Assembly (NCBI GenBank): GCA_963754085.1
Contig: CAVWFA010000009.1
Coordinates: 7,086-71,085, forward strand
Source: Candidatus Aminicenantes bacterium
GTDB lineage: Bacteria; Acidobacteriota; Aminicenantia; Aminicenantales; Saccharicenantaceae
Length of the DNA stretch: 64,000 nucleotides
Reading direction: 5' to 3'
Below are positions 1 through 64,000 of this stretch, one piece after another (positions within the stretch are counted from its first letter, which is position 1; each line of letters begins with the position of its first letter). The translations under genes and the position numbers were made by a program. The notes under the pieces are model-generated. The model ran no database searches and was not told where the DNA came from. It saw only the letters and a list, made by a program, of their open reading frames with translations.

Positions 1-753
1 CCCTTCGGCCACCACCACCAGCCCGTAGGGCCGCCTGGCTGATATCTTTTCCTCCAACCTGGCCGCCAGCATCTTCAGATCGCAGGGGATCTCGGGGATC
101 AGCACGGCGTCCGCGCCAACCGCAATGCCGGCCTGCAGGGCCAGCCATCCGGCCTGCTCTCCCAGGACCTCCACCACGGCGATCTTGCGGGCCGATTGGG
201 CCGCCTGACGGGCCTTGTCGAGCATTTCGATGGTGACGCTGAGGGCGCTGTTGAAACCGAAGGACACCGCGGTGGCGGCGATGTCGTTCTCGATCGACCG
301 GGGGATGCAGACCGTATTGAGCCCTTTGCGATGGAGCTTGTAGAAAATGCTCAGCCCCCGGCCGCCGACGACGGAGATCAAGGCATCGATCCGCTCCGCC
401 TTCAGCCTTTTCAAAAGCTCATCGGACAAGTCCAATTCCTCGACCATCTTGTTTTCATTGACCGTGCGGACATGGAACGGATCGACCCTGGCCGCTTGGC
501 CGAGGATGCCTCCGCCGGCCGGATCCAGATTCTCGACCAGTTGGGGGCTGAGGGGCACCAGCCCGCCATCGGGGTAGCGTTCCGGGCGCAGCAACCCGCT
601 AAATCCGTCCCGGATGCCGATCATCTCCCATCCCAGTTTTCCGGCCGCGAGGGCCGCCCCCATGACCACGGCATTCATCCCCGGGACGAAACCGCCGCCC
701 ACATTGATGGCGATGCGTCTGAGGAAGCCGGCATGGCCTGCGTCTCTGCTCAT
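1..753 (-). CDS. pfkA: 6-phosphofructokinase (PfkA family), 3' end cut by the window edge
   Basis: Absent from the ORF track because it runs off the window. My reverse translation from the ATG at 753..751 gives MSRDAGHAGFLRRIAINVGGGFVPGMNAVV...LISVVGGRGL...CIPRSIENDI...VVEVLGEQAGWLAL, which are typical PFK nucleotide/sugar-phosphate motifs. Confidence 0.8.
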   Translation of the reverse strand, partial: MSRDAGHAGFLRRIAINVGGGFVPGMNAVVMGAALAAGKLGWEMIGIRDGFSGLLRPERYPDGGLVPLSPQLVENLDPAGGGILGQAARVDPFHVRTVNENKMVEELDLSDELLKRLKAERIDALISVVGGRGLSIFYKLHRKGLNTVCIPRSIENDIAATAVSFGFNSALSVTIEMLDKARQAAQSARKIAVVEVLGEQAGWLALQAGIAVGADAVLIPEIPCDLKMLAARLEEKISARRPYGLVVVAEG

Positions 754-793
754 AATGGACCTCTCTTGTTCGTGCGTTATAGAACCTCCGGTA

Positions 794-816
794 CCGCGCG
801 GCTTTCGGCCGCGCGG
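794..816 (-). terminator. GC-rich stem-loop between the GRE and pfk (terminator or RNA-stability hairpin)
   Basis: ccgcgcggc-tttcg-gccgcgcgg: perfect 9-bp stem with a 5-nt loop, 25 nt after the GRE stop. There is no clear U-tract. Confidence 0.45.
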
Positions 817-840
817 CACCGGTTCCGTCGTATTTCAGCG

Positions 841-3267
841 CTAGCTCTTGCCCTCGAAAGTCTGTTCCGTGCGGGCGATGATCTCGTCCTGCACGCCCTT
901 GTGCAGCTTGGTGAAGAACGCGCTGAACCCGGCCACCCGGACCACCAGGTCGCGGTACTTTTCCGGGTGCTTCTGCGCGTCCCGCAGGATGTTGGTGTCC
1001 AGCACGTTGAACTGGATGTGGTAGCCGTCGTTGTCGAAATAGGTCTTGACCAGCCTCAGCACGTTGTCCCGGCCCTTGCGCGTCTTCAGCTGATCGGGCG
1101 GGAGCTTCATGTTCATGTGCGTCGCGGTGAACTTGATCGCGTCCTGGCTCTTGGCGGCGGACATCACCAGCGCGGTCGGTCCGTTGACGTCGGTGCCCGG
1201 CATGGCCGACAGGGATCCGTCGGTGAGCGCCACGCCGGCCTTCTTGCCGTTCGGCAGCGCCCCGGTCACCAGGCCCATCAGGTTGTGGATGCTCTTGGTG
1301 TAGGCGTCGGGCGCCGACTTGATGTCCTTGCTGATATAGTTCCCGCCTCCGAGGACGTTCTGGAAGGCCTGGAAGATGCTTTCGTACACCCGGTGCGTCA
1401 GCTTGTTCACCTCCGGAATGTCGTTGCCGTGCTTGGGAGCCTCGTAACACAGCTTCCCGATCCGCTCGTAGTCCCCCGTAAAATCGGCCTCCAGGGCTTT
1501 CCGCAGCTCGGCCATGGTCAGCTTCTTGGTGTCATAGACCAGGTGCTTCACGGCCATCAGGCTGTTGGCGGCGTCGATGCCGCCCACGACGATCTGGGCG
1601 ACCGTGTAGTAGTTGGCGCCGCCGTTCCAGACCTCGGTGCCGCTCTCGATGCAGCCCTTGGTCAGGATCGAGCGCCAGGCGACGGGCAGGTATTCGGCGC
1701 AGAGAATGCTGGCGATCCAGGCTTCCTTGCGCAGGGTGTCCTCGCAGAACTGCAGCTGCTTCTCGAAGGCCGCGTACAGCTCCTCGAAATCCTTGAAGGT
1801 TTCGGGATTGCCGGTCTTGGGCCCGATCTGCTGCTTGAACATGACGTCGTAGCCGTCGTTCAGCGTCAGGGAAATGACCTTGCCGAGGTTGGGCTGGCCT
1901 TCCACGGGGTGACCGGTCTCATAGGGAATGTAGCTGCCGACGCAGGCGCCGATGCAGGTCCGCCGGGCCTTTTCGAGCGTTATGCCCGTCTTGGAGTCGC
2001 CGAACAGGTTCAGGGCCCGCTTGACCATCACGTCGCCGTTCGTGATCTGGGGCATGCCGATGCCGGTGCCGATGACGTCCAGCACCTTTTCCAGGAACTT
2101 GCCGCTCATCCGTTCGGTGTAGGCGCAGGTCAGCGGAGGCTGCGGCAGGTGCAGATAGGCCGCGGCGTCGAGGACATTGTAGTCCATTTCCGCGGTGGCA
2201 TCCTCGCCTTCCGGGGTGAAGCCTCCGAGGGTGATGCTCTGACCCAGGTCGGCCGAGTTCTGCTTGGAGACCATCTCTCCGTAGTAATACCCGATCTCGT
2301 TCAGCTTGATGAACAGGTTCTCGAGCATGAAGACGGCTTCTTCCGGCCCGACGATCCCGGCCGCCTTGTCGCGCTGGTAGTACGGCTCGAGGTTCTGGCC
2401 CAGGTATGCCTCGGAATAGCCGCAGCCCACCTGCTCGATCTCCGCGCAGATGTGGCAGAAGAAATGGGCCTGGATGGCTTCTCTCAGGTTCCGGGCAGGA
2501 TGCTCGGGCACCCACTCGCAGGTTTCGGCGATGTCGATCAGCTCCTGCTTCCGGACGGGATTCGTCTCTTTGGCCGCCATGTCCCTGGCCAGCTCGGCAT
2601 AACGGTGCGCCAGGCGGATGACGGCCTTCATGGTGATGAGGCAGGATTCGTAGAAATAGAACTTGGGGGCGTTCGGCAGCCTCATCTCGAGGGCGGCCTC
2701 CCTCTCCTGGACGTCCTTGATCACGCTGGCCAGCCCTTCGTTGTAGACCCGGGGGTAGTTCAGGTTGCCGCCGCCGCCGGGCCAGGACATGAACTCCGCG
2801 ACCAGCCCGGTCTTATAGACAGGCGAGGGGTCATAGCCGTACTTCTTGATGAAGATCTCGTCGGCCCGCGGCCGCAGGGCCCGCTTGTCCCAGTAATCGA
2901 GCGCCCAGGCATTGGCCTTGCGGTCTTCCGGGGTCTTCGATTTTTCCACCGTCTTCTCTTCCTTCATCCACTCCACGTTCCACTCCGGATAGGTGTAGAT
3001 GCCGTTGACGGTGCTGGCCATGCTGCCCACGAGGAGATTGTCGTCGATGTACAGCTTCTTCCGCTCGATCAGGGTGGCGAAGAACTTGGCTCTCCGGAGG
3101 ATCTGCTGGTCGCCGACGGTGCTCTCGTAGACCTCGGCCATGATCCGGATGCGCTCGTTGTCGATCGCCTGAGGCGTGCTCAGGTACTGTTCCTTCAGCC
3201 GATCGACCCTGGCGTTGTCGACCTTGACGCGGCCCGTGGTGACCGCCTTGTTCGTTGTTTGTTCCAT
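841..3267 (-). CDS. glycyl radical enzyme, PFL2/glycerol-dehydratase-like class, substrate unknown
   Basis: 808 aa. The C-terminal glycyl-radical motif is VVRVAGFSAFFTKL. The N-terminus is PFL2-type (RVDRLKEQYL...ILRRAKFF...YIDDNLLVGS). The Cys-loop region reads RRTCIGACVGSY, and there is a LPNGKKAGVALTDGSLSAMPGTDVNGPTA loop. RBS aaaggag lies upstream of the ATG. Confidence 0.85.
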   Translation of the reverse strand: MEQTTNKAVTTGRVKVDNARVDRLKEQYLSTPQAIDNERIRIMAEVYESTVGDQQILRRAKFFATLIERKKLYIDDNLLVGSMASTVNGIYTYPEWNVEWMKEEKTVEKSKTPEDRKANAWALDYWDKRALRPRADEIFIKKYGYDPSPVYKTGLVAEFMSWPGGGGNLNYPRVYNEGLASVIKDVQEREAALEMRLPNAPKFYFYESCLITMKAVIRLAHRYAELARDMAAKETNPVRKQELIDIAETCEWVPEHPARNLREAIQAHFFCHICAEIEQVGCGYSEAYLGQNLEPYYQRDKAAGIVGPEEAVFMLENLFIKLNEIGYYYGEMVSKQNSADLGQSITLGGFTPEGEDATAEMDYNVLDAAAYLHLPQPPLTCAYTERMSGKFLEKVLDVIGTGIGMPQITNGDVMVKRALNLFGDSKTGITLEKARRTCIGACVGSYIPYETGHPVEGQPNLGKVISLTLNDGYDVMFKQQIGPKTGNPETFKDFEELYAAFEKQLQFCEDTLRKEAWIASILCAEYLPVAWRSILTKGCIESGTEVWNGGANYYTVAQIVVGGIDAANSLMAVKHLVYDTKKLTMAELRKALEADFTGDYERIGKLCYEAPKHGNDIPEVNKLTHRVYESIFQAFQNVLGGGNYISKDIKSAPDAYTKSIHNLMGLVTGALPNGKKAGVALTDGSLSAMPGTDVNGPTALVMSAAKSQDAIKFTATHMNMKLPPDQLKTRKGRDNVLRLVKTYFDNDGYHIQFNVLDTNILRDAQKHPEKYRDLVVRVAGFSAFFTKLHKGVQDEIIARTEQTFEGKS

Positions 3268-3374
3268 TCGTATTCTCCTTTGATCCGATTATTGTTGCCT
3301 GTAAGACTCAAACTCTGACCCGACGCCCGAAGCTATCCGTATTTCGCCTCCTTCTTCGGTCAATTTCATGGTCT

Positions 3375-3575
3375 TCACTTGGACATCGACATCGACCGGG
3401 CCATCATGCCGCCGGAGATGTTCCGGGCCTTGAACCCGTTCTGGAGAAGGATGCGCGTCGCGTAGTAGGCGCGCTGGGCCGAGCGGCAGATGACGTGGAT
3501 CTCGCGGTCGCGGGGAAGTTCGGCCAGGCGCGCCCGCAGCTGCGGCAGGGGGATGTTGACCGCGCCGACTTTCAT
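3375..3575 (-). CDS. 66-aa mini-rhodanese (C-terminal half of a rhodanese domain with an intact CRSAQR loop)
   Basis: The sequence MKVGAVNIPLPQLRARLAELPRDREIHVICRSAQRAYYATRILLQNGFKARNISGG matches the C-terminus of the 9680..11368 protein. Nucleotides 3390..3566 match 9695..9871 with 3 mismatches in 177 nt. It has its own GGAGGAA RBS and an upstream promoter motif. Confidence 0.6.
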   Translation of the reverse strand: MKVGAVNIPLPQLRARLAELPRDREIHVICRSAQRAYYATRILLQNGFKARNISGGMMARSMSMSK

Positions 3576-3599
3576 GGTTATTCCTCCATTCGCATCTGA

Positions 3600-3644
3600 A
3601 CTCTAAGCCCGGGACGCGAGGCCGTCAATGAGACCTTGGTCCAA
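3600..3644 (-). promoter_or_regulatory. candidate sigma70-type promoter with conserved upstream 16-mer (copy a)
   Basis: Minus strand reads TTGGACCAAGGTCTCA-TTGACG-17 nt-TAGAGT. It lies about 25 nt upstream of the mini-rhodanese ATG. Confidence 0.55.
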
Positions 3645-3664
3645 ACGCATCCGAGGCTCCCTCC

Positions 3665-4030
3665 TCATCCGGCCTGGCCCCGGGCCTTCTCGACGGTCTC
3701 GAGGCCCGCCGAGCTCGATATGGTATCGAATCTGATCTCCGGCCGTTTGGCCGCAAACTCCAAGGCGAGGAGCAGGTTGCGGTATTCGTCCGAACGGAGA
3801 TGACGGTCCATATCTTCACCGTTCCCCCAGACTTGCTCCAGCATGAGGACGTTCTTATCCTGCAGGTCCGCGTAGACGTGGCAGCTGAGGCACCCGGGAT
3901 CGTCTCTCGACAATTCCGCCACAGGCCTGAGGATCTCCAAGACCGCCTGGATCTTCGAAGGAGGCACGGTCATCCGGATGGTCGCCTGGATCATGGGGTT
4001 CTCGGTTTCAGCCGCTGCTAGCAGGGTCAT
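3665..4030 (-). CDS. ABM-type (dimeric alpha/beta-barrel) monooxygenase-like protein
   Basis: MIQATIRMTVPP...CLSCHVYADLQDKNVLMLEQVWGNGEDMDRHLRSDEY resembles the antibiotic-biosynthesis-monooxygenase fold. The true start is probably the internal Met at 3994, which fits the sigma-54 promoter position. Confidence 0.6.
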   Translation of the reverse strand: MTLLAAAETENPMIQATIRMTVPPSKIQAVLEILRPVAELSRDDPGCLSCHVYADLQDKNVLMLEQVWGNGEDMDRHLRSDEYRNLLLALEFAAKRPEIRFDTISSSAGLETVEKARGQAG

Positions 4031-4042
4031 GCCGTCCCCTAT

Positions 4043-4058
4043 TGCCGAAACCGTGCCA
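4043..4058 (-). promoter_or_regulatory. candidate sigma-54 (-24/-12) promoter
   Basis: Minus strand reads TGGCACGGTTTCGGCA against the consensus TGGCACG-N4-TTGCW. The GG and GC dinucleotides are at the exact spacing. It sits directly downstream of the sigma-54 activator gene and about 50 nt upstream of the Met at 3994. Confidence 0.55.
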
Positions 4059-4157
4059 GTGAAGGGACGGAGGACAACGATCTTGTTAAGCCGCTCTTAC
4101 CAGTTGACTTCCGTGGGGAAGAAGGAATGAGATCAAATCGAGACGGCTGAGCTATCG

Positions 4158-4173
4158 TGTCGGTATATCGACA
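4158..4173. promoter_or_regulatory. palindrome TGTCGGTATATCGACA, candidate enhancer (UAS) for the adjacent activator
   Basis: Perfect 5-N6-5 inverted repeat about 100 nt upstream of the -24 element, the usual distance for bEBP binding sites. Confidence 0.35.
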
Positions 4174-4180
4174 TTTGTCT

Positions 4181-6697
4181 TCATTTCGACAGGCCCTGGC
4201 CGGACCGCGTGATGCCCAGCTTTTTCATTTTCGATAGGAGCGTCGTCCTTTTCAGGCCCAGGATCTCGGCGGCTCCGCCCGGCCCGGAGATGCGCCAGCC
4301 GGTCTTCTTCAGAACGGCCGCCAGATGTATCCGCTCCATGTCTTTGAGGTTGCCGGCCATAAGGGCTTCGGAAGACGCACGCTGGGGCACCTCCATGTCC
4401 AGTGTCTTTCCCCTGCTCAGGATCATGGCGTGTTCGACGAGGTTCCTCAGCTCCCTGACGTTGCCCGGCCAGGAATAGGATTGGAGGGCCGCCATCGTCT
4501 TCTTGGGGATGCTCTCGATCTCTTTTCCCATCTTCTTCTGGAATTCCTTGACGATCGCCCGGACCAAGAGGGGGATATCTTCGGGATGCTCGCGGAGGGG
4601 CGGGATAAGGATCGGGAACACGTTCAGCCGGTAGAAGAGGTCCCGGCGGAACTTGCCCTCCTCCACCTCCCGCCCGATGTCCCGGTTGGTGGCGGCGATG
4701 ATGCGGACGTTCACGCGAACGGACGTCGACGAGCCCAAGCGCTCGAAGCTGCCCTCTTCGAGAAAGCGAAGCAATTTGCTCTGGAGCTCGAGGGGCAGCT
4801 CGCCGATCTCGTCGAGAAAGAGGGTCGATCCGTCGGCCATCTCGAAGCGGCCCACCATCCGCGTCAGCGCGCCGGTGTAAGCCCCCTTTTCCCGGCCGAA
4901 CAGCTCGCTCTCGATCAGCGTGGGCGGCAGAGAGGCGCAGTTGACCGTCACCAGCGGCCGGTCTTTTCGGGAGCTCAGGCCGTGGATGGCCCGGGCCAGC
5001 AGCTCCTTCCCTGTTCCGGTTTCCCCCAGGAGGAGGACCGTGGAGTCCGTTCGGGCAACCTGCTCTGCCTGGCTGAGGACCTTCTTCATCGGAGCGCTTC
5101 GCCCCACGATGTCCGAATGCTCGGCCAGGAGCTTGATCTCCTCCTGCAGATAGATGTTCTCGATTTCGAGCCGCTGCCTGAGGCCCTCGATCTCTTTGAG
5201 ACGTGCTTTAAGCTTCTCCTCCATCTGCTTGCGGGCGAGCGCGTTGGCAAAGATCTGCGAGATCATTTTGAGCGTATCGACGAGTTCACCCGGCCAATTC
5301 CGCTCTCCCTTCAAAGTGTTGAACGCCAGCACCCCAAAGGCCGGGCCATCGCCAACGTATAGCGGCAGGACGGCCAACGATTTGGCCCCCGAGCGCCGGA
5401 TGGCCTCGAGATCATCGGCGGCTTCGACGGGCAGGTCGGCGATCCGGGAGACGATAACGGGCTCTTTTGCCAAGGCCCGCTTCATCGCCCACGGAAAATG
5501 GACCCGGGCGTCATCGACACCCATCGTCTCTGCGGAAAAGCCCGGAGAGATATGGTAATGCGTTATCAAGAAGGTCCCTGATGCTTCCGGAGAGAACTGC
5601 CAGAGCAAACAGCGGTCGAATCCCAGGCCTTCGCATATCTCTTTCTGCGCGGCATTGATCTCGCCGTCCAGTCGGTCGATGGGGATATTGATGAACCGCG
5701 TAGAAATTTCGGCCAGCAGTTTCTCGACTTTCGCGCGGTCCAACAGCTGCTGTTGCGCCCGCTTGCGGTCCCCGATGTCCTCGACGATCGAAACGAACCA
5801 CTGCGGCCGGCCGGTCTCGTCGCGGACCAGGGCGACCGTCAGCTCGATCCACACCAGCCCGCCGTCCTTGCGGATGTACCGCTTCTCCATGGAGTAGGAA
5901 TCGATCTTTCCGGACAACAGCCGGCCGGCTTGCGCGAGATCAACCTCGAGGTCGTCGGCATGCGTGATGTCCTGGAACCTGAGCTCCAGCATCTCCTCGC
6001 ACGAGTAGCCCACGATCTCGCAGTATCTCCGGTTGACGCGGAGGAATTTGCCCCTGGGGGAAACATGGGCGATGCCGGCGGCGGCCTGCTCGAACGTGAT
6101 CCGGAACCGTTCCTCGCTCGCCCGCAGGTCATCCTCGATGCGTTTCCGGTTCAGCGCGTTGGCGAACACCTGCGCGACGAGTCCGAACCGGGTCGCGTCC
6201 GTCTCCGTCCAAATTCTCTCTTCGCGCACGGATGCGAAAGCGAGCAGGCCGAAGACCGGCCCGTTTCCAACCGACAGGGGAAGAGACGCCGTGGACTTGG
6301 TGGTAAACGCGCGGTGGGTCTCCAAGTCGCGACTGGCTTCCGGCGGGAAGTCGGCCATTCTCGAGACGATGACGGGCTCCCCGGCCAGGACCTTCCGCAT
6401 CGTCCAGGGGAAGAAGCGGCGGGCCGACATGTCCTCGGGGGGGGAAGGGGACTCCGGGGGAAAGTGCCAATGCGTCAGGAACAGGTCTCTCGGATTTCCC
6501 TCCGGAACCTGCCAGAGGGAGGAGCGATCGACACCGAGGAGCTCGCAGACGCGCCGCTGGGCGTCTCGAAGGCCGCTATCAATCTGGCCGGTGGGTAGAT
6601 CGATGAAGCGGGTGGAGATCTCGGACAGCAGCGTCTCGAACCGCAGCCGTTCCTCGAGGCTTTGCTCCGATGTCGCCGTTTGACCGGGCTTATTCAT
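4181..6697 (-). CDS. sigma-54-dependent transcriptional activator, GAF-PAS-GAF-AAA+-HTH(Fis)
   Basis: 838 aa. Motifs seen: Walker [31 protein letters not shown] (a GAFTGA variant), [11 protein letters not shown] and a C-terminal [24 protein letters not shown]. The N-terminus holds two GAF-like modules flanking a PAS domain ([17 protein letters not shown]). Confidence 0.9.
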
Positions 6698-6828
6698 GGC
6701 GTCGTTTTCTCAGGACCGCTTGTGACACAGAACGACCGATCCCCGATATGGCTAATTTAATAAAGAAGTTAGAAAAAATCAATGGACGCGTTCTGGCTTA
6801 TCGCGGTGACGAAGCGTAGACCGGGAAC

Positions 6829-7122
6829 TCACGCGTTCAGCTTCTTCCGCGCCGTCCCCCCGATGACCACGGCCGCCACGACGAGCACCCAGAACGGGAA
6901 AACGTAGAAGCCGGGGATGGCCTCCATGATCAGGCCGGGCAGCAGGACCCACTGAAAGCCCAGCACGACGAACAGCAGCGCCGCCGTCGCGAGGTCGACC
7001 GTCCATTGCACCGGCGGTGTGAAGGTCAGGACGACAGAGAGCGCATCGGCCAGCAAGGCTATGGCGAAGGCCTGGACCAGCGTTCTTCGGGAGAAGCGCG
7101 GGCGGGGCTGGGGCTCGCTCAC
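6829..7122 (-). CDS. small integral membrane protein, unknown function
   Basis: 97 aa with 3 hydrophobic helices (LVQAFAIALLADALSVVL, AALLFVVLGFQWVLLPGLIM, FPFWVLVVAAVVIGG). Confidence 0.45.
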   Translation of the reverse strand: MSEPQPRPRFSRRTLVQAFAIALLADALSVVLTFTPPVQWTVDLATAALLFVVLGFQWVLLPGLIMEAIPGFYVFPFWVLVVAAVVIGGTARKKLNA

Positions 7123-7311
7123 AGGTGATCTCCTTTTCTTCCCCGAGTTATCAACGCCAAGCCACGTCGACGGGCCTCCGTAGCGGGGATCCGCTGGTCC
7201 TTCTCGGCCGGATACCCGATCACGAACGTTCCATACGCCATATAGCCTTCCGGGATGGGGACGGGGTGCCGGTCAATGGTGATCAGCCCCCCGGGGCAGG
7301 CCCGGATTTCC

Positions 7312-8166
7312 TCAGAAGTCGGGGTCCTTGAAGGTCGGCTCCCGGCCTTCGGTGAAAGCCAGGATCCCCTCGACCCGGTCGGGGTGCACGACCGAGCGCC
7401 AGTGCTCGTCCATCATGATCGCGGCGGCCTGCTCGACAGGCTCGCCTTGCCCGTTCTGAACGGCGCGCTTGACCGACTGGACCGCCGTTGGGGAGTTGGC
7501 CGCGATCTTCTCCGCAATGCTGAGCGCTCCGGCCATCAACTCTGTTCGGGGATAGATTTCGTTGACCATGCCAAGCCGGTGCGCCTCTTGAGCCGTGATC
7601 GGTTCGCCCGTCATGAGCATCTGCATGGCCTTCCCCGGAGGGAGGACACGGGGGAGGAAGATCGGCCCGCCGCCGCCGGCGCTCAGGCCGACCAGCGCTT
7701 CGGGTTGCCCGAAAACGGCGTCGTCGGAGGCGATGATAAAGTCCGTGCTGATGGCGATCTCGCAGCCGCCGCCAAAGGCCATCCCATGGACAGCGGCGAT
7801 GATCGGCCGGCGCAGCTGGCGCAGCGTGTAGAGAACGCGGTCGAAGACCAGGCGCTGGCGCAGCCATTGCTCCTTCGTCATGTTCTTGCGCTGGTACAGG
7901 TCGCCGCCGACGGAGAAGGCTCTGTCCCCGGCTCCGGTGATGATGGCGGCGCGCACGGTGGCGCGGGCGGCGATCGTCTCGAGAACCTCGATCAGCTGTT
8001 CCGCCAATTCCGTCGTGATCGCGTTGTCGGCATGCGGCCGGTTGAGTGTGATGATCGCCACGCGCCCGCCGGAGACGTACTCGACGAGCACGAGCTGATC
8101 GGGCTCTCTATCAGAGGTCGGCGGACGGTAGCCCATTTTCCTCATGCGTGTTTGGGGATCGTTCAT
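7312..8166 (-). CDS. enoyl-CoA hydratase/isomerase (crotonase) family protein
   Basis: VAIITLNRPHADNAI...AAIITGAGDRAFSVGGDL...PIIAAVHGMAFGGGCEIA is the crotonase oxyanion-hole signature. The start is set at the Met preceded by GGAGGAA (8166), not the ORF-track start at 8244. Confidence 0.85.
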   Translation of the reverse strand: MNDPQTRMRKMGYRPPTSDREPDQLVLVEYVSGGRVAIITLNRPHADNAITTELAEQLIEVLETIAARATVRAAIITGAGDRAFSVGGDLYQRKNMTKEQWLRQRLVFDRVLYTLRQLRRPIIAAVHGMAFGGGCEIAISTDFIIASDDAVFGQPEALVGLSAGGGGPIFLPRVLPPGKAMQMLMTGEPITAQEAHRLGMVNEIYPRTELMAGALSIAEKIAANSPTAVQSVKRAVQNGQGEPVEQAAAIMMDEHWRSVVHPDRVEGILAFTEGREPTFKDPDF

Positions 8167-8229
8167 TGCAGATTCCTCCTTCAGCGATGATTCGATGTCA
8201 GCGGGCAGCGCCAGCGGAGATTTCGGGAA

Positions 8230-8263
8230 GGCGCCAGGCGGCAACGTTCTGCCGCCTGGCGCC
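8230..8263 (-). terminator. 13-bp perfect stem-loop downstream of the DszB-like gene
   Basis: ggcgccaggcggc-aacgttct-gccgcctggcgcc. No U-tract follows. Confidence 0.45.
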
Positions 8264-8329
8264 CGTACTTTACTTCATTTCAGCTGCGGCCTGATTGCCC
8301 GGGCCGCCTCGGGCTGAGCGTCCTCCCGG

Positions 8330-9523
8330 TTATCCGACCCGCTTGTTCTCCGCGAACAGCTTGGTCACATCGGGGAGCTTGGCCGCAGTCTTCTTGGTCC
8401 ACTCAAACTCGAGCAGCTCCTTCGCCGCCTGTTCGAGGAATTCCGGCGCGGCCCACTTCTTCACATCGAAGTCGTTCTTGATGTAGCCGTGGCTCAGCAT
8501 GAAGTTCTTCCCGACCTCGACGGCGGCAAGATTCAGAGGTGAAAGGTTGGGCACCAAGTCAACATCTCTGATACCTTGGTAAGTGGCCTCGACGTCACGG
8601 TAGAACGTCTGTTGGTCGAGAATTTCCGCCGCGGCATACTTGTTCTGATTGGCCCAGCGACCGGCCCGGATCATGCCCTTCATGAACGTGACGGCGAGTT
8701 CGGGATGCTCCTTGGCCATGACGTCGGTGCATGTGATGGCTGCAGGAATGTTGGCCACCTGCAGGCGCCAGTCCGGATAGCGGGAGAGATCCTCGATCGC
8801 CGCGAACTTGCCCGTCGCCTCGCAAACCTGTTGAAGCGGCTTGGTCTGCAAGTACAACGCATCGATGACCCCTTTTTCCAGCGCCGACTCCAATGGACGG
8901 AAGGCCAAATCGCGCTTATGATCACGAGCTAACCACAGATCAATCGAAAGCTCCATGGTCGCTTTCACCATTGCCGGCGCGTTATACCAGTCATCCGCGT
9001 AGGGGAACTCGACAAGTTCGATGTCGTCCATGGTCATGCCGTTCATCCGGAGCATCAGCTCGATCCCCTGGTGCTCCTGAATGCGCCACCAGTCGTTCTT
9101 GATCTTGTTCATGCTCTTGGAAATGCCGATTTTCTTACCTTTCAAATCGGACATCCGGTAAATATCGTCCTTGGCGCGCACCATCATAACGCCGCCTTCG
9201 GCCGGCATCTGCGTCACCCCAAGCAGTTTGGTCCGGCGGATATCTGCATGAACTTCGATGGGCGGAAACAAACCGCCGAAGCGGATGAGATTTTCCTGGT
9301 TGTGGATGTAGTGGGGATACCAGTCGGTCTCAGCGGTCGACCGCATGTAGGCAAACTTCACCCCGATCTTCTTAAACTCCTTCTTGGTCAAGCCCAAGCC
9401 TTCATCCACGTTGCTGGCGGACACAAGCGGGCAATTGGTGTAGTAGACCTCTTTCCAGTTCAAGGGAACGACCTTCAATTTCGTGTTCTCGAACGTCGTT
9501 TCTTTGATTTTTGTCTCAGCCAT
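8330..9523 (-). CDS. DszB-like desulfinase homologue (NMT1/THI5/SsuA periplasmic-binding-protein fold, no signal peptide)
   Basis: 397 aa. YYTNCPLVSASNV, LIRFGGLFPP, GKKIGISKSM and KKWAAPEFLEQ align by eye with the 2'-hydroxybiphenyl-2-sulfinate desulfinase DszB as I recall it (TYSNCPVPNA with the catalytic Cys, YTRFGGEIPP, GRRIGVSASA, DQWAAPEFLNN). No export signal. AAGGAGAG RBS. Confidence 0.55.
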   Translation of the reverse strand: MAETKIKETTFENTKLKVVPLNWKEVYYTNCPLVSASNVDEGLGLTKKEFKKIGVKFAYMRSTAETDWYPHYIHNQENLIRFGGLFPPIEVHADIRRTKLLGVTQMPAEGGVMMVRAKDDIYRMSDLKGKKIGISKSMNKIKNDWWRIQEHQGIELMLRMNGMTMDDIELVEFPYADDWYNAPAMVKATMELSIDLWLARDHKRDLAFRPLESALEKGVIDALYLQTKPLQQVCEATGKFAAIEDLSRYPDWRLQVANIPAAITCTDVMAKEHPELAVTFMKGMIRAGRWANQNKYAAAEILDQQTFYRDVEATYQGIRDVDLVPNLSPLNLAAVEVGKNFMLSHGYIKNDFDVKKWAAPEFLEQAAKELLEFEWTKKTAAKLPDVTKLFAENKRVG

Positions 9524-9679
9524 GTTCTGTCTCTCCTTTGATACGTTGTCTCATCACCGGACCGGCGGTGATGGCGATCTGTCCGAAACCCAGGCCCGGC
9601 CGCCCCGACCAACCTGAAACGTCAGAAGGCGTTTTCCTCTTCTCCCGATATTCCCCTCCTTTCCGGTTCAAATTCATTT

Positions 9680-11368
9680 TCATTTAGCTGCAAGCATCGA
9701 CCGGGACATCATGCCGCCGGAGATGTTCCGGGCCTTGAACCCGTTCTGCAGAAGGATGCGCGTCGCGTAGTAGGCGCGCTGGGCCGAGCGGCAGATGACG
9801 TGGATCTCGCGGTCGCGGGGAAGTTCGGCCAGGCGCGCCCGGAGCTGCGGCAGGGGGATGTTGACCGCGCCCGGCACGGCGGCCACGGCGATCTCCGGCG
9901 GGTTGCGCACGTCGAGGAGGAACCCGTCGCCCAGGGAGTCCCAGTGGCTGAGCGGCATGTCGCCCCGCAGGACGTCGGCCGAGACCATGCCCGCGAAGTT
10001 GACGGGATCCTTGGCGCTGCCGAACGGCGGCGCGTAGCAGAGCTCGGATTCCTCCAGGTCGTACACCGTCGCCCCCATCTGGACGGCCATGGCCAGGGCG
10101 TCGATCCGCTTCTCGACGCCGTCCTTGCCCAGCGCCTGGGCCCCGAGGAGGCGCCCGTCGGATTTCCGGAAGAGGACCTTCAGGACGATCGTCTTGGCGC
10201 CCGGGTAATACCCGGCGTGCGAGTTCGGGAAGAGGTAGATCTTTTCGTAATCCTTCTGGCCTTGCCGGACCAGCTGCTTCTCGTTGGCGCCGGTCGTGGC
10301 CACCGTGGCCCCGAAGATCCCGATGACCGAGGTGCCCTGGGTGCCGCGGAAGCGGGAGTCGCGCCCGGCGATGACGTCGGCCGCGATCCGGCCCTGCCGG
10401 TTGGCCGGCCCGGCGAGGGGGATGAGCGTCCATTCGCCGGTGACGAAGTCCTTGACCTCGACCGCGTCCCCGACGGCGAAGATGTCCGGGTCGCTCGTGT
10501 GCATCTGGTCGTCGACCCGGATCCCGCCGCGCTTGCCGATCTCGAGCCCGGCCGCCTTGGCCAGCTCGGTCTCCGGACGCACGCCGATGGCCAGGATGAC
10601 CATGTCCGCCGGATAGGTCTTGCCGGACTTCGTGAGCACCTCGAGCGCGCCGTCGGCCGTCTGCTTGAATCCGGCCACCGCGTCGTTGAGCGCGAGGCGG
10701 ACGCCGTTCTCTTCCATGTGGCGCTCGACGAGGCTGGCGCACTCCGGGTCGAGCGGCGCCATGACGTGATCGAGCATCTCGACCAGCGTCACTTCGAGGC
10801 CGCGGTGGACCAGGTTCTCGGCCATCTCCAGGCCGATGTACCCGCCGCCGACCACGACCGCCCGCTTGACCTTGTCCAGCGGCCGGAAGCCCGTGGCCGA
10901 GCCCTCGCCGGTCCAGGCGCTCGAACCCCGGTCGATCCATTCCCGGATCTCCCGGGCGTCCGGCACGGTCCGGACCGAGAAGATGCCCGGCAGGTCGATC
11001 CCGGGCAGGGGCGGACGGATCGGGGCCGCCCCGGGCGACAGCACCAGCTTGTCGTACTTTTCGGTCGTGACTTCGCCCGTCACGTGGTTCTTGAGGGCCA
11101 CGGTCTTCTCTTTCGGCGAGATCCCGACCGCCTCGCAGCGCGTCCGGCAATCGATGCCGAACACGGCGCGGAAGGTCTGCTCGTTGGACACGAGCAGGCT
11201 GGCCTCCTTTTCGATGACGCCGCTGACATGGTAGGGCAGCCCGCAGTTCGCGTACGAAACGTACGGCCCGCGCTCCACCATGAGGATCTCGGCCTTCTCG
11301 TCCAACCGGCGCAGGCGCGCCGCGCACGACGCTCCGCCGGCCACTCCGCCGACAATGACGACTTTCAT
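9680..11368 (-). CDS. CoA-disulfide reductase / NAD(P)H persulfide-polysulfide reductase-like flavoprotein with C-terminal rhodanese domain
   Basis: 562 aa. Motifs seen: MKVVIVGGVAGGAS FAD motif, the redox Cys in SYANCGLPYH, a second dinucleotide fold VVVGGGYIGLE, and a C-terminal rhodanese LLDVRNPPE...HVICRSAQRA. Confidence 0.85.
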   Translation of the reverse strand: MKVVIVGGVAGGASCAARLRRLDEKAEILMVERGPYVSYANCGLPYHVSGVIEKEASLLVSNEQTFRAVFGIDCRTRCEAVGISPKEKTVALKNHVTGEVTTEKYDKLVLSPGAAPIRPPLPGIDLPGIFSVRTVPDAREIREWIDRGSSAWTGEGSATGFRPLDKVKRAVVVGGGYIGLEMAENLVHRGLEVTLVEMLDHVMAPLDPECASLVERHMEENGVRLALNDAVAGFKQTADGALEVLTKSGKTYPADMVILAIGVRPETELAKAAGLEIGKRGGIRVDDQMHTSDPDIFAVGDAVEVKDFVTGEWTLIPLAGPANRQGRIAADVIAGRDSRFRGTQGTSVIGIFGATVATTGANEKQLVRQGQKDYEKIYLFPNSHAGYYPGAKTIVLKVLFRKSDGRLLGAQALGKDGVEKRIDALAMAVQMGATVYDLEESELCYAPPFGSAKDPVNFAGMVSADVLRGDMPLSHWDSLGDGFLLDVRNPPEIAVAAVPGAVNIPLPQLRARLAELPRDREIHVICRSAQRAYYATRILLQNGFKARNISGGMMSRSMLAAK

Positions 11369-11395
11369 GGTTGTTCCTCCGTTTTCTTCTCTGAT

Positions 11396-11965
11396 CTATT
11401 TGGACTTGTTCAGCTTGCTGATCTTCGAGCCTTCCAGGGTCAGGTTGTACATCAGCCCCTTCTGGCCGACGATGAACCCGACGATCGGGGCTTTGATGTT
11501 CGTGGTGTCGATGGACTTCCCGGCCCCGATGTCGATGAGGACCACGGAGCCGTCCACGCCGGCCTTCCAGCCGCTGCTCTCCCGGAACTTCTTCAGGGCC
11601 TCCTCGGCCAGGAAGACGATGATGACGTCCTTTTTCTGGGCCCCGAACTGCAGGCCGATCGAGGCCGAGGAGATGCTGTAGTAATCGACGGTCTGGCCGC
11701 CGACGCGGAGCGCCCCTTCCCCGTGCTCGCCGCCGATCCCGAGGCCCGCCTTGATGACGCCGGCGAAGACGCAGACGCCCTTGGCGCTCTTGAGGAATTC
11801 GGCCGAGCCCTTCACTTCCTTCTGGAACCGGTCCAGCGCCGCGTCGACCTTGGCGTCGATCTCCTTGGCCGTGGCCGCCTGAAGGGCCGGGGCCCCGGAG
11901 AACACGAGAAGCAGGATCGCCGCCGCCAGGACGGCCTTCGGTCTTCCGTGGGACTTGGCGTTCAT
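11396..11965 (-). CDS. SYLF (Ysc84/DUF500) lipid-binding domain protein, secreted
   Basis: Signal peptide AAAILLLVFSGAPALQA, followed by GVCVFAGVIKAGLGIGGEHGEGAL...IGLQFGAQKKDVIIVF...APIVGFIVGQKGLMYNLTLEGSKI, typical of SYLF. Confidence 0.7.
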   Translation of the reverse strand: MNAKSHGRPKAVLAAAILLLVFSGAPALQAATAKEIDAKVDAALDRFQKEVKGSAEFLKSAKGVCVFAGVIKAGLGIGGEHGEGALRVGGQTVDYYSISSASIGLQFGAQKKDVIIVFLAEEALKKFRESSGWKAGVDGSVVLIDIGAGKSIDTTNIKAPIVGFIVGQKGLMYNLTLEGSKISKLNKSK

Positions 11966-11966
11966 G

Positions 11967-12875
11967 TTATCGACCTCCTGGCGAGATGTCGCGGCCCGCT
12001 AACGGGCCGGCTCGCTCTTCAGCGTCTTTCCTTCCGGCCACCTTCAAGACGAGCATCAGCAGCAGGTTGGCGGGAGCCATGATGGCGCCGAAGACAACGA
12101 GCGGAGCCAGCACGGGCAGATCGGGAAAGCTCCGGCCCGCGATGGCGATGCACAGGGCGACGTTGCGCATGCTGCTGGCGGTGGCCAGGATCCCCCGCGT
12201 CCGCGTCCGCGGCCCTCCGACGATCCAGCCGATGAGCATCGAGACGAGGATGAGGACGATGACGCCGACGAGCACCCTCGGGCCGCCCCCGCTCTTCGCC
12301 CAGCTGGACAGAGACCGGGTCCTGACGATGACGACGATAAAGGCCAGGGTCGCGATGAGGGAGACCGGTCCGCCGAGCTTGCGGGCGACGGCCGCGGCCC
12401 GGTCGTGAACGGCGATCCCCAGGACCAGCGGGAGGATCGAAAAGAGCGCCAGATACAGGACAGCGTTCACGTAGGGGACGTTGATCGTCAAGCCCCGGGG
12501 CAGGACGAGCGAGATGAGGATCGGGGAGATGATGACCGAGAGGAGCGAGAGCAGGAAAGCCGTCGCCCCGGCGTAAGCGAGCATCCTCTCTTCCTTCGTC
12601 TTCGTCAGGAACTGGAGCGCGCCGAGACCGCCCGGGGCGCAGGACAGGAGGATCAGCGCCAGGGCGTTCTCCGGCTTGAGCGCGAACGCCTTGGCCGCCA
12701 GGACCCCCACGGCGGGGATCAGGATGAAATTGGCGATGAAGACCCGCACGAGCCAGCTTCTGTCCCGGACGACGGACAGGATCTCGTCCTTGCCGACCTT
12801 CAGGCCGATGCCCAGCATCGATCCCACGAGAAAGACATAGAACAGGGCCCTGGTCAAAGGATCCAGGATGAACAT
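11967..12875 (-). CDS. bile acid:Na+ symporter (BASS/SBF) family transporter
   Basis: 302 aa polytopic protein. FLVGSMLGIGLKV...FILIPAVGVL...LILLSCAPGG matches BASS-family signatures. Its stop lies 1 nt from the next gene's ATG. Confidence 0.7.
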   Translation of the reverse strand: MFILDPLTRALFYVFLVGSMLGIGLKVGKDEILSVVRDRSWLVRVFIANFILIPAVGVLAAKAFALKPENALALILLSCAPGGLGALQFLTKTKEERMLAYAGATAFLLSLLSVIISPILISLVLPRGLTINVPYVNAVLYLALFSILPLVLGIAVHDRAAAVARKLGGPVSLIATLAFIVVIVRTRSLSSWAKSGGGPRVLVGVIVLILVSMLIGWIVGGPRTRTRGILATASSMRNVALCIAIAGRSFPDLPVLAPLVVFGAIMAPANLLLMLVLKVAGRKDAEERAGPLAGRDISPGGR

Positions 12876-12928
12876 GATCTTTCCTTTCTTCTCCGGGGCT
12901 GGCCGGACCGACGGGCGGCGCGCGAAAA

Positions 12929-13306
12929 CTACGGGATCGACCCGTTCAGCTCCTGTTTCCGGACCAGTTCCAGCAGGGACTCCCCGGAGAACGGCTTCTG
13001 AAGATACCCGATCGCGCCGTTCTGCAGGGCGAACTCCCGCGCCTGGATGTCGGCATTCCCCGTGACCACGATCACCGGCATGCCGTGGCGCAGCTCCCGC
13101 ATCTTCTTCATCAGTCCGAACCCGTCGCAGACCGGCATGTGGATATCGACGATGGCATACCCGGTCTGCCCTGTCGGCACCGAGTCAAGGAACGACTGGG
13201 CCGACGCGAAGAACTCTGCGGGGATCCCTCGGGCGTTCAGCATTCGCTTGAGCGACTTGCCGAACGACAGGTCGTCGTCGACGATGCAAAAGGATAGCTG
13301 TTCCAA
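12929..13306 (-). CDS. single-domain response regulator (CheY-like receiver)
   Basis: FCIVDDDLSFGKSLKRML...YAIVDIHMPVCDGF...PVIVVTGNAD...GAIGYLQKPF. Uses a TTG start. Confidence 0.85.
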   Translation of the reverse strand: MEQLSFCIVDDDLSFGKSLKRMLNARGIPAEFFASAQSFLDSVPTGQTGYAIVDIHMPVCDGFGLMKKMRELRHGMPVIVVTGNADIQAREFALQNGAIGYLQKPFSGESLLELVRKQELNGSIP

Positions 13307-13355
13307 GTCCGTTCGGCCCTTTCCGCGGGCAGTCTCTCACAGGGCCGGAGGAGTT

Positions 13356-13376
13356 GTCTATTGGACCTTGGGCTAA
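13356..13376 (-). promoter_or_regulatory. conserved upstream 16-mer plus degenerate -35 (copy b)
   Basis: Minus strand reads TTAGCCCAAGGTCCAA-TAGAC. It overlaps the kinase stop codon and lies 50 nt upstream of the response-regulator start. The -35/-10 boxes are weaker than in the other copies. Confidence 0.35.
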
Positions 13377-15868
13377 GTGCCGCGAAGCGGCCGCCCGGGC
13401 CGGGCGAAGCGCCGGCGTTCGTTATCATCCTTCTCCGGGCTCCCCGACCCGGCTTTCAAGGCAAAATGGAAGATCGCGCCCCCCGCGGCATTGGTCTCCG
13501 CCCAGATCCGGCCGCCATGTTCGTCGAGGATCGATTGGCAGATGGTCAACCCCATCCCGAGGCCGTCCTTCTTGGTCGTAAAGAAGGGTTTGAACAAATT
13601 GTCCTGGCCCACCTGGCCGAACCCCGGCCCCGTGTCGCTGACGCTGACGACGACGGTGTCCGCCGCCGCCGCGGCGGAGCGGACTTCCAATACCCTCCGG
13701 GGCGCCCCTTTTATGGCGTCGACGGCGTTCGCCATCAGATTCAGCAGGACCTGCTCCAGCCGGACCCGGTCGCCGCGGACATCCGGCAGGCCCGTCGCCA
13801 GGTCTAACCGGAGCGTTATGTTGTTCATGGCCAAGCTGTTGCTCACAAGCCGGAGGACCTCCTCGATCAGGGCATTGACGTTCAGCGGCTCGAATTTCGC
13901 CTCGCCCTTTTTCACGATCCCCCGGATCTTGCGGACGACATCCCCGGCGCGAAGAGCGTCCTGGATGATATCCTCGACGATCTCGCCGATCTCCCCGCCC
14001 CCTCCCTCGACCCGGCCCAACAGCGACTTCGCGGCCTCGGCGTTGTTGAGGATCGCGCCCAGCGGCTGGTTGATCTCGTGGGCCAGGGAGGTCGAGAGCT
14101 CGTTCATCGTCATGACCCGGGCCAGATGAGCGAGCTCGTGGCGCATCTCGATCCTTTCGCTCTCGTCCAGCAGGTCTTTGGTGATATCGCGCGTCAGGCA
14201 GAGGTATCCCCGGTGCTCTTCGTCCGGCCCCCGAAGCGCCATGGACGAGACCTCGACAGTGAACTCGGACCCATCCCGCCGCAGGCCGGTGTAGATCCGG
14301 GGCGGCACGTCCCGGCCTTCCAGGATCTCCCGCATCGTCCGGGCGCCGCGTTCGCGGTCTTTTTCGGCGATGAACAGGGGGGTGTAGAGGCCGACGAGCT
14401 GCTCCGGAGAATCGTAGCCGTACAGGCGGGCCTGGAGGGAATTCGCGGCCCGGACATGACCGTCCGGTCCGATCAACACGATGCCCGCCGGGGCCGATTC
14501 GAACAACGTCCGGTAGCGCCGCTCCGAATCGGCCAGCGCCAGCTCCCCCTCCTTGCGCTCCGTGACGTCCAGGGACACCCCCTTCATGCTCGCCGGCTGG
14601 CCCGAGGGATCGAGGAACCCCTGGGCCCGGACGCCGACCCACCGAATGCGCCCGTCGGGCAGCACGACCCGGTATTCGGTCTGGACGATCGCGCCCTGGC
14701 GGAACCCCTGTTCCGCGACCAGACGGACCCGTTCGAGATCATCCGGGTGAAGCGTCCGCTCGTATCGATCGGCCGTGATCTCCTCGTCGGGCGCGAACCC
14801 GTAGAGCAGCCGGGTCTTGTCCGTCACCCAGATCTTTCCGGTCCGATAATCCCAGGACCACAGTCCGGCGCGGGCCGCGTCGGCGGCCAGCTGCAGCCGC
14901 GCTTCGCTCTCCCGCAGGTCGCCCTCGGTGAACTTCCGGTTCAGGGCGTTGGCGAAGATCTGGGCCACGATCCGCAGCTTGTCCCGCAGGTCCTCCGTCC
15001 ACTCCCGCTCCTCCTTCACGGCATTGAAGTTGATGGCCCCGAACGCCGGGCCGTCGCCCACATAGAGCGGGATCGTCAGGACGGACTTGAGGCCGAAATA
15101 CCTCCAGCCCTCCAGGTCGCGGGCGGCCTCCGGAGGAGCGTCGGCGACCCGGGACAACACGATCATCTCCTTTTGTTTCGACTTTTCGAAACACCAGGGG
15201 AACGTGACCTGGGCGTCCCGGCTTTCGTCGGTGACCACCGGGAACTCCGGGGGGACATAGATATGGGACATCACGAAATTCCCGAACGGCGTGAACTGCC
15301 ACAGGGCGCAGACGTCCAGCTTCAGGCATTCGCAGATCTGCCGCTGCGCGGCCAGGATCTCGCCATCCAGCTGATCGATCGGCAGGCCGATCAGCTTCGT
15401 CGATATGGCCGTCACCAATTTCTGGAAATTGGACCGCTCTTCCAGCTGTTCGTCCATCCGTTTCCGGTCGCTGATGTCCTCGACGATCGAAACGAACCAG
15501 CCCGGACGGCCGGTCACGTCGCGGACCAGGGCGACCGTCAGCCTGACCCAGACCGGCTCGCCGTCCTTGCGGAGGTAGCGCTTCTCCATGGCGTAGGAGT
15601 CGGCCTGTCCGGACAAGAGCCGGCCGGCCAGGGCGAGGTCGGCCTCGAGGTCGTCGGGATGCGTGATGTCCTGGAATGTGCGCTCGAGCATCTCGGCGGG
15701 CGAGTACCCCACGATATCGCAGAACTTGCGGTTGATGCGAAGGAATTTCCCGTCCGGTGAAACGTGGGCGATGCCGACCCCGGCCTGCTCGAACGTGACC
15801 CGGAAGCGTTCCTCGCTCGCCCGCAGGTCTTCCTCGACGCGCTTCCGGTTCAGCGCGTTGGCGAACAT
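13373..15868 (-). CDS. sensor histidine kinase, PAS-GAF-PAS-PAS-HisKA-HATPase (the largest intact frame of a longer, disrupted gene)
   Basis: H-box MNELSTSLAHEINQPL, N-box LEQVLLNLMANAVDA, G-boxes DTGPGF and GLGMGLTIC. The first ~330 aa are paralogous to the sensory module of the 4181..6697 activator. Confidence 0.8.
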   Translation of the reverse strand: MFANALNRKRVEEDLRASEERFRVTFEQAGVGIAHVSPDGKFLRINRKFCDIVGYSPAEMLERTFQDITHPDDLEADLALAGRLLSGQADSYAMEKRYLRKDGEPVWVRLTVALVRDVTGRPGWFVSIVEDISDRKRMDEQLEERSNFQKLVTAISTKLIGLPIDQLDGEILAAQRQICECLKLDVCALWQFTPFGNFVMSHIYVPPEFPVVTDESRDAQVTFPWCFEKSKQKEMIVLSRVADAPPEAARDLEGWRYFGLKSVLTIPLYVGDGPAFGAINFNAVKEEREWTEDLRDKLRIVAQIFANALNRKFTEGDLRESEARLQLAADAARAGLWSWDYRTGKIWVTDKTRLLYGFAPDEEITADRYERTLHPDDLERVRLVAEQGFRQGAIVQTEYRVVLPDGRIRWVGVRAQGFLDPSGQPASMKGVSLDVTERKEGELALADSERRYRTLFESAPAGIVLIGPDGHVRAANSLQARLYGYDSPEQLVGLYTPLFIAEKDRERGARTMREILEGRDVPPRIYTGLRRDGSEFTVEVSSMALRGPDEEHRGYLCLTRDITKDLLDESERIEMRHELAHLARVMTMNELSTSLAHEINQPLGAILNNAEAAKSLLGRVEGGGGEIGEIVEDIIQDALRAGDVVRKIRGIVKKGEAKFEPLNVNALIEEVLRLVSNSLAMNNITLRLDLATGLPDVRGDRVRLEQVLLNLMANAVDAIKGAPRRVLEVRSAAAAADTVVVSVSDTGPGFGQVGQDNLFKPFFTTKKDGLGMGLTICQSILDEHGGRIWAETNAAGGAIFHFALKAGSGSPEKDDNERRRFARPGRPLRGT

Positions 15869-16407
15869 CTGCGCGACGAGCCCGAACCGGGTGATGTCCG
15901 TCTCCGTCCAACGCTTTTTTCGCCCGTGGTCCCGAAAGCGAGCAGGCCGAAGACCGGCCCGTCTCCGACCGAAAGGGGAAGGGTCGCGGTGGACTTCGTG
16001 CCGAACGCGCGGTGGGTCTCCAGGTCTCGGCCGGCTTCCGGCGGGAAGTCGGACAAGCTCGAAAGGATGACCGCCTCACCGGCCAGGATCCTCGCGTACC
16101 GTCCAGGGGAAGAAACGGATGCCGGACATCGTCTCGGGAGGAGGCGGGGCTTCCCGGAGGAAGATACCAGTGCGTCAGGAACATCGCTCCGGGTTCACCC
16201 TCCGGAGCCTGCCAGAGGGACGAGCGGTCGAGATCGAGGAGCTCGCAGAGGCGCCGCTGGGCGTCTCGAAGGCCGTTGTCGATCCGGCTCGGTGGGCAGG
16301 TTGATGAATCGCGCGGAAAGCTCGGACAGCAGCCGCTCGAACCCCTCCCGCCGCTGCGGGAGCTTTCGCGGCCTGGCCGCCCGAGGTTTAGCCGGCGTCT
16401 TCAACAT
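15869..16407 (-). pseudogene. disrupted N-terminal GAF domain of the histidine kinase (at least 4 frameshifts)
   Basis: Pieces in three frames: EGFERLLSELSARFINLP / [28 protein letters not shown]...MFLTHWYLPPGSP / PPPPETMSGIRFFPWTVRE / [53 protein letters not shown]. They are colinear with aa 1-190 of the 4181..6697 protein. Shifts are near 16278-16292, 16138-16155, 16084-16096 and 15905-15925. Confidence 0.75.
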
Positions 16408-16445
16408 TATGGTCCTCGAGTATCCCTAAAAAGGAGAGGACAATA

Positions 16446-16474
16446 ACGATACCACCGGCCCCCGGATTTTTCAA
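16446..16474 (-). promoter_or_regulatory. candidate sigma70-type promoter of the kinase gene
   Basis: Minus strand reads TTGAAA-17 nt-TATCGT. A GAGGA RBS follows, then the ATG at 16407. Confidence 0.45.
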
Positions 16475-16526
16475 GTTTCCCGGCAGTCCGACGGACGGAA
16501 TCGGACCTCTGGCGGGTGCCGCCGGG

Positions 16527-17591
16527 TCAGCGTGTGGGCACGGTCACGACCGGCGCGGCCGGGCTCTGGCCGGTCTCGGCCAGCGAGAACAGGATCAACA
16601 GGAAGGTGAAGGTGCGCTTGCTGGCCAGGTCGGTATCCTCGATCCAGTACCAGTGGCCCTTGTAGGGCACCGAAGCATAGGTGGTCTCCGGCACGCTCGT
16701 TCCCGAACGGATCTCCACGAGGGGTGCCGCCTTTGCATCGCCGGGCCTCCACAGGCCGGGCAGGACACGGCCGCTCGTTCCGTGGCCCGCGGGCAGATCG
16801 ATGCCCGTCCCCATGTCCAGAATGATCTCCAGCATCGAACGGGTGATCATGGCCACCTGCTGGCCGCCGCGCGGCGCCAAGCCGTAAACGATCTCGATCT
16901 CCGTCGCACCCGGCTCCAACCCCAGGAGTTCCGCCAGACGGCGGACGTCTTCGAGCGGCCCGGACTGCCGGCCTTCCGGCCGGAGCACCAGAATGACCGC
17001 GCTGCCGTCTTTGCGGGCTTCGACCCGGTTGCCGAGGCCGCCGGCGCGTTGAAGACGGGACAGGAGATCGACGATCTCGCGGAAACCGGGATCGCCGCCG
17101 ACCCCGAAGGAATCGTTGCGCAACCCATTGATCGACCGGACCGCGGTCCCCATGACCAGGTCCGTCGGCCAGCCGCCCTGCATCAATTGCATGACGGCCG
17201 ACGGCGGAATGGGTTGGAGCAAAGACCTGGTGAACCGGTCTCCCAGCAGCGGTTGGTAGGTCACGGTCGGCGTGTTGGACCAGGCCCCCCCCGCGCCCAG
17301 CGTGAACCCGTCTCCGAGCTGGCCATTCGACACCTGGGCGCCTCCCGACGCGGTGCCGGCGACCGAATAGCTGTTGATGACGGAGGCGACGTCCAGGAAC
17401 ACCGGCGCGTCGGCATAGCGAAGGCGCACGACGTTGAGGAGCGTCTGGCGCTTCCAGGATTCGGCGATCACCTGCCCGTAGTCCATGCGGTCCACCGTGA
17501 CCCGCGCCGCGGGGACGCGGACGCAGCCGGCCAAGACCAGCAACAACAACACGCCGGAATACTTCATCCTTTGGCAAGTGACCAGTCGCAT
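16527..17591 (-). CDS. conserved lipoprotein of unknown function
   Basis: 354 aa with lipobox LLLVLAGC. GGAGG RBS. A truncated paralogue lies at 47060..47401. Confidence 0.6.
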   Translation of the reverse strand: MRLVTCQRMKYSGVLLLLVLAGCVRVPAARVTVDRMDYGQVIAESWKRQTLLNVVRLRYADAPVFLDVASVINSYSVAGTASGGAQVSNGQLGDGFTLGAGGAWSNTPTVTYQPLLGDRFTRSLLQPIPPSAVMQLMQGGWPTDLVMGTAVRSINGLRNDSFGVGGDPGFREIVDLLSRLQRAGGLGNRVEARKDGSAVILVLRPEGRQSGPLEDVRRLAELLGLEPGATEIEIVYGLAPRGGQQVAMITRSMLEIILDMGTGIDLPAGHGTSGRVLPGLWRPGDAKAAPLVEIRSGTSVPETTYASVPYKGHWYWIEDTDLASKRTFTFLLILFSLAETGQSPAAPVVTVPTR

Positions 17592-17725
17592 AATCGTTCC
17601 TCCCCCATCGAACCTACCGCCTGGCCCCGGGGACCCGGGAATTCCCCGTCCGGGCCGCTCACGGAACTATTCGCAGGACCTGAAGGCGGCTGCCCGCCGC
17701 CGTCAGGTCCGCTTCGTAACGATAT

Positions 17726-20091
17726 CTACTGCCGCGCCAGCGCCATGCGGATGGCGTCCTCCGGCGAGATCAGGTGATCGGCGTCCTCGGCCGCCTCGGC
17801 GATGGCCAGCTGGACTCCCTTGACCCGGCCGTTGAACGCGTTGCCTTGCGGGCCGTAGTCCGGGGAGACCGGCGCGCCGGTGTCCTCGCCGACGTCGCAG
17901 CCGTCGTCGGCGGAGAAGATCGTCGCCAGCGTCGCCGGGATGTCGCCCTCGCCGACCTTCTTTCCGTCGGTGTAAAGGGTGACCTTGCCGCCCTTGCCCA
18001 GGCCGCCGCCGGCGTAGGCAAATTCCATGCGGACCTGGTGCTCTCCCGCGGGAATCGGGGCGGTCCCCTCGACAAAGAAGTGCTTGTAGCCGCCCCAGTT
18101 GTAACAGTACTTGAGCTTGCCGCCCTTGGCGTAGAGGCTCCAGCCGCCGATGTTCGCGCCCTGGGCGATGATGACGCCCTCGGCGCCCTTCGTCCGGCAC
18201 GACGATCTCGGCGGTGACGGAGTGGGACTTGTTCTTGAGGTTGAGGACGCAGTTCTCCGACAGGTGCCCCATGCCGCCGAAGAGGAGCTGGGTCTTGCCC
18301 TTGACGAGCACCGGCCGTCCGGCCGTGTCCGGGTTGATCTTCTCCATCATCCGGTCGTCGAGGGGCAGCACCTTGTAGCGCACCGCCTCGATCAGCCAGA
18401 GCCGCTGCAGCTCGTGGAGCTTCTGCGGCATATCCTTGGAGAGGTCCTTGGACTGGCTCCAGTCCTTGGCCGTGTCGTAGAGCTCCCAGACGTCGTCGTC
18501 GAGCGCCGGCCTCGGGGCCATGATCCAGGGCGTGTAGTGCTTCGTCACGGCGCTCCAGCCCTTGTGGTAGATGCGCGCGGTTGCCCATGACCTCGAAGTA
18601 CTGCGTCTCGTGCCGCTCCGCCGCCTTGGCGTCGTTGAACGAGTAGAGCATGCTGACCCCTTCGATCGGGTCCTGCTCGATGCCGTCCACGGATAGGGGC
18701 TCGGGAATGCCCGCCGCCTCGAGGACCGTCGGCGCCACGTCGATGACGTGGCTGAACTGGGAGCGGATCTCGCCCTTGGCCTTGATCCCCTTCGGCCAAT
18801 GGACGATGGTCCCGTTGCGCGTCCCGCCCCAGTGCGAGGCGACCTGCTTGGTCCACTGGTAGGGCGTATTCAGGGCGTGAGCCCAGCCCACGGCATAGTG
18901 ATTGTAGGACTCAGGCCCGCCGAGCTTGTCGAGCCGGGCCGAGAGATACTCGGGAGTCTCGAGGGACTGCAGGCCGTTGAAGTAGCTCATCTCGTTGAAG
19001 CAGCCGTTGAGCGATCCCTCGGCCGAGGCGCCGTTGTCGCCGATGATGTAGTAGACGAGCGTGTCGTCGGCGATACCCAGCTTGTCGAGACCGTCGAAGA
19101 GCCTGCCCACGTGGTGGTCGGTATACTCCAGGTAGCCCGCGTAGACCTCCATCTCCCGGCGCAGCACCGGCTTTAACGCCTCCGGCATTTCGTCCCAAGC
19201 CGGGACCTCCTTGGGGCGCACCGTGAGCTGACAGTCCGCCGGGACGACCCCGAGCTTCTTCTGCCGGGCGAAGATCTCCTCGCGCAGCTTGTCCCAGCCG
19301 GCGTCGAACTTGCCCTTGTACTTGTCGGCCCACTCCTTGGGCACATGGTGGGGCGCGTGGGTGGCGCCGGGAGCGAAATAAACGAAGAAAGGCTTGTCGG
19401 GCGCGAGGGCCTTCTGTTGGCTGATCCAGGCGATGGCCTTATCGGTCATATCCTCTATAAGGTGGTAGCCCTCTTCGGGCGTCTTCTTCGGTTCGACCGG
19501 GTTGGTGCCCTCGTACAAGGTCGGATACCACTGGTTGGCCTCGCCGCCGATAAAGCCGTAGAAGTACTCGAAGCCGCCGCCGCCCGTGGGCCATTGGTTG
19601 AAAGGCCCCGCCGGGCTCGTCTCCCACACCGGCACCTCGTGGCACTTGCCGAACTGGGCCGTGTTGTAGCCGTTGAGCTTGAGCGTCTTCGCCAGCGGCG
19701 ACATGCTGTTGGGCAGGACCGAGGAATAGCCCGGCGCGCCGGTCGCGATCTCGGTGATGCCGGCCATACCCGCCGAGTGGTGGTTGCGGCCGGTCAGCAG
19801 CGCCTGGCGCGTCGCCGAACAGATCGCAGTGGTGTGGAAGCGGTTGTATTTCAGGCCGCTTGCCGCCAGCCTCTCCGCGTTGGGCGCCTGGCAGGGGCCG
19901 CCGAAGGCGCTGGCCGCGCCGAAGCCCGCGTCGTCGATCAGCACGATGAGCACGTTGGGCGCGCCATGGGGCGGCCGCAGCTGCTCGATCGGCACCATCT
20001 TCGTGTCCGGGTCCTTTGCGTCGTAGGTGATCAGCGTGGGACGCTTCGTGTTCCGCATGGGAAGATGTGTTCGGTCTTTTTCGTCTGACAT
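17726..20091 (-). pseudogene. arylsulfatase (formylglycine type), two frameshifts
   Basis: N-terminus PNVLIVLIDDAGFGAASAFGG...TAICSATRQALLTGRNHH (a C-x-A-x-R FGly motif). It is colinear with the intact paralogue at 20145..22502. The frame changes near 18571-18580 (NRA|IYHKGWSAVTKHY) and 18181-18190 (VPDEG|AEGVIIAQGANIGGW). The C-terminal piece MEFAYAGGGLGKGGKVTLYTDG lies in a third frame. Confidence 0.8.
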
Positions 20092-20144
20092 GGTTCTTTC
20101 TCCTCTTGTCTAAATGTGGCCGCCCGTACGTGGTCAGACAAGCC

Positions 20145-22502
20145 TTATTGCCTCATCATGATGGCCTTCAGCGCGGCCTCGTCATCCTTGATCATCTCGC
20201 CGCTCACATCGACCGTGACGCCGTGGAGCTTGCCGGTGAACTTGAACGGAGGGTCGTACTTGTCCCACACCGGCGAACCGCCGTCGGCGCCGCAGACGAA
20301 GCCCCCGCCCAGTCCGAGCGACAGGGGCATGGTGAGCGGGATGTCGACCTGCCCGACCAGCCGGCCGTCGATATAGAGCTGGCCGCGGCCCGGCGCGCCC
20401 TTGCCGCTCTTGACGTCGGGCTTGCCGGTCACCTCGAACTCGAACCGCAGCTTGTGGCGCCCCTCGGGAACGGGAACGTTCGATTCCGCGTGATAGAACT
20501 GGCTGCCCACGTAGTTGTAGACATAGTGGAGCTTGCCGTCCTGCACGTAGACGGCGAAGCCGCCTTGGACATCGCCGGCGGACAACAGGACTCCTTCGGC
20601 GCCCCCCTTGGGGATCTCGGCGTCCGCCGTGATGCTGTGGGGCCGGTTCAGCACGGTGGGGCAGGCGTTGATCGGGACCGCCTGCGTGCCGGGATAGTAG
20701 GTGTAGCTGTTGCGGGCGACGGCGATCTGCGGCCGGGGGTCGGCGAACCGCAGCGTGCCGCGCGAGTCGACCGGCAGGACCTTGTACTTGCCGGCCTCGA
20801 CGTACCAGGTCGCGATCATCTCGATCAGCTTGGCCCTGTTCTCGGAGGCGAGGTTGTGGTTCTCGGCCCAGTCCTTCTCGATGTGGTAGAGCTCCCAGCC
20901 TTTCGCGTCCAGCTCGGTCAGCTTGTCCTTGTCGATCGGCGCTCCGAAGAACAGGCCCGCTTCCGTGAAGGACGTCCCCGGCCACGGGCAGACGGCGCGC
21001 CAGCCGTCATGATAAATGGACCGGTGGCCCATCATCTCGAAGTACTGGGTGACGTGCTTGCTGGGCGCCTTGGCCTCGTCGAGGGCGTGGGCGAAGCTCA
21101 ACCCCTCGATGGGCGCCTGCGTGACGCCCTTGACGGCGGCCGGGGTTTCGAGGCCGAGCATCTCGAGCACCGAGGGGACCATGTCGATCGCATGGGCGTA
21201 CTGGGTGCGGACTTCGCCCTTCGCCTTGATGCCCTTGGGCCAATGGACGATGAACGGGTCGCTGATGCCGCCGCGGTAGGTCTCCCGCTTCCAGCGGCGG
21301 AACGGGGTGTTGCCCGCGAAGGTCCAGCCCCAGGCATAGTGGTTGAAGGTGTTCGGCCCGCCCAGCTGGTCGATCATGGCCAGGTTCTGCTTCAGGTCGT
21401 CGGGCACGTTGTTGAAGAACTTGTTCTCGTTGACCGATCCGTTCGGCCCGCCTTCCGAGCTGGCGCCGTTGTCGGAGATGAACATGATGATCGTGTTGTC
21501 CCATTCGCCGATCGACTTGAGGAATTCGAACAGGCGGCCGTAATGGTAGTCCGTGTGGCTCAGGAACCCGGCGAACACCTCCATCATCCGGGCATACAGC
21601 TTCCTCTCGTCGGCCGAGAGCTTGTTCCAGTCCTGCACGTCGGGATCGTGGCGCGACAGCTCGGCGTCGGGCGGGATGATCCCCAGCTCCTTCTGGCGCT
21701 TGAACGTCCGCTCGCGGTAGGCGTCCCAGCCGTCGTCGAACTGGCCCTTGTACTTGTCGGCCCACTCCTTGGGGACGTGGTGAGGGGCGTGCATCGCCCC
21801 GGGACAGAAATACATGAAAAAGGGCTTGTTCGGCGCGACCTGCTTGGAGTCGGCGATGAAGCTGATCGCTTTGTCGGTCAGGTCCTCGGTCAGGTGATAG
21901 CCTTCGTCCGGCGTCTTTTCGGGCTCGACGCTGTGGTTGTCGTACACCAGCTCCGGATAGTACTGGTGCGTGTCGCCGCCGAGGAATCCGTAGTAGCGCT
22001 CGAACCCGCGGCCCAGGGGCCAGCGATCGTACGGACCGGCCGCCGAGATCTGGTCCGCGGGGGTCAGATGCCACTTGCCGATCGCGAAGGTGTTGTAGCC
22101 GTGCTGGAGCAGGATCTCGGAGAGCATCCCGTTCTCGAACGGCATGTAGCCGTTGCCGCCGGGGTATCCGGTCGAGCCCTCGGTGATGCACGACATGGCG
22201 TTGGAGTGGTGGTTGCGCCCCGTCAGGATGCACGAGCGCGTCGGCGAGCACAGCGCGGTGGTGTGCATGTTGTTGAAGAGCAGGCCGTTCTTGGCCAGCG
22301 CGTCGATGTTCGGCGTCTTGATCGGGCTGCCGTAGCAGCCCATCTGGCCGAAGCCGGTGTCGTCCTGGACGATGAACAGGACGTTCGGCGCGCCCTCCTT
22401 GGCCCGCAGCGGCTGGGGCCAGGCCGGGCTGGACACATCAAAAGTCCTTCCGATCACGCCGTTGAAGGCGGCACCGGGCTTGTACTCTTTTAGAACGGCC
22501 AT
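20145..22502 (-). CDS. arylsulfatase (formylglycine-dependent, Cys type)
   Basis: 785 aa from the ATG preceded by AAGGAGGG. Motifs seen: PNVLFIVQDDTGFGQMGCYGS, TALCSPTRSCILTGRNHH (C-x-P-x-R) and HAPHHVPKEWADKYKG. Confidence 0.9.
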   Translation of the reverse strand: MAVLKEYKPGAAFNGVIGRTFDVSSPAWPQPLRAKEGAPNVLFIVQDDTGFGQMGCYGSPIKTPNIDALAKNGLLFNNMHTTALCSPTRSCILTGRNHHSNAMSCITEGSTGYPGGNGYMPFENGMLSEILLQHGYNTFAIGKWHLTPADQISAAGPYDRWPLGRGFERYYGFLGGDTHQYYPELVYDNHSVEPEKTPDEGYHLTEDLTDKAISFIADSKQVAPNKPFFMYFCPGAMHAPHHVPKEWADKYKGQFDDGWDAYRERTFKRQKELGIIPPDAELSRHDPDVQDWNKLSADERKLYARMMEVFAGFLSHTDYHYGRLFEFLKSIGEWDNTIIMFISDNGASSEGGPNGSVNENKFFNNVPDDLKQNLAMIDQLGGPNTFNHYAWGWTFAGNTPFRRWKRETYRGGISDPFIVHWPKGIKAKGEVRTQYAHAIDMVPSVLEMLGLETPAAVKGVTQAPIEGLSFAHALDEAKAPSKHVTQYFEMMGHRSIYHDGWRAVCPWPGTSFTEAGLFFGAPIDKDKLTELDAKGWELYHIEKDWAENHNLASENRAKLIEMIATWYVEAGKYKVLPVDSRGTLRFADPRPQIAVARNSYTYYPGTQAVPINACPTVLNRPHSITADAEIPKGGAEGVLLSAGDVQGGFAVYVQDGKLHYVYNYVGSQFYHAESNVPVPEGRHKLRFEFEVTGKPDVKSGKGAPGRGQLYIDGRLVGQVDIPLTMPLSLGLGGGFVCGADGGSPVWDKYDPPFKFTGKLHGVTVDVSGEMIKDDEAALKAIMMRQ

Positions 22503-22538
22503 GATTCCCTCCTTTATCAAACAAACCTACACGGGCTA

Positions 22539-22584
22539 TCTGTATCCTGAAGCAATGTGGCGCGTCAATGGGACCTTGGGCTAA
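22539..22584 (-). promoter_or_regulatory. candidate sigma70-type promoter with conserved upstream 16-mer (copy c)
   Basis: Minus strand reads TTAGCCCAAGGTCCCA-TTGACG-18 nt-TACAGA, about 35 nt upstream of the sulfatase ATG at 22502. Confidence 0.5.
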
Positions 22585-22606
22585 GGCGGCCGGCCGGCTC
22601 ACCCGC

Positions 22607-23355
22607 TCACAGCAGGATGATGAGGAGGGCCGTATAGAGGGCCCCGCCGCAAAGAAAGGCCAGGGGCCGCGCGTCGTTCTCTTTCGGCAGTTCCGAGACC
22701 ATGGCGTTCAGGATGATCCCTCCTGAGAGGAACCCCAGGAGGGCCGCCGCGAAGAACGGGCTGAATTCCACGAAAATCCCCACCGCCCATCCGGCCAGCG
22801 GGGCGAGGGCGAAAACATAACGGACCGTGCGATCGTACCAGGAACCGTATTCCTGCAAGAACGAATAGTCCAACGAGAGGAAGTGGAGCCCCAGGGCGGC
22901 GGCGTAGAGGGCGATCGGCGTCGCCCCTTCCTCGAAGCTCCGGACCGCCAGATATCCGGCCAGCCAGACATAGGCCAGGAAACCCGCGGCGTGGACCGCC
23001 CGGCGGAAACGGTCCTCTCCGCCGTGGGCGTCCCGGGATCGGCAGGCCGATGGGCCTTCGCGATCATCTGCTTGAGCGCGTAGAAGGCCATGAATCCGAC
23101 CAGGGCGGCCAAATAGACCCTCAAGGAGAAGACGGGCAGGGCCATCCGGGCTTCGTTATGGCCGAGGGCCTCTCTCGCGGCCTCGAGCTCGGGCAGAAGG
23201 TGGACGAAAACGTAAGCGATCGTCACCCCGGCTCCGAACGACAGGATCCTCCTCCGATGGCGGCGGATGGCCTCGGGGATCAGGACATGGCTGCCGAGAA
23301 GGAAGATGGCCGAGAACACGAGGGCTGCGGCCAGCGGCCCGATCTCGAACGGCAT
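22607..23355 (-). CDS. polytopic membrane protein, possibly a ZIP-like cation transporter; one frameshift
   Basis: Two ORF-track pieces (22708..23355 and 22607..22873) join through an alternative frame (AHGGEDRFRRAVHAAGFLAYVWLAGYL...LGLHFLSLDYSFLQEYG). The shift is near 23030-23045. Motifs FVHLLPELE and LNAMVSELPKE are the only functional hints. Confidence 0.4.
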
Positions 23356-23389
23356 GGGGGGCCTCCTTTGACGATTCCGTGTATCCGGG

Positions 23390-24319
23390 CTACCGGCCGA
23401 ACCACCGGTATTGGAATGCCAGGCCGAAGACGGTGAACTTTCCCCCGATGCGCGTGATCACCCCGGTCGAGCCGCTGAATTTCAGGGAATAGGCCCGCCC
23501 GATCGGGACGGAGAATGTGAAGCCGATCCGGGAGTTCTCCTGCCGGTCGTCTTTGACGACTCCGTCGATGGTCGTCTCGCCCCCGGCGTACAGGGTTCCG
23601 TCGGCGGCGAGCCAGAGTCCGGGACGGAAAGTGTAGCTCGCGTGGGCCTGGCCCGACCAGAGCGGGGTTTGGGCGCGCAGCTGCCCGCCGTAGAAATCCG
23701 GGTTGTCGGTGAAGAGCCAGACGGCCATGGCCACGTCCAGGGTCCATTTTCCCGTCGGGAACGAGAATCCGAGCTCCGGCTTGAAGGCCCAACGGTTGGC
23801 CCCGATATTGACCAGCTTGTCGGGATAGTACTGACCCACCGGCGCCACGACCACCAGGCTGGCGCCGAGCGAGGGGCCCGGCTTGCGCAGGGCGAATTCC
23901 CGCGGCGTGAGCGCGCGGCCGCCCATCAGGTTCACGGCGAGGCGCAGCCGGAGATCTCCGAAGCCCGATCGCGTGATCTCCGTGAAATCCTCGCCGACCA
24001 TCCCGCTCATCTTGCCGAAGGCATAGGGGATGAGCACGGCCAGGCTGGCCGTGCGCCCCGCCAGGGCAAAGGTCCCGGAGTAGCCCGGGACGAACATGCC
24101 GAGGTCGGCCGTGACATCGGTGACCGGCACTGAAGGGTCGAGCAGGACATCTCCATACGAGTAGGCCGTGCCCAGGACGAGGAAATTCGCTTTGATCGGC
24201 ACCGCCGAATAAGCCCGCGGCTCGAGGTCCTGGCCGAACATGGTCCCCGCCAGGCCCAGGAGCGCCAAGCTTAAGAGCACACGGCCCGCGCGATAGGAGA
24301 GGGTTCCGGACATGATCAT
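23390..24319 (-). CDS. outer-membrane beta-barrel, MetA-pathway-of-phenol-degradation-like (hydrophobic-compound channel family)
   Basis: Signal peptide, then QDLEPRAYSAVPIKANFLVLGTAYSYG..., alternating beta-strand pattern and C-terminal FQYRWFGR. Confidence 0.65.
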   Translation of the reverse strand: MIMSGTLSYRAGRVLLSLALLGLAGTMFGQDLEPRAYSAVPIKANFLVLGTAYSYGDVLLDPSVPVTDVTADLGMFVPGYSGTFALAGRTASLAVLIPYAFGKMSGMVGEDFTEITRSGFGDLRLRLAVNLMGGRALTPREFALRKPGPSLGASLVVVAPVGQYYPDKLVNIGANRWAFKPELGFSFPTGKWTLDVAMAVWLFTDNPDFYGGQLRAQTPLWSGQAHASYTFRPGLWLAADGTLYAGGETTIDGVVKDDRQENSRIGFTFSVPIGRAYSLKFSGSTGVITRIGGKFTVFGLAFQYRWFGR

Positions 24320-24323
24320 CTCC

Positions 24324-25088
24324 TTATCTCGATGCGGGCTTTTTCAGGTCGAAGAGGATCGAGAGGTACCAGCGGAACTTGATCTTCATCCGGACCATCT
24401 GGTTCCGGTAGGGCCCTTCCTTGCAGAACCAGATCCGGAGATTGCCCTTCTTCCTCCAAACGTCTTTGGGGGCCCGGTCCGGCCCGGCTGTCTTCTCGAT
24501 GGCGTAGAGGACGATCTCGTAAACCCGAGCCTTGAGCGGCGAGTAGGTCTCGAGATCCTCGACCTCCATGCGGAAGATCCGCGGGATCCCCTTGAGGATG
24601 AACGGGGTGTCGATGACTTCCCCGACCTTGATGTCGTGCTCCATCAGATACTCGAGCGGCGCGAGGATGCAGCCGTAGCTCCCCTCGACCCTCGTCTCCG
24701 GGCCGTCGTTGCGGACAACGACGGCGTGGTCCGGGAAGAAGGTCATCCGTTCGGCCTGGGTCTTCTTGTTGGTCTTCAGGAAACCCGAGGAGGAGCTCCC
24801 GACGCCCCGCCCTTCGGCCACCGCTTGGTCGTCCACGGAACCGTCGGACCGGAGCGGATAGGTCTTGAGGACCTTGAACTCGCCGCCGTAGTCCCTGTTC
24901 TTCTTGACCTGTTCGGCGTTGGTCCCTCCGGCCATGCGCAGCGTCTTTTCGAGACGGCCGTCCTTCTTCTGCAGCGTCGACTCGATGGTCATGGACCCGG
25001 CGTCACCCAGGTTGCCGAGGAAGAAGACGTGGGCGCTGATGCCGTACTGGCCGGCCTGCTGACTTTCCGTCGCCGGGACCGCGGACAC
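24324..25088 (-). CDS. hypothetical protein (DUF3108-like?), N-terminus uncertain
   Basis: ORF-track protein of 254 aa from a GTG start. Upstream in frame there is a signal-peptide-like stretch (CLAVAFLFAASGG) with no usable start codon, so the 5' end may also carry an indel. Confidence 0.35.
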   Translation of the reverse strand: MSAVPATESQQAGQYGISAHVFFLGNLGDAGSMTIESTLQKKDGRLEKTLRMAGGTNAEQVKKNRDYGGEFKVLKTYPLRSDGSVDDQAVAEGRGVGSSSSGFLKTNKKTQAERMTFFPDHAVVVRNDGPETRVEGSYGCILAPLEYLMEHDIKVGEVIDTPFILKGIPRIFRMEVEDLETYSPLKARVYEIVLYAIEKTAGPDRAPKDVWRKKGNLRIWFCKEGPYRNQMVRMKIKFRWYLSILFDLKKPASR

Positions 25089-25224
25089 CGGGGCGGGCGC
25101 GGAAGCCCGTTCCTGAAGCTCCCGGCCGCCGGAGGCGGCGAAGAGGAAGGCGACGGCGAGACACGAGCCCCGTCACAACGGGCCGTTGGCGCCGATCGCG
25201 GACCCGACGGCCCCCTCCCGGATG

Positions 25225-26787
25225 TCACGCGCCTCCCTTGGGGGCGATCTTGTAGTTCGGATCCAGATAATGCTCTTTCCAGATGGGGTCCATGAGGGCG
25301 GCCACGGCCTCGTTGTAGGCGATCAAGCCCTTCTGGTACTCCGGATCGGCCATGGCGATGCCGGCGTTCTCGTCGAGCGGCTTGGGCTTGAACTCGTCGA
25401 GGATGGGCCTGAATTCCTTGAAATGGTCGCGGATCGGACAGGGCATCATCCAGTTCTTGATCTTCGCGCTTTCCAGGTAGTTCTTGCTGTAGCCGTAGTC
25501 GACCTGCCACTCCCTGATCTTCTTGAAGAACGGGGTCTGCCAGACGTCGATGAGGTTCTTGCCCTCGGCATAGACCTGGTTGATGTTGACCGGCGAATAG
25601 GGCATGAAGACGCAGGGCACGACGTCCCCGTTCCAGACGACCGCAAAGTACCCGCCGGACCGGCCGGCGCCGATGCAGCCCAGGGCGGTCGTACCGCCGT
25701 TCCAGAAATCGGAGACGTAGAGGCGGCGCTCCTTGATGAGCTCCCAGGTCCGCTTCCACATCCACAGCCGCTGCTGGGGCGTGGGCAGGTAGTCCAGGGT
25801 GATGGCCCGCCCGATGGGCATGTACTGGAACACCCAGGCGAAGTGGGCGCCCATCTCGTTGAAGTAGAAGTCGATGACCTTGTCCGAGAGGATCTCCTCG
25901 ACATTGCTCTTGGTCGCCGTGATGGACAGGCCGAACAGGACCTTCTCCCGGCGGAGCCGGCCCATGGCCTCGACGATGCGGTCGAAGACGCCGTCGCCGC
26001 GACGGGCGTCGGTGCTCTCCTTCAGGCCCTCGACCGAGATGCACGGCATGACGTTCCCCAGCCGGGACATCCGGCGGGCGGTCGCATCGTCGATGAGCGT
26101 CCCGTTCGTATACATCATGAAGAAGACGTCGGGATAGCGCTCGGCCAGGTCCAGGACCCCGTAGCCCTGGTCCCGGTAGGCCAACGGCTCGCCGCCGCTG
26201 AAGGCGACGAAGCGGCTGCCCCAGAGCGTCCGGATGTCGCTGACGAGGTGGTCCAGGACGGGCCAGGACAGCTTCTCGTTGATCGCGGTCGAGTCGGCGT
26301 AGCAGCCCTTGCAGTTGAGATTGCAGAACTTGGTCGGGCTGACGAGAATGACCTCCGGCGGCCGGACGCCGTGTTCGGCGATGAACTTGGCCCGGGCCGT
26401 GGGATCGCCCTTCTTGAGGATGATGTCATGGGCCAGGTTCTTGATGACCCGGCGCATCGAGGCCTTGCTGAGGCTGTTGCGGGCCAGGGCCCGGTCGAGG
26501 GTCGCGAAGATGGCCAGGGTGAGCTCCATCCGGTCCTCGACGATCCGGGGCGGGCGCCGGCCCTCTTCGGCCAGGCGGATGCTGCCCCGGCGCAGGTTCT
26601 TCTCCATCGTCCGGAGCAGGGCCTTGCGGACGAAGCCGATCCTGGCCAGGACCGGGGCCGCCCAGGCGAAGATCTTCAGACTGGCCGAGAGGAAGATCTT
26701 CCGAAGGTTCAGCTTCTTCGTCTGGTCCGGCATGAGAGTGCCGGGATCGGCCTGGGGCCGATCTGAAGTGTTCTCTTTATTGTCCAT
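25225..26787 (-). CDS. radical SAM enzyme with ~150-aa N-terminal extension and a C-terminal auxiliary-cluster (twitch/SPASM-like) region
   Basis: 520 aa. Motifs seen: CX3CX2C motif FCNLNCKGCY, a GGEPL glycine-rich SAM motif (AFSGGEPLAY), and later Cys residues in MPCISVEG, GCIGAGRSGGYFAVVWNGDVVPCVF and MPCPIRDH. RBS ACGGAGG. Confidence 0.8.
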   Translation of the reverse strand: MDNKENTSDRPQADPGTLMPDQTKKLNLRKIFLSASLKIFAWAAPVLARIGFVRKALLRTMEKNLRRGSIRLAEEGRRPPRIVEDRMELTLAIFATLDRALARNSLSKASMRRVIKNLAHDIILKKGDPTARAKFIAEHGVRPPEVILVSPTKFCNLNCKGCYADSTAINEKLSWPVLDHLVSDIRTLWGSRFVAFSGGEPLAYRDQGYGVLDLAERYPDVFFMMYTNGTLIDDATARRMSRLGNVMPCISVEGLKESTDARRGDGVFDRIVEAMGRLRREKVLFGLSITATKSNVEEILSDKVIDFYFNEMGAHFAWVFQYMPIGRAITLDYLPTPQQRLWMWKRTWELIKERRLYVSDFWNGGTTALGCIGAGRSGGYFAVVWNGDVVPCVFMPYSPVNINQVYAEGKNLIDVWQTPFFKKIREWQVDYGYSKNYLESAKIKNWMMPCPIRDHFKEFRPILDEFKPKPLDENAGIAMADPEYQKGLIAYNEAVAALMDPIWKEHYLDPNYKIAPKGGA

Positions 26788-26927
26788 GATCGAGCCTCCG
26801 TTAGAAGCGTCTGGACGGGTCGGGCGCTATGGATCGAACCACCTACGGCCCCCCGCCGGAGGTAACTAGCGAACCCATCCACTTTCTTCTATTCTAATTA
26901 CACCTTTCCGGGTCATAAGTCCAGATA

Positions 26928-26973
26928 TTAGTAGCAGGTGCCCCCGGGTAGGGTCAATGGGACCAAAGTCCAA
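26928..26973 (-). promoter_or_regulatory. candidate sigma70-type promoter with conserved upstream 16-mer (copy d)
   Basis: Minus strand reads TTGGACTTTGGTCCCA-TTGACC-18 nt-TACTAA. This implies a ~135-nt 5' UTR ahead of the radical SAM ATG. Confidence 0.55.
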
Positions 26974-27034
26974 GGCCCCATCGTGCGGAAGAGGTCCGGC
27001 GGCGCTGCGGCGCCCCGGGGAGGTTCCGTTGGCC

Positions 27035-27706
27035 TCAGAAGCGGAAGAACAGGCCCGTCTTGAACTCCCACTGGGTCATCGTGTTGCGCATCGAGGCGGT
27101 CTGGGAGCCGCCCTCCCAATCGACCAGGACTTCGTCGATGTTGTTGATGTAGGTCGTGACGAAATTCCCCTGGGCCCGGAACCCGAACTGGCCCTTGATC
27201 GGGACGTCGAGACCCAGGCCGAGGCCCCAGGAGAACCGGTTGAAGCTGGAGTTGTTCGTCTGCGGATTGAGACCCGTCATGCCCACGGCCAGCAGGAAGA
27301 AGGGCTTGACCTGGCCCATCTTGTATCCGGTGGACAGGAGGAGGTTCGCGTGCAGCTGGTCCTCGGTGGCCCCGAACAGCAGGTCATTCACGGCGGGGTC
27401 GGTTTCGGTGGCGTCGGCCAAGCCGAAGATGTCGGGCGTGCTGCGATTCCAAGCCACTTCAACCGCAAGGATGTCCGAGATCCTGTAGCCAAGGGCCAAG
27501 CCGTAGGAGACGCCGGAGCCGAACTTGATGCTGGTATAGGGCTGCTCTTCGCTATTGACGTCGAAATTGCCGCTGCCGCGGACGCCGATGGTCGGCATGA
27601 CCCAGAACTTCTTGGGGATTTCCGTCTGGGGGGTCTCCGCCGCGACCGCGATCGCATTCAGGCCGAGCCCGAGAAGAAGAGCCGCGATAAAGATCTGTTT
27701 TTTCAT
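27035..27706 (-). CDS. small outer-membrane beta-barrel protein (OMP_b-brl/OmpW-like size)
   Basis: Starts at MKKQIFIAALLLGLGLNAIAVAA (signal peptide, GGAGGAA RBS). Alternating strands and a terminal aromatic ...GLFFRF. Confidence 0.7.
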   Translation of the reverse strand: MKKQIFIAALLLGLGLNAIAVAAETPQTEIPKKFWVMPTIGVRGSGNFDVNSEEQPYTSIKFGSGVSYGLALGYRISDILAVEVAWNRSTPDIFGLADATETDPAVNDLLFGATEDQLHANLLLSTGYKMGQVKPFFLLAVGMTGLNPQTNNSSFNRFSWGLGLGLDVPIKGQFGFRAQGNFVTTYINNIDEVLVDWEGGSQTASMRNTMTQWEFKTGLFFRF

Positions 27707-27782
27707 ATCTATTCCTCCACCTTGATCTCGCATTCTATTAGACGGAATCCGGCCGGATTTCTTTCACCGGTCCTCCATCATA

Positions 27783-30700
27783 TCACCGCGCCCTCTGACG
27801 GGCAAGCGGCGGGCCGCCCCTCCGGGGCCGTTCCGGGGACCCGGCCGGACCATCCGGCCGGCTCTTCTTGCGGTCGGCGTATTGGCGGACCTGGTAGACG
27901 AAGGCCTCGAGCCGGGTCCGCTCCGAGGCCAGCTCGGACCCGGCGTAGATGAACGTCGGGATGGGGATATTCGAGTAGTCGGTCCGGACGGAGGCCGAAA
28001 GGACCGCGGAGGCCGCGCCGATCATGCAGTTGAAGCAGACGGCGTTGATGACGCCGTCCGCGCCGCGGCGGGCGAAATCGACGATCTTGGCCATATTGAG
28101 GAAGAGGAACCGGTTGGCGTCGATCCCCAGGTAGGGGGTCGTGGACTTGACGATGTCGGAGTAGGCCGGGTCCTTGGCGAAGGGGACGGCCCGGCCCAGG
28201 CGGCGGCGGACCTTGGCTTTCTCCAGTTCCTTGCGCAGGTACAGGAGGGCCAGGACGGACGACTGGCCGTACTTGCGCCCGACGAGCTGGGTCCGCAGGC
28301 CCTTGCCGAGATTGAAATCCACTTCGTCGATGAAGAACGACGGCGGCAGGACCTCGCAGCCGAGCGCTTCCAGCTTGAGGAAGAGGTCGTGATTGGCCGC
28401 CGGATTGATGCGGGTGAAGAGGTCCCCCGCCACGCCGACGACCGGGCGGCGCTCCCGCTTCACGGCGATCGACCTGAGCCTCTCCGCGCAGCGACCGAGG
28501 GCGGGGCCGAGGTCCCGGGCCGCGAGCCCGGCTTCGACGTCCTTGATGTTGGCGGCGTGGGCTTCGTCCGTCGCTCCCTTCCGGACCTCGTAGGGCCGGA
28601 GCGAGCACAGGGCCTGGACGAGGAGGTCGATGGCCACCAGGCCCTGATAGAGGGCGAGTCATGCCTTTGAGGGTCAGGATCCGGTTGAGCTGGTCGCCGA
28701 CCGGGGCGAACACGTCGATATCGGCGATCCCCAAGTCCTCCGCCAGGTAGGCCAGGGCCTTGTCGTACTGGGCCAGAACGCAGGTGTACTTGGAGCCGGG
28801 GAAGAAAAAGACCTCGTTCCCCCGCCGCGCCGACAGGGCCAGCTTGGCGAAGTCTCCGGCGATGATGGAATAGGCATGGCACTCTTTTCCCGAGCTGTGC
28901 TTCTCGCCCAAGGCCACGGTCGCGGCATCGGTCAGGGGCAGGACTTCGGCTTCGACGCCCGCGGCCTTCAAGGCGCCGGAGAAGGCGTAGGCATGGTCGG
29001 CGAAATAGGGCAGGACGAAGCGGCGCGTCCGGAAGGACCCGACGTCCTTCGGACGGAGCGGGGCGGGCGGCGGGGACGGCTCGGTCCGCCGGCCGCCCTG
29101 GCGGGACTCGCGGACCTCGTCCAGGAACGCCTCGATCCTCGTGATCAGCCCGGCCTCGGCCCGGTGCTCGTCGAACTCGAGGACCAGGTGAGGCTTCCCG
29201 GCCAGGATCCGCTCGATGTGCCTCAGATTGAAGGAGTCCAGGCCGCAGCCGAAATTGGTCAGGACGACCGGTTCGATCCCCTCTTGCCCGGCGGTCCACA
29301 GCGCGGCCCGCAGAGCCTGCCGGTTGTATCGCCAGTGCGGGGCCCCGGGCCATTCGAGTCCCTCGATCCCGTCCAGCGGCAGGAAATCGACGGGCAGGGC
29401 GGTGACCCCGAGCTTGGCCAGGTGACGGCCCAGATTGAGGTTCATGAACGGATCGTGGACAGTGTAGGGACGGCCGATGACGGCCCAGACAAGGCCGCCG
29501 TCCTCCCGGGAGCGGGCGATCGCCTCCCGCCCGAGGGCTTGAAGCCGGGCCCGGAAATCCGCTTGAGCCCGGACCGCGGCCTCATAGGCCTCCCCCATCG
29601 CATCATCCGTCTGCTCCAGGACGTCCCGGACCGCAGCCATGGACCTCAGGAAATCCTCCCGCGTGCCGTTGAAGGCCACGAACGGCGCGAGGATGTCCGC
29701 CGAGGTCGCGGCCCGGGCCATGAAGGGGAAGCTCTCCGTGTAGGGACAGTACGATGCGGAATCGCGGGCCTCCTTGCGGAGGTCGAGGACGGCCGGAAAG
29801 AAGATCAGGTCCACGGCCTTGTCCTTGAACCATTCGATGTGGCCGAAGGCGGCCTTGACGGGCACGCAGGTCTCGGCCGCGAGCTTCCGCAGGCCCTTCT
29901 CGAGGATCTCAGGACTGTTCTCCGGCGAGACGACGACCTCGGCCCCCAGCCGGTTGAAGAAGACCGACCAGAAGGGCAGGTCTTCGCAGAGGAGCGAAGC
30001 CCGGGGGAGGCCGATCCGCCGGGACGGCCGCTCCGGATTCCGGATGTAGCTGTCCAAACGTTCAGCGCGCTCTCTGAAGAGGTCGTAGCGCGCTTTCGGG
30101 CCGGAGCGCTTCACGGTTTCTCCTCCGGCCGGCTTGAGGCCCTGGCCGGCCGTGTACCGCTCGCAGGTATCGCCGAAGAAGACCGCGCCGTCTTCGAAGG
30201 AGATCCGGTTGACCTGGCAGCAGTTCGTGCACTCATGGCAGGTAAAGCTCGTGACGGCGTACTCCTGAGCGAGCCGGCGGCCGACGGCGGCCGTGTCTGG
30301 CGAGGTCTTCCCGGCTTCGCGGACCCGCTCGCGGGCCATAAGCGCGGCGCCGATGGCGCCCGAGATCCGGTTGTAGGGATGGACGCGGACCTCCCGGCCC
30401 GTCTCGAGGGCCAGGGCCCTCACGACCGACGGATTGGAGGCGACGCCGCCCTGGAAGACGACCGTTTCGCCGACGGGACGTCCGGCCACGACCTTCTCGA
30501 GATAGTTCCTGGCGATCGAAAAAGCCAGCCCGGCCGAGATGTCGGCCGCCGCGACGCCGCGGCCGAGCGAGTCGGCCAGCTCCGATTCCATGAAGACCGT
30601 GCACCGGCTGCCCAGGTCGGCCGGCGTCGCGGAGCCGGCGGCCAGGCGCGAGAACTCGTCCTCGATCCGGATGCCCAGGATCTCCGCCTGTTCCTCGAGG

Positions 30701-32040
30701 AAGGAGCCCGTCCCGGCGGCGCAGATTTTGTTCATGGCGAAGTCCACGATCTTGCCGCGGCGGGCGCTGATGTACTTGGAATCCTGGCCGCCGATCTCGA
30801 AGACCGTGTCCACGTCCGGGACATAGTGGGCCGCGCTCCGGAGCTGGCAGGTGATCTCGTTGTGGACGACGTCGGCCTGGAGGAGCGCGCCGGCGAGATG
30901 GCGGCCGCTGCCCGTCGTGCCGATGCCGAGGAGATCGAAGCCGCCGGGGCATTTCCGCAGGAGCTCCCGATAGCCTTCTTTCAAGACCTCGAGCGGCCGT
31001 CCCCGGGTCGGAAGGTAGACGCCCGCCCGGACTCGACCCTCCGCGTCGACCAGGACGAGGTTGGTGCTCACTGAGCCGATATCGACTCCGAGCGTGGCCT
31101 CGAGGAACTCCCCGGGCCGGGGCGAGGGTTCCTCGGACTCGCGGACTTCGAGCTCGCCCAACGCCGCGGCCCGGACTTTCGGGCGGAGCTTCCGGGGTTT
31201 AAGGAACCGGAGGAGGTCCCCGGGCTCGCCGATCTCGAGGCCGCCCGGGCCTTTGGCAGCGCCGGCCGCGGCCCCCAGCGCGCCGAGCATGTGGGGCAGC
31301 TCGGCCAGCAGGCACTCCCCTTCGCCGAGACGCAGGACTTCGCGGAAGGCGTTGATCAGGCCTTCGTTCCGGAACCCGCCTCCCGCGAGGAGCACGGGCG
31401 CAAGGGACTCGCGTCCCTTGAGGACGGTGGCCACGAAGTTCCTGGCCAGGGCGAGGCAAAGGCCGTAGGCGATCTCCTCGACGGGCGTGCCCTTCTGCTG
31501 GAGATGGATCATGTCCGTCTTGGCGAAGACGCTGCAGCGGCCGGCGATGGCCGCCCCGCGCTTGGCCGTCGCGGCCAGCCGGGCGAATTCCTCGATCGGC
31601 ATCTTCAAACGGGCGGCCTGCTGCTCGAGGAAGCTCCCCGAACCGGCGGCGCACACGTCGTTGAGGGCGAAATCGAGGATCCCGGGCTCGGCCGAGAGGT
31701 CCCCCGCCCGGTCGAACAGCACCCAGCGGGACGTTTGGGCGCCGATCTCGATGACGGACCGGGTCTCGGGATACGCATGAGCTGCGCCGAGAGCCAGCGA
31801 GACGACTTCGTTCGGCTGAAAGACCTCCGGAGGGGCTTCGACGATCTCCCTCCCGGCCCCCGTGATGCCGAGCGCCCGGATCCTGCGGCCGGACACCTCG
31901 AAGATATCCCCCACGACGGCCCGGAACGCGTCCGCGGAGCGGCCGCGGTTCGGGCGCTCCCAGGATCCCAGGAGAGCGAGAGCTTCGTCGAGCAGGACGG
32001 CTTTGACCGCCGACGAGCCGATATCGATGCCGAGGAACAT
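27783..32040 (-). CDS. PlsA/PlsR(Ger)-type fusion: two BcrAD/BadFG (HgdC-like) ATPase domains plus a 2-hydroxyacyl-CoA-dehydratase-like (DUF2229/HgdB-like) region; one frameshift
   Basis: Motifs seen: MFLGIDIGSSAVKAVLL and TLGVDIGSVSTNLVLV (two actin-fold ATPase starts), CAAGSGSFLEQQA and CAAGTGSFLEEQA (activase cluster-bridging Cys motif), Cys cluster TSFTCHECTNCCQV, and a C-terminal DGVINAVCFNCMIGAAS. The frame changes near 28655-28662 (LTLKGMT|LALYQGLVAIDLLVQAL), joining ORFs 27778..32040 and 27783..28637 into ~1419 aa. Confidence 0.75.
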
Positions 32041-32792
32041 CAGAAGAACACGTGCAGGATCGCGTTCAGGGCGTAGGTGTTCGTGACCGAGGTCTTCGTG
32101 TCGTTTTGATAGGTGAGGTTCGTCTCGATCGCGAAGAACGTTTTCCAGGCCACCGTGGCCCCTCCGATCAACCGGACGCGGTTGACGGTGTCGTAGCGGG
32201 TGTCATAATAGGGCTCGACGTTCAGATAGGGGACGATCGACACGCGCCCGGCCAGGAACTCCCTCTCGATCATCAGGCGATAGCGGAAGCGGGCGGAGAA
32301 ATCACGGTCGACGCCCAGCCAGCGGAGATCGGTCCGCAGCCGATGGGACACGAGGACCTTGCCCTTCAGCGGGGTCCTCATGTGCAGCTCGACCAGGGCC
32401 GTGTCCTCGCTGTACGCCTCGCCCTGGTCGTCGAGGCTCTTCCCTCCGAGATACCCGGCGCGAAAGAGGAAGCGGCGCATGTCCCTGGCCCGGTCCTCGT
32501 CCATCATCCGTCTCTTGAGCACGTTCTTGAACTTCCCGAAAGCGACATCCGCCTGCAGGATCAGGCTTCCTTCGCGGTACTTGGTGTCGACGTTCTGGGA
32601 TAGGGCTATGAACGACGAAAGGCGCCAGGCCGGGCTAAGGCGCAACCAGATGTCCGTCTCGGGCCAGAATTCCGTCGACGAGGTCGAGGCCTCCTGGGCG
32701 AAGGCGGCTCCGGCCGCTCCGGTCCAGGCCATGAGGGCTAGGCAAACGAGGCGGAGCAGGCCTCTCACGGTCGATCTTCGGTCATTCCTCAT
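32040..32792 (-). CDS. outer-membrane beta-barrel protein, DUF2490-like
   Basis: Signal peptide LLRLVCLALMAWTGAAGAAFA and terminal ...AILHVFF. The stop overlaps the downstream ATG (TGATG). The start is set at the Met at 32792 because the predicted -10 box lies downstream of the ORF-track start. Confidence 0.55.
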   Translation of the reverse strand: MRNDRRSTVRGLLRLVCLALMAWTGAAGAAFAQEASTSSTEFWPETDIWLRLSPAWRLSSFIALSQNVDTKYREGSLILQADVAFGKFKNVLKRRMMDEDRARDMRRFLFRAGYLGGKSLDDQGEAYSEDTALVELHMRTPLKGKVLVSHRLRTDLRWLGVDRDFSARFRYRLMIEREFLAGRVSIVPYLNVEPYYDTRYDTVNRVRLIGGATVAWKTFFAIETNLTYQNDTKTSVTNTYALNAILHVFF

Positions 32793-32812
32793 CGCTCGGA
32801 TCACTCCCCCGT

Positions 32813-32857
32813 CATTTATCAAAAGTGCCGGCCGGGGTCAATAGTACCATGGCCTCT
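32813..32857 (-). promoter_or_regulatory. candidate sigma70-type promoter with a diverged copy of the upstream 16-mer (copy f)
   Basis: Minus strand reads AGAGGCCATGGTACTA-TTGACC-17 nt-TAAATG. Confidence 0.45.
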
Positions 32858-32889
32858 GAAGGGATCGTCCGGGCGAGGGCCGGCCCCGG

Positions 32890-33948
32890 TCATTGCAGCG
32901 ACCAGCTGATCCCGAAGGTCAAGCTGTAATCGTTCTTGGTCGTCGTCTCCCCGCCCGGCTTGCTGTCGTACGAGTCGAGGAACCCGAGCGAGACATAGAA
33001 CCGGCGGAAGACCTCGTAGCGGATCGACGTCTGGAACTTGAGACGGACCCGACCTTTCTCGGTCAGGCTCGGGTAGGCAAAGAAGCTGGAGGTGATGCTC
33101 ATGTTTGGGAACCAATACCGGAAGGCGTCGAAGCTCGCCCCCAGCACGGCTTCCATGTTCGTCTGGGACTCCGTCGCGTCGATGTAGTTCTCCCGGGTCA
33201 CGTCGATGGCCGCCACCGCGCTCAGGCTGTTGCGGTTGGTCCGGATGAAGTACCTCCCGATGCCCCCGCCGGCCAGCACCCGCAGGGCCAGGTTCAGCTC
33301 GGTGTTCTGCTCGAGCTGAACGAAAGCCGCCGCAGTCCACCGCTTCTTGAAAAGCCTCATGACGTCGAACGCCAGGAGGTTCTTCTTGATGTCCTGGACG
33401 TTCTCCTGGCTGGTGAAATAGGAGCTGGCGTCGCTCTTGACCTCCCATTTCTGAGACAGGTAGCTGAGGTTGGCGGCCAGGTTCAGCTGGGTGTACTTCT
33501 GGGCCTTTTGCAGGGAGAACCCGAGATCCAGGTAGCCTTGGAACCGCTGGACCGGGCGTTTCCCGAACCGGACGATGCCGACGATGTCGACGAGCTTGAG
33601 GGTGACCGGACCGGAATCCGTGAGGACCATGACCTCGCCGTCCTCGGGGGTCTCGTGGAGGGCACCGGTGTAGCGCAGGCCGTTCTTGTCCTCGAGGATG
33701 AACGGCCACTGGCTGGAGATCCGCTTGATCCGTTCCCACTCGACGGACAGGGTCCCCATGTCGTCCGTTTTGTACGTGAGGAGGCCGTCTTTAAGGTTCC
33801 GGATCTCGCCCGTGACCCGGTCGCTGTTCGCGAGGACGATGATGTCGGTCTTTTCGGCGGCGGCGGCCTGCGGCCCGAGCGCGAAAAGAAAAGCAGCGAG
33901 GAGCAGGGCGGAGGGCCCCCACTCGGATCGGCTGCTGCAGGCTGTCAT
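32890..33948 (-). CDS. outer-membrane protein, DUF481 (YdiY-like) family
   Basis: Signal peptide, then an N-terminal DRVTGEIRNLKDGLLTYKTDDMGTLSVEWERIKRISS repeat typical of DUF481. Barrel region and terminal FGISWSLQ. Confidence 0.65.
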   Translation of the reverse strand: MTACSSRSEWGPSALLLAAFLFALGPQAAAAEKTDIIVLANSDRVTGEIRNLKDGLLTYKTDDMGTLSVEWERIKRISSQWPFILEDKNGLRYTGALHETPEDGEVMVLTDSGPVTLKLVDIVGIVRFGKRPVQRFQGYLDLGFSLQKAQKYTQLNLAANLSYLSQKWEVKSDASSYFTSQENVQDIKKNLLAFDVMRLFKKRWTAAAFVQLEQNTELNLALRVLAGGGIGRYFIRTNRNSLSAVAAIDVTRENYIDATESQTNMEAVLGASFDAFRYWFPNMSITSSFFAYPSLTEKGRVRLKFQTSIRYEVFRRFYVSLGFLDSYDSKPGGETTTKNDYSLTFGISWSLQ

Positions 33949-34019
33949 GGCGCCATATTACCATAGGGGGCGGAGGCGGTAAATCGGGCCGGCCGGCCCC
34001 AGGAGGGCTCGACGGGGCG

Positions 34020-34421
34020 TCACAGCGACGCGTTGATATCCGGCGAGACATAGGTGCCGCCCTGGCTCACTTCGCGGATGGCCGGGATCAGATCGATCAC
34101 CGCTCTTCGCTTCAAGACGAATCCTTCGACTCCGGACGCCATCACCTCGTCGACCACGGACCGTTCGTCGTGAAGGCTCAGGATGATGACCTTGATCTTG
34201 GGATAGCCCTTCTTGATCTCGCGGCCGATGTTCGTTTTCGCGGAGATGGGGAAGGAGAGGTCCGCCAAAACCAGATCGGGGGAGAAATTCTCCAGGACAT
34301 GAAAGAGGGAGATCTCGTCGCCGACCATCAGGACCGATTCGACCTCGTCTTCCAGAAGGCGACGGATCCCGCACAGCGCCGTTGGATTCTTATCGACAAG
34401 TATGATCCGCCCTTGTCCCAT
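34020..34421 (-). CDS. receiver-only response regulator of NarL type (no HTH)
   Basis: ILVDKNPT...DLVLADLSFP...KVIILSLHDE...GFVLKRRAVIDLIPAIREVSQGGTYVSP. The protein ends where NarL/LuxR regulators continue into the HTH. Confidence 0.8.
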   Translation of the reverse strand: MGQGRIILVDKNPTALCGIRRLLEDEVESVLMVGDEISLFHVLENFSPDLVLADLSFPISAKTNIGREIKKGYPKIKVIILSLHDERSVVDEVMASGVEGFVLKRRAVIDLIPAIREVSQGGTYVSPDINASL

Positions 34422-34510
34422 GGCCGGTCCTTTCCGGGCGCGTACGATCGCCCTGGCGTATGGTGCGTCAGGGCGGGGAACGACACAACTGGGAAAACTA
34501 CCTGCGGAGG

Positions 34511-34540
34511 AGAAAAAAAGCCCCTATTCTCGAAAGAGGC
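34511..34540 (-). terminator. rho-independent terminator after the NarL-type regulator
   Basis: Minus strand reads GCCTCT-ttcgagaat-AGGGGC followed by TTTTTTT. Confidence 0.65.
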
Positions 34541-34556
34541 CGCGGAATCCGCAGGG

Positions 34557-35198
34557 TCACAAGGAGATGATGCCGTGTCTTACGGCGTACTGGACCAGCT
34601 CGGCGCTGGTCTTGATATTGAGCTTTTCCATCATCCGGTACTTGTGGAATTCCACGGTCCGCGGCGATATATTCAGGATGGACGCGATCTCCTTGCCGGA
34701 CCGCCCTTCGGCCAGGAGCTGGAGGATCTCCCGCTCCCGGGGGCTCGTTTTCCGGAGAAGCTCCTTTTCCGGCGAGCCTCCCTCCCGATAAGTGCGGAGA
34801 AGGTCTCCTGCGACCAGGGGGGTGATATAGGTCCGTCCCTTCATCGCCTCATGGATCGCGGTGACGAGCTCGGAGGGCGCCGCGTGTTTCAGGACGAAGC
34901 CCGAAGCACCGGCCTCGAACGCGTCCGCCGCATAGGTCGCGTCCGGGTGCATGGTCAGGAACACGATCTTGACCCGCTTGTTCGCTTTTTTGATCTGCCG
35001 GGCCGCTTCGATGCCGTTGAGCTGGGGCATCGAGATGTCGGCCACGATCACGTCGGGACGGAGCTTGGCGGCCTGCTCGACGAGGACCCGCCCGTTCTCC
35101 GCGGTCCCGACGACCTCGAACTCGTCCCCCAGGAGCCCTTTCAGGCCCTCGAGCACGATGCGGTGATCATCGGCCAGCAGGACGCTCGTCTTACGCAT
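34557..35198 (-). CDS. NarL/LuxR-family response regulator (REC + HTH_LuxR)
   Basis: VLLADDHRIVLEGLK...DVIVADISMPQLNG...VKIVFLTMH, and a C-terminal SPREREILQLLAEGRSGKEIASILNISPRTVEFHKYRMMEKL. Confidence 0.9.
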   Translation of the reverse strand: MRKTSVLLADDHRIVLEGLKGLLGDEFEVVGTAENGRVLVEQAAKLRPDVIVADISMPQLNGIEAARQIKKANKRVKIVFLTMHPDATYAADAFEAGASGFVLKHAAPSELVTAIHEAMKGRTYITPLVAGDLLRTYREGGSPEKELLRKTSPREREILQLLAEGRSGKEIASILNISPRTVEFHKYRMMEKLNIKTSAELVQYAVRHGIISL

Positions 35199-37005
35199 TC
35201 TCCCTCCCCGCCAACGGCGCCCTCAGGGTGATCACCGTTCCCCGTTCGGGCCCGGACTGAATGGCCAGGTCGCCGTGGATCAGCCGGGCCCGTTCGCGCA
35301 TGCTCAGGAATCCCAGCCCCGGCCGGTCCCGGGCCTCCGCCCCGTCGAATCCGATGCCGTCATCCTCGATGGACAGGAGAACGTCGCGATCCAGGCCCCT
35401 CAGGGAAACGGACGCATGCTCCGCGCAGGCGTGTTTGGAGATGTTCCGCAACCCCTCCTGGACGATCCGGTAAAGATGAAGCGACACGTCTTGCGGGATG
35501 ACCCGGGGCATGTTCTCGTGGCGGAAGACGACCTCGAGGCCTTCCCGCTTCGAGACGCCGGCGCATTCCGATTCGACCGCCTTGATCAGCCCCAGATCGT
35601 CCAGGATCGAGGGGTGAAGCTGGCGCGACAGGCTATGGACATCCTGGGAGAGGCCGACGATCCCCTTCTTGATCTCTCGCAGTTCCTCTTTGACGGGACC
35701 CGCCGGATCCACCCACCGTTTCTCGAGCGCGCCGACCTCGATGGCCAGAACCGCCAGGCGCTGCGCCAGATCGTCATGAAGCTCCCGGGCGATGCGGCTC
35801 CGCTCTTCCTCGTGAGCGTCGATCAGCCGTCCGGCGAGCCGCCGGAGATCGTGCTCATTCTGTCTCAGGATCCTCTCGCTTTCCCGTGAGGCCTCCTCGG
35901 CTCCCTTCCGGGCCATGGCATTGACCAGGATATCCCCCAGCAAGCGCAGCCGCGGGATGAATCCGTTCGGCCAGGTCCGCTCCCTCCGGGTCGCCACGAG
36001 GGCACAGGATCCCTGCGTCATCCCGCCGCTCACCAGCGGGATCGAAAGAAACGATTTCATGCCCAGGCCCCGGCAAACCCGGCGCTCGCACTCCGCTTCG
36101 GGCGGCAGATCCTCCAGGCGGTTCACGACCACCGGTTTCCCCTGGATCAATTGCTCCAGATACCAAGGCATTTGGTCCTTGGATATGGATCCCGGGCCGG
36201 GGCCGGTCCCTGCGGCATGATGGTCAAAAGCGAGCGTCAGTCGGGTCCTATCCTCGGAGAACAATCCGATGCTGCACCGGTCTGCGTCGAAGAACTCGGC
36301 CATGCTGCGGATCCCTTTTTGGATCTCGCGGCCGATCTGGTCGAACGCTACGTACACGAAGCCGGCCGAAAGATCGGAGATCAGCTTCTCGAATCTGAGA
36401 CGTTCCTGGATCTCGAGCCGGGCCTGCTTACGCTCCAGCGCGTTGCTGAACACCTGGGCGATCAGCTGGAAGCCTTTCAGGACCGACTCCGGCCAGGCCC
36501 TCTCTTCCCGGATGACGGCGAATGACATCCCGCCAAAGACCGGCCCGCCTCCCACCGAAAAGGGAAACACCACCGTGGACTTGGTTCCGAAGAGGGTGTA
36601 GCTTTCCCGATCGCGGCCGGCTTCCTGCGGGAGCTCGGAGAGCTTCTGGACCGCGACCATCTGCCCGGACATGATCCTCTTTTCCGTCCACGGGAAGAGA
36701 TCGCTCGCATCGACCCCCTTGGGAACTGGCGGACCTCCGCCTGGCTGATTAAGATGTTTCAGGCGCAGCGTCCTGGGTTCCAGGTCGGAAAGGAGCCAGA
36801 GGGCGGAGCGATCGAGATCCAGGAATTCGCACACTTGGCGCTGGGCGTCGACGATTTCGGATTCGATCCGGTCCGGCGGCAGGTGGACGAAGCGCGCCGA
36901 TGTTTCGGCCAGGAACGTCTCGAATCGGAGCCGTTCCTCCAATTCGGCCCGCAGGGCGTCGAGGGACTCTGGGGCCATTTCCGGATCGGTAGGGACCCTC
37001 TTCAT
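35191..37005 (-). CDS. sensor histidine kinase, GAF-GAF-HisKA_3-HATPase (NarX/DegS type)
   Basis: HEEERSRIARELHDDLAQRLA (HisKA_3 H-box), LYRIVQEGLRNISKHA, DDGIGF. The N-terminal [27 protein letters not shown] is the same GAF signature as the other two sensors. An 8-nt overlap with the regulator gene. Confidence 0.85.
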   Translation of the reverse strand: MKRVPTDPEMAPESLDALRAELEERLRFETFLAETSARFVHLPPDRIESEIVDAQRQVCEFLDLDRSALWLLSDLEPRTLRLKHLNQPGGGPPVPKGVDASDLFPWTEKRIMSGQMVAVQKLSELPQEAGRDRESYTLFGTKSTVVFPFSVGGGPVFGGMSFAVIREERAWPESVLKGFQLIAQVFSNALERKQARLEIQERLRFEKLISDLSAGFVYVAFDQIGREIQKGIRSMAEFFDADRCSIGLFSEDRTRLTLAFDHHAAGTGPGPGSISKDQMPWYLEQLIQGKPVVVNRLEDLPPEAECERRVCRGLGMKSFLSIPLVSGGMTQGSCALVATRRERTWPNGFIPRLRLLGDILVNAMARKGAEEASRESERILRQNEHDLRRLAGRLIDAHEEERSRIARELHDDLAQRLAVLAIEVGALEKRWVDPAGPVKEELREIKKGIVGLSQDVHSLSRQLHPSILDDLGLIKAVESECAGVSKREGLEVVFRHENMPRVIPQDVSLHLYRIVQEGLRNISKHACAEHASVSLRGLDRDVLLSIEDDGIGFDGAEARDRPGLGFLSMRERARLIHGDLAIQSGPERGTVITLRAPLAGRENA

Positions 37006-37091
37006 GCCGGGCCCATCATATCAAAGGAACGGGAAGTGAGTAAATGGACTTCGGCCGGGGGGCGGGGCGGGCGGTCGGCGCCCGGGTGCGC

Positions 37092-37137
37092 TTGGGACCA
37101 AGGTCCCATTGACGGGCGGGCCGGGGGCGTTTAGTCT
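37092..37137 (+). promoter_or_regulatory. candidate sigma70-type promoter with the perfect-palindrome copy of the upstream 16-mer (copy e)
   Basis: TTGGGACCAAGGTCCCA-TTGACG-17 nt-TAGTCT. TGGGACC-AA-GGTCCCA is a perfect inverted repeat. This implies a ~175-nt 5' UTR. Confidence 0.55.
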
Positions 37138-37320
37138 GCCGATAGGGGCAGGGGAAAGACCGATCGCTTCAGGCGGCAGGGAGATTTTCTCTCTGCAATC
37201 AGGTAGTTTCCCGAGTTGTCGGGTTTCCCGGCCTCCCGTTAAAATGATGTACGGTTCATTATTGGGCTATCGAGAGGCCAGCCCTCGGGTTCGAAGGCCT
37301 GGAGCGAAAGGAGTTTGCTC

Positions 37321-38772
37321 ATGGGATCGATGATCATCTGTTCCGTGTTGTGTCTGGCCCAGTTCCTCGCCCCGGCAGCCTCGCCCGGCCCTCGGACACC
37401 CGGCGCATCTATGGCGATCGTTTCGGAGATCGGAGCGCTGCCCCACGGACCGGCGGATGCCCCGTCTGCCCCGAACGTCGCCGCGCCTCAGGAGGAGCCG
37501 TCTTCCGTGCAGGCCGAGTCCGGGCAGAAGGCGGCGGATACGGCTCCGAAGAAGGACGGGCCCACCCCGACTCTGGAGATCTGGGGAGAGTTCATGCCCG
37601 GCAACGGTTTTCTCGTTGCCAGAACCAGCTTCGGAGAGCTGGACATCAGCGGCTACGCGCTGGTGCGTTACATCAACCAGATGCCCGGTCAACAGACGTT
37701 CACCGACCACCTCGGCAACGAGCACGCAGGTCGACGGGCGGAATGACATCTTCCCCCACCGGGCGATGATCTTTCTCAAGGGGTGGCTCGGCACTCCCAA
37801 GCTGGTCTACAACATCCTCCTCTGGACGGTGAATACGACCGACCAGAAAGGGATCTTCCCGACCATCGGCTACCAGTTCAGCCGGAAATTCAGCCTGTAC
37901 GCGGGCATCAACGGCATTCCCGGCACCCGTTCGATCATGGGCTCGCACCCCTTCTGGCTCGGCACCGACCGGGTCATGACCGACGAGTTCTTCCGCCCCT
38001 TCTTCACCTATTCCGTCTGGGCCCAGGGCGAGGCTCTGCCGGGCTTCTGGTACAACGTCGTGCGTCGGCAACAACAACAGCGCCCTCGGCGTCAAGGCCG
38101 CGGACCTGGACCGCAAGTTCTCGTACGGCGCCTCCGTCTGGTGGATGCCGACGACGCACGAGTTCGGCCCGCGCGGGGGCTACGGCGATTGGGAGTGGCA
38201 CGACAAGCTGGCCACGCGGTTCGGCGTGGGTTATGCGATGAGCCCGGAGAACCGCCAGACCAGCGCCACCACGGGCCCCTCGAACAACACCACCTCTGAG
38301 ACTGGCGGACAGCCTCAACCTGTTCGACACCGACTCCCTGGCGACGGGGGTCACGGTCCAGTCGGCCGACTATCAGGTTGTCTCGGTCGACGCCGGGATC
38401 AAGCTCCGGGGGATCTTCCTCCAGGCCGAGCTCTACAACCGCTGGCTCGACAAATTCGTGGCGGACGGGCCGCTGCCGGTGACCCAGATCCACGATCTGG
38501 GCTTCTACGTCCAGGCGGCCTTCTTCCCGATCCCGAAAAAGCTCGAGCTCTACGCCGCGACCTCGCAGGTCTACGGCGACAAGGCCGCGGGATTCAGCAA
38601 CAGCAACGAATACCTGGCCGGCGCCAACTACTATCCCTTTGATTCGCGCAATTACCGCGTCAACCTCCAGGTCATCGACGTGAACCGTTCGCCGGTCAGC
38701 AGCACCTTCGGCTACTACGTCGGCGGCCAGAAGGGGACGACGGTCTCCATGGCGGCGTCGGTCTTCTTTTAA
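37321..38772 (+). pseudogene. outer-membrane porin (OprO/P-like or related), three frameshifts
   Basis: Signal peptide MGSMIICSVLCLAQFLAPAAS. The coding signal hops frames near 37725, 38064 and 38295. It ends ...VGGQKGTTVSMAASVFF (terminal aromatic). RBS AAAGGAG. Confidence 0.6.
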
Positions 38773-38795
38773 AGGAAAGGATCGGGAGGCCTATC

Positions 38796-39899
38796 ATGAC
38801 GCATCACAGGAAAACGCGGCTTCTCGCGGCGCTGGCGGGCGTGCCGGCCCTCGCCCTGGCCGGAACCGCCGTCCTGACCGCGACGGCGCCGGCCGCGACG
38901 ACAGCGTGGGCCGGATACCTGCATGCCACGACGGCCACGTCCATCTGACCAATTACATCCAGGAGGGCCCGACCGCCCGCGAATTCCTGAAGGTCATGGG
39001 CGACAAGGTCGGCCGGGCGACGCTGTTCGGCCTGCCCTTGCAGCAGATGTGGGCCCACGGCAACACGGGCGACTACGCCCCGACCTACTACCTGCAGACG
39101 GACGCGCCCCTCTACTATTATTCCTTCACCGACGCCTGGATCGCCATGCAGTACAAGTCTTTGACACCGAAGGAACAGGCGCGGTTCGATCCCATGATCA
39201 CCGGCTTCAATCCGGCCGACATGTACGCGACGGACCACATCAAACGGGTGCTCAGGACCTTCCCCGGGGTCTTCGTCGGGATCGGCGAGTTCACGATCCA
39301 TAAGGAATTCGTGTCCGCCAAGACGGCCGGCGGGCCCGCCTCGCTCACGGATCCGGCGCTCGACCGGATCTTCGACTTCGCCGGCGAGGCCGGCCTGGTC
39401 ACGATCATCCACAGCGACGCGGACGTGCCGTTCCCGAAGCCCAACCAGGAGCCCTGGCAGATCCTCCAGATGCGGGACCTCTTCCTGCGCCACCCCAAGA
39501 CGACCATCATCTGGGCCCATATCGGCGTCGGGCGCGTCGTCCGTCCCGTGGAGGACCAGATCGGCATCGTCGAGAAGGCCCTCAACAACCCCGCCCTCAA
39601 GCCACCTCTACTTCGACATCTCCTGGGACGAGGCGGCCAAGTACCTGGTGGCGACGCCGGAGACGATCCAGCGCGGCGCCGACCTCATCAACCGCTTTCC
39701 CGACCGGTTCCTGTTCGGCACGGACGAGGTCGGGCCGACCGATCAGGCCAAGTACCTGAAGACCTACGACATCTACGCGCCCCTCTTCGCCAAGCTCACC
39801 CCGGCGGCACGGGAGAAGCTCCTGAAGGGCAATTACGAGCGCATCTTCGACGAGGCCCGGCGCCGGGTCCGGGCCTGGGAGAAAGCGAATCTCAAATAG
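38796..39899 (+). pseudogene. secreted metal-dependent amidohydrolase (TIM-barrel), two frameshifts
   Basis: Signal peptide MTHHRKTRLLAALAGVPALALAG, then DGHVHLTNYIQEG...VTIIHSDAD...TIIWAHIGVG and, in a third frame, HLYFDISWDE...FLFGTDE. Shifts are near 38860-38905 and 39598-39603. Confidence 0.65.
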
Positions 39900-39942
39900 A
39901 TGGGACCGATCAACACAGTCAAGAAAGGAGTCAGGATCTAAG

Positions 39943-41236
39943 ATGAGACACACACCGAAGCACATTCGTCACACGGCCCTGCGGCTGCTGCTGGTCGCGC
40001 TGCTCGTGGTCGCCGCCCTGCCCGCGCTGCGGGCCGAGGATACGGCCGAGACGACCGCGGCTAAGAAGGCCGAGGAAGCCAAGGCCGCCGCCGCGGCGCA
40101 GGACACCGAAACCAAGTTCCGGCTGGACATCAACGGCGCCGCCATGCTGGACATGGGGTATCAGTCCGGCTCGAGCGATCCGAACTGGTTCGACGTGGTC
40201 CGCCCGACCAAGCTGCCCGCTTACGAGGGCCAGTACGGCAAGGACGGCAGCTTCTTCTCCGGCGTCCGGCAGAGCCGCCTCGGCTTCAGGGCCTACATCC
40301 CCTCGAGCCTCGGCGAGATCAAGACGATCTTCGAGTTCGAGCTCTTCGGCACGGGCGTGGACGCCGGCCAGACGACGTTCCGGCTGCGCCACGCCTACGG
40401 CGAGCTCGGCCACTTCGGGGCCGGCCAGACCTGGAGCCCGTTCATGGACGCGGACGTCTTCCCCAACTCGATCGAGTACTGGGGGCCGAACGGCATGGTC
40501 TTCTTCCGCAACGTCCAGTTCCGCTGGATGCCGCTGATGGGCGCCACGAGCGTGACCATCGCCATCGAGCGTCCGGGCGCCAGCGGCGACCAGGGCGTCT
40601 ACGCGAACCGCGTCGAGCTCGGCGATGTCAAGGCCCGCTTCCCCCTGCCGGACATCACGGCGAACATCCGCCGGAGCGGCAAGTGGGGCCACGTCCAGCT
40701 GGCCGGGATCCTGCGCCGGATGCAGTGGGACGACATGGGCGAAGAGGAATACGACCTGTCCGGCAGCGCCACGGGCTGGGGCTTCAACCTCAGCACCAAC
40801 CTCAAGGCCGGCAAGGGGACGTTCCGCGGCTCGGTCGTCTACGGCGAAGGCATCCAGAACTACATGAACGACGCCCCCGTGGACATCGGCATCAAGAACA
40901 ATTTCTCCGACCCGGACAAGCCCATCCTCGGCGTGGCGCTCCCCGTCCTCGGCCTCGTCGCCTTCTTCGACGTCAACTGGAACGACAAGTGGACCAGCAC
41001 CGTCGGAGGCTCGATGGTCGACATCACCAACTCGGACGGCCAGGCGTCCGACGCCTTACAGCCGGGGCTACTACGCCCTGGTCAATCTGCTCTACTACCC
41101 GACCTCGAACGTCTTCCTGGGCCCCGAGCTCCAGTGGGCCCGGCGCGAGAACTTCTCCGACGGCTGGAACGTGGACGATTTCCGCATCCAGTTCTCGGCC
41201 AAATACAGCTTCAAAACTTCCATAGGAGGCAACTGA
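39943..41236 (+). CDS. DcaP-like outer-membrane porin with N-terminal coiled-coil; one frameshift
   Basis: Signal peptide, an AAKKAEEAKAAAAAQ coil, and RLRHAYGELGHFGAGQTWSPFMD. After ~41055-41070 the true frame continues YYALVNLLYYPTSNVFLGPELQWARRENFSDGWNVDDFRIQFSAKYSF...GGN*. The ORF-track 771-aa protein is an artefactual read-through into glsA. Confidence 0.65.
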
Positions 41237-42258
41237 TGAATCGCAAGACCCTCACGGCCATCTGCGCGGTCTTCCTCGGTGTGGCGCTTCTCGCCGGCAC
41301 CGTGGCCGCCCAAACGGAATCCGAGATCAACGCCGCCCTGCAGGCCGCGTACGCCAAGTACAAGGACCTCCAGGAAGGCAAGAACGCCGACTACATCCCG
41401 GCCCTGGCCAAGGTCGACTCCAAGATCTTCGGCATCGCCCTCGTGACCCCCGACGGCAAGGTCTACACCGCCGGCGACATCAAGTCCGAGGTCTCCATCC
41501 AGTCCATCTGCAAGGTCTTCACCATGGCCAAGGTCATGGAGGAGCAGGGGCCGGACGCCATCATCGAAACGATCGGCGTCGACCCGACCGGCATGCGCTT
41601 CAATTCGATCGTGGCGGTCGAATGGTCCCAGAAGCTGCTGAAGAACCCCGAGATCAACCCGCTCGTCAATCCGGGCGCGATCGTGGCCGCCAGCATGGTC
41701 AAGGGCAAGAACCGGGCCGAGATCTGGAAGAGCCTCCTGGGCTTCTATTCGGATTGCGCGGCCCGGCCGCTCGGCGTCAACCAGGAAGTCTTCAAGTCCG
41801 AGAGCGACACGAACCAGCGCAACCAGGCCATCGGCTACCTGATGTACGCCTACGAGTGGATCAAGTCGGAGCCCATGCGGGCCACCGACATCTACACCGA
41901 GGCCTGCTCGGTCAACGTCAACGCCAAGGACCTGGCCATGATGGCCGGCACGCTGGCCAACGGCGGAAAGAACCCCGTGACCGGCAAGCAGGTCATCAAG
42001 CCCACGAACGTCCCCGGCATCCTGGCGGTCATGGCCATCGCCGGCCTCTATGACGATTCGGGCAAGTGGCTCTACCGCACGGGCCTGCCCGGCAAGAGCG
42101 GCGTCGGCGGCGGCATCATCGCCGTCTCCCCCGGCAAGTTCGGCATCGCGGTCATTTCGCCGCCTCTCGACGACGCCGGCAACAGCATTCGGGCCCAGAA
42201 GGCCATCGCCGACATCTCCAACGCGCTCGGCGGCAACCCGTACGCGGCGAAGAAGTAG
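41236..42258 (+). CDS. glsA: glutaminase A with an N-terminal signal peptide
   Basis: MNRKTLTAICAVFLGVALLAGTVAAQ, then ADYIPALAKVD...FGIALVTPDGKVYTAGD...SIQSICKVFT...GLPGKSGVGGGIIAV, classic glutaminase (serine-dependent beta-lactamase-like) motifs. The ATG overlaps the porin stop (TGATG). Confidence 0.9.
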   Translation: MNRKTLTAICAVFLGVALLAGTVAAQTESEINAALQAAYAKYKDLQEGKNADYIPALAKVDSKIFGIALVTPDGKVYTAGDIKSEVSIQSICKVFTMAKVMEEQGPDAIIETIGVDPTGMRFNSIVAVEWSQKLLKNPEINPLVNPGAIVAASMVKGKNRAEIWKSLLGFYSDCAARPLGVNQEVFKSESDTNQRNQAIGYLMYAYEWIKSEPMRATDIYTEACSVNVNAKDLAMMAGTLANGGKNPVTGKQVIKPTNVPGILAVMAIAGLYDDSGKWLYRTGLPGKSGVGGGIIAVSPGKFGIAVISPPLDDAGNSIRAQKAIADISNALGGNPYAAKK

Positions 42259-42289
42259 GGTCGGCGCGGATCAGGTTTTCGTATTCAAG

Positions 42290-42343
42290 AGCCCGGGGCG
42301 GGCCGGCGGAAGCGCCGGGTCCTCCCCGGGCTTTTCTTTTTCT
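42290..42343 (+). terminator. rho-independent terminator of the porin-glutaminase operon
   Basis: agcccgggg...ccccgggct stem enclosing ccggcg-gaa-gcgccgg, followed by TTTTCTTTTTCT. Confidence 0.75.
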
Positions 42344-42393
42344 CGTTCCCGCGTCGGCCGTTGAGCGCGTTCTCCGGCCGGGGGCCGATGGCA

Positions 42394-42422
42394 TTGACGG
42401 TGCGGCGACCCGATGGTAACAT
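42394..42422 (+). promoter_or_regulatory. candidate sigma70-type promoter
   Basis: TTGACG-17 nt-TAACAT, preceded by GGGGCCGATGGCA (a loose match to the right half of the 16-mer). Confidence 0.5.
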
Positions 42423-42463
42423 CCGGAACGAAAGGACAGTCCGGGGCGGAAGGAGAGAGCGAC

Positions 42464-42827
42464 ATGGGCGCACAATTCCTGGGCATCGAGGGGGACGTCC
42501 TGACGATCAAGGTCACCGGCCGGCTCGAGCGGACCGAGCTCGCGGAAGCGCAGAGGCTGGCGACGGAGGCCATCCGGAAACACGGCCCCGTCCGCATTCT
42601 CGTCCTGAGCGAGGATTTCCGCGGCTGGGCCAAGGGCGGGGACTGGGGCGACCTGTCCTTCCAGATGGACAACGACAAGCACATCGCCAAGATGGCCGTC
42701 GTCGCCGAAGAGAATTGGGAGGACCTGATCCTCATGTTCACGGGCAAGGGGCTCCGCCCCTTCCCGATCGAGCACTTCTCTCCCGGCCGACGAGGCCAAG
42801 GCCCGGACCTGGCTCGCGACCGACTGA
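42464..42827 (+). CDS. STAS_2 / SpoIIAA-like (DUF3478) protein; frameshift near the 3' end
   Basis: MGAQFLGIEGDVLTIKVTGRLERTELAEAQRL...VRILVLSEDFRGWAKGGDWGDLSFQMDNDKHIAKMAVVAEENWEDL. The expected C-terminus ADEAKARTWLATD* lies in the +1 frame after ~42780-42790. Confidence 0.6.
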
Positions 42828-43057
42828 TCCGCCCCTCATCCAGGGCTCTCCGGACCTGACAACCGGGGTCGCCGGCGCAATTATTTCTTCCCTATCCTGG
42901 CCCCTCGGCGTTCCCTCGAGAGAAGCCCTGAACACCGGCCTGAGCCGCCCCCTGATAATCCCTACTTATTTTCTAGGAAATGAAACCTTTCGGCGCGACG
43001 TTGCGTCTAAATGGATGGAAAGAAAAAAGAAAAGAACAAGAGAAAGAGGTAAATATC

Positions 43058-43423
43058 ATGAAGATCAGCACGAAGTTAGCCATTCTTCTCGTCGCCGCCG
43101 TCATGTCGCTGGCCGGATTCGGCGTCCTCGCCAGCTCCCTTTCGGTGAGCAAGATCGTCGCGGATCTGACGCCGACGACCGTGGTCAGCGTCACCATCAA
43201 CGGCTGAGTCCGCTCGGGCCTGAAGAACCACATCGGCTTCTATCCGACGTCGAGCGGGATCGCGGCGTTCAAGAGCGAGCTCGCGGACTACGAGACTTCA
43301 AAAGGCGCGGTCAGGTTCCCGATCGACAGACCGCTGCCGCTCAAGCTCATCGCCCGGATCGTCAAGTTCCGGGCGGCCGAGAACGCGAAGAAGGCGAAGG
43401 CTCGATCAGCCCCAAAAAGATAG
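43058..43423 (+). pseudogene. DUF1801 (YdhG-like) protein interrupted by an in-frame TGA
   Basis: The 49-codon ORF ends at the TGA at 43205..43207. The same frame continues VRSGLKNHIGFYPTSSGIAAFKSELADYETSKGAVRFPIDRPLPLKLIARIVKFRAAEN, the conserved DUF1801 C-terminal half. The total length (~121 codons) equals a normal DUF1801 protein. Confidence 0.5.
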
Positions 43424-43505
43424 CGCCTCGCTGAACGGCGGACAGCCTTGACTCCGGCCCTCTGAAGTCCCCATAATCGGGACGAGAGAAAGAGGGGCTC
43501 TCGCC

Positions 43506-44445
43506 ATGAACGGTGGACGGAGACGCGCCGGACCCGGCTTGACGGGTTCTCTCCCTCTGACCCGCCGCGAAGCCCTCCGCCTCGGACTCGCGGGCGGCGC
43601 GCTGGCCTGTTTGGGCCGGGCCTGCCAGACGGGATCGAAGCCGCCCGAGCCTCCCGAGCCGCCGCCCGGCGACGAGCCCGTCTACGCGCTCACTCCGGGC
43701 GACTCGCTCTACGACGACTTCGACGGTCACGGGTGCTTCCAAACCTACGAGGGCCGCGACTTGGCCACGGCCGGCGCGCTCTACGAGCGGATCTGGGTCC
43801 AGGATGGCGGGTCGCAGGTCGTCGCCGACCCGTCCGGTCTCTGCATCGGGCCTGGCCCCGGTCCCGAATGACGTCCTCGAGATCGGCTGTGTCGGGCAGA
43901 CGATGACCTATGCCTGGCTCAACAGCCCCCGGGAGATCACCTTCGCCGATTTCGGCTCGCTCCGCGCCGACGTCAGGCTCTCCTCCCGGTCCACGGCCCC
44001 CCACCCTGGCGCCTTCCTGAATTTCCACACGACCATCCCCGAGCAGCCGCCCGGGAAGAGCTGGTGGGTCAACCTCGGCCTCTTCAAGGACCTCGGCGGG
44101 CCCGGCGCGTTCGTCGTCGGCCAGTACGGCAACATCAACCTGGGCCTCGTCCAGAACGACCTGCTCGGAGCGGTCGCGCTCGACGAGTGGCACGCCCTCC
44201 GGCTCGACATCGTGACCGGGGCCGACGATCCCCGGCTCGGCGCCCAGGACCTCCGTCTCGACTATTACCTCGACGGCGAGCTCAAGGCCTCCAGGATCCC
44301 CGAGGACAGCGCCATCCTCATCGATCCGGCCCGGACCGGGCTCGGTCCCCACCGCAGCCTCGTCGTCAACCGCGACGGATACGAGGGAGACGCCTACGGG
44401 TACTTCGACAACGTCCGCGCCGTGTACCGCGACCGGATCGCCTGA
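43506..44445 (+). CDS. TAT-exported hypothetical protein; one frameshift
   Basis: The twin-arginine motif is LTRREALRLGLAGGALA. ORFs 43506..43871 and 43804..44445 join near 43845-43865. No recognisable catalytic motif. Confidence 0.5.
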
Positions 44446-44512
44446 CGGGGGGCATGTGCGCGACGTGCCCCGGTCTCGATGATCCCGCGAATCCGGGAAC
44501 GTTGGCGGCGGA

Positions 44513-45175
44513 TTAAGTGCCTGCCCCGGCGGCGGCGGCGACCACGGCCGCTTTGGCCGCTTCGATGACCCGGGCGACGACGCTCCCGACCGGCTGGCTC
44601 GCGCTGATCTCCTTGGCCCTCTTCTTCGCTTCCCTGCGCTCCCCCTTGTCGAAGAGGGTCCCCGTCAGCTCACAGGCGTGGACGAGGCTGATCAGGGCGG
44701 CCGTCCGCTCGTCGGGCGGGGTCATGCCGCGGAGGGCCTGGCGGACCCGCTCCCGGATGCCGTACTCCGGCATGGGATTGGTCTGCGGATAGCGCTTCGT
44801 CGGGAAGATCAGGAGCACGCGGTGGTCCTCCTTCTGCAGGATCCTCTTGTCGACCAGGCGATCCGCGAGCTTCCCCCGGATCTTGCCGGCCGAGCGGCCG
44901 ATCTTGCCGACCCAATGCTTGAGGTCGCGAATCTTCGCGGAGGCGCGAATAAGGCCGAGGACCTCGTCCAGGACTTCGTCCCGCGCCGCGCCGGCCGGCG
45001 CCGCGACGAGGTTCTTCCCCTCGATGCGAACGAGGCCGGCGTCGACGAGCTCGATGAGGAGCGCGCCGGCCAGCCCGTAGGGCAGGGCCATCGATCCCGC
45101 CATCAGGACGGTCCCCTTCTCGTCGTTCAGGGCCAAGAGCAGAAGCTCTTCGGCCAAAGAGAGTCTCGGTTCCAT
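44513..45175 (-). CDS. GPP34/GOLPH3-family protein
   Basis: MEPRLSLAEELLLLALNDEKGTVLMAGSMALPYGLAGALLIELVDAGLVRIEG... is the typical GPP34 opening. Only the last 220 codons of the 892-aa ORF-track entry are credible. The rest is antisense to the SulP gene. Confidence 0.7.
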   Translation of the reverse strand: MEPRLSLAEELLLLALNDEKGTVLMAGSMALPYGLAGALLIELVDAGLVRIEGKNLVAAPAGAARDEVLDEVLGLIRASAKIRDLKHWVGKIGRSAGKIRGKLADRLVDKRILQKEDHRVLLIFPTKRYPQTNPMPEYGIRERVRQALRGMTPPDERTAALISLVHACELTGTLFDKGERREAKKRAKEISASQPVGSVVARVIEAAKAAVVAAAAGAGT

Positions 45176-45240
45176 GTCGCGAATGTAATCCAAGGAGGAA
45201 AGCCTTGTCAACCTCGACCGGCCGCCGGGCATCCGGACTA

Positions 45241-45270
45241 TTGAAATGGGCAGCCGTTCTGCACTATAAG
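45241..45270 (+). promoter_or_regulatory. candidate sigma70-type promoter of the SulP gene
   Basis: TTGAAA-18 nt-TATAAG, preceded by GGCATCCGGACTA. Confidence 0.5.
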
Positions 45271-45328
45271 AGGTCTGAGATCGCCGTCCCCTGGACCCGG
45301 TCCGCAGCCACGTCGAAAAAGGCGCCCC

Positions 45329-46981
45329 ATGATCAGGCCGCTGTCGGGATATCGGAAGAGCTGGCTCCGCTACGATCTCCTGGCGGGCGTATCGGTGGCC
45401 GCGGTGGCCGTGCCGATCGCCATCGCCTACTCGCAGCTGGCCGGCGTTCCCCCGGTCTACGGGTTGTACGCCAGCCTCCTGCCGCTCGTCGCTTACGCCT
45501 TTCTGGGCTCGTCCCGCCAGCTGATCGTCGCGCCCGATGCCGCGACCTGCGCCATCGTCGCCGCCGTAGTGGCGCCCCTGGCCGGCCAGGACCTGATGCG
45601 ATACGTGTCGCTGACGGCGGCGCTGGCGATCATCACCGGCGTCTTCTGCATCGCGGCCGGCCTGGCCCGGCTGGGATTCCTGGCCAATTTCCTGGCCCGG
45701 CCCATCCTGACGGGTTACATCAACGGCATCGCCATCTCGATCATCGCCGGCCAGCTCGGTACCCTGTTCGGGTTCCGGTTGGAGCCCGCCGGGGTCTTCC
45801 GTCTGCTCTGGAGGTTCTTCTCGAAGCTGGGCGAGACCCACGCCCCGACGCTCGTGGTCGGCGCGGCGATCCTGGCCCTGCTGCTGGTGCTCTCCCGGGC
45901 GGCCCCAAAGGTGCCGGGGCCCCTGGTCGCCATCGTGCTCGGCGCGGCCGGTTCGGCCGTCTTCGGGTTCGCCAAGCTCGGCATCAAGCTTCTGGGCGAG
46001 ATCCCCGCCGGGCTTCCGGCCCCCAGGATCCCGGCCGTCACCGGGCTCGATTGGCAGCCGCTGGCGGTGGGCGCGGTCGGGTTGGCGCTCATCAGCTACA
46101 ACAGCGCCATGGTCACCGCCCGGGGGTTCGCGGCCAGGAACCGCTACGAGATCGATCCGAATCGGGAGTTCATCGCCTTGGGCGTTGCCGACATCGGGGC
46201 CGGCCTCCTGCAGGGCTTCGCCGTCAGCGGGGCCGATTCCCGCACCGCCGTCAACGATTCGATGGGAGGCAAGAGCCAGGTGACGGGGCTGGTGGCGGCG
46301 GCCGGATTGGCCCTGACCCTGATCTTCCTCACGAAGCCCCTCGGCGGACTGCCCATGGCCGTGCTCTCGGCGGTCCTCATCAAGTCGGCCTTGGGTTTGT
46401 TCGATCTGCGCGCCCTGGGCGCGCTGCGGCGCGTCAGCCCCCACGAATTCCGGCTCTGTCTCCTGACCCTGCTCGGCGTTGTCACCGTCGGCGTGCTGCC
46501 CGGCGTGATCGTCGCTGTTCTCGCGGCCCTGGGGCAGCTCCTGGCCCGGGCGTCCAAGCCGCACGACGCGGTCCTCGGACGCATCCCGGGGACGAACGAT
46601 TACGGCGACCTGACGAAATACCCCGGAGCCGAGCCGGTCCCGGGCCTCGTCATCTACCGTTTCGACGCGTCCCTGGTCTTCTTCAACGCCGACCACTTCA
46701 AGGCGCGCGCCAAATCCGTGATCCGGGATGACCCGGCGCCGGTCCGGGAGTTCGTGCTCGATGCCGAGAGCATGCCCAACCTGGATACCACCGGCGCCGC
46801 GGTTCTGGACGACCTCCGGAACGATCTCGAGGCGGCCGGGATCGCGATGGCCGTCGCGGCGGCCAAGAGCCCTGTCCGCGGCATGCTCGAACGGACCGGC
46901 TTTGCCGGCCGGATCGGGGCGGACCGCATGTTCTCCTCGGTCCACGCCGCGGCCGCGACGCTGCGGAAAGCCGAACCCTGA
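45329..46981 (+). CDS. SulP-family anion (sulfate) permease with C-terminal STAS domain
   Basis: 550 aa. DLLAGVSVAAVAVPIAIAYSQLAGVPPVYGLYASLLP is the SulP signature region. C-terminal STAS (YRFDASLVFFNADHF...LDAESMPNLDTTGAAVL). Confidence 0.9.
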   Translation: MIRPLSGYRKSWLRYDLLAGVSVAAVAVPIAIAYSQLAGVPPVYGLYASLLPLVAYAFLGSSRQLIVAPDAATCAIVAAVVAPLAGQDLMRYVSLTAALAIITGVFCIAAGLARLGFLANFLARPILTGYINGIAISIIAGQLGTLFGFRLEPAGVFRLLWRFFSKLGETHAPTLVVGAAILALLLVLSRAAPKVPGPLVAIVLGAAGSAVFGFAKLGIKLLGEIPAGLPAPRIPAVTGLDWQPLAVGAVGLALISYNSAMVTARGFAARNRYEIDPNREFIALGVADIGAGLLQGFAVSGADSRTAVNDSMGGKSQVTGLVAAAGLALTLIFLTKPLGGLPMAVLSAVLIKSALGLFDLRALGALRRVSPHEFRLCLLTLLGVVTVGVLPGVIVAVLAALGQLLARASKPHDAVLGRIPGTNDYGDLTKYPGAEPVPGLVIYRFDASLVFFNADHFKARAKSVIRDDPAPVREFVLDAESMPNLDTTGAAVLDDLRNDLEAAGIAMAVAAAKSPVRGMLERTGFAGRIGADRMFSSVHAAAATLRKAEP

Positions 46982-47059
46982 CATGGGGCTAACCCGTCGG
47001 ACATGCCAGACCTCGATCGCCGGCCGTCGAAGACCGGCAAGTCGATAGGAGGGACGATC

Positions 47060-47401
47060 ATGGGAAGATCTCGCGTGAGACGGTTCGGGTCCTTCGTCGG
47101 GCTGGGCGTGCTGGTTTTGACCGGTTGCGTCAGGGTGCCCGCCGGGCGGATCAACACCGACCGCATGGATTTCGGGCAGGTCATCCAGCAATCCTGGAAG
47201 CGCCAGACGCTCCTGAACATCGTGCGGATGCGATACGGGGACGCGCCCATGTTCCTGGACGTCGCGTCCGTCATCAACAGCTACACGCTCGGCGGCAGCG
47301 TCTCGGGCGGGGCTTCGCTCCAGGGGCGGAAAAGATGCCGAAGGGGCTGCAAGATCGCCGACGGCGTCACGTATCCCGCGGAGATCCTGTTCTCCTTATA
47401 G
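47060..47401 (+). pseudogene. 5' fragment of a paralogue of lipoprotein 16527..17591
   Basis: MGRSRVRRFGSFVGLGVLVLTGCVRVPAGRINTDRMDFGQVIQQSWKRQTLLNIVRMRYGDAPMFLDVASVINSYTLGGSVSGGA matches the first ~88 aa of the 354-aa protein. It then diverges into non-homologous sequence and stops. Confidence 0.65.
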
Positions 47402-47426
47402 GATCACCAGGACCACCTGAAACGCT

Positions 47427-48698
47427 CTACGGCGGTGAAGTATCCTGTTGGCGCAGGATGGCCATGACCTCGGAGGCGGGCCGGTCCTGCCGCAGCAGGT
47501 CGGCCATGATGCGCATGGCCCGGTCGGCGTGCTTGAAGAAGGCCTTGTACCCGGCGCAGAGATAATTGAGCCCGGACCCTCCGCCGGGCGCCTCGACGAA
47601 GCGGTTCTTGGGGCATTCGCCGTGGCAGACGCGCAGGAATTCGCATTCCCGGCAGTATCGGGGCAGGGTCTCTTTCTTGTCGCGCCCGAACTTGGTCTGT
47701 TTCTCCGAGGCCACGAGGTCGATCAGGGGCGTCTCCATGATGTTCCCGAGGAGGAACTTCGGCTCGACGAAGTGATCGCAGGAATAGAGATCGCCGTTAT
47801 GCTCGAGGGCCAGGCCCAGACCGCAGGTGGGCCCGAAGATGCAGACCGTCCCGGCCATGTCGAGCCAGCCGGCCAGGGCGCCGTCGAAGTTGAGGACGAA
47901 GGTCTCTCCGACGTCCTGGCTCACCCACTCGTCGAAGATCGCGATCAGGAAGCGGCCGAATTCTTCGGGCCCCACGGACCGGTCCGTGACCGTCCGGCCT
48001 TCCTGATAACCGGTGTCATTGTCGCGCTCAACGATGGGGATGAACTGGATGTAGCGGGCCCCCAGCTCGTCCCGGAAGAACCGGTAGACATCCAGGGGAC
48101 GGCGGGAGTTGTCAGAGTTAACGGTGCAGAGGATGTTGAATTCCACCTGATGCGCCTGGAGCCGGCGGGCCGCCGCCAGGACCCGGTCGAAGGTCCCCCG
48201 GCCGCCCCTGTCCTTGCGGTGGACATCGTGAAGCTCCTGGGGACCGTCGAGGCTCAGGCCGACGAGGAAGGCGTTGTCGTGAAAGAACCGGCACCAATCG
48301 TCGTCGAGGAGAATGCCGTTGGTCTGGAACGTGTTCTCGATCCGTGTGCCCGGCTTCCGGTATTTCTGCTGGAACTCGACCGACCGCCTGAAGAAATCGA
48401 GGCCCATGAGGGTCGGCTCCCCGCCCTGCCACGCGATCGTCACCTGCGGGACCTGGTGAGCCTCGAGAAGCTGCCGGATATAGGCCTCGTGGACCTCATC
48501 CGGCATCCGGAAGCGGCTGCCGGGGTAAAGAGCCTCTTTCTTCAGGAAAAAGCAGTAGTCGCAGGCCAGGTTGCAGGCCGAACCCGTCGGCTTGGCCATG
48601 ACGTGAAAAGCCGGGGGCACGCCCGACGGAGGTCGAGATGGCGCCTTTCGGGCCGCCCCGGCCAGGCTCTTCAGGATCTTCGCCTTTTTCGTCATCAT
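47427..48698 (-). CDS. anaerobic sulfatase-maturating enzyme (radical SAM/SPASM)
   Basis: The start is set at MMTKKAKIL (GAAGGAG RBS). Motifs seen: the CX3CX2C motif SACNLACDYCFF, WQGGEPTL, and SPASM cysteines CIFGPTCG...YSCDHF...RYCRECEFLRVCHGECPKNR. The ORF-track N-terminal extension overlaps the upstream gene. Confidence 0.9.
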   Translation of the reverse strand: MMTKKAKILKSLAGAARKAPSRPPSGVPPAFHVMAKPTGSACNLACDYCFFLKKEALYPGSRFRMPDEVHEAYIRQLLEAHQVPQVTIAWQGGEPTLMGLDFFRRSVEFQQKYRKPGTRIENTFQTNGILLDDDWCRFFHDNAFLVGLSLDGPQELHDVHRKDRGGRGTFDRVLAAARRLQAHQVEFNILCTVNSDNSRRPLDVYRFFRDELGARYIQFIPIVERDNDTGYQEGRTVTDRSVGPEEFGRFLIAIFDEWVSQDVGETFVLNFDGALAGWLDMAGTVCIFGPTCGLGLALEHNGDLYSCDHFVEPKFLLGNIMETPLIDLVASEKQTKFGRDKKETLPRYCRECEFLRVCHGECPKNRFVEAPGGGSGLNYLCAGYKAFFKHADRAMRIMADLLRQDRPASEVMAILRQQDTSPP

Positions 48699-48733
48699 GG
48701 CTCCTTCGGCCCGTCGAACGGAAAAATGCGCTC

Positions 48734-51511
48734 CTAGTCTCCTCTTGCGGCCGGCCCGCGGGGAAGCAGGATCCGCACGGGTCCGAAGAGGCCGGACGCC
48801 GCGGCTTCGCCGTAGCTGTTGCTGATCAGATTGGCGACGCGGACCCGGATCTCGTTCGGACCGGGCCGCAGCGCCTGACCGATCGCATAGACGTGCGGGC
48901 CCCAGAGACGGGCGCCGCAGCTCGCGCCGTTCACCCAGACCTCGGCGACGTGGGCGACCTTGCCGAGGTCGAGGAGGAGGCCCTTGTCGGCCGCCTCGAC
49001 CGTGACCGTCTTGGTGTAATCGAGCAGCCCGCTGAACTTCTCGAGCCCCCAGGCGCCCCAGTCCTCGAGCGGCTTCCCGACGCCCGCGGCGAAGGGCGCC
49101 GGAGGGACCATCGGGAACTCCATCACCGGCTGAACGGCCGGATCGAAACTGACCTTCCAGGGCCCTTCGACGGCGGCGACCACCTCGATATCGGGTTGCT
49201 GTTCCGGAGGCCCGGCCAGAGCCGTCTGCGCGGGATCGAAGACCAGCCAATAAGCTTCGTAGGGCTTGAAGACCACGGTGACCTCTGCCCCCGTCTCCCC
49301 GTCGGCCGAGGCGATCGGCCGGATCGTCCCGGTCTCGCAATCCCAGATCGAGGCGGCGCCGCGCCCGCCCTTGAGCGAGACCTGTCCCGACTGCCACGCA
49401 TCGGTATTGTTAGCCAGCCAGAAGAACTCCCGGCCGTCGATGCGGCGGTGGTGCCGCAGCATCGGGAAGGCCCCCGAGGAGAAAACGACCTGGCTTTCCA
49501 GGCCGGCCAGCGCGCTCGAGGCGTCAAAGAGGGCTTTCAAGCCGTCCTCGGGACAGGCCGTGTACGTCGGCTGCGCGCGAAGCGTGTCCATCAGCTCTTT
49601 CATGCGCGGGTCGCCCAGCCCCTGCTCCGCCGAAGCGGCCGGCAGCTCGGCCAGCGCATAGACCCGGCCGCCGGCCTTGGCGAAATCGACCATCTTCCGG
49701 GCCGCTTCGAGCGGCAGGATGTCGAGGGCCGGCAGGACGAGCGTCCGGAAGGCCAGCTCGCCGCGGACGAGGCTCCCCTTCCCGACCGTCATCTGGCCGA
49801 GATAATGACGGTCACCGACGAGGAACTCGATCCCGGCCTCGGTCAGGTCGTCGATGGCCCGGGCGTAGATCTTGTCGAGGGCGTTGACGCGACGGCCGGC
49901 CGGGTCCTTCTCCGGGAAGTTCCACATATCGACGTCGAGCAGGCCGGCGTCGGCCTGCATCCAGGCGGACTCGATCGGATTGTAGAGCAGCACGTCGGCC
50001 GCGGCCTGGCCCTGAGAATTGACAAAGCTCGCCCGCCGGACGAAGTCGGTCCAGAGGTGGAGGTACGGGAACATCGGGTTCTCGGAGTACCAGTCGGGGG
50101 GCCAGGGGTTGCCGGTGAGCTTGCGGGCCGTGAAGACGCCGTGGGGGATGACGTGGCTCATGCCCCAGGCGGTCACGGCGTTGGCGGCCTGCTTCAGGAA
50201 GGGCGGATTGAACGTGCCCCAGGGGGTCCCTTCGAACGCGCCGGCCCCCATGAGCTCGGTCACGGCCCGCCGGCCCTCGAACTCCGCGACCGACTCGATC
50301 TCCTTGAAGTCGTGGACGCGCAGGGGCTTGCGGCCGAGGCAGTCCTGGCCCGGCATGGTCACGCTGCGGAGGAGCTTCAGGTGGTCGCCGACGGCCGAGA
50401 CCTGCGGCTGGATCCCCTCCTCCCAGAAATGGATCGTCGTGTACATTCCCCGCTTCTCGTGCCAGTCGGTTACGGCCTGGAAACCCTCGGCGTAGATGTC
50501 GGAGACGAGGTCGAACCACTCCCAGCGGGCCCGGGCAAAGACGCCCTCGGCGTCGCGGTCGACCGAAAGCGGGAGCCAGAGGCGGATATCACGGCCGTAC
50601 CGCTCTCTGTAGCGCTGGTCGAGCGTCCCCGACCAGGCCAGGCCCCAGCCGTAATCGCCTTCGTTGTCGATGAAGTCGCCGGGGATGGAGCGGCCCAGCC
50701 TGTCGGAGAGGCGGCGGGCATAGGGCTCGAGCGCGATGTCGATGAAGGCCGGAGCGAGCCGGGCGTCGAGATAATTGACTTTCGAGCCGTCGGCGCCGGC
50801 GTGGCTGTAGGTGTTGAAGACATAGACGCGCCACGGACCGCCGCCGGCCGGCGCCGTCCAGTTGAACGGCGCCCCGGCGCCGATCGTCCGCAGAGTCTTG
50901 CTCAGGATGAGGCCCGAGGCCGGGTCCAATTCGGCGGCCGCGGCGAAGAACGAGGCGGGGACGGTCGCCTCAGCTCCGCCCGGGACTTCGACGGTCGCCC
51001 AGCTCAGGGACGCGGCCTGAAGATCGGGATTGGCCTTGAGAATGCGGCCGTTGGCCTGGAAGCTCGGCCACCAGTATTCGTCGCAATAGCCAAGATAGTT
51101 CTGCCGGGCCTCGGCCTCTTTCAGGGCGGCGTCGAACGAGGCGAACCACGCGTCGCCCAGCCACTCCGAGTCGGGCAGGTCGGGCGTCCCGACCATGGAC
51201 CGCCGGGCGTGGGCGTAGCCGGGGCTGAAGCGCTGGCTCAGCATCGTCCGCGACATCTCCGCCATCTTGGCCGGGTCGAGCGGCTCGTCCCAGAACCAGA
51301 AGATGAAGGGCGCATAGGTCATGTCCGGTTCCGCGAAGGAGGCCCGGATCGTCTCGAACGGCACGGCCGTCCGGACGCCGCGGTTGGCAGGTCTGTCCGG
51401 GGCGGCCGGGGCGGCCGGCGACTGGCTCCGGCGGCAGGCCGGCAGAACCGACAAGGCGACGGTCAAAACGGTGAGTATGAGGGTCTGCGGTCGCGGCCAG
51501 GGTCGGGACAT
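48734..51511 (-). CDS. large glycoside-hydrolase-like lipoprotein (GH106-like N-terminal region, GH2-type sugar-binding jelly-roll at the C-terminus)
   Basis: The start is set at MSRPWPRPQTLILTVLTVALSVLPAC (lipobox, AGGAAGGAG RBS). Also seen: YAPFIFWFWDEPL and a C-terminal AEVWVNGASCGARLWGPHVYAIGQALRPGPNEIRVRVANLISN. The family call is tentative. Confidence 0.55.
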   Translation of the reverse strand: MSRPWPRPQTLILTVLTVALSVLPACRRSQSPAAPAAPDRPANRGVRTAVPFETIRASFAEPDMTYAPFIFWFWDEPLDPAKMAEMSRTMLSQRFSPGYAHARRSMVGTPDLPDSEWLGDAWFASFDAALKEAEARQNYLGYCDEYWWPSFQANGRILKANPDLQAASLSWATVEVPGGAEATVPASFFAAAAELDPASGLILSKTLRTIGAGAPFNWTAPAGGGPWRVYVFNTYSHAGADGSKVNYLDARLAPAFIDIALEPYARRLSDRLGRSIPGDFIDNEGDYGWGLAWSGTLDQRYRERYGRDIRLWLPLSVDRDAEGVFARARWEWFDLVSDIYAEGFQAVTDWHEKRGMYTTIHFWEEGIQPQVSAVGDHLKLLRSVTMPGQDCLGRKPLRVHDFKEIESVAEFEGRRAVTELMGAGAFEGTPWGTFNPPFLKQAANAVTAWGMSHVIPHGVFTARKLTGNPWPPDWYSENPMFPYLHLWTDFVRRASFVNSQGQAAADVLLYNPIESAWMQADAGLLDVDMWNFPEKDPAGRRVNALDKIYARAIDDLTEAGIEFLVGDRHYLGQMTVGKGSLVRGELAFRTLVLPALDILPLEAARKMVDFAKAGGRVYALAELPAASAEQGLGDPRMKELMDTLRAQPTYTACPEDGLKALFDASSALAGLESQVVFSSGAFPMLRHHRRIDGREFFWLANNTDAWQSGQVSLKGGRGAASIWDCETGTIRPIASADGETGAEVTVVFKPYEAYWLVFDPAQTALAGPPEQQPDIEVVAAVEGPWKVSFDPAVQPVMEFPMVPPAPFAAGVGKPLEDWGAWGLEKFSGLLDYTKTVTVEAADKGLLLDLGKVAHVAEVWVNGASCGARLWGPHVYAIGQALRPGPNEIRVRVANLISNSYGEAAASGLFGPVRILLPRGPAARGD

Positions 51512-51561
51512 CGGGATCTCCTTCCTGTTGAGGGCAGGTCGGTCCTCCAAGTTACAGGCCC

Positions 51562-51591
51562 ATGATATTCACGGCCCCGGGCGGGTGTCAA
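51562..51591 (-). promoter_or_regulatory. candidate sigma70-type promoter of the GH-like/anSME operon
   Basis: Minus strand reads TTGACA-18 nt-TATCAT. Confidence 0.55.
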
Positions 51592-51621
51592 TGACGAAGG
51601 AGGCCCCGGCCGGGAGGCCCG

Positions 51622-51651
51622 TTGACAAGCGCTTCCGGCCGCGCCTATAGT
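51622..51651 (+). promoter_or_regulatory. candidate sigma70-type promoter (divergent partner)
   Basis: TTGACA-18 nt-TATAGT, preceded by GGGAGGCCCG. Confidence 0.55.
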
Positions 51652-51682
51652 TGACCCAAGAGTCCGCCCCGGGAGGGACACT

Positions 51683-52852
51683 ATGAAGCGCCTTGCGACG
51701 ATCATTATTCTCGGCCTTTCCATCGTCATCCGGGCCGCGTCCGCGCCGCCCCGAGATTCGGCTCAAGCCCGGCCGGCGCAGCCCTCCCCTGCCCCGGGCG
51801 GAGCCCCGCTCGTCTTCCGCAACCAGGTCGTTTTCGACCAGCAAGGGCTCGGCCTGGAATACCTCCGGATGCTCGTCCCCAAGGATTGGGCCTTCAACGG
51901 CGGCCTCACCTGGAATTTCGCCAAGAACCCGCCCGAAGCGTTCCTGGTCTATACCGTCGCAAGCCCGGACGGCAGCTCGGTCATCCAGCAATTCCCCTAC
52001 GCGAACTTGTACTGGTCGCCGGACCAGCAGCTCCAGTATTCGTTCGCCCATATGGGGAGCACGATCATGCAGACCATGGGCGCGCTCGATTTCCTCCAGC
52101 GCGCCTTCATTCCCCAGGTCCGCCAGGGAGTGAGCGGCATCAAGGTCCTCGAAACCCAGCCGCTCCCGGCCGTGGCCCAGCAGGCCTTGGCCGTCACCAA
52201 CCTGACGCTCAATCTATTCGGCCAGATCTCGCCGCCCAACGCCCCCTATCAGACGCAGGCCGACGCCGGGCGGGTCAAGGTCGAATACACGGTGAACGGG
52301 CGCCGGATCATCGAAGATTTCGGGGTGATCGTCACCTATTACATCACCAACAGTCCGACGCTCTCGGGCATGGTCGTCCCGAGCGTCAGCTGGTCGCCCA
52401 CCGTCGTCAGCTTCCGCTGCCCGGCCGAGGAGATGCCGGCCAAGATCCGAACGTTCCAGATCGCCCTGATGTCCCGCTTCGACAATCCGGTCTGGCAGGT
52501 GAGCTATACGCGGCTCTGCGCCCTGGTCACTCGCGAACAGCTCCGCCAGCAGCAGGCGATCTTCGCCCGCTACCAGCAGATCCACAAGACGCTCGAGGAA
52601 TGCAACGACATCATCTGGCAGACCTATCAGAACAAGAGCGCCGCCCAGGACCGGATGTTCGACAGCTACAGTCAGGCGCTGCGGGGTGTCGACACCTATG
52701 TCGACCCGGTCAACAACTGGAACGTCGAGCTGCCGACGGGCTACGGCAACGCCTGGACGAACGGCACGGATTACGTCTTCAGCGACAGCTCCAGCTTCAA
52801 CCCGAACACCCTGTCCTCGGGGAACTGGCAGAAGATGACCCCCAAACGCTGA
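51683..52852 (+). CDS. secreted hypothetical protein
   Basis: 389 aa with signal peptide MKRLATIIILGLSIVIRAASA. No motif I can assign. Confidence 0.5.
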   Translation: MKRLATIIILGLSIVIRAASAPPRDSAQARPAQPSPAPGGAPLVFRNQVVFDQQGLGLEYLRMLVPKDWAFNGGLTWNFAKNPPEAFLVYTVASPDGSSVIQQFPYANLYWSPDQQLQYSFAHMGSTIMQTMGALDFLQRAFIPQVRQGVSGIKVLETQPLPAVAQQALAVTNLTLNLFGQISPPNAPYQTQADAGRVKVEYTVNGRRIIEDFGVIVTYYITNSPTLSGMVVPSVSWSPTVVSFRCPAEEMPAKIRTFQIALMSRFDNPVWQVSYTRLCALVTREQLRQQQAIFARYQQIHKTLEECNDIIWQTYQNKSAAQDRMFDSYSQALRGVDTYVDPVNNWNVELPTGYGNAWTNGTDYVFSDSSSFNPNTLSSGNWQKMTPKR

Positions 52853-52894
52853 AGAGGGGCCGGAGGGAGGGCCCGCGGTCGGTCCTCGAGGCGT

Positions 52895-52940
52895 ATAGGA
52901 CTAAGGTCCGATTGAATCCCGCTCGGGGGTCTGGTATAAG
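52895..52940 (+). promoter_or_regulatory. candidate sigma70-type promoter with conserved upstream 16-mer (copy k)
   Basis: TAGGACTAAGGTCCGA-TTGAAT-17 nt-TATAAG. Confidence 0.55.
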
Positions 52941-53063
52941 TCCTTGAGTAGGCTATGGTCTCCCTGCTGCGGCGGGAATTAGACCTTCACGGGAGGCATA
53001 TGTCTGGAAGAGAACAGCTCCCCGGAAACCGGAGAGCGAGATCTGGAGGAAAGGGGAATTCCG

Positions 53064-53900
53064 ATGAAATTGAATAAAAGCCTTTTGCTGACGGGTGTTT
53101 TCTTGGCTGTCCTGGGGCTGGCCGGCGCGGCCTGGAGCCAGGAGGGATCGGAGCAAACGGCCAAGGTCTGGCCGAAGAAACCCAATTTCTCCATCCGCCT
53201 CGGGTCCATCTTCAGCGATGTCAGCAGCCAATTCCGGGTCGACAGTGCGGACGGCGAAGGGACGTTGATCGACGCGCAAGACGTCCTGAACATCCCCAAG
53301 AACGGGACCGCGTTCCGGGCCAAAGGGGACTTTCGGATCGCCAAATGGTTCGGCATCGAGGCCGAATTCTATCGGATCGCCGACTCCGCGACCACGGTCA
53401 TCGATCGCCAGCTCATCGTCGGTGACGAGATCTTCGACATCAACGAGACGGTCACGACGGGTTTCAACCGGTCTTTCCTGGACACATTCCTGAAATTCTA
53501 TCTCGTCCACAAGCCCCGGCTGGACCTGGGCCTGTTCGTCGGGGCCAACATCCATTTTATGGAGCTGACTCTGGACGCCCAGCCGTCGGGCCGCTCCGTC
53601 GTGAAGAATCCCTGGTATCCCATCCCCTCCCTCGGCGCGACCTTCAGCTACACGCTCGGACCGCGGTGGTACCTCTACGGCAAGGCCGGGTATTTTTTCT
53701 TCAAGGTCCAGGATTCGGGCCTGAAGCTCGATTCCACGCGCTTCGACGTCAGCATGGATTACTACATCTGGAAGTCGCTCGGGGTCGGCGTGACCTACGA
53801 ATACATCAAGACGTCGATGGACCGGAGCACGGAAGAATTTACGGGCATGATCTCGAACAGGAGCAGCAGCTTCCAGATCTACGGGGTGATCGGCTTCTGA
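53064..53900 (+). CDS. outer-membrane beta-barrel protein, family unknown
   Basis: Signal peptide MKLNKSLLLTGVFLAVLGLAGAAWS, alternating strand pattern and terminal ...FQIYGVIGF. Confidence 0.6.
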   Translation: MKLNKSLLLTGVFLAVLGLAGAAWSQEGSEQTAKVWPKKPNFSIRLGSIFSDVSSQFRVDSADGEGTLIDAQDVLNIPKNGTAFRAKGDFRIAKWFGIEAEFYRIADSATTVIDRQLIVGDEIFDINETVTTGFNRSFLDTFLKFYLVHKPRLDLGLFVGANIHFMELTLDAQPSGRSVVKNPWYPIPSLGATFSYTLGPRWYLYGKAGYFFFKVQDSGLKLDSTRFDVSMDYYIWKSLGVGVTYEYIKTSMDRSTEEFTGMISNRSSSFQIYGVIGF

Positions 53901-53931
53901 TCGCCCGCAGCCTCCAAAGCAACGAGCGGTC

Positions 53932-54921
53932 TTACCCTTCGCCGCGGATCAGCCGGCCGACCTTGGCCAGCGTTTCGACGTCGATGGGCCGGAGCCGGCC
54001 ATCGGTGCCCGGGCCGACATCGATCGAGAAGATGTTGCCGTACTTCACCGCCCCCAGATAATCCGCATAGATCTTCTCGACGGGAAGGACAAGGCGGTCG
54101 TGCTTCGGCAGGGAGTAGAACCAGTTCGCCCCGCCCTCGTGTTCGGGCAGGATGGGGTAGGTGAACTCGGCCAGCCGGTAGCCCGCGCTCGGCACATCCT
54201 TCATGAACGGCCCCGCGGCCGCGCTGTCGGTGAGGGGGCCCGGCCGGCCCATCTCGCCGAGGCGGATGTCGGCCCCGTCCTGGTCGCCGTGGTTGAAGCC
54301 GACGAAGCAGCCCGGCTGGAGAGATTTGCACCAGGCGGCGGTCTCCCTGTGGCTCAGGCCGCCCGTGCCCACGGCGTGGTCGAACCAGATGTATTCGATG
54401 GGACCGTACTCCGTCAGCAGCTCCTTCAGCTGGGCTTTCTTCATTTCGGGGTTGGAACCGCCCTCAGCGATCTTCCCGTCGACCGCGCCGGGCCAGGTCC
54501 AATCCCCTTCCGAGAAATAAAGCGCCAGCTTGATGCCGAACTTGTCGCAGCTTTTCCTGAGCTCGGCCAGGACGTCCCGGCCGAGGGGGGCGTTGGTGAC
54601 CTTGCGCGCGGTGGTCTTCGTGTCCCAGAGACAGAAGCCGTCGTGGTGCTTGGTCAGGAACAGGATGTAGCCCATGCCGGCGTCCTTGGCGGTGCGCGCC
54701 CACTGGTCCGTGTCGACGGCGGCGGCCCTGAAGAAGGACACGTCCGTGACGCCCGGCGTCCATTCCTTGCCGGAGAACGTGCTGAAGCTCCAGCAGATGA
54801 ACATCCCCCAGCGCAGGTTCTTCAACTCTTCGGCGCGCTTGGCCATATCCACGGGCTGGGTGGCGCCGAGCGAAAGGGCGATCGCGAACAGGGCCAGCAG
54901 GGTCTTCGCCGTCTTGGTCAT
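53932..54921 (-). CDS. alpha-L-fucosidase (GH29 catalytic domain), secreted
   Basis: WGMFICWSFSTFSGKEW, YILFLTKHHDGFCLWDT, EYIWFDHA. The start is set at MTKTAKTLLALFAIALSLGA (GAGGAG RBS). Confidence 0.8.
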   Translation of the reverse strand: MTKTAKTLLALFAIALSLGATQPVDMAKRAEELKNLRWGMFICWSFSTFSGKEWTPGVTDVSFFRAAAVDTDQWARTAKDAGMGYILFLTKHHDGFCLWDTKTTARKVTNAPLGRDVLAELRKSCDKFGIKLALYFSEGDWTWPGAVDGKIAEGGSNPEMKKAQLKELLTEYGPIEYIWFDHAVGTGGLSHRETAAWCKSLQPGCFVGFNHGDQDGADIRLGEMGRPGPLTDSAAAGPFMKDVPSAGYRLAEFTYPILPEHEGGANWFYSLPKHDRLVLPVEKIYADYLGAVKYGNIFSIDVGPGTDGRLRPIDVETLAKVGRLIRGEG

Positions 54922-55016
54922 CACGTCTCCTCTCATGCCGGAGCCGGTTGTTCAGGAAGGTGTTCGCATGATACTCGGGCCCCCGCGCCGGCGTCAACCG
55001 CCGCCGGAGGGATCGA

Positions 55017-55052
55017 TCGACGAGCGCTGGCGGGTCCGCGTCGTCAGGTAGC
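55017..55052. repeat. 36-bp perfect direct repeat, copy 1
   Basis: tcgacgagcgctggcgggtccgcgtcgtcaggtagc is identical to 56493..56528. It contains an imperfect hairpin GACGA(C)GCG...CGCTCGTC on the minus strand. It lies 23 nt after the Kelch stop. Confidence 0.85.
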
Positions 55053-55074
55053 CGTCATTCCGGGGCCGGAGCAT

Positions 55075-56262
55075 TCAGCGGCGCGCCGCCGGACTCGTCT
55101 CCACCAATTCGCTCGGCTCGATCATCACGTTCCCGGGCCCTATGCCTCCCGCGACCAGGATCCGGCCGTCGGGCAGGCGCGTGGCGCTATGCCAGAACCG
55201 GCCTTGGAGAAGGCGGCCGCACTCGGTGGAGCTCCCGACGAGGGGATCGTATTTTTCGATCTCCGGGACGAGATCGGATGGGTGCGGCCACGCGTAGCCG
55301 CCGATGACCAGGATCTCGCCTGTTTCTTCGAGGAGCGTGAGGCTTGCGGCCGCCCGGGGGTGGATCAGTCCGGCCCGGCTTTCGAAGAGGCCCGTCCCGG
55401 GATCGTAGAGCGCTGCGAAATTGTGCACCATATCGAGATACAGGATCTTCCCCGATGGCAGCTCCACGGCCTTATGCCCATAGCCGAGAGGGATCGGATA
55501 GGGGGCGTCGCCCAATCCAAAGGTCGCGGTGACCGGATCGAACAGCTCAAGATCGACCGGGTAGAACGTCAGGCCGCCGTACCAGCTCGCGCCGCCGGCG
55601 ATGAGCACGAGGCCCGAATCCAGCAGCGCGGCGGTGTGACCGGTCCGGCAATGCCACATCTCTCCGGCAGGGGCGAAAGTCCCGGTCGCCGGATCGAACA
55701 GCTCGCATTCCTTGTTCACGCTGTCGATATATCGGCCATCCCCGCCGGCCAATAGCACCCGGCCGTCCGCCAGGAGCGTCGCCGTATGGTCACGGCGGGC
55801 GGTGATCATGGGCCCGCTGGCCGGCTCGAACCGGTTCGTCGCCGGGTCAAAGACCTCGGCCTGGTCCGTCGCGATCAGGTAGGGGTCCAGCGACTGCCCC
55901 CCCGCGACGAGGACGCGTCCGTCGCGCAGGAGGGTCGCCGTGAACTCGGTCCTTTTCAAGGCCATGGACCCGGCCGGCCGGACCCGGCCGGAGACCGGAG
56001 AGATGATCAGCGCAGTGGCCGTCGCCTCGGACCCCTCCGGATCCGGGGGAGCCGGGACCCGGCCGCCGATGACCAGGATCCGTCCGTCCAGCAGAGTGAT
56101 TGCCGCGTGGCCGGCCCGGCCCGGCGAAATGACGGGAGGAGAGAAGCTCTGCGGCTCGGGGCTGCAGCCCCAGAGGAAAACGAAACTCCATGCGACCGCG
56201 AGTGCGAGCGCCGGCATCGCCGGCACAAACAGGACTCCCTTGAAAATCGACCGGGTTTTCAT
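55075..56262 (-). CDS. Kelch-repeat beta-propeller protein, secreted
   Basis: Six repeats with the DGR(I/V)L(V/L)(I/A)GG signature: GRILVIGG, DGRVLVAGG, DGRVLLAGG, SGLVLIAGG, GEILVIGG, DGRILVAGG. Signal peptide after MKTRSIFKGV. Confidence 0.8.
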   Translation of the reverse strand: MKTRSIFKGVLFVPAMPALALAVAWSFVFLWGCSPEPQSFSPPVISPGRAGHAAITLLDGRILVIGGRVPAPPDPEGSEATATALIISPVSGRVRPAGSMALKRTEFTATLLRDGRVLVAGGQSLDPYLIATDQAEVFDPATNRFEPASGPMITARRDHTATLLADGRVLLAGGDGRYIDSVNKECELFDPATGTFAPAGEMWHCRTGHTAALLDSGLVLIAGGASWYGGLTFYPVDLELFDPVTATFGLGDAPYPIPLGYGHKAVELPSGKILYLDMVHNFAALYDPGTGLFESRAGLIHPRAAASLTLLEETGEILVIGGYAWPHPSDLVPEIEKYDPLVGSSTECGRLLQGRFWHSATRLPDGRILVAGGIGPGNVMIEPSELVETSPAARR

Positions 56263-56295
56263 TTCCGCCTCTTTCAGGAGCCGACTATACAAGCA

Positions 56296-56311
56296 GCATA
56301 TTTTGTGCCAC
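56296..56311 (-). promoter_or_regulatory. candidate sigma-54 promoter of the Kelch gene
   Basis: Minus strand reads TGGCACAAAATATGCT against TGGCAC-N5-TTGCW: one mismatch in the -12 box and correct GG/GC spacing. It lies 33 nt upstream of the ATG. It overlaps a possible TTGTCC-17-TATGCT sigma70 reading. Confidence 0.5.
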
Positions 56312-56492
56312 CAGGGTGGACAAAGGAACTCCCCTATGGGACGGAGGAACGCATCTCCCGATGTAATTTATTTTTACATGGCCCTGGTGTCCTCGAACTC
56401 AAACAATGTCCTATCATTGCGACAGATGGACAGGTCGGTGGACGAGGTCCGGGCCTGGGGCTTCGAGACGTAGAGGATCGTCAAGCTCTGGG

Positions 56493-56528
56493 TCGACGAG
56501 CGCTGGCGGGTCCGCGTCGTCAGGTAGC
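56493..56528. repeat. 36-bp perfect direct repeat, copy 2
   Basis: Identical to 55017..55052. Together the two copies bracket the Kelch gene and its promoter. Confidence 0.85.
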
Positions 56529-56545
56529 GGACGCGCCCGGCCGGC

Positions 56546-56566
56546 CTACTTGAGCAGGATGAGCGA
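56546..56566. repeat. 21-bp direct repeat A (a relic copy of the LVIVD gene 3' end)
   Basis: ctacttgagcaggatgagcga versus ctatttgagcaggatgagcga at 56931..56951 (1 mismatch). On the minus strand it reads ...SLILLK-stop, like the real gene end. Confidence 0.8.
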
Positions 56567-56626
56567 GTTGATTTTAGTTAACTTTATATTTATTAATTTA
56601 ACTTTTCATCGTAGACTGGCCTTATC

Positions 56627-56860
56627 ATGAAAGAACAGAAAGCCCTTCTGGCCGTGAAGGTCGATCCCGCCGTGGCGGAACGGGTCAGGCTATTCTGCCG
56701 CGAGCGGGGCTTGAAGTACGGGTTCTTCGTCGAAAAGGCCGTGGTCGAGAAGATCGCCCTGGAGGAGCTCAAGGAGGACCTTGTCGACTTGAAGAGCTTG
56801 CGCGAGCTCGAGGATAAGGCGGTCCCCCTTGACCGCTACGTCAAGAAACGCCGTGTATGA
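56627..56860 (+). CDS. ribbon-helix-helix-type antitoxin (RelB/ParD-like)
   Basis: 77 aa. It is preceded by a very AT-rich stretch (tttagttaactttatatttattaatttaac) that is atypical for this GC-rich window, and followed by an overlapping RelE/ParE-like start. Confidence 0.55.
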   Translation: MKEQKALLAVKVDPAVAERVRLFCRERGLKYGFFVEKAVVEKIALEELKEDLVDLKSLRELEDKAVPLDRYVKKRRV

Positions 56861-56921
56861 GATCCTGCTCCTCGCTCCGGCCCAAAAGGACCTCGACAAG
56901 CTCAATGATTCCTATTCGTGA
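56853..56921 (+). pseudogene. 22-codon remnant of a RelE/ParE-family toxin
   Basis: A GTG overlapping the antitoxin stop gives VYEILLLAPAQKDLDKLNDSYS*. This matches the conserved toxin N-terminus (Y-x-I...A-x-KDL-x-KL), but the ORF stops after 22 codons. Confidence 0.55.
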
Positions 56922-56930
56922 CCGGACCGC

Positions 56931-56951
56931 CTATTTGAGCAGGATGAGCGA
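56931..56951. repeat. 21-bp direct repeat B (the functional 3' end of the LVIVD gene)
   Basis: Partner of 56546..56566. Confidence 0.8.
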
Positions 56952-58868
56952 ATAGGTGTCGGCGACGAGGATGGTCTTGCCGAGGAGACAGAGGTTCTGG
57001 GCCTCTCCGGGCGTGTCATAGGACGAAACGAGCCGGGGGGCTTTTGGATCGGAGACATCGAATTTCTTGACCCCCGCCAACCCGTCGGCGACGAAGGCGA
57101 AGTCCCCGTCCAGGACGACGGCGCTGGCGAAATCGTCGACGGCGGCCGTGCCCAGGACCTTCGGCGCGTCGGGCCGCCCGACGTCAACGACGATCAGACC
57201 GTCGGCCCCGGCGGCCACGAAGGCGAGCGGACCGCGGACGGCAAGACCGGTCGGCTCCCCCGCCAACTTGAAGGCGGCGATCTGGACCGGCGCTTCGGGC
57301 TTCTTGATATCGATGACATGGAGCCCCGTGTCGCTGTTGGCCAGGAAGGCGATGTCGCCGGAGACGGCCAGTCCGTAGGTGAATCCGGACAGCTTGAACG
57401 AGCCGACGATCTTCGGCAGGGCCGGGTCGGTGAAGTCGAGAGTATAGAAGCCGAAGTTGTCGGCGGTGAGATAGCCGGCGGTCCCCCGGACGACCAGGGT
57501 CCTGGGGATGCCCTCGGTGAAGGTCAGGGGCTTGCCCGCCCTGGGCTTGGCCGGGTCGGTGACATCGAAGACCTTGATCGACCAGCGGTCGGTGACGTAG
57601 ACGAAGTTCCCGCCCGCCGCGATCCCTTGGACGCCGCGGAAGATGCTGGTCCCGCCGACGAGGGCGGGCCGGGCCGGGTCGCCGACGTTGACGGCCATGA
57701 CCCCCGAGAGCTCCCCGACCGCGTAGGCGTGGCGGTCGCGGCCGCAGACGGCGATGACGGAGCTCGGAGCGGCCAAGCGTGCCGTGACCTTCGGCTTGGC
57801 CGGATCGGCGAAGTCGACGAAGAAGATCCCGGAAAAGTAGTCGATAACGACGCCGGCGTCTCCGTCGAGGACGACCCGCCAGCCCTCGTTGTACATGGTG
57901 TACTTGTTGGTCGAGAGGACGGCTGGAGCGGCCGGGTTCGTGATGTCCAGGACCTGGTAGCCGCCGTCGTAGAGGCTGCCGACGCCAAGCAGCTTCCCGC
58001 TCACCGAGACGCTCCGGGCATATCCCGACGCGACCAGGGAGGCGGCCAGTTTCGGCGCGGCCGGTGCGGACGCGTCCACGACCTTGAGCCCGCCGGCCCC
58101 GTCGGCGATATAGGCATAGTCACCTGCCAGCGCGACCCCCTCGGCCGTCCCGTCCGTGTCGAGGGCCCCGACGGGCTTGAGCTTCGCCGGCGCCGAGACG
58201 TCGACGATCGCGAGGCCGCCGCTGCCGTCGGCGACGAAGAGGGACTTGCCTTTGAGCGCGAGCCCGGTCGCCTCGCCGGGCGAATCCCAGGCGCCGAGGA
58301 GCTTCGGCGCGGCCGGCCTGGCGATATCGACCGCCAGCACGCCGCCGGTCCCGTCGGCGACCAGGGCGACGGAGCCGTCGACCGCGACGTCGCGGGCCTG
58401 GCCCGGTGTGTCCAGGAGGCTCTTCAGGACCGGAGCCTTCGGATCGGTGATATCGATCACGGCCAGGCCCTTGTCGGACGCCGCGACCAGCGCCAGGTTC
58501 CCCGCCAACGAGACGGCGAAGCCGCCGCCGAGATGAAGGCTGGAAAGCGCCTGCGGCTTCTTCGGATCGGACAGGTCCAGGATCTGCAGTCCGTCGAGGA
58601 ACGCGCAGTAGGCCCGCCCGTCCCGGACCTCGACGTCGTGGGCTTTCGTCCACAGGGACGAGCCGAGGAAGGCCAGCTGTCCCTCGTCCGGCCCGACGCC
58701 GGCCGACCCGGTCGTCGCGGACAACCCGGTTGTCGAGGACGACCCGGCGACCGCCAAGAACGCAAGAACAGGAAGCATCCCCAAGACGGATCTCGGTTTA
58801 ATCATGTTCGCCCTCCGCTGCGGCGACTCGCCTGGATTATTCATGAAAACGCCGTTATTCTCCATCAA
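56931..58868 (-). CDS. LVIVD-repeat beta-propeller protein, secreted
   Basis: Repeated motifs LVADGTGGVLAVDI, FVADGSGGLAIVDV, YIADGAGGLKVVDA, FVADGLAGVKKFDVSDP. Signal peptide SVLGMLPVLAFLAVAGS. The exact start is uncertain. Confidence 0.75.
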   Translation of the reverse strand: MMENNGVFMNNPGESPQRRANMIKPRSVLGMLPVLAFLAVAGSSSTTGLSATTGSAGVGPDEGQLAFLGSSLWTKAHDVEVRDGRAYCAFLDGLQILDLSDPKKPQALSSLHLGGGFAVSLAGNLALVAASDKGLAVIDITDPKAPVLKSLLDTPGQARDVAVDGSVALVADGTGGVLAVDIARPAAPKLLGAWDSPGEATGLALKGKSLFVADGSGGLAIVDVSAPAKLKPVGALDTDGTAEGVALAGDYAYIADGAGGLKVVDASAPAAPKLAASLVASGYARSVSVSGKLLGVGSLYDGGYQVLDITNPAAPAVLSTNKYTMYNEGWRVVLDGDAGVVIDYFSGIFFVDFADPAKPKVTARLAAPSSVIAVCGRDRHAYAVGELSGVMAVNVGDPARPALVGGTSIFRGVQGIAAGGNFVYVTDRWSIKVFDVTDPAKPRAGKPLTFTEGIPRTLVVRGTAGYLTADNFGFYTLDFTDPALPKIVGSFKLSGFTYGLAVSGDIAFLANSDTGLHVIDIKKPEAPVQIAAFKLAGEPTGLAVRGPLAFVAAGADGLIVVDVGRPDAPKVLGTAAVDDFASAVVLDGDFAFVADGLAGVKKFDVSDPKAPRLVSSYDTPGEAQNLCLLGKTILVADTYSLILLK

Positions 58869-58909
58869 AGATAAAGAACCAAGAGCGGCGTTTTCATGAA
58901 TAGTCCAGG

Positions 58910-59806
58910 CTAGATCAGGACGTCGTCGGGCCAGCCTAGCTTGACCAGCTCGATCCGGGCGGGGTCGGCCGTGCCGATCCCGTACTTGGTGTCGGCGATC
59001 TGGATGTGCTTGGGGACCGGCGGGATCTCCTGGTCCGGGCCCAATTCGATCCGCCGCTTGGCCATGATCAGCCGGAGGCCGACCGAATCGACGGCCACCG
59101 GATCCTCGCCGACGATGAGGCCCTTGTAGTTCCAGACGTATCTGCGGCTGAAATTGTGCGGGCCGCGGCCGTGGAACTGCGGGGTCAGGGCGCAGAGGAC
59201 GTTCAGCCGCGTCTTGCCCTTGACCTGGGGCAGGAGGAAGAGCGAGCCGAGCGAAGCGCAGCTGTCGGGATGGTGGTCCGGCTGGGACTCGGCGAACATG
59301 ATGTAGTTCTTGAGGCAGCCCGACATGCCGGCCAGATAGTGCGTCCGGACGGGCCGGACGTTGATCAGGGCCGTGGCCTTGACGAAGAGCGGGTTCGTCC
59401 GCACGGTGTGGTCGTCGAGCCCGATGTTCGGCTCGGCGACGCCGGCGTCCAGGAGCCGGCGCTTGATGGCCTTCTCGACCGGGGCGGGCGTCGGCAGGAA
59501 GGACCAGACGTTGGTCTTGATGCCGACGACGTCCTCGGGCTTGACCAGCCGCTTGAACGCTTCGACCGGATCGCTCACGTCGAGGAGCTTCGAGACGGCG
59601 TCGTCGAGCATCTGTTGGATGACAGGCTCGTTGAATGCCGAATCGGCGTCGAGCGCGTCGGGGTGGCGGACGAGGACCACCCGGGTCTTCCCGGCCGGCG
59701 CGGCGCCGGTCTGGCCGAACGCGGTGGAAGCGGCGGACGCGCCCAGCACGGCGGCCGCGGTGCCTCGGATGAAATCGCGGCGGGTCATGAAGGATGTCAT
59801 GGTCAC
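58910..59806 (-). CDS. TAT-exported DUF362-domain protein
   Basis: The twin-arginine signal is MTRRDFIRGTAAAVLGASA. The body (VVLVRHPDA...VGIKTNVWS...INVRPVRTHYLAGMSGCLKNY...EDPVAVDSVGLRLI) fits DUF362. Confidence 0.65.
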   Translation of the reverse strand: MTMTSFMTRRDFIRGTAAAVLGASAASTAFGQTGAAPAGKTRVVLVRHPDALDADSAFNEPVIQQMLDDAVSKLLDVSDPVEAFKRLVKPEDVVGIKTNVWSFLPTPAPVEKAIKRRLLDAGVAEPNIGLDDHTVRTNPLFVKATALINVRPVRTHYLAGMSGCLKNYIMFAESQPDHHPDSCASLGSLFLLPQVKGKTRLNVLCALTPQFHGRGPHNFSRRYVWNYKGLIVGEDPVAVDSVGLRLIMAKRRIELGPDQEIPPVPKHIQIADTKYGIGTADPARIELVKLGWPDDVLI

Positions 59807-59807
59807 C

Positions 59808-60737
59808 TCATCGGGGCGGACGGGTGGCCGTCTCGGCCAGCCGCCCGGCGAATTCTTTCGACGACGCTTCGAAAACGACGGCCAGGACGCAGTCCCGCGT
59901 CCTGATCATCGACCATCCCTTCTTCTCGGTCAGGGCGGCCCCGTCGGCGTCCGCCTGGGGCAGAAGCGTTCTCAGGAACGACGCGGCCGCGGCGCCAGCT
60001 CTCGCGGCGTCGGGGTACCGGACGACGAGCAGCCGCGCGGAATCGCCGCCGACCGGGCCGGCCGCGCCAACCGGGTTGTCCGCGACGACCGGGTCGTATT
60101 CGGCGAACAGGCATTCGGTCTTCTCGTCGAGGTCCAAGACGTTCTCGGCGGAGACGAAATAGCGGTTGCTGAGATGGACGTGGTTGTGGAAATAAGCGGT
60201 CTTTCTCGGCTTCAATCCGGCCGTAGGCAGGACCTTGATCATGTCCGGCGGGGCGCCGTCGGGGACGAGGAGCGGCGCGACCGCCTTCCCCAGGTCGAGG
60301 ACGGCCATCTCCGCCTTGTCCTCGTTGCCAGAGACCGTGATCGACACGAAATAGCGGCCGCGCCAGAACCGCAGCAGCCCCGGGCCGTACTCCGAGCCCT
60401 GGCCGATCCCGGCCTCCGGGTCCTGCCGGTCGCAGGAGAACATACCGAAAGCTTCGGCCGGCGAGCCCATGTCGTAGATGTCCAGGGCGATCTCGTTCCC
60501 GGCGGCGTCGGCGTACTTGCGGACGAAGACCTCGCGGAAATCGAAGGCCAGGTAGACTTCCGCGCCCCCGTCCATGTAATCGTAGAGCGTCTTCCGGTCA
60601 TAGACCGCGTCCTCGCCGGACGCCTTCCAGTCCAGGACCTGCTTGGGGATCTTGGGTCCGAAATCCTTCACGGCACCTCCGACGACGGCAAGTAAGGCGG
60701 GTATGACCGCGAGGGTCAGGCATCGGGCGATCTGCAT
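59808..60737 (-). CDS. secreted protein of unknown function, paralogue B
   Basis: 309 aa. LYDYMDGGAEVYLAFDFREVFVRKY...GRYFVSITV is paralogous to 62522..63442 (LFNQIDGGAELFLEFGFVRLRLQAY...GRYFIQVDN). Confidence 0.55.
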   Translation of the reverse strand: MQIARCLTLAVIPALLAVVGGAVKDFGPKIPKQVLDWKASGEDAVYDRKTLYDYMDGGAEVYLAFDFREVFVRKYADAAGNEIALDIYDMGSPAEAFGMFSCDRQDPEAGIGQGSEYGPGLLRFWRGRYFVSITVSGNEDKAEMAVLDLGKAVAPLLVPDGAPPDMIKVLPTAGLKPRKTAYFHNHVHLSNRYFVSAENVLDLDEKTECLFAEYDPVVADNPVGAAGPVGGDSARLLVVRYPDAARAGAAAASFLRTLLPQADADGAALTEKKGWSMIRTRDCVLAVVFEASSKEFAGRLAETATRPPR

Positions 60738-60743
60738 CGGGAC

Positions 60744-62525
60744 CTACTTCTTCTCCAGGACGCCGATCCCGACTTCGGTCCCGTCCATATCGACGACCAC
60801 AAGGAGCGACCCGCTCGCCTGATAGTAGACGATGTTGAGGCTGCCGCCGCCCGCCGTGAAAGTGCCCGTCCATCGGCCGGGACGGCCCGCGTCGGCGTCG
60901 AACGTGCCGGCGAACACGGCGCCGGCCGCCGTCCGCCCGGCCTGGTTGGCATCAATGGTCCCGGCCAGCGCGCCGGCCGAAGCGTCCGCCCGTCCGATCC
61001 AATCGATCTCACCGGGAGTGGCGATGAACTGCAGGTTGACGGCGTAATCACCCTCGAAGGATCCCGGGATCCGGGGCACGATGAATCCCGTGGCGACCGC
61101 GCCGGCGTCCCAATCAAAGAGCAGGGCCCCGCCGCCCCCTTCGGCGCTCGAGGGATCGAAGAGGTTCAGGGTTGGGTCGACGGCGAAGATCAGCTGCGCG
61201 GACACGTTCCTTCGCTCGTCGACGGCGGGGGGGAAGTCCAGGGTGCCGACCCCGTCGGCGGCGATGGTGTACCGGGCCTGGCCCTCGAGCGAGGCAAAGG
61301 CGCCCGTCCCCGCGTTGTTCAGGTCGGAGGCGCCGGCCGTGAAATTGCCGGCCCCGTCGGAGGTGAACTGCCCGGCCATGGCCAGGGGCCCGTTCGACGT
61401 CCCCCCGGAGTGGGAGAAGACATAGTCCCCGGTCAGGGACGCGGCCGAGAACGTCGCGCTCATCCCCGCGTCCCCCTGCCCGTACATGCTGCCGCCGGTC
61501 ATGAAGGACGGATAGCCCTTTTCGACGAGCCTCAGCACCCGGCCCTCGACGGCGTAATAAGCGAAGTCGACGTTGACGTCGAGCGCGATCGTGCCCCGGC
61601 CGAACTGGTCCGGGGCCGTCACCGATCCCGTGGTCTCAGACAGGAACGTGAACCCCCCGTCGTTCTCGAAGTAGGTGCCGCTCGAGACCGCCCCGGACAG
61701 GGCGCTCATGATGAGGGCGCCGCCGCGGGCGATCGGCTGGTTGTAGGAAACGTCGACGCCCTGGGTCGTGAAGGCGAAGGCGCCGCTCAGGGCCGCGGCG
61801 TCGAGGGCTCCCGGGGCCTGAGCGTCGAGGCTCCCGCTCGAGGTCGCGGTCCCGTCGAACTGGGTGATGAGCGCGTGGGCGTTCGAGGTCAGGACGACGC
61901 TGAAGGTCTCGACGCCGTTGTTCGGAAGCTCCGCGTTGTCCACGACGAGCGTGATGCTGCCCCGGCCGTCCGGGCCGACGGCATAGGTCCCGGTGACGAG
62001 ATCGGGCCCGGCCTGGAGCGTCTCGTCGGAGTAATCCTGTTCTCCCCCGGTGATCGTGCCGTTGCCGTCGGCGACGATCGTTCCCGCGGCCGCGTAGCCT
62101 CCGGAGTTGTCCGCCCCCTGGACGGCGAAGACATAGGCGCCGTTGAGGCGGACGTTCGAACCCTCCGGGACGACGGTGACGGTCGCGCTGGCCGTGGCGC
62201 TGACGTCCGCGGCCGCGGTCACCGTGACCGTGACGGTGCCCGGCGACGCGGGGGCCGTGAAGGACGTGACACCGCCGTTGGCCGTATGGGCCGGCGCGAA
62301 GGCGCCGCAGGACCCGCCGCCGCACGACCAGTCGATCCCGGCCCCCGATTCGTCGTTGCCGACGTTCGCGGCCAAACGGACCGTCTGGTTGACCGTCACG
62401 ATCGCCGGGGCGTTGGTCAGCTGGATCGTCACCGCCGCCGGCTCCTGCTTGGCGCAGGCGGAAGACGAGACGACCGCGAAAGCCAGGGCCGCGATGAGTC
62501 CGGGATATCCGCAGAGCTTCTTCAT
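60744..62525 (-). CDS. lipoprotein with N-terminal Ig-like (Big_2-like) domain and a long Gly/Thr/Ala-rich beta-rich region
   Basis: Lipobox AFAVVSSSAC. VTVNQTVRLAANVGND...WSCGGGSCGAF...TVTVTVTAAAD. No catalytic motif. Confidence 0.55.
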   Translation of the reverse strand: MKKLCGYPGLIAALAFAVVSSSACAKQEPAAVTIQLTNAPAIVTVNQTVRLAANVGNDESGAGIDWSCGGGSCGAFAPAHTANGGVTSFTAPASPGTVTVTVTAAADVSATASATVTVVPEGSNVRLNGAYVFAVQGADNSGGYAAAGTIVADGNGTITGGEQDYSDETLQAGPDLVTGTYAVGPDGRGSITLVVDNAELPNNGVETFSVVLTSNAHALITQFDGTATSSGSLDAQAPGALDAAALSGAFAFTTQGVDVSYNQPIARGGALIMSALSGAVSSGTYFENDGGFTFLSETTGSVTAPDQFGRGTIALDVNVDFAYYAVEGRVLRLVEKGYPSFMTGGSMYGQGDAGMSATFSAASLTGDYVFSHSGGTSNGPLAMAGQFTSDGAGNFTAGASDLNNAGTGAFASLEGQARYTIAADGVGTLDFPPAVDERRNVSAQLIFAVDPTLNLFDPSSAEGGGGALLFDWDAGAVATGFIVPRIPGSFEGDYAVNLQFIATPGEIDWIGRADASAGALAGTIDANQAGRTAAGAVFAGTFDADAGRPGRWTGTFTAGGGSLNIVYYQASGSLLVVVDMDGTEVGIGVLEKK

Positions 62526-63442
62526 GGGCGACGCTCCGAAACCTCATTCGAGCTGTTGAACCGGATATCCAGGACGGCGCCGCGCCGGGTGACGGAGCCT
62601 TTCTTCGCCTGGAAGTCGACGAAATCGAACCCGTCGGGCCGTTCACGCGTGACCTTGAGATAGGGGTCGAGATCGGCCTTGAGATGGGCCAAGGCTTCCG
62701 CCGAAGCGGCCGGGTCGGGATAAGGCACGAGGAGCCTATGGAAGGTCGATCCGCCGGCCGTCTTGTAGGCGGCCAAGCCCCCGAAGACCCGGCCGCCGAG
62801 CGAGAGGGAATCCCCTTCCCCGAACGTGAAGTAGGGTTGGAGCCCGTAGGGTCCCCGGATCAGGCGCTCGGAACCCGGCATCTTTCCCTCGGCGGGAAGG
62901 AGGTCGAGCGGCGTCGGCGCCGCTTCCTGGGCGACGCCGGCCAGGAAGGCGTTGGCCAGGGCGACCGTCTCGGTCCGCGATGCGGCGACCTCGCCGAGGT
63001 TGTCGACCTGGATGAAATAGCGGCCCTTGAGGATGGTCAGCTGGATCTCTTCGGAAGAGTTGCGGGCCGCGATCCCGGCGAACGGGGCTTCTCGGCCCAT
63101 CTTCATCAGATAAACGCCGAGAGCGGACGCGGCGCTCTCCATCTCGTAGGCGTTGAGCGTCAGCTCGGCCCGGCCGCGGGCGTAGGCCTGGAGGCGCAGG
63201 CGGACGAATCCGAACTCGAGAAAGAGCTCGGCCCCGCCGTCGATCTGGTTGAAGAGGTCCTGGCCGGTGAACGTCCGCAACGCCCCGGCCTTGGCCCAGC
63301 CGGCGGCGAACATCGCCTCGGGAACGGCGGGCGGGCCCGGCGGCGTCTGGGCCGTCGCGAACAGGCCGCTCGATAGACAGGCCAATACTGAGAGAACGGC
63401 GAATCTCCCGGTCCCCTCGCGCGGCCCGTCAGACCTTGACAT
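62522..63442 (-). CDS. secreted protein of unknown function, paralogue A
   Basis: 306 aa with a signal peptide. A 4-nt ATGA overlap with the lipoprotein gene and a 14-nt overlap with the upstream DUF362 gene. Confidence 0.55.
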   Translation of the reverse strand: MSRSDGPREGTGRFAVLSVLACLSSGLFATAQTPPGPPAVPEAMFAAGWAKAGALRTFTGQDLFNQIDGGAELFLEFGFVRLRLQAYARGRAELTLNAYEMESAASALGVYLMKMGREAPFAGIAARNSSEEIQLTILKGRYFIQVDNLGEVAASRTETVALANAFLAGVAQEAAPTPLDLLPAEGKMPGSERLIRGPYGLQPYFTFGEGDSLSLGGRVFGGLAAYKTAGGSTFHRLLVPYPDPAASAEALAHLKADLDPYLKVTRERPDGFDFVDFQAKKGSVTRRGAVLDIRFNSSNEVSERRP

Positions 63443-64000
63443 GCGTGATCTTGGCCGGGTCGGCGATCCCCAGGCCCAGCTTCTCCGCGTAGCGCAGGTA
63501 ATTCGTGAAGCGGGGATTCTCGTTAACCGCGACGCCCATCTCCTTGCGCTTGGCCACGATCTTGGTATGGCAGACCAGGTCCAGTGCGAACGGGTCGGAG
63601 GCGAAATAGAGCCGGTTGTCGATGTAGGCGAACTTGGCGTTCTTGTCCGGGCCGCCGTCGTACTGCGACCGCAGGCCGTCGGTGACGTTGAGGACCATCT
63701 TGTCGCGCACGGGCCAGAAGGCCGGCACCTCGACGCAGACGTCCAGGAACAGGGGCGCGTGGAGCCGGTTCGTGTTGCAGACGGCGCCGTAGCCGATGTT
63801 CTTGGTGGCCATGGAGATGGCGTTGCCGGTGTTCTTGAACACGGGCAGGTTGACGATCTTGGTCAGCTTCTTGGTCAGGAGGTTGCCAAAGTAGGAGTGC
63901 TTGCCGTTGAAGACGTGCTGGTTGAGGTAAGGCAGGTCCTTGGGCCCCTCGACGTCGGCCCAGTAGAAGACCTCCTGGTCGAAGTTGGGCACGCTGACAT
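63429..64000 (-). CDS. DUF362-domain protein, 5' end beyond the window
   Basis: ...VNLPVFKNTGNAISMATKNIGYGAVCNTNRLH...ASDPFALDLVCHTKIVAKRKEMG... is the C-terminal DUF362 region. The ORF-track GTG start is an edge artefact. Confidence 0.6.
   Translation of the reverse strand, partial: VSVPNFDQEVFYWADVEGPKDLPYLNQHVFNGKHSYFGNLLTKKLTKIVNLPVFKNTGNAISMATKNIGYGAVCNTNRLHAPLFLDVCVEVPAFWPVRDKMVLNVTDGLRSQYDGGPDKNAKFAYIDNRLYFASDPFALDLVCHTKIVAKRKEMGVAVNENPRFTNYLRYAEKLGLGIADPAKITHVKV

Follow-up and report, generated by a model that had tools for sequence, protein, structure and literature searches.

The literature names Ger plus Mss as the candidate route to ether-linked membrane-spanning lipids in bacteria (PMC13159169, PMC13274423). 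Ger, a glycerol ester reductase also called 'modified PlsA', is exemplified by T. maritima Tmari_0479/AGL49404 and D. alkenivorans SHJ90043 (PMC13159169), and homologues have been reported in uncultured Acidobacteriota. Mss, the membrane-spanning lipid synthase, is represented by T. maritima Tmari_0825/AGL49750 and T. ethanolicus WP_129545148.1. The related plasmalogen synthase PlsA/PlsR is known from C. perfringens (CPE1194/1195) and, in single-gene forms, from E. faecalis, L. cremoris, B. longum and Listeria, the latter making plasmalogens anaerobically (PMC9702350). The literature defines PlsA/Ger by the BBD architecture, two PF01869 modules plus PF09989 (PMC13159169), and validated single-gene PlsA enzymes are encoded by genes of 4248-4920 bp (~1415-1639 aa) (PMC12838417).

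The locus described here lies in a 64,000-nucleotide stretch (the window) of contig CAVWFA010000009.1 from a Candidatus Aminicenantes bacterium. Judged by its sequence, it is a physically clustered instance of the known Ger+Mss pairing in an uncultured anaerobic member of the Acidobacteriota. A preliminary description had suggested that it may be an uncharacterised kind of locus; the pairing of Ger/PlsA with Mss was known before, the novelty being confined to its physical clustering with genes for outer-membrane proteins.

Organization of the locus

Table 1. Features of the locus and its upstream regulators (handles beginning with L denote related loci)
Feature	Position in the window	Strand	Evidence
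GAF/HisKA_3 histidine kinase	35191..37005	-	Pfam; opens same-strand run; 78% identical orthologue at matching position in L088
LuxR/GerE-type response regulator	34557..35198	-	Pfam; 81% identical orthologue syntenic in L088
Single-domain response regulator	34020..34421	-	Pfam; syntenic in L088, 71% identity by tblastn
DUF481 outer-membrane barrel	32890..33948	-	PF04338, E 1.4e-21; signal-like N-terminus (signal peptide)
DUF2490 outer-membrane barrel	32040..32822	-	PF10677, 33.2 bits vs cut-off 29.8; signal peptide; C-terminal ...LHVFF
PlsA/PlsR-Ger-family ATP-driven ester reductase, predicted (big gene)	27783..32040	-	1418 aa once one inserted base is removed
HgdC/BcrAD-type ATPase module 1	31267..32034	-	GIDIGS; C130 in CAAGSGSFLEQQA; C169 in RCSVF
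HgdC/BcrAD-type ATPase module 2	30334..31095	-	GVDIGS; C440; C480; E 8.9e-33 to HgdC structure 1hux
Four-Cys motif C601/C604/C608/C626	30163..30240	-	invariant in 12/12 aligned sequences including Listeria
DUF2229 (HgdB-like) module	29383..30018	-	PF09989, E 8.5e-53; invariant C725 and C765
C-terminal PlsR-equivalent dehydratase-like module	27786..29073	-	invariant C1054, C1087, C1338; contains frameshift at ~28657
1-nt insertion (frameshift) in big gene	28656..28662	-	blastn vs L003, L087, L088: one extra base in window
Small OMP_b-brl outer-membrane barrel	27035..27733	-	PF13505, 34.4 bits vs 28.7; signal peptide; C-terminal FFRF
Mss-family radical SAM enzyme, predicted, 520 aa	25225..26787	-	Pfam Radical_SAM and SPASM
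Exported 254-aa protein, weakly DUF3108-like	24324..25088	-	conserved partner of radical SAM enzyme
Phenol_MetA_deg-type outer-membrane channel	23390..24319	-	PF13557, E 4.9e-23
ZIP-like inner-membrane protein, frameshifted	22607..23355 (Pfam-matched ORF 22708-23355)	-	Pfam

All eight genes of the locus lie on the minus strand at the positions claimed in the preliminary description (Table 1). The Pfam matches bear out its DUF481 and OMP_b-brl barrels flanking the big gene and its MetA-like channel, and the four barrels clear the Pfam thresholds. The DUF481 barrel is syntenic in L003, L087 and L088, as is the OMP_b-brl gene, which sits between both enzyme genes; the channel gene is syntenic in L003 and L087. 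A two-component system adjoins the locus, whereas a TetR-like regulator is described upstream of E. faecalis pls. In L087, a Response_reg gene (Pfam) also occupies the position of the single-domain response regulator. The radical SAM unit had been described as separately promoted, which is tentative at best: no consensus promoter or terminator was found in the 247-bp gap upstream of it. Two sulfatases are located directly downstream of the cluster (17770-22520). The presence of a PFL-like glycyl radical enzyme suggests an anaerobic host.

The predicted ester reductase

The big ORF matches BcrAD_BadFG in two stretches (E 2.9e-75) as well as DUF2229, and the repaired protein comprises two BcrAD/HgdC ATPase modules, the DUF2229 module and a second dehydratase-like half. 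Pfam confirms in this way the two ATPase modules and the HgdB/DUF2229-like part described before, and the BBD architecture is present. With respect to the motifs previously listed, CAAGxGSFLExQA does occur twice (residues 130 and 440), but GIDIGS occurs only once, the second copy being GVDIGS. The reported Cys cluster is C601-x2-C604-x3-C608...C626, and C932, just past the DUF2229 module, joins C725 and C765 as third invariant Cys. In the 12 sequences compared, 14 Cys never vary, and their arrangement is the one expected for an activase with two dehydratase-like modules. The length of the protein is inside the size range of the validated single-gene PlsA enzymes; an intact 1419-aa homologue (P0001) is 94% identical to it, and MAGs of Acidobacteriota and Aminicenantes contain many intact homologues of 1390-1436 aa.

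The reference for direct comparison was the Listeria PlsA orthologue WP_014600632.1. The alignment is collinear over 89% of the length (1304 columns, query residues 4-1262, E 2.5e-119) and keeps all 14 shared Cys, although identity is 27.5%, the phylum is another one, and the gene is clustered here with Mss-like and outer-membrane protein genes. With Ger, the big protein shares a single polypeptide of ~1400 aa, the BBD architecture and an anaerobic host. However, PF06050 (HGD-D) fragments were not detected in its C-terminal half, and an alkyl or a vinyl ether product is not readable from sequence. By its Pfam architecture, its alignment with Listeria PlsA and its conserved Cys, the big protein is a member of the PlsA/PlsR-Ger ester-reductase family, as had been claimed.

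HgdABC/HadBCI dehydratases and class I benzoyl-CoA reductases resemble the big protein in the activase ATPase fold (E 1e-32 to 1hux and 4eht) and in the three-Cys cluster sites of two dehydratase-like modules. However, the big protein is one fused chain with a duplicated activase, no CoA-metabolism genes are nearby, and benzoyl-CoA reductase and other equivalog models stay far under their cut-offs (143 vs 578 bits). An ordinary separate-subunit 2-hydroxyacyl-CoA dehydratase/benzoyl-CoA reductase was rejected because the fusion is collinear with PlsA orthologues and these equivalogs fail.

The radical SAM enzyme and its exported partner

The CNLNCKGC motif (C155/159/162, at 26302-26325) and four later Cys (249, 371, 392 and 450) are present as described, only 371, 392 and 450 being invariant in the family. 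Direct BLASTP against Clostridium ihumii WP_040330614.1 gave 32% identity over 414 aa (E 7e-71), with the three auxiliary Cys in common. A 2026 paper (PMC13274423) includes this protein among the Mss homologues of its Supplementary Table 3. For both enzymes of the locus, the direct comparisons covered family homologues, identity to these references being only 27-32%. The family profile gathers 704 clusters at E<=1e-30, one of them containing WP_040330614.1. Its taxa (Armatimonadota, Latescibacterota, Omnitrophota, Spirochaetota, Chloroflexota and DPANN archaea) agree in range with published Mss surveys, and its recurrent neighbours elsewhere are lipid-flavoured (patatin, DegV, UbiB).

Second-hand, through the listed C. 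ihumii homologue, the enzyme is assigned to the Mss family, with which it shares the radical SAM core, the auxiliary Cys, the range of taxa and anaerobic hosts. It differs from Mss in its 520 aa, with an extra ~100-aa N-terminal helical domain found throughout the subfamily, and in that the Acidobacteriota clade has a conserved partner gene, that of the 254-aa exported protein. It would thus belong to a family that couples lipid tails, which makes the earlier proposal of 'ether or membrane-spanning lipids' the preferred interpretation.

The preliminary description had named Tes and Mss, of which only Mss stands. Tes/GDGT-MAS (MJ0619, PDB 7TOL/7TOM) is likewise a radical SAM enzyme, acts on lipid tails, is similar in length and has weak core similarity, but the 520-aa enzyme has one CxxxCxxC motif, not two. 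A Tes-like identity was rejected (profile E-value 0.013 over 84 residues; Foldseek rank 39, TM 0.35). The best structural matches are anSME (PDB 4K36-4K39) and SPASM/twitch maturases such as SkfB and SuiB (E ~1e-12, TM 0.6 on target), which share a twitch-like auxiliary cluster region. However, the enzyme is far under all NCBIfam equivalog cut-offs, carries extra N- and C-terminal helical domains, and has no peptide or sulfatase partner across its family. A sulfatase maturase identity was also rejected (TIGR03942, 39.8 bits vs cut-off 349).

The 254-aa gene follows the radical SAM gene in L003, L004, L007, L009, L015, L087, L088 and L089, with 4-nt overlaps in L087, L089 and L003. It is a more widely conserved partner of this enzyme than the barrels, the ZIP-like protein or DUF2254. 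Its description as DUF3108-like holds weakly: two of seven orthologues match DUF3108, the best (L089) with 23 bits vs a cut-off of 26, but the window protein has no Pfam match.

Integrity of the locus

The frameshift of the big gene is real in the sequence: near 28657, and outside any long homopolymer, the window has one base more than three relatives. The ZIP-like gene is also frameshifted (ORFs of 215 aa and 88 aa vs 271 aa in L003), and the N-terminus of the 254-aa gene is probably disrupted or miscalled in the window. With indels in the big and ZIP-like genes, and probably in the start of the 254-aa gene, the locus may be inactive in this genome. It is conceivable, if rather doubtful, that these are real mutations of a decaying locus and not assembly errors, which would be compatible with any functional reading. 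Window-specific single-base indels do affect conserved coding sequence at ~28657, 23025-23061, 25160/25210 and ~41063, three relatives being intact. However, codon-position GC bias is fully kept, further damage is not seen, and isolated 1-nt indels spread over unrelated genes are what uncorrected long-read assemblies typically show.

Conservation of the gene linkage

Five related contigs, with big proteins 77-85% identical, carry the Ger-like gene linked to the Mss-like one. The distance between the two genes is 1 kb in the window, L003, L087 and L088, and 69 nt in L092, where the OMP_b-brl barrel is missing. Outside these close relatives conservation fails: linkage is absent in three other relatives (P0007, 80% identical, P0016 and P0024; big protein 69-80%), as it is in the 80 species-level loci for which the radical SAM gene served as anchor, so that adjacency could be inherited shallow-clade synteny.

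It is unlikely that both enzymes are true family homologues acting on different, unrelated substrates, their adjacency, barrels included, being neutral synteny of one shallow lineage. In favour of this reading, the big gene of P0007, P0016 and P0024 has a different set of conserved neighbours (ferritin, small ORF and TauE before the big gene, a peptidase after it), the radical SAM gene occurs alone or only with the 254-aa gene in 84 other loci, and Ger and Mss are non-adjacent in T. maritima (Tmari_0479, Tmari_0825) and C. ihumii. However, the two genes are still adjacent in L092 despite its different upstream context and without an intervening barrel, and the characterised members of both families have lipid substrates only.

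The TGATG at 32038-32042 is exact, the DUF2490 TGA and the big-gene ATG having base 32040 in common. The barrel/enzyme translational coupling read into it does not extend beyond the window: the L088 and L092 orthologues do not overlap (89-nt gap in L088), and what overlaps the big-gene start in L003 and L087 is the gene of a DUF2254 membrane protein. The four barrels accompany both enzymes in the shallow clade only. These barrels, like the ZIP-like protein and DUF2254, are lineage-specific neighbours, and the functional tie between the locus and the outer membrane suggested earlier is unsupported.

Proposed function

Anaerobic catabolism of hydrophobic substrates, imported by the MetA/FadL-like channel and attacked by a BCR/HAD-type radical enzyme and the radical SAM enzyme, was the other function proposed earlier and is very improbable. 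Although a Phenol_MetA_deg channel and BCR/HAD-type domain matches are present, the equivalog scores and full-length PlsA collinearity described above argue against it, CoA ligase, thiolase and beta-oxidation genes were not found in the cluster, and the MetA gene is not beside the enzymes outside the shallow clade. Still more improbable is that the radical SAM enzyme matures the two downstream sulfatases: anSME are its nearest solved structures (E 3e-12) and sulfatase genes come after the cluster in L003 and L087 as well as in the window, but the TIGR03942 score is low, three auxiliary Cys and not the full SPASM set are conserved, a separate radical SAM/SPASM gene of 400-427 aa stands beside the sulfatases of L003 and L087, and the family is found in 80 loci without them.

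We consider it reasonably probable that the core of the locus consists of two oxygen-sensitive lipid-remodelling enzymes giving ether-linked membrane-spanning lipids in anaerobic Acidobacteriota. The sequences show that both enzymes belong to their families, that the ligand residues are conserved and that the genes adjoin in five related contigs; the substrates and products, as well as regulation by the two-component system upstream, we infer. In the putative ester reductase, a single-chain PlsA/PlsR-Ger-type protein, the two fused HgdC-like ATPase modules would have one bridging [4Fe-4S] cluster in common (C130/C169, C440/C480) and would drive, with ATP, low-potential electron injection into two HgdA/B-like modules with three invariant Cys each. 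These modules would convert the sn-1 acyl ester of a membrane glycerolipid into a vinyl or alkyl ether. In the Mss-family enzyme, the CxxxCxxC cluster would cleave SAM and the resulting radical would take a hydrogen from the acyl chain end; together with one auxiliary cluster (C371/C392/C450), two lipid tails would be joined into a membrane-spanning diacid. Both enzymes together would yield ether-linked, membrane-spanning (brGDGT-like) lipids, and the locus bears on the question of which bacteria make brGDGTs.

Organization of the locus

The genes under study form a run on the minus strand, in a genome of 65% GC. The four outer-membrane barrels named in the preliminary description (DUF481, DUF2490, OMP_b-brl and Phenol_MetA_deg) all pass their Pfam gathering scores and carry signal-like N-termini, and the TGATG at 32038-32042 that joins the DUF2490 gene to the large gene is exactly as claimed. 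The 254-aa protein had been called DUF3108-like, a label with weak backing: the window protein gives no DUF3108 match, and two of its seven orthologues match this family, the top one with 23 bits against a gathering score of 26. A single-sequence structure model of this protein has a pLDDT of 35. A promoter and terminator scan of the locus gave signals at background level, and an Rfam search of the window returned no matches.

Genes of the locus, in order of transcription (window coordinates)
Feature	Position	Strand	Remarks
GAF histidine kinase	35191-37005	-	first in transcription order
LuxR-type response regulator	34557-35198	-	second
Single-domain response regulator	34020-34421	-	third
DUF481 barrel	32890-33948	-	above Pfam gathering score; signal-like N-terminus
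DUF2490 barrel	32040-32822	-	above Pfam gathering score; signal-like N-terminus; aromatic C-terminus
Large gene, putative PlsA/PlsR-Ger type, 4.26 kb	27783-32040	-	two PF01869 and PF09989
OMP_b-brl barrel	27035-27733	-	above Pfam gathering score; signal-like N-terminus; aromatic C-terminus
Radical SAM gene, 520 aa	25225-26787	-	247 bp after OMP_b-brl; PF04055
254-aa ORF	24324-25088	-	next after radical SAM gene
Phenol_MetA_deg barrel	23390-24319	-	above Pfam gathering score; signal-like N-terminus
ZIP-like membrane protein	22607-23355	-	frameshifted in the window
Two sulfatases		-	directly after ZIP-like gene

The large ORF turns into Arg/Pro-rich nonsense past residue 1126, and conserved sequence resumes in another frame. 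Comparison with three relatives places one extra base near 28657, in agreement with the frameshift implied earlier; the repaired product has 1418 aa, and the frame is intact in the homologues P0001-P0012. Elsewhere in the window, a DcaP-type porin and a glutaminase are read as a single 771-aa ORF (39943-42258, plus strand), being two overlapping genes in L003, a related contig; a window-specific 1-nt indel near 41063 is a further sign of indel errors or decay. Because single-base indels turn up in several genes of the window that are unrelated to each other, its frameshifts may be errors of assembly, or they may reflect real decay.

The large protein as a probable member of the PlsA/PlsR-Ger family

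Enzymes of the PlsA/Ger type are defined by two PF01869 domains followed by PF09989 (BBD) and a variable C-terminal part (PMC13159169; preprint 10.64898/2026.06.23.733905), and validated single-gene PlsA enzymes are encoded by genes of 4248-4920 bp (about 1415-1639 aa; PMC12838417). In the large protein, PF01869 (BcrAD_BadFG) covers two stretches (E 2.9e-75) and PF09989 (DUF2229) covers residues 675-886 (E 8.5e-53). The first of the two GIDIGS motifs described previously is present as such, but the second P-loop-like motif reads GVDIGS. Intact homologues of 1390-1436 aa are plentiful in the database, the top one being 94% identical; the named ones belong to MAGs of Acidobacteriota, Terriglobales and Aminicenantes.

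The repaired protein aligns with Listeria WP_014600632.1 over residues 4-1262 of its 1418 (27.5% identity, E 2.5e-119). This sequence, taken from a misfiled Listeria monocytogenes record, was the best PlsA reference available; it is the PlsA/PlsR orthologue of Listeria, a reported anaerobic plasmalogen maker (PMC9702350).

Fourteen Cys residues (C130, 169, 440, 480, 601, 604, 608, 626, 725, 765, 932, 1054, 1087 and 1338) are invariant in all 12 aligned sequences, the Listeria one included. Each ATPase module has two of them (in CAAG and RC(S/T)VF), the DUF2229 and C-terminal halves have three apiece, and the remaining four make up a single motif. In HgdC, the CAAG and RC(S/T)VF positions hold the bridging cluster. 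This layout is the pattern expected for a fused activase pair with two dehydratase-type modules. The BBD architecture, the collinearity with the Listeria protein and the 14 conserved Cys thus support the earlier description of the large protein as a putative PlsA/PlsR-Ger-type fusion.

All benzoyl-CoA reductase equivalogs of NCBIfam scored far under their cut-offs. The generic activase domain was the single NCBIfam match, and the PDB relatives are stand-alone activases only. The C-terminal part of Ger differs among producers (PMC13159169). Ger of T. maritima has the arrangement BBDHDDH with small PF06050 (HGD-D) segments, whereas the C-terminal part of the window protein gave no PF06050 match at E≤5 and only fragments of PF09989. 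The sequence does not distinguish between a vinyl ether (PlsA) and an alkyl ether (Ger) as the product.

The radical SAM enzyme as a putative Mss

The radical SAM core motif CxxxCxxC corresponds to C155/C159/C162 (PF04055, E 7.9e-20), and no NCBIfam equivalog was approached by this protein. A profile built from 27 family members matched anSME and SkfB most strongly, and the nearest folds of the AlphaFold model (pLDDT 84) are those of anSME, SkfB and SuiB. GDGT-MAS scores poorly in both searches, and the protein is thus a twitch/SPASM-class enzyme. Of the two lipid-related types named earlier, Tes and Mss, the former is rejected by both profile and fold search.

With respect to Tes/GDGT-MAS, the match to 7tol reached only E 0.013 over 84 core residues, against the E<1e-50 sought; there is one CxxxCxxC motif where two are required, and Foldseek gave a TM of 0.35 at rank 39. 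An anSME identity fails as well: TIGR03942 gave 39.8 bits against a cut-off of 349, and the protein has three conserved auxiliary Cys, not the full SPASM set.

The family is a large one: a search of 1.84 billion representatives gave 704 clusters at E≤1e-30. One of these clusters includes Clostridium ihumii WP_040330614.1, given in Supplementary Table 3 of PMC13274423 as the Mss homologue of that species. The window protein is 32% identical to it (E 7e-71, 414 residues), the reference being a listed homologue and not a validated Mss. C371/C392/C450, invariant in the window-type family, align with the invariant C334/C352/C393 of the Clostridial group. Family members occur in Aminicenantes, Anaerolineae, Armatimonadota, Latescibacterota, Omnitrophota, Spirochaetales, Desulfobacterales, Woese- and Nanoarchaeota, a range that agrees with published Mss surveys; a search with a Clostridial-subgroup profile returned Clostridium and metagenome sequences only. 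The putative membership of Mss is shown at one remove, via the C. ihumii homologue.

The neighbours of Mss-like genes across phyla (L007-L086; L090:15110-16021) include a phasin-like protein of about 114 aa (15 loci), a patatin-like phospholipase (14), DegV (9), TetR (9), UbiB/ABC1 kinase (8), GT2 (7) and UppS (6). The phasin-like, patatin, DegV, UbiB/ABC1 and UppS neighbours are lipid-flavoured, and a patatin-like phospholipase gene lies 4 kb from the C. ihumii homologue. In Anaerolineae (L017, L020, L037, L040, L047 and L051, about 6900-9600), the cultured Longilinea arvoryzae KOME-1 among them, a MalT/LuxR-type regulator of about 894 aa is located directly upstream of the Mss-like gene.

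Mss-family genes are also found on enterobacterial plasmids, namely E. albertii pEA5_1 (NZ_CP117576.1; L094:2254-3633) and K. pneumoniae NZ_CP077819.1 (86828-87976). The two proteins are 33-35% identical to the C. ihumii homologue, and one of the plasmids is a conjugative IncF. The E. albertii gene is a solitary one, lacking any Ger-like neighbour, and the plasmid search returned stand-alone homologues only, in E. albertii, K. pneumoniae and Methanosphaera.

Conservation of the gene order

Linkage of the large gene to the radical SAM gene is kept in the related contigs L003, L087, L088 and L092, whose large proteins are 85%, 84%, 78% and 77% identical to that of the window. The first three share the window order (DUF481, DUF2254 and/or DUF2490, large gene, OMP_b-brl, radical SAM, 254-aa orthologue, MetA and ZIP), L088 ending inside the MetA gene, with ZIP outside its reach; regulators lie upstream of the cluster in L087 and L088. 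In L092, DUF2490 and the large gene are followed by the radical SAM gene 69 nt on, with no barrel between them and a different upstream context.

The linkage is not general, however. In the contigs of the homologues P0007 (80%), P0016 (71%) and P0024 (69%), the large gene lies in another conserved context, following ferritin, a small ORF and TauE and followed by peptidases, with no radical SAM gene beside it. A BcrAD/DUF2229 gene was found near none of the radical SAM genes in 80 species-level genome loci (flanks of at least 2 kb upstream in 54 and downstream in 66), nor in four metagenomic loci (L004-L006, L089), and there is no ger gene near the C. ihumii mss locus. The 254-aa protein is the only partner of the radical SAM enzyme reaching beyond this shallow clade (L004, L007, L009, L015 and L089). 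In L087, L089 and L003 its gene shares 4 nt with the stop end of the radical SAM gene. A convergent Peptidase_M14 gene (947-988 aa) lies just downstream of the large gene or, in other genomes, of the radical SAM/254-aa pair (L001, L002, L089, L004 and the P0007 contig).

The translational coupling of barrel and enzyme suggested earlier is not conserved. The DUF2490/large-gene overlap occurs in the window alone; L088 has a gap of 89 nt, and in L003 and L087 the stop of a DUF2254 membrane-protein gene overlaps the start of the large gene instead. The overlap thus seems to have arisen by routine compaction of the operon when one of two variable genes was lost. The slot upstream of the large gene (window 32040-32885; L003:4996-6252; L088:5353-7405) varies by contig, holding only DUF2490 in the window and L092, only DUF2254 in L003 and L087, and both in L088; the nucleotide alignment of the window with L003 breaks exactly there.

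The host

The host looks like an anaerobic degrader of polysaccharide and sulfated glycan, with a PFL-like glycyl radical enzyme, sulfatases, a fucosidase and a rhamnosidase. The glycyl radical enzyme (808 aa, 841-3267, minus strand), which neighbours a sigma-54 activator (4181-6697), is evidence for an anaerobic lifestyle. In L003 (15768-16970) and L087 (17786-19069) an anSME-type radical SAM/SPASM gene lies between the ZIP-like gene and a sulfatase; in the window its place is an 87-nt gap (22521-22606), and the two adjacent sulfatases have no neighbouring maturase.

Biological significance

The proposed route to ether-linked membrane-spanning lipids in bacteria relies on two activities, Ger and Mss (PMC13159169; PMC13274423), and co-occurrence of mss and ger has already been used as a genomic marker, also in uncultured Acidobacteria (PMC13159169). 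What the analysis shows is family membership, conservation of the ligands and adjacency of the genes in the locus, which is best read as a probable Ger/PlsA-type ester reductase beside a probable Mss-type tail-coupling enzyme. It is a physically clustered new instance of the known mss/ger pairing, in which a putative Mss subfamily of 520 aa is accompanied by a conserved partner protein; no description of mss-ger adjacency was found in the literature searched.

The substrates and products, regulation by the two-component system and any role for the barrels are a matter of inference. It is quite improbable, though conceivable, that Ger and Mss belong to a single regulated unit for envelope remodelling together with the barrels, the exported 254-aa partner of the radical SAM enzyme and the two-component system. 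In such a unit, low oxygen or acid would be the cue for making ether-linked membrane-spanning lipids, which dedicated proteins of the periplasm and outer membrane would handle or accommodate; if true, it would be the first example in a diderm of accessory machinery for bacterial tetraether-type lipids. A functional tie between outer-membrane proteins and tetraether-type lipid synthesis is likewise of low probability.

Branched GDGTs serve widely as palaeoclimate proxies, but there is no settled view of which organisms and genes make them. Mss and Ger are missing from cultured aerobic Acidobacteria, and production by anaerobes is so far a suspicion (PMC13159169; PMC13274423). The ger-mss cluster described here, compact and seemingly regulated, comes from uncultured anaerobic Acidobacteriota and offers a concrete cassette for expression. 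The adjacency of both genes gives independent genomic support for a single shared pathway, and the 254-aa protein conserved alongside the Mss-like enzyme is a candidate accessory factor.

Follow-up and report, generated by a model that had tools for sequence, protein, structure and literature searches.

The DUF362 family is large and has long been unexplained. Its closest known counterparts are enzymes of the lactate racemase (LarA) type, the N-domain of LarA and DUF362 being placed in a common Pfam clan (PMC11770544), and a LarA subgroup with Asn at the His position has been described (PMC12611868). Use of the nickel-pincer cofactor is not confined to the LarA fold, as illustrated by NphT, a nickel-pincer-dependent aldo/keto reductase (AKR) that is cytoplasmic and was discovered beside larBCE (PMC13524815). 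AKRs are also the second enzyme class encoded next to genes of DUF6599, the family considered here together with DUF362; in contrast to NphT, these DUF6599-adjoining AKRs have a Tat signal at the start and a 4Fe-4S domain at the C-terminus.

A further precedent is the glucose-fructose oxidoreductase (GFOR) of Zymomonas, a Tat-exported periplasmic GFO/IDH/MocA protein with tightly bound NADP. The Tat pathway carries proteins that are already folded, and cofactor-less, fast-folding proteins may also use it. As in GFOR, export of a folded and cofactor-loaded protein would permit hydride or redox chemistry without free NAD(P)H, and a Tat-signal GFO/IDH/MocA gene lies two genes away from the lone DUF6599 gene of the genome studied here. 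The GFOR fold is, however, unrelated to DUF362, and we know of no DUF6599-type partner of GFOR.

In the present work we analysed a stretch of 64,000 nucleotides from a Candidatus Aminicenantes genome, hereafter the window, in which members of both families are encoded side by side.

Results

Gene organization of the locus

Six minus-strand open reading frames were confirmed within the window:

63429..64000, minus strand: DUF362, long type, 3' part; Pfam DUF362; first gene of module 1
62522..63442, minus strand: DUF6599 paralogue A, 306 aa; Pfam PF20244; pairs with the long DUF362 in module 1
60744..62525, minus strand: 593-aa probable lipoprotein; sub-threshold PKD matches; sits between the modules
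59808..60737, minus strand: DUF6599 paralogue B, 309 aa; Pfam PF20244; first gene of module 2
58910..59806, minus strand: Tat-DUF362, short type, 298 aa; Pfam DUF362; putative catalytic subunit, module 2
56931..58868, minus strand: LVIVD-repeat beta-propeller, 645-aa ORF (product probably about 612-623 aa), secreted; Pfam LVIVD; third gene, module 2

A sequence-only reading of this DNA had described this gene order, with junctions of -14, -4 (ATGA), +6, +1 and +41 nt and an export signal on every product that includes its N-terminus, and all of these are present. Both overlaps were verified at base level: paralogue A overlaps the stop of the long DUF362 by 14 nt, an overlap found identically in a related locus (L128), and the start of the 593-aa protein overlaps the upstream gene by ATGA. 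The +41 junction rests on a TTG start of the LVIVD gene, whose true start may lie further downstream, to judge from orthologues of 612-623 aa. The whole long DUF362 gene encodes 412 aa (G000:C9:70514-71752) and reaches 667 nt past the window edge. GH29 fucosidases flank the cluster on both sides, in agreement with the glycan-enzyme neighbourhood that had been noted before; no AKR gene lies within the window.

A conserved DUF362-DUF6599 gene pair

Paralogues A and B, previously listed as two unknowns, belong to Pfam DUF6599 (PF20244, gathering score 27 bits), with 94.7 bits (E 6.5e-27) and 114.5 bits (E 5.5e-33), respectively, and their orthologues are named "DUF6599 family protein" by NCBI. 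The family exists in Pfam, and we found neither a characterised member of it nor a paper. Homology between the two paralogues is evident from BLASTP (E 2e-15; 220 aa aligned at 25% identity), and the blocks said to be shared, DGGAE and GRYF(I/V), are common to both, although the long motif is slightly off register in paralogue B. Orthologues of paralogue A in Aminicenantes show 67-87% identity.

A Tat-signal DUF362 gene was found directly downstream of DUF6599 in 78/78 assessable loci, from Aminicenantes, Desulfobacterales, Omnitrophota, Armatimonadota, Gemmatimonadota, Sumerlaeota and others. The linkage is therefore conserved across many phyla beyond this genome, and the proposal of an undescribed exported system stands. 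At distant loci DUF6599 and DUF362 are the only conserved genes, and orthologous long DUF362 genes of 412-413 aa precede DUF6599 in L018, L128 and C11. In the present genome, six of the seven DUF6599 genes abut DUF362, in three different orientations. Desulfobacterales loci hold an extra second Tat-DUF362 together with a NapH-type polyferredoxin, and the other neighbours (sulfatase, beta-lactamase-type hydrolase, URO-D, fucosidases) differ by lineage and do not point to one substrate. Adjacency proves co-inheritance and makes co-function probable, while saying nothing certain of a physical complex.

DUF362 proteins carry Tat signals and remotely resemble the LarA fold

Genes 1 and 5 match Pfam DUF362 (PF04015, gathering score 24 bits) with 34 and 36.3 bits, a third score being 37.5 bits. 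For the short DUF362 and the in-window fragment of the long one, the match is limited to the profile's C-terminal half, and the full-length 412-aa protein covers profile positions 18-198 of 200 (E 3.4e-9); the short and long types are both divergent subfamilies of PF04015. Their N-termini hold the Tat motifs TRRDFIRG and GRRDFLKAG. The long type, which bears RRDFLKAG, matches Pfam TAT_signal at full length (E 2.4e-4), the TIGR01409 score for DUF362 is 16.4 bits, just under the cut-off of 16.7, and TatC was found in the genome.

In the short type, R9 and R10 are invariant in 68/68 orthologues, as are K97, D132, K166, N167, H179, C183, W225, Y227, D235, D240 and R251. The long type likewise has K-N where the short type has K166/N167, H in place of H179 and C in place of C183, but Asn at H156, and the K..H-x9-KN..H and DPvAxD motifs are retained in nearly all 11 DUF362 paralogues of this genome. 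The AF2 model of the short type (pLDDT 91) shows no second domain in its 298 aa. Neither sequence nor profile searches gave a PDB relative, and the two proteins contain no Fe-S motifs.

The top Foldseek matches of the short DUF362 model are all LarA-type enzymes (9q3k, with probability 0.98, 6d6z, 7s91, 2yjg and 9eia), the similarity being remote (TM 0.27-0.37, E at least 3e-3 and none below 1e-3). By hhalign, H156...K166 of the short type pairs with H170...K180 of LarA in a short and marginal local profile match (E 0.0055); we take the LarA residues to correspond to His174 and Lys184 in L. plantarum LarA. The His-x9-Lys segment thus aligns with the catalytic His and the cofactor-tether Lys, and a further conserved His follows downstream in both: H179 lies 13 residues past the Lys, compared with a spacing of 16 for the Ni-ligand His of LarA. 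DUF362 differs from LarA in being half as large, in carrying a Tat signal where LarA is cytoplasmic, in having an additional invariant Cys and in being paired essentially always with DUF6599.

These features could mean that DUF362 works in the manner of LarA, as a nickel-pincer racemase, epimerase or hydride shuttle, loaded by LarB/C/E in the cytoplasm, which would explain Tat export, with DUF6599 acting as the LarA C-domain in trans. Besides the rank of LarA-type NPN enzymes among the fold matches and the alignment of their catalytic segment, this reading draws on the Asn of the long type, which parallels the Asn-bearing LarA subgroup (PMC12611868), and on the fit of a bound, redox-neutral hydride carrier to a periplasm free of NAD(P)H. 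The distribution of LarC points both ways. LarC is encoded in this genome and in 37/43 genomes bearing the pair, and among Acidobacteriota it occurs in 86% of DUF6599-positive and 67% of DUF6599-negative genomes, an odds ratio of 2.9 that is uncorrected for phylogeny and stands against an already high base rate of 76%. Since canonical LarA was found in only 16/41 genomes of the phylum, other LarC clients must exist; the present genome, however, encodes one canonical LarA, which can by itself explain its LarC. Moreover, LarC is absent from the closed 5.3-Mb chromosome G040, which keeps the pair, and from the 95-100% complete pair-bearing genomes G158, G200, G254 and G160, whose DUF362 shows the full motif, which argues against an obligatory nickel-pincer cofactor. 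In DUF362 we also found no counterpart of LarA His108, the first catalytic His, nor of the C-terminal substrate-binding domain; a Pfam search at E <= 0.1 returned DUF362 alone for this protein, and none of the window proteins matched Lar_N (PF09861). On balance, we regard a LarA-like enzyme of this kind as unlikely.

DUF6599, a probable exported partner that co-diverges with DUF362

Hydrophobic Sec-type leaders were found at 71/75 DUF6599 N-termini, and 18 of these leaders include a lipobox-like Cys. Under a loose lipobox pattern, the leader of paralogue A is of the Sec or lipoprotein type, with the lipobox-like ...SVLAC, and that of paralogue B is of the Sec type without a lipobox. The AF2 model of paralogue B (pLDDT 92.5) comprises two tandem alpha+beta domains, and its best Foldseek matches in the PDB are the ligand-binding domains of TiME, the PknH sensor, RseB and LprG. 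These are envelope domains and have the extracytoplasmic location in common with DUF6599; the matches are weak (TM 0.2-0.39, E at least 0.007), come with no common motif and are not evidence of homology. Among 78 sequences the D56-G-G-A-E60 block of paralogue B is invariant, D56 and E60 being the sole invariant polar residues. DUF6599 is less conserved than DUF362 in 67/67 loci (48% vs 63% identity), and the divergence of one tracks that of the other (r = 0.95). Other DUF6599 members adjoin genes for the Tat-signal AKR-4Fe4S proteins.

Rather than a working subunit, DUF6599 might be a dedicated post-export maturation factor, chaperone or inhibitor of Tat cargo, acting transiently on DUF362 and AKR-Fe-S proteins, given that its Tat-exported partners belong to two or three unrelated enzyme folds, that it shows no catalytic-looking residue set and that it evolves faster than its client. 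The one-to-one gene stoichiometry and the tight co-divergence by subtype, in which the A and B types each go with their own DUF362 type, fit a stable and specific partner at least as well, however. Furthermore, we are aware of no periplasmic chaperone dedicated to Tat cargo, which counts against a role that we judge distinctly improbable.

Two independent modules separated by a probable lipoprotein

The locus had been described as an internally duplicated system built around a surface lipoprotein, and our results do not bear out either part. The genes are arranged as a mirror image (DUF362->DUF6599 ... DUF6599->DUF362) and not as a tandem repeat. The modules are 25-32% identical and of opposite gene order, each has far closer orthologues elsewhere (60-90% identity), and in other genomes (L018, L128) they form independent operons. 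The window therefore holds two old, divergent modules, each of which occurs alone elsewhere.

The 593-aa protein has the sequence ...AVVSSSAC, which fits the loose lipobox pattern, and its Ig-like matches are confined to residues 34-118 and fall below the cut-offs (PF22352, 21.7 bits against 27; PF00801, 18.2 bits against 23.5); no PDB relative was found by sequence. It belongs to a family of about 595 aa, without a Pfam domain, in Aminicenantes and Terriglobia, which is absent from all 80 related pair loci and is unlinked to DUF362/DUF6599 in three other contexts (L124-L126). The layout of the window recurs only in a relative of about 89% identity (L127). The probable lipoprotein is thus a lineage-specific insert or passenger between the modules rather than a centre around which a system is built.

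The propeller matches LVIVD (PF08309) above the gathering score, with 223 bits, E 1.4e-67 and 10 repeats. In about 44/80 loci, those of Aminicenantes together with L065, L067, L069 and L070, DUF362 is immediately followed by an orthologue of the propeller gene, which thus belongs as a conserved third gene to module 2 alone.

That the six genes encode one integrated and largely structural or adhesive machine, with the Ig-like lipoprotein as its core, DUF362/DUF6599 as arms and LVIVD as a surface component, is very improbable: six exported products, junctions that are translationally coupled or nearly so, the identical layout of L127 and the LVIVD and PKD-like domains typical of surface proteins would suit it, but the lipoprotein family is unlinked to the pairs in L124-L126 and absent from the 80 pair loci, the modules exist as separate operons in L018 and L128, the pair occurs in most phyla without LVIVD and without the lipoprotein, and the invariant Lys/His/Cys/Asp set of DUF362 looks catalytic rather than structural.

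Discussion

Taken together, our findings make it reasonably likely that two independent copies of a widely distributed two-gene module lie here in one transcription unit, and that in each module DUF362 is the catalytic subunit and DUF6599 a non-catalytic partner. Gene linkage, export signals, conserved residues, the remote similarity to the LarA fold and the independence of the two modules are established directly, and from them we infer that DUF362 is catalytic, holds a cofactor and interacts physically with DUF6599.

In the model that we propose, DUF362, which remotely resembles the N-domain of lactate racemase (LarA) in fold and has a conserved Lys/His(/Cys) pocket, would fold in the cytoplasm and there probably be loaded with a cofactor or metal, leave by the Tat pathway and then act on a small molecule in the periplasm by redox or hydride-transfer chemistry. 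DUF6599, predicted to be exported by Sec and sometimes lipidated, would dock, anchor or present substrate to Tat-exported redox-type enzymes. In the short-type module of Aminicenantes the LVIVD beta-propeller would be a third component, and in this lineage the two modules would have come to share a single compact transcription unit. The fucosidase neighbours are a hint toward sugars or sugar acids as substrate.

As a more tentative extension, and one that we hold to be rather doubtful, DUF6599 could be the shared periplasmic subunit of a class of hydride-transfer or redox enzymes, so far unrecognised, that are exported by Tat (LarA-fold DUF362, AKR-4Fe4S and perhaps GFO/IDH/MocA). With a nicotinate- or nicotinamide-type cofactor permanently bound, of the nickel-pincer type where LarBCE is present, such enzymes would perform NAD(P)H-independent isomerisation or redox conversion of sugars or organic acids outside the cytoplasm, with membrane wiring by a NapH-type polyferredoxin in some lineages.

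Over many phyla, DUF362 and DUF6599 are thus an essentially obligate gene pair whose products bear export signals, DUF362 appears to retain the segment with which the lactate-racemase fold binds its cofactor, and DUF6599 is also a companion of other Tat-exported redox enzymes. The genomes with the pair and no LarC put a clear limit on the nickel-pincer idea. Two orphan families are hereby brought into one testable hypothesis, that of an enzyme acting in the periplasm together with a partner of its own. Aminicenantes are uncultured bacteria that abound in sediments; in them the DUF362-DUF6599 module is present in multiple copies and lies among glycan-degrading genes, and it may therefore represent a missing step of extracellular carbon processing.

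Linkage of DUF6599 and DUF362

The association of DUF6599 with DUF362 genes is the main result of our analysis. The two paralogues of the cluster (six minus-strand genes, window 56931-64000), which the sequence-only reading had taken for unknown proteins, both match Pfam DUF6599 (PF20244), with scores of 94.7 and 114.5 bits (cut-off 27). In the same database, genes 1 and 5 are assigned to DUF362 and gene 6 to LVIVD, with 10 repeats, and the 593-aa protein encoded between the paralogues gives only sub-threshold PKD matches at its N-terminus. DUF6599 is a placeholder family only. A literature search for DUF6599/PF20244 returned no papers, and DUF362 is mentioned solely as an outgroup to LarA and in CBM9/dockerin fusions. 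NCBIfam assigned no family, giving at most a near-threshold Tat signal, and sequence and profile searches of the PDB with the six proteins and both family profiles returned nothing meaningful.

The window covers G000:C9:7086-71085, and orthologues of the cluster proteins carry the name Candidatus Aminicenantes. The source genome, a 2.96-Mb metagenome-assembled genome that is 73% complete, contains seven DUF6599 genes and at least 11 DUF362 genes. A DUF362 gene directly adjoins six of the seven, in three arrangements (DUF362 followed by DUF6599, DUF6599 followed by DUF362, and divergent). We then surveyed 80 DUF6599 loci from named genomes of Aminicenantes, other Acidobacteriota, Desulfobacterales, Syntrophobacterales, Omnitrophota, Armatimonadota, Gemmatimonadota, Sumerlaeota, Glassbacteria and others, scanned with HMMs built for this analysis. 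In 78 loci the next gene downstream, on the same strand, is a DUF362 gene, and in the other two the contig stops right after DUF6599; the linkage thus holds beyond the source genome. Among distant loci, no surrounding gene is conserved apart from the pair itself.

Organization and flanks of the cluster

The six minus-strand open reading frames in the final 7 kb of the window have exactly the coordinates first proposed, and the junctions of -14, -4, +6, +1 and +41 nt were reproduced, the ATGA and 14-nt overlaps being read base by base. The observations of the sequence-only reading therefore stand, and its interpretation does so in part: the gene linkage is upheld, the duplication and the central role of the lipoprotein are not. 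Read off the contig, the first gene encodes a complete 412-aa DUF362 protein with the twin-arginine leader RRDFLKAG. The apparent 1.5-kb gap upstream of the operon is occupied by a fucosidase gene on the same strand, which stops 116 nt short of the first DUF362 gene, just outside the window. The flanking genes are as follows:

G000:C9:71869-73197 (source genome, contig of the window; window-equivalent 64784-66112), minus strand: secreted GH29 alpha-L-fucosidase (Pfam E 5e-96)
Window 53932-54936 and 55075-56292, downstream of the cluster: Kelch-repeat protein and second GH29-like gene

Fucosidase genes thus flank the cluster on both sides. Rfam detected no riboswitch in the region upstream of the operon or in its counterpart on contig C11, and a promoter and terminator scan gave nothing exceeding shuffled expectation. 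Sequence runs containing the locus are DNA metagenomes only.

Two gene starts deserve comment. The LVIVD frame (5' end at window 58803-58868) opens with TTG and exceeds its orthologues (612-623 aa) by 22-33 aa, so that the +41 junction may be larger. For paralogue B (5' end at window 60672-60737), the database gene call of 287 aa loses the leader; we favour the 309-aa form because the hydrophobic N-terminus is conserved among orthologues.

A second copy of the fucosidase, long DUF362 and DUF6599-A genes lies at C11:9889-13558, with 84.6% DNA identity to C9:69640-73300 and 90% protein identity between the long DUF362 copies. This copy stems either from a second strain binned with the first or from a segmental duplication. 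The protein alignment of its DUF6599 ends at residue 243 of 306 and the DNA homology goes on, which suggests a frameshift or assembly error there.

A composite cluster

The cluster had been read as an internally duplicated gene pair. Tandem duplication is rejected, since paralogues A and B share 25% identity, the two DUF362 proteins share about 32% across their C-terminal parts, and each has a paralogue elsewhere in the genome that is closer than its cluster counterpart, with orthologues 60-90% identical in other genomes. The gene order of the modules is also mirrored within the cluster, and relatives carry them as independent units. At one locus (L018), DUF6599, a 293-aa DUF362 and a 612-aa protein are separated by three unrelated genes from a 412-aa DUF362 followed by DUF6599; at another (L128), the long-type pair stands on its own, with a 14-nt overlap identical to that of the window. 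These comparisons show the cluster to be composite instead of duplicated.

About 44 of the 80 loci have the LVIVD propeller gene after the short DUF362, and the propeller therefore belongs only to module 2 (paralogue B, 309 aa; short DUF362, 298 aa; LVIVD). The 593-aa putative lipoprotein, around which the system had been thought to be built, is a member of a conserved family of ~595 aa without Pfam match. Its candidacy as the core is rejected, as the family is unlinked to DUF362/DUF6599 genes in three other contexts (L124-L126) and absent from all 80 pair loci. The six-gene layout recurs only in one ~89%-identical relative (L127).

DUF362 and the nickel-pincer cofactor

In the short DUF362, R9 and R10 are invariant in 68/68 orthologues, as are K97, D132, K166, N167, H179, C183, W225, Y227, D235, D240 and R251. 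The best PDB matches to its AlphaFold model (pLDDT 91) are LarA-type nickel-pincer enzymes, with probability up to 0.98; the structural similarity is remote (TM 0.27-0.37, no E below 1e-3). DUF362 and the LarA N-domain belong to the same Pfam clan (PMC11770544). Aligned by hhalign to one LarA sequence only, DUF362 gave no significant match. With a LarA profile of 17 sequences, which shows the invariant residues expected of these enzymes, one 35-column segment aligned (E 0.0055), in which H156 and K166 of DUF362 fall opposite the catalytic His and the cofactor-tether Lys of LarA. Nearly all DUF362 paralogues of the source genome keep the motifs K.H-x9-KN...H and DPvAxD. In the long DUF362 the residue at the H156 position is Asn, which has also been reported for a LarA subgroup (PMC12611868).

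Most of the DUF362 paralogues of the source genome bear RR(D/E)F twin-arginine leaders, and the exported type therefore dominates the family in this organism. The paralogues listed with this observation are:

C16:220311-221312
C16:452744-453766
C16:633695-634729
C15:242726-243694
C3:440338-441558
C15:91227-92120

The source genome contains LarC, the nickel insertase of the LarA cofactor, and one canonical LarA, and LarC is present in 37 of 43 pair-bearing genomes. Among 301 Acidobacteriota genomes with completeness of at least 90%, LarC occurs in 86% of those with DUF6599 and 67% of those without it (odds ratio 2.9, phylogeny not corrected for). Obligatory dependence is nonetheless rejected: LarC is missing from a pair-bearing closed 5.3-Mb chromosome (G040) and from four pair-bearing genomes 95-100% complete, yet in these four the DUF6599-DUF362 order and the motif are intact. 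A nickel-pincer cofactor thus cannot be a general requirement, and it may still be used in LarC-positive lineages. No paper was found that connects this cofactor to Tat. LarC is also far commoner than canonical LarA (Lar_N) in sampled Acidobacteriota genomes (229/301, 76%, vs 16/41); it follows that the cofactor is made in many genomes that have no known client of LarA type.

DUF6599 as a proposed partner of exported enzymes

The model of DUF6599-B (pLDDT 92.5) comprises two tandem alpha+beta domains, and a fold search found no close structural relative, the best matches being TiME, PknH, RseB and LprG (TM <= 0.39). D56 and E60, within the DGGAE motif, are the only invariant polar residues. 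Of 75 N-termini that could be assessed, 71 are Sec-type leaders, and a lipobox-like Cys is present in 18 of these. At 67/67 loci, sequence conservation is lower in DUF6599 than in the neighbouring DUF362 (48% vs 63% identity), and the two diverge in step (r = 0.95).

A second tandem Tat-DUF362 follows the pair at L074, L081, L089, L092, L096 and L097, and at seven loci this is followed in turn by a NapH-type polyferredoxin, a membrane protein of ~540 aa; both arrangements occur in Desulfobacterales and others. In lineages with the polyferredoxin, this points to a connection with electron transfer at the membrane.

Our findings are most likely explained by two independent periplasmic modules, each with a DUF362 catalytic subunit and a DUF6599 partner. 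DUF362 would be a Tat-exported catalytic subunit of LarA fold, probably cofactor-bearing, and DUF6599 a Sec-exported, non-catalytic and faster-evolving protein working with it; the LVIVD propeller may provide a third component in one module only, and the lipoprotein would be a passenger between the two. The interaction of DUF362 with DUF6599, the cofactor, the chemistry and the substrate are what we infer.

DUF6599 members scoring low against the paired-clade HMM are not adjacent to DUF362. Five of them, all from Acidobacteriota (L114, L118, L119, L120, L121), adjoin Tat-signal aldo/keto reductases carrying a C-terminal 4Fe-4S dicluster domain, an exported architecture that merits separate study, and the lone DUF6599 gene of the source genome is two genes away from a Tat-signal GFO/IDH/MocA oxidoreductase. 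Judging by these neighbours, DUF6599 seems to act as a partner of Tat-exported redox-type enzymes in general.
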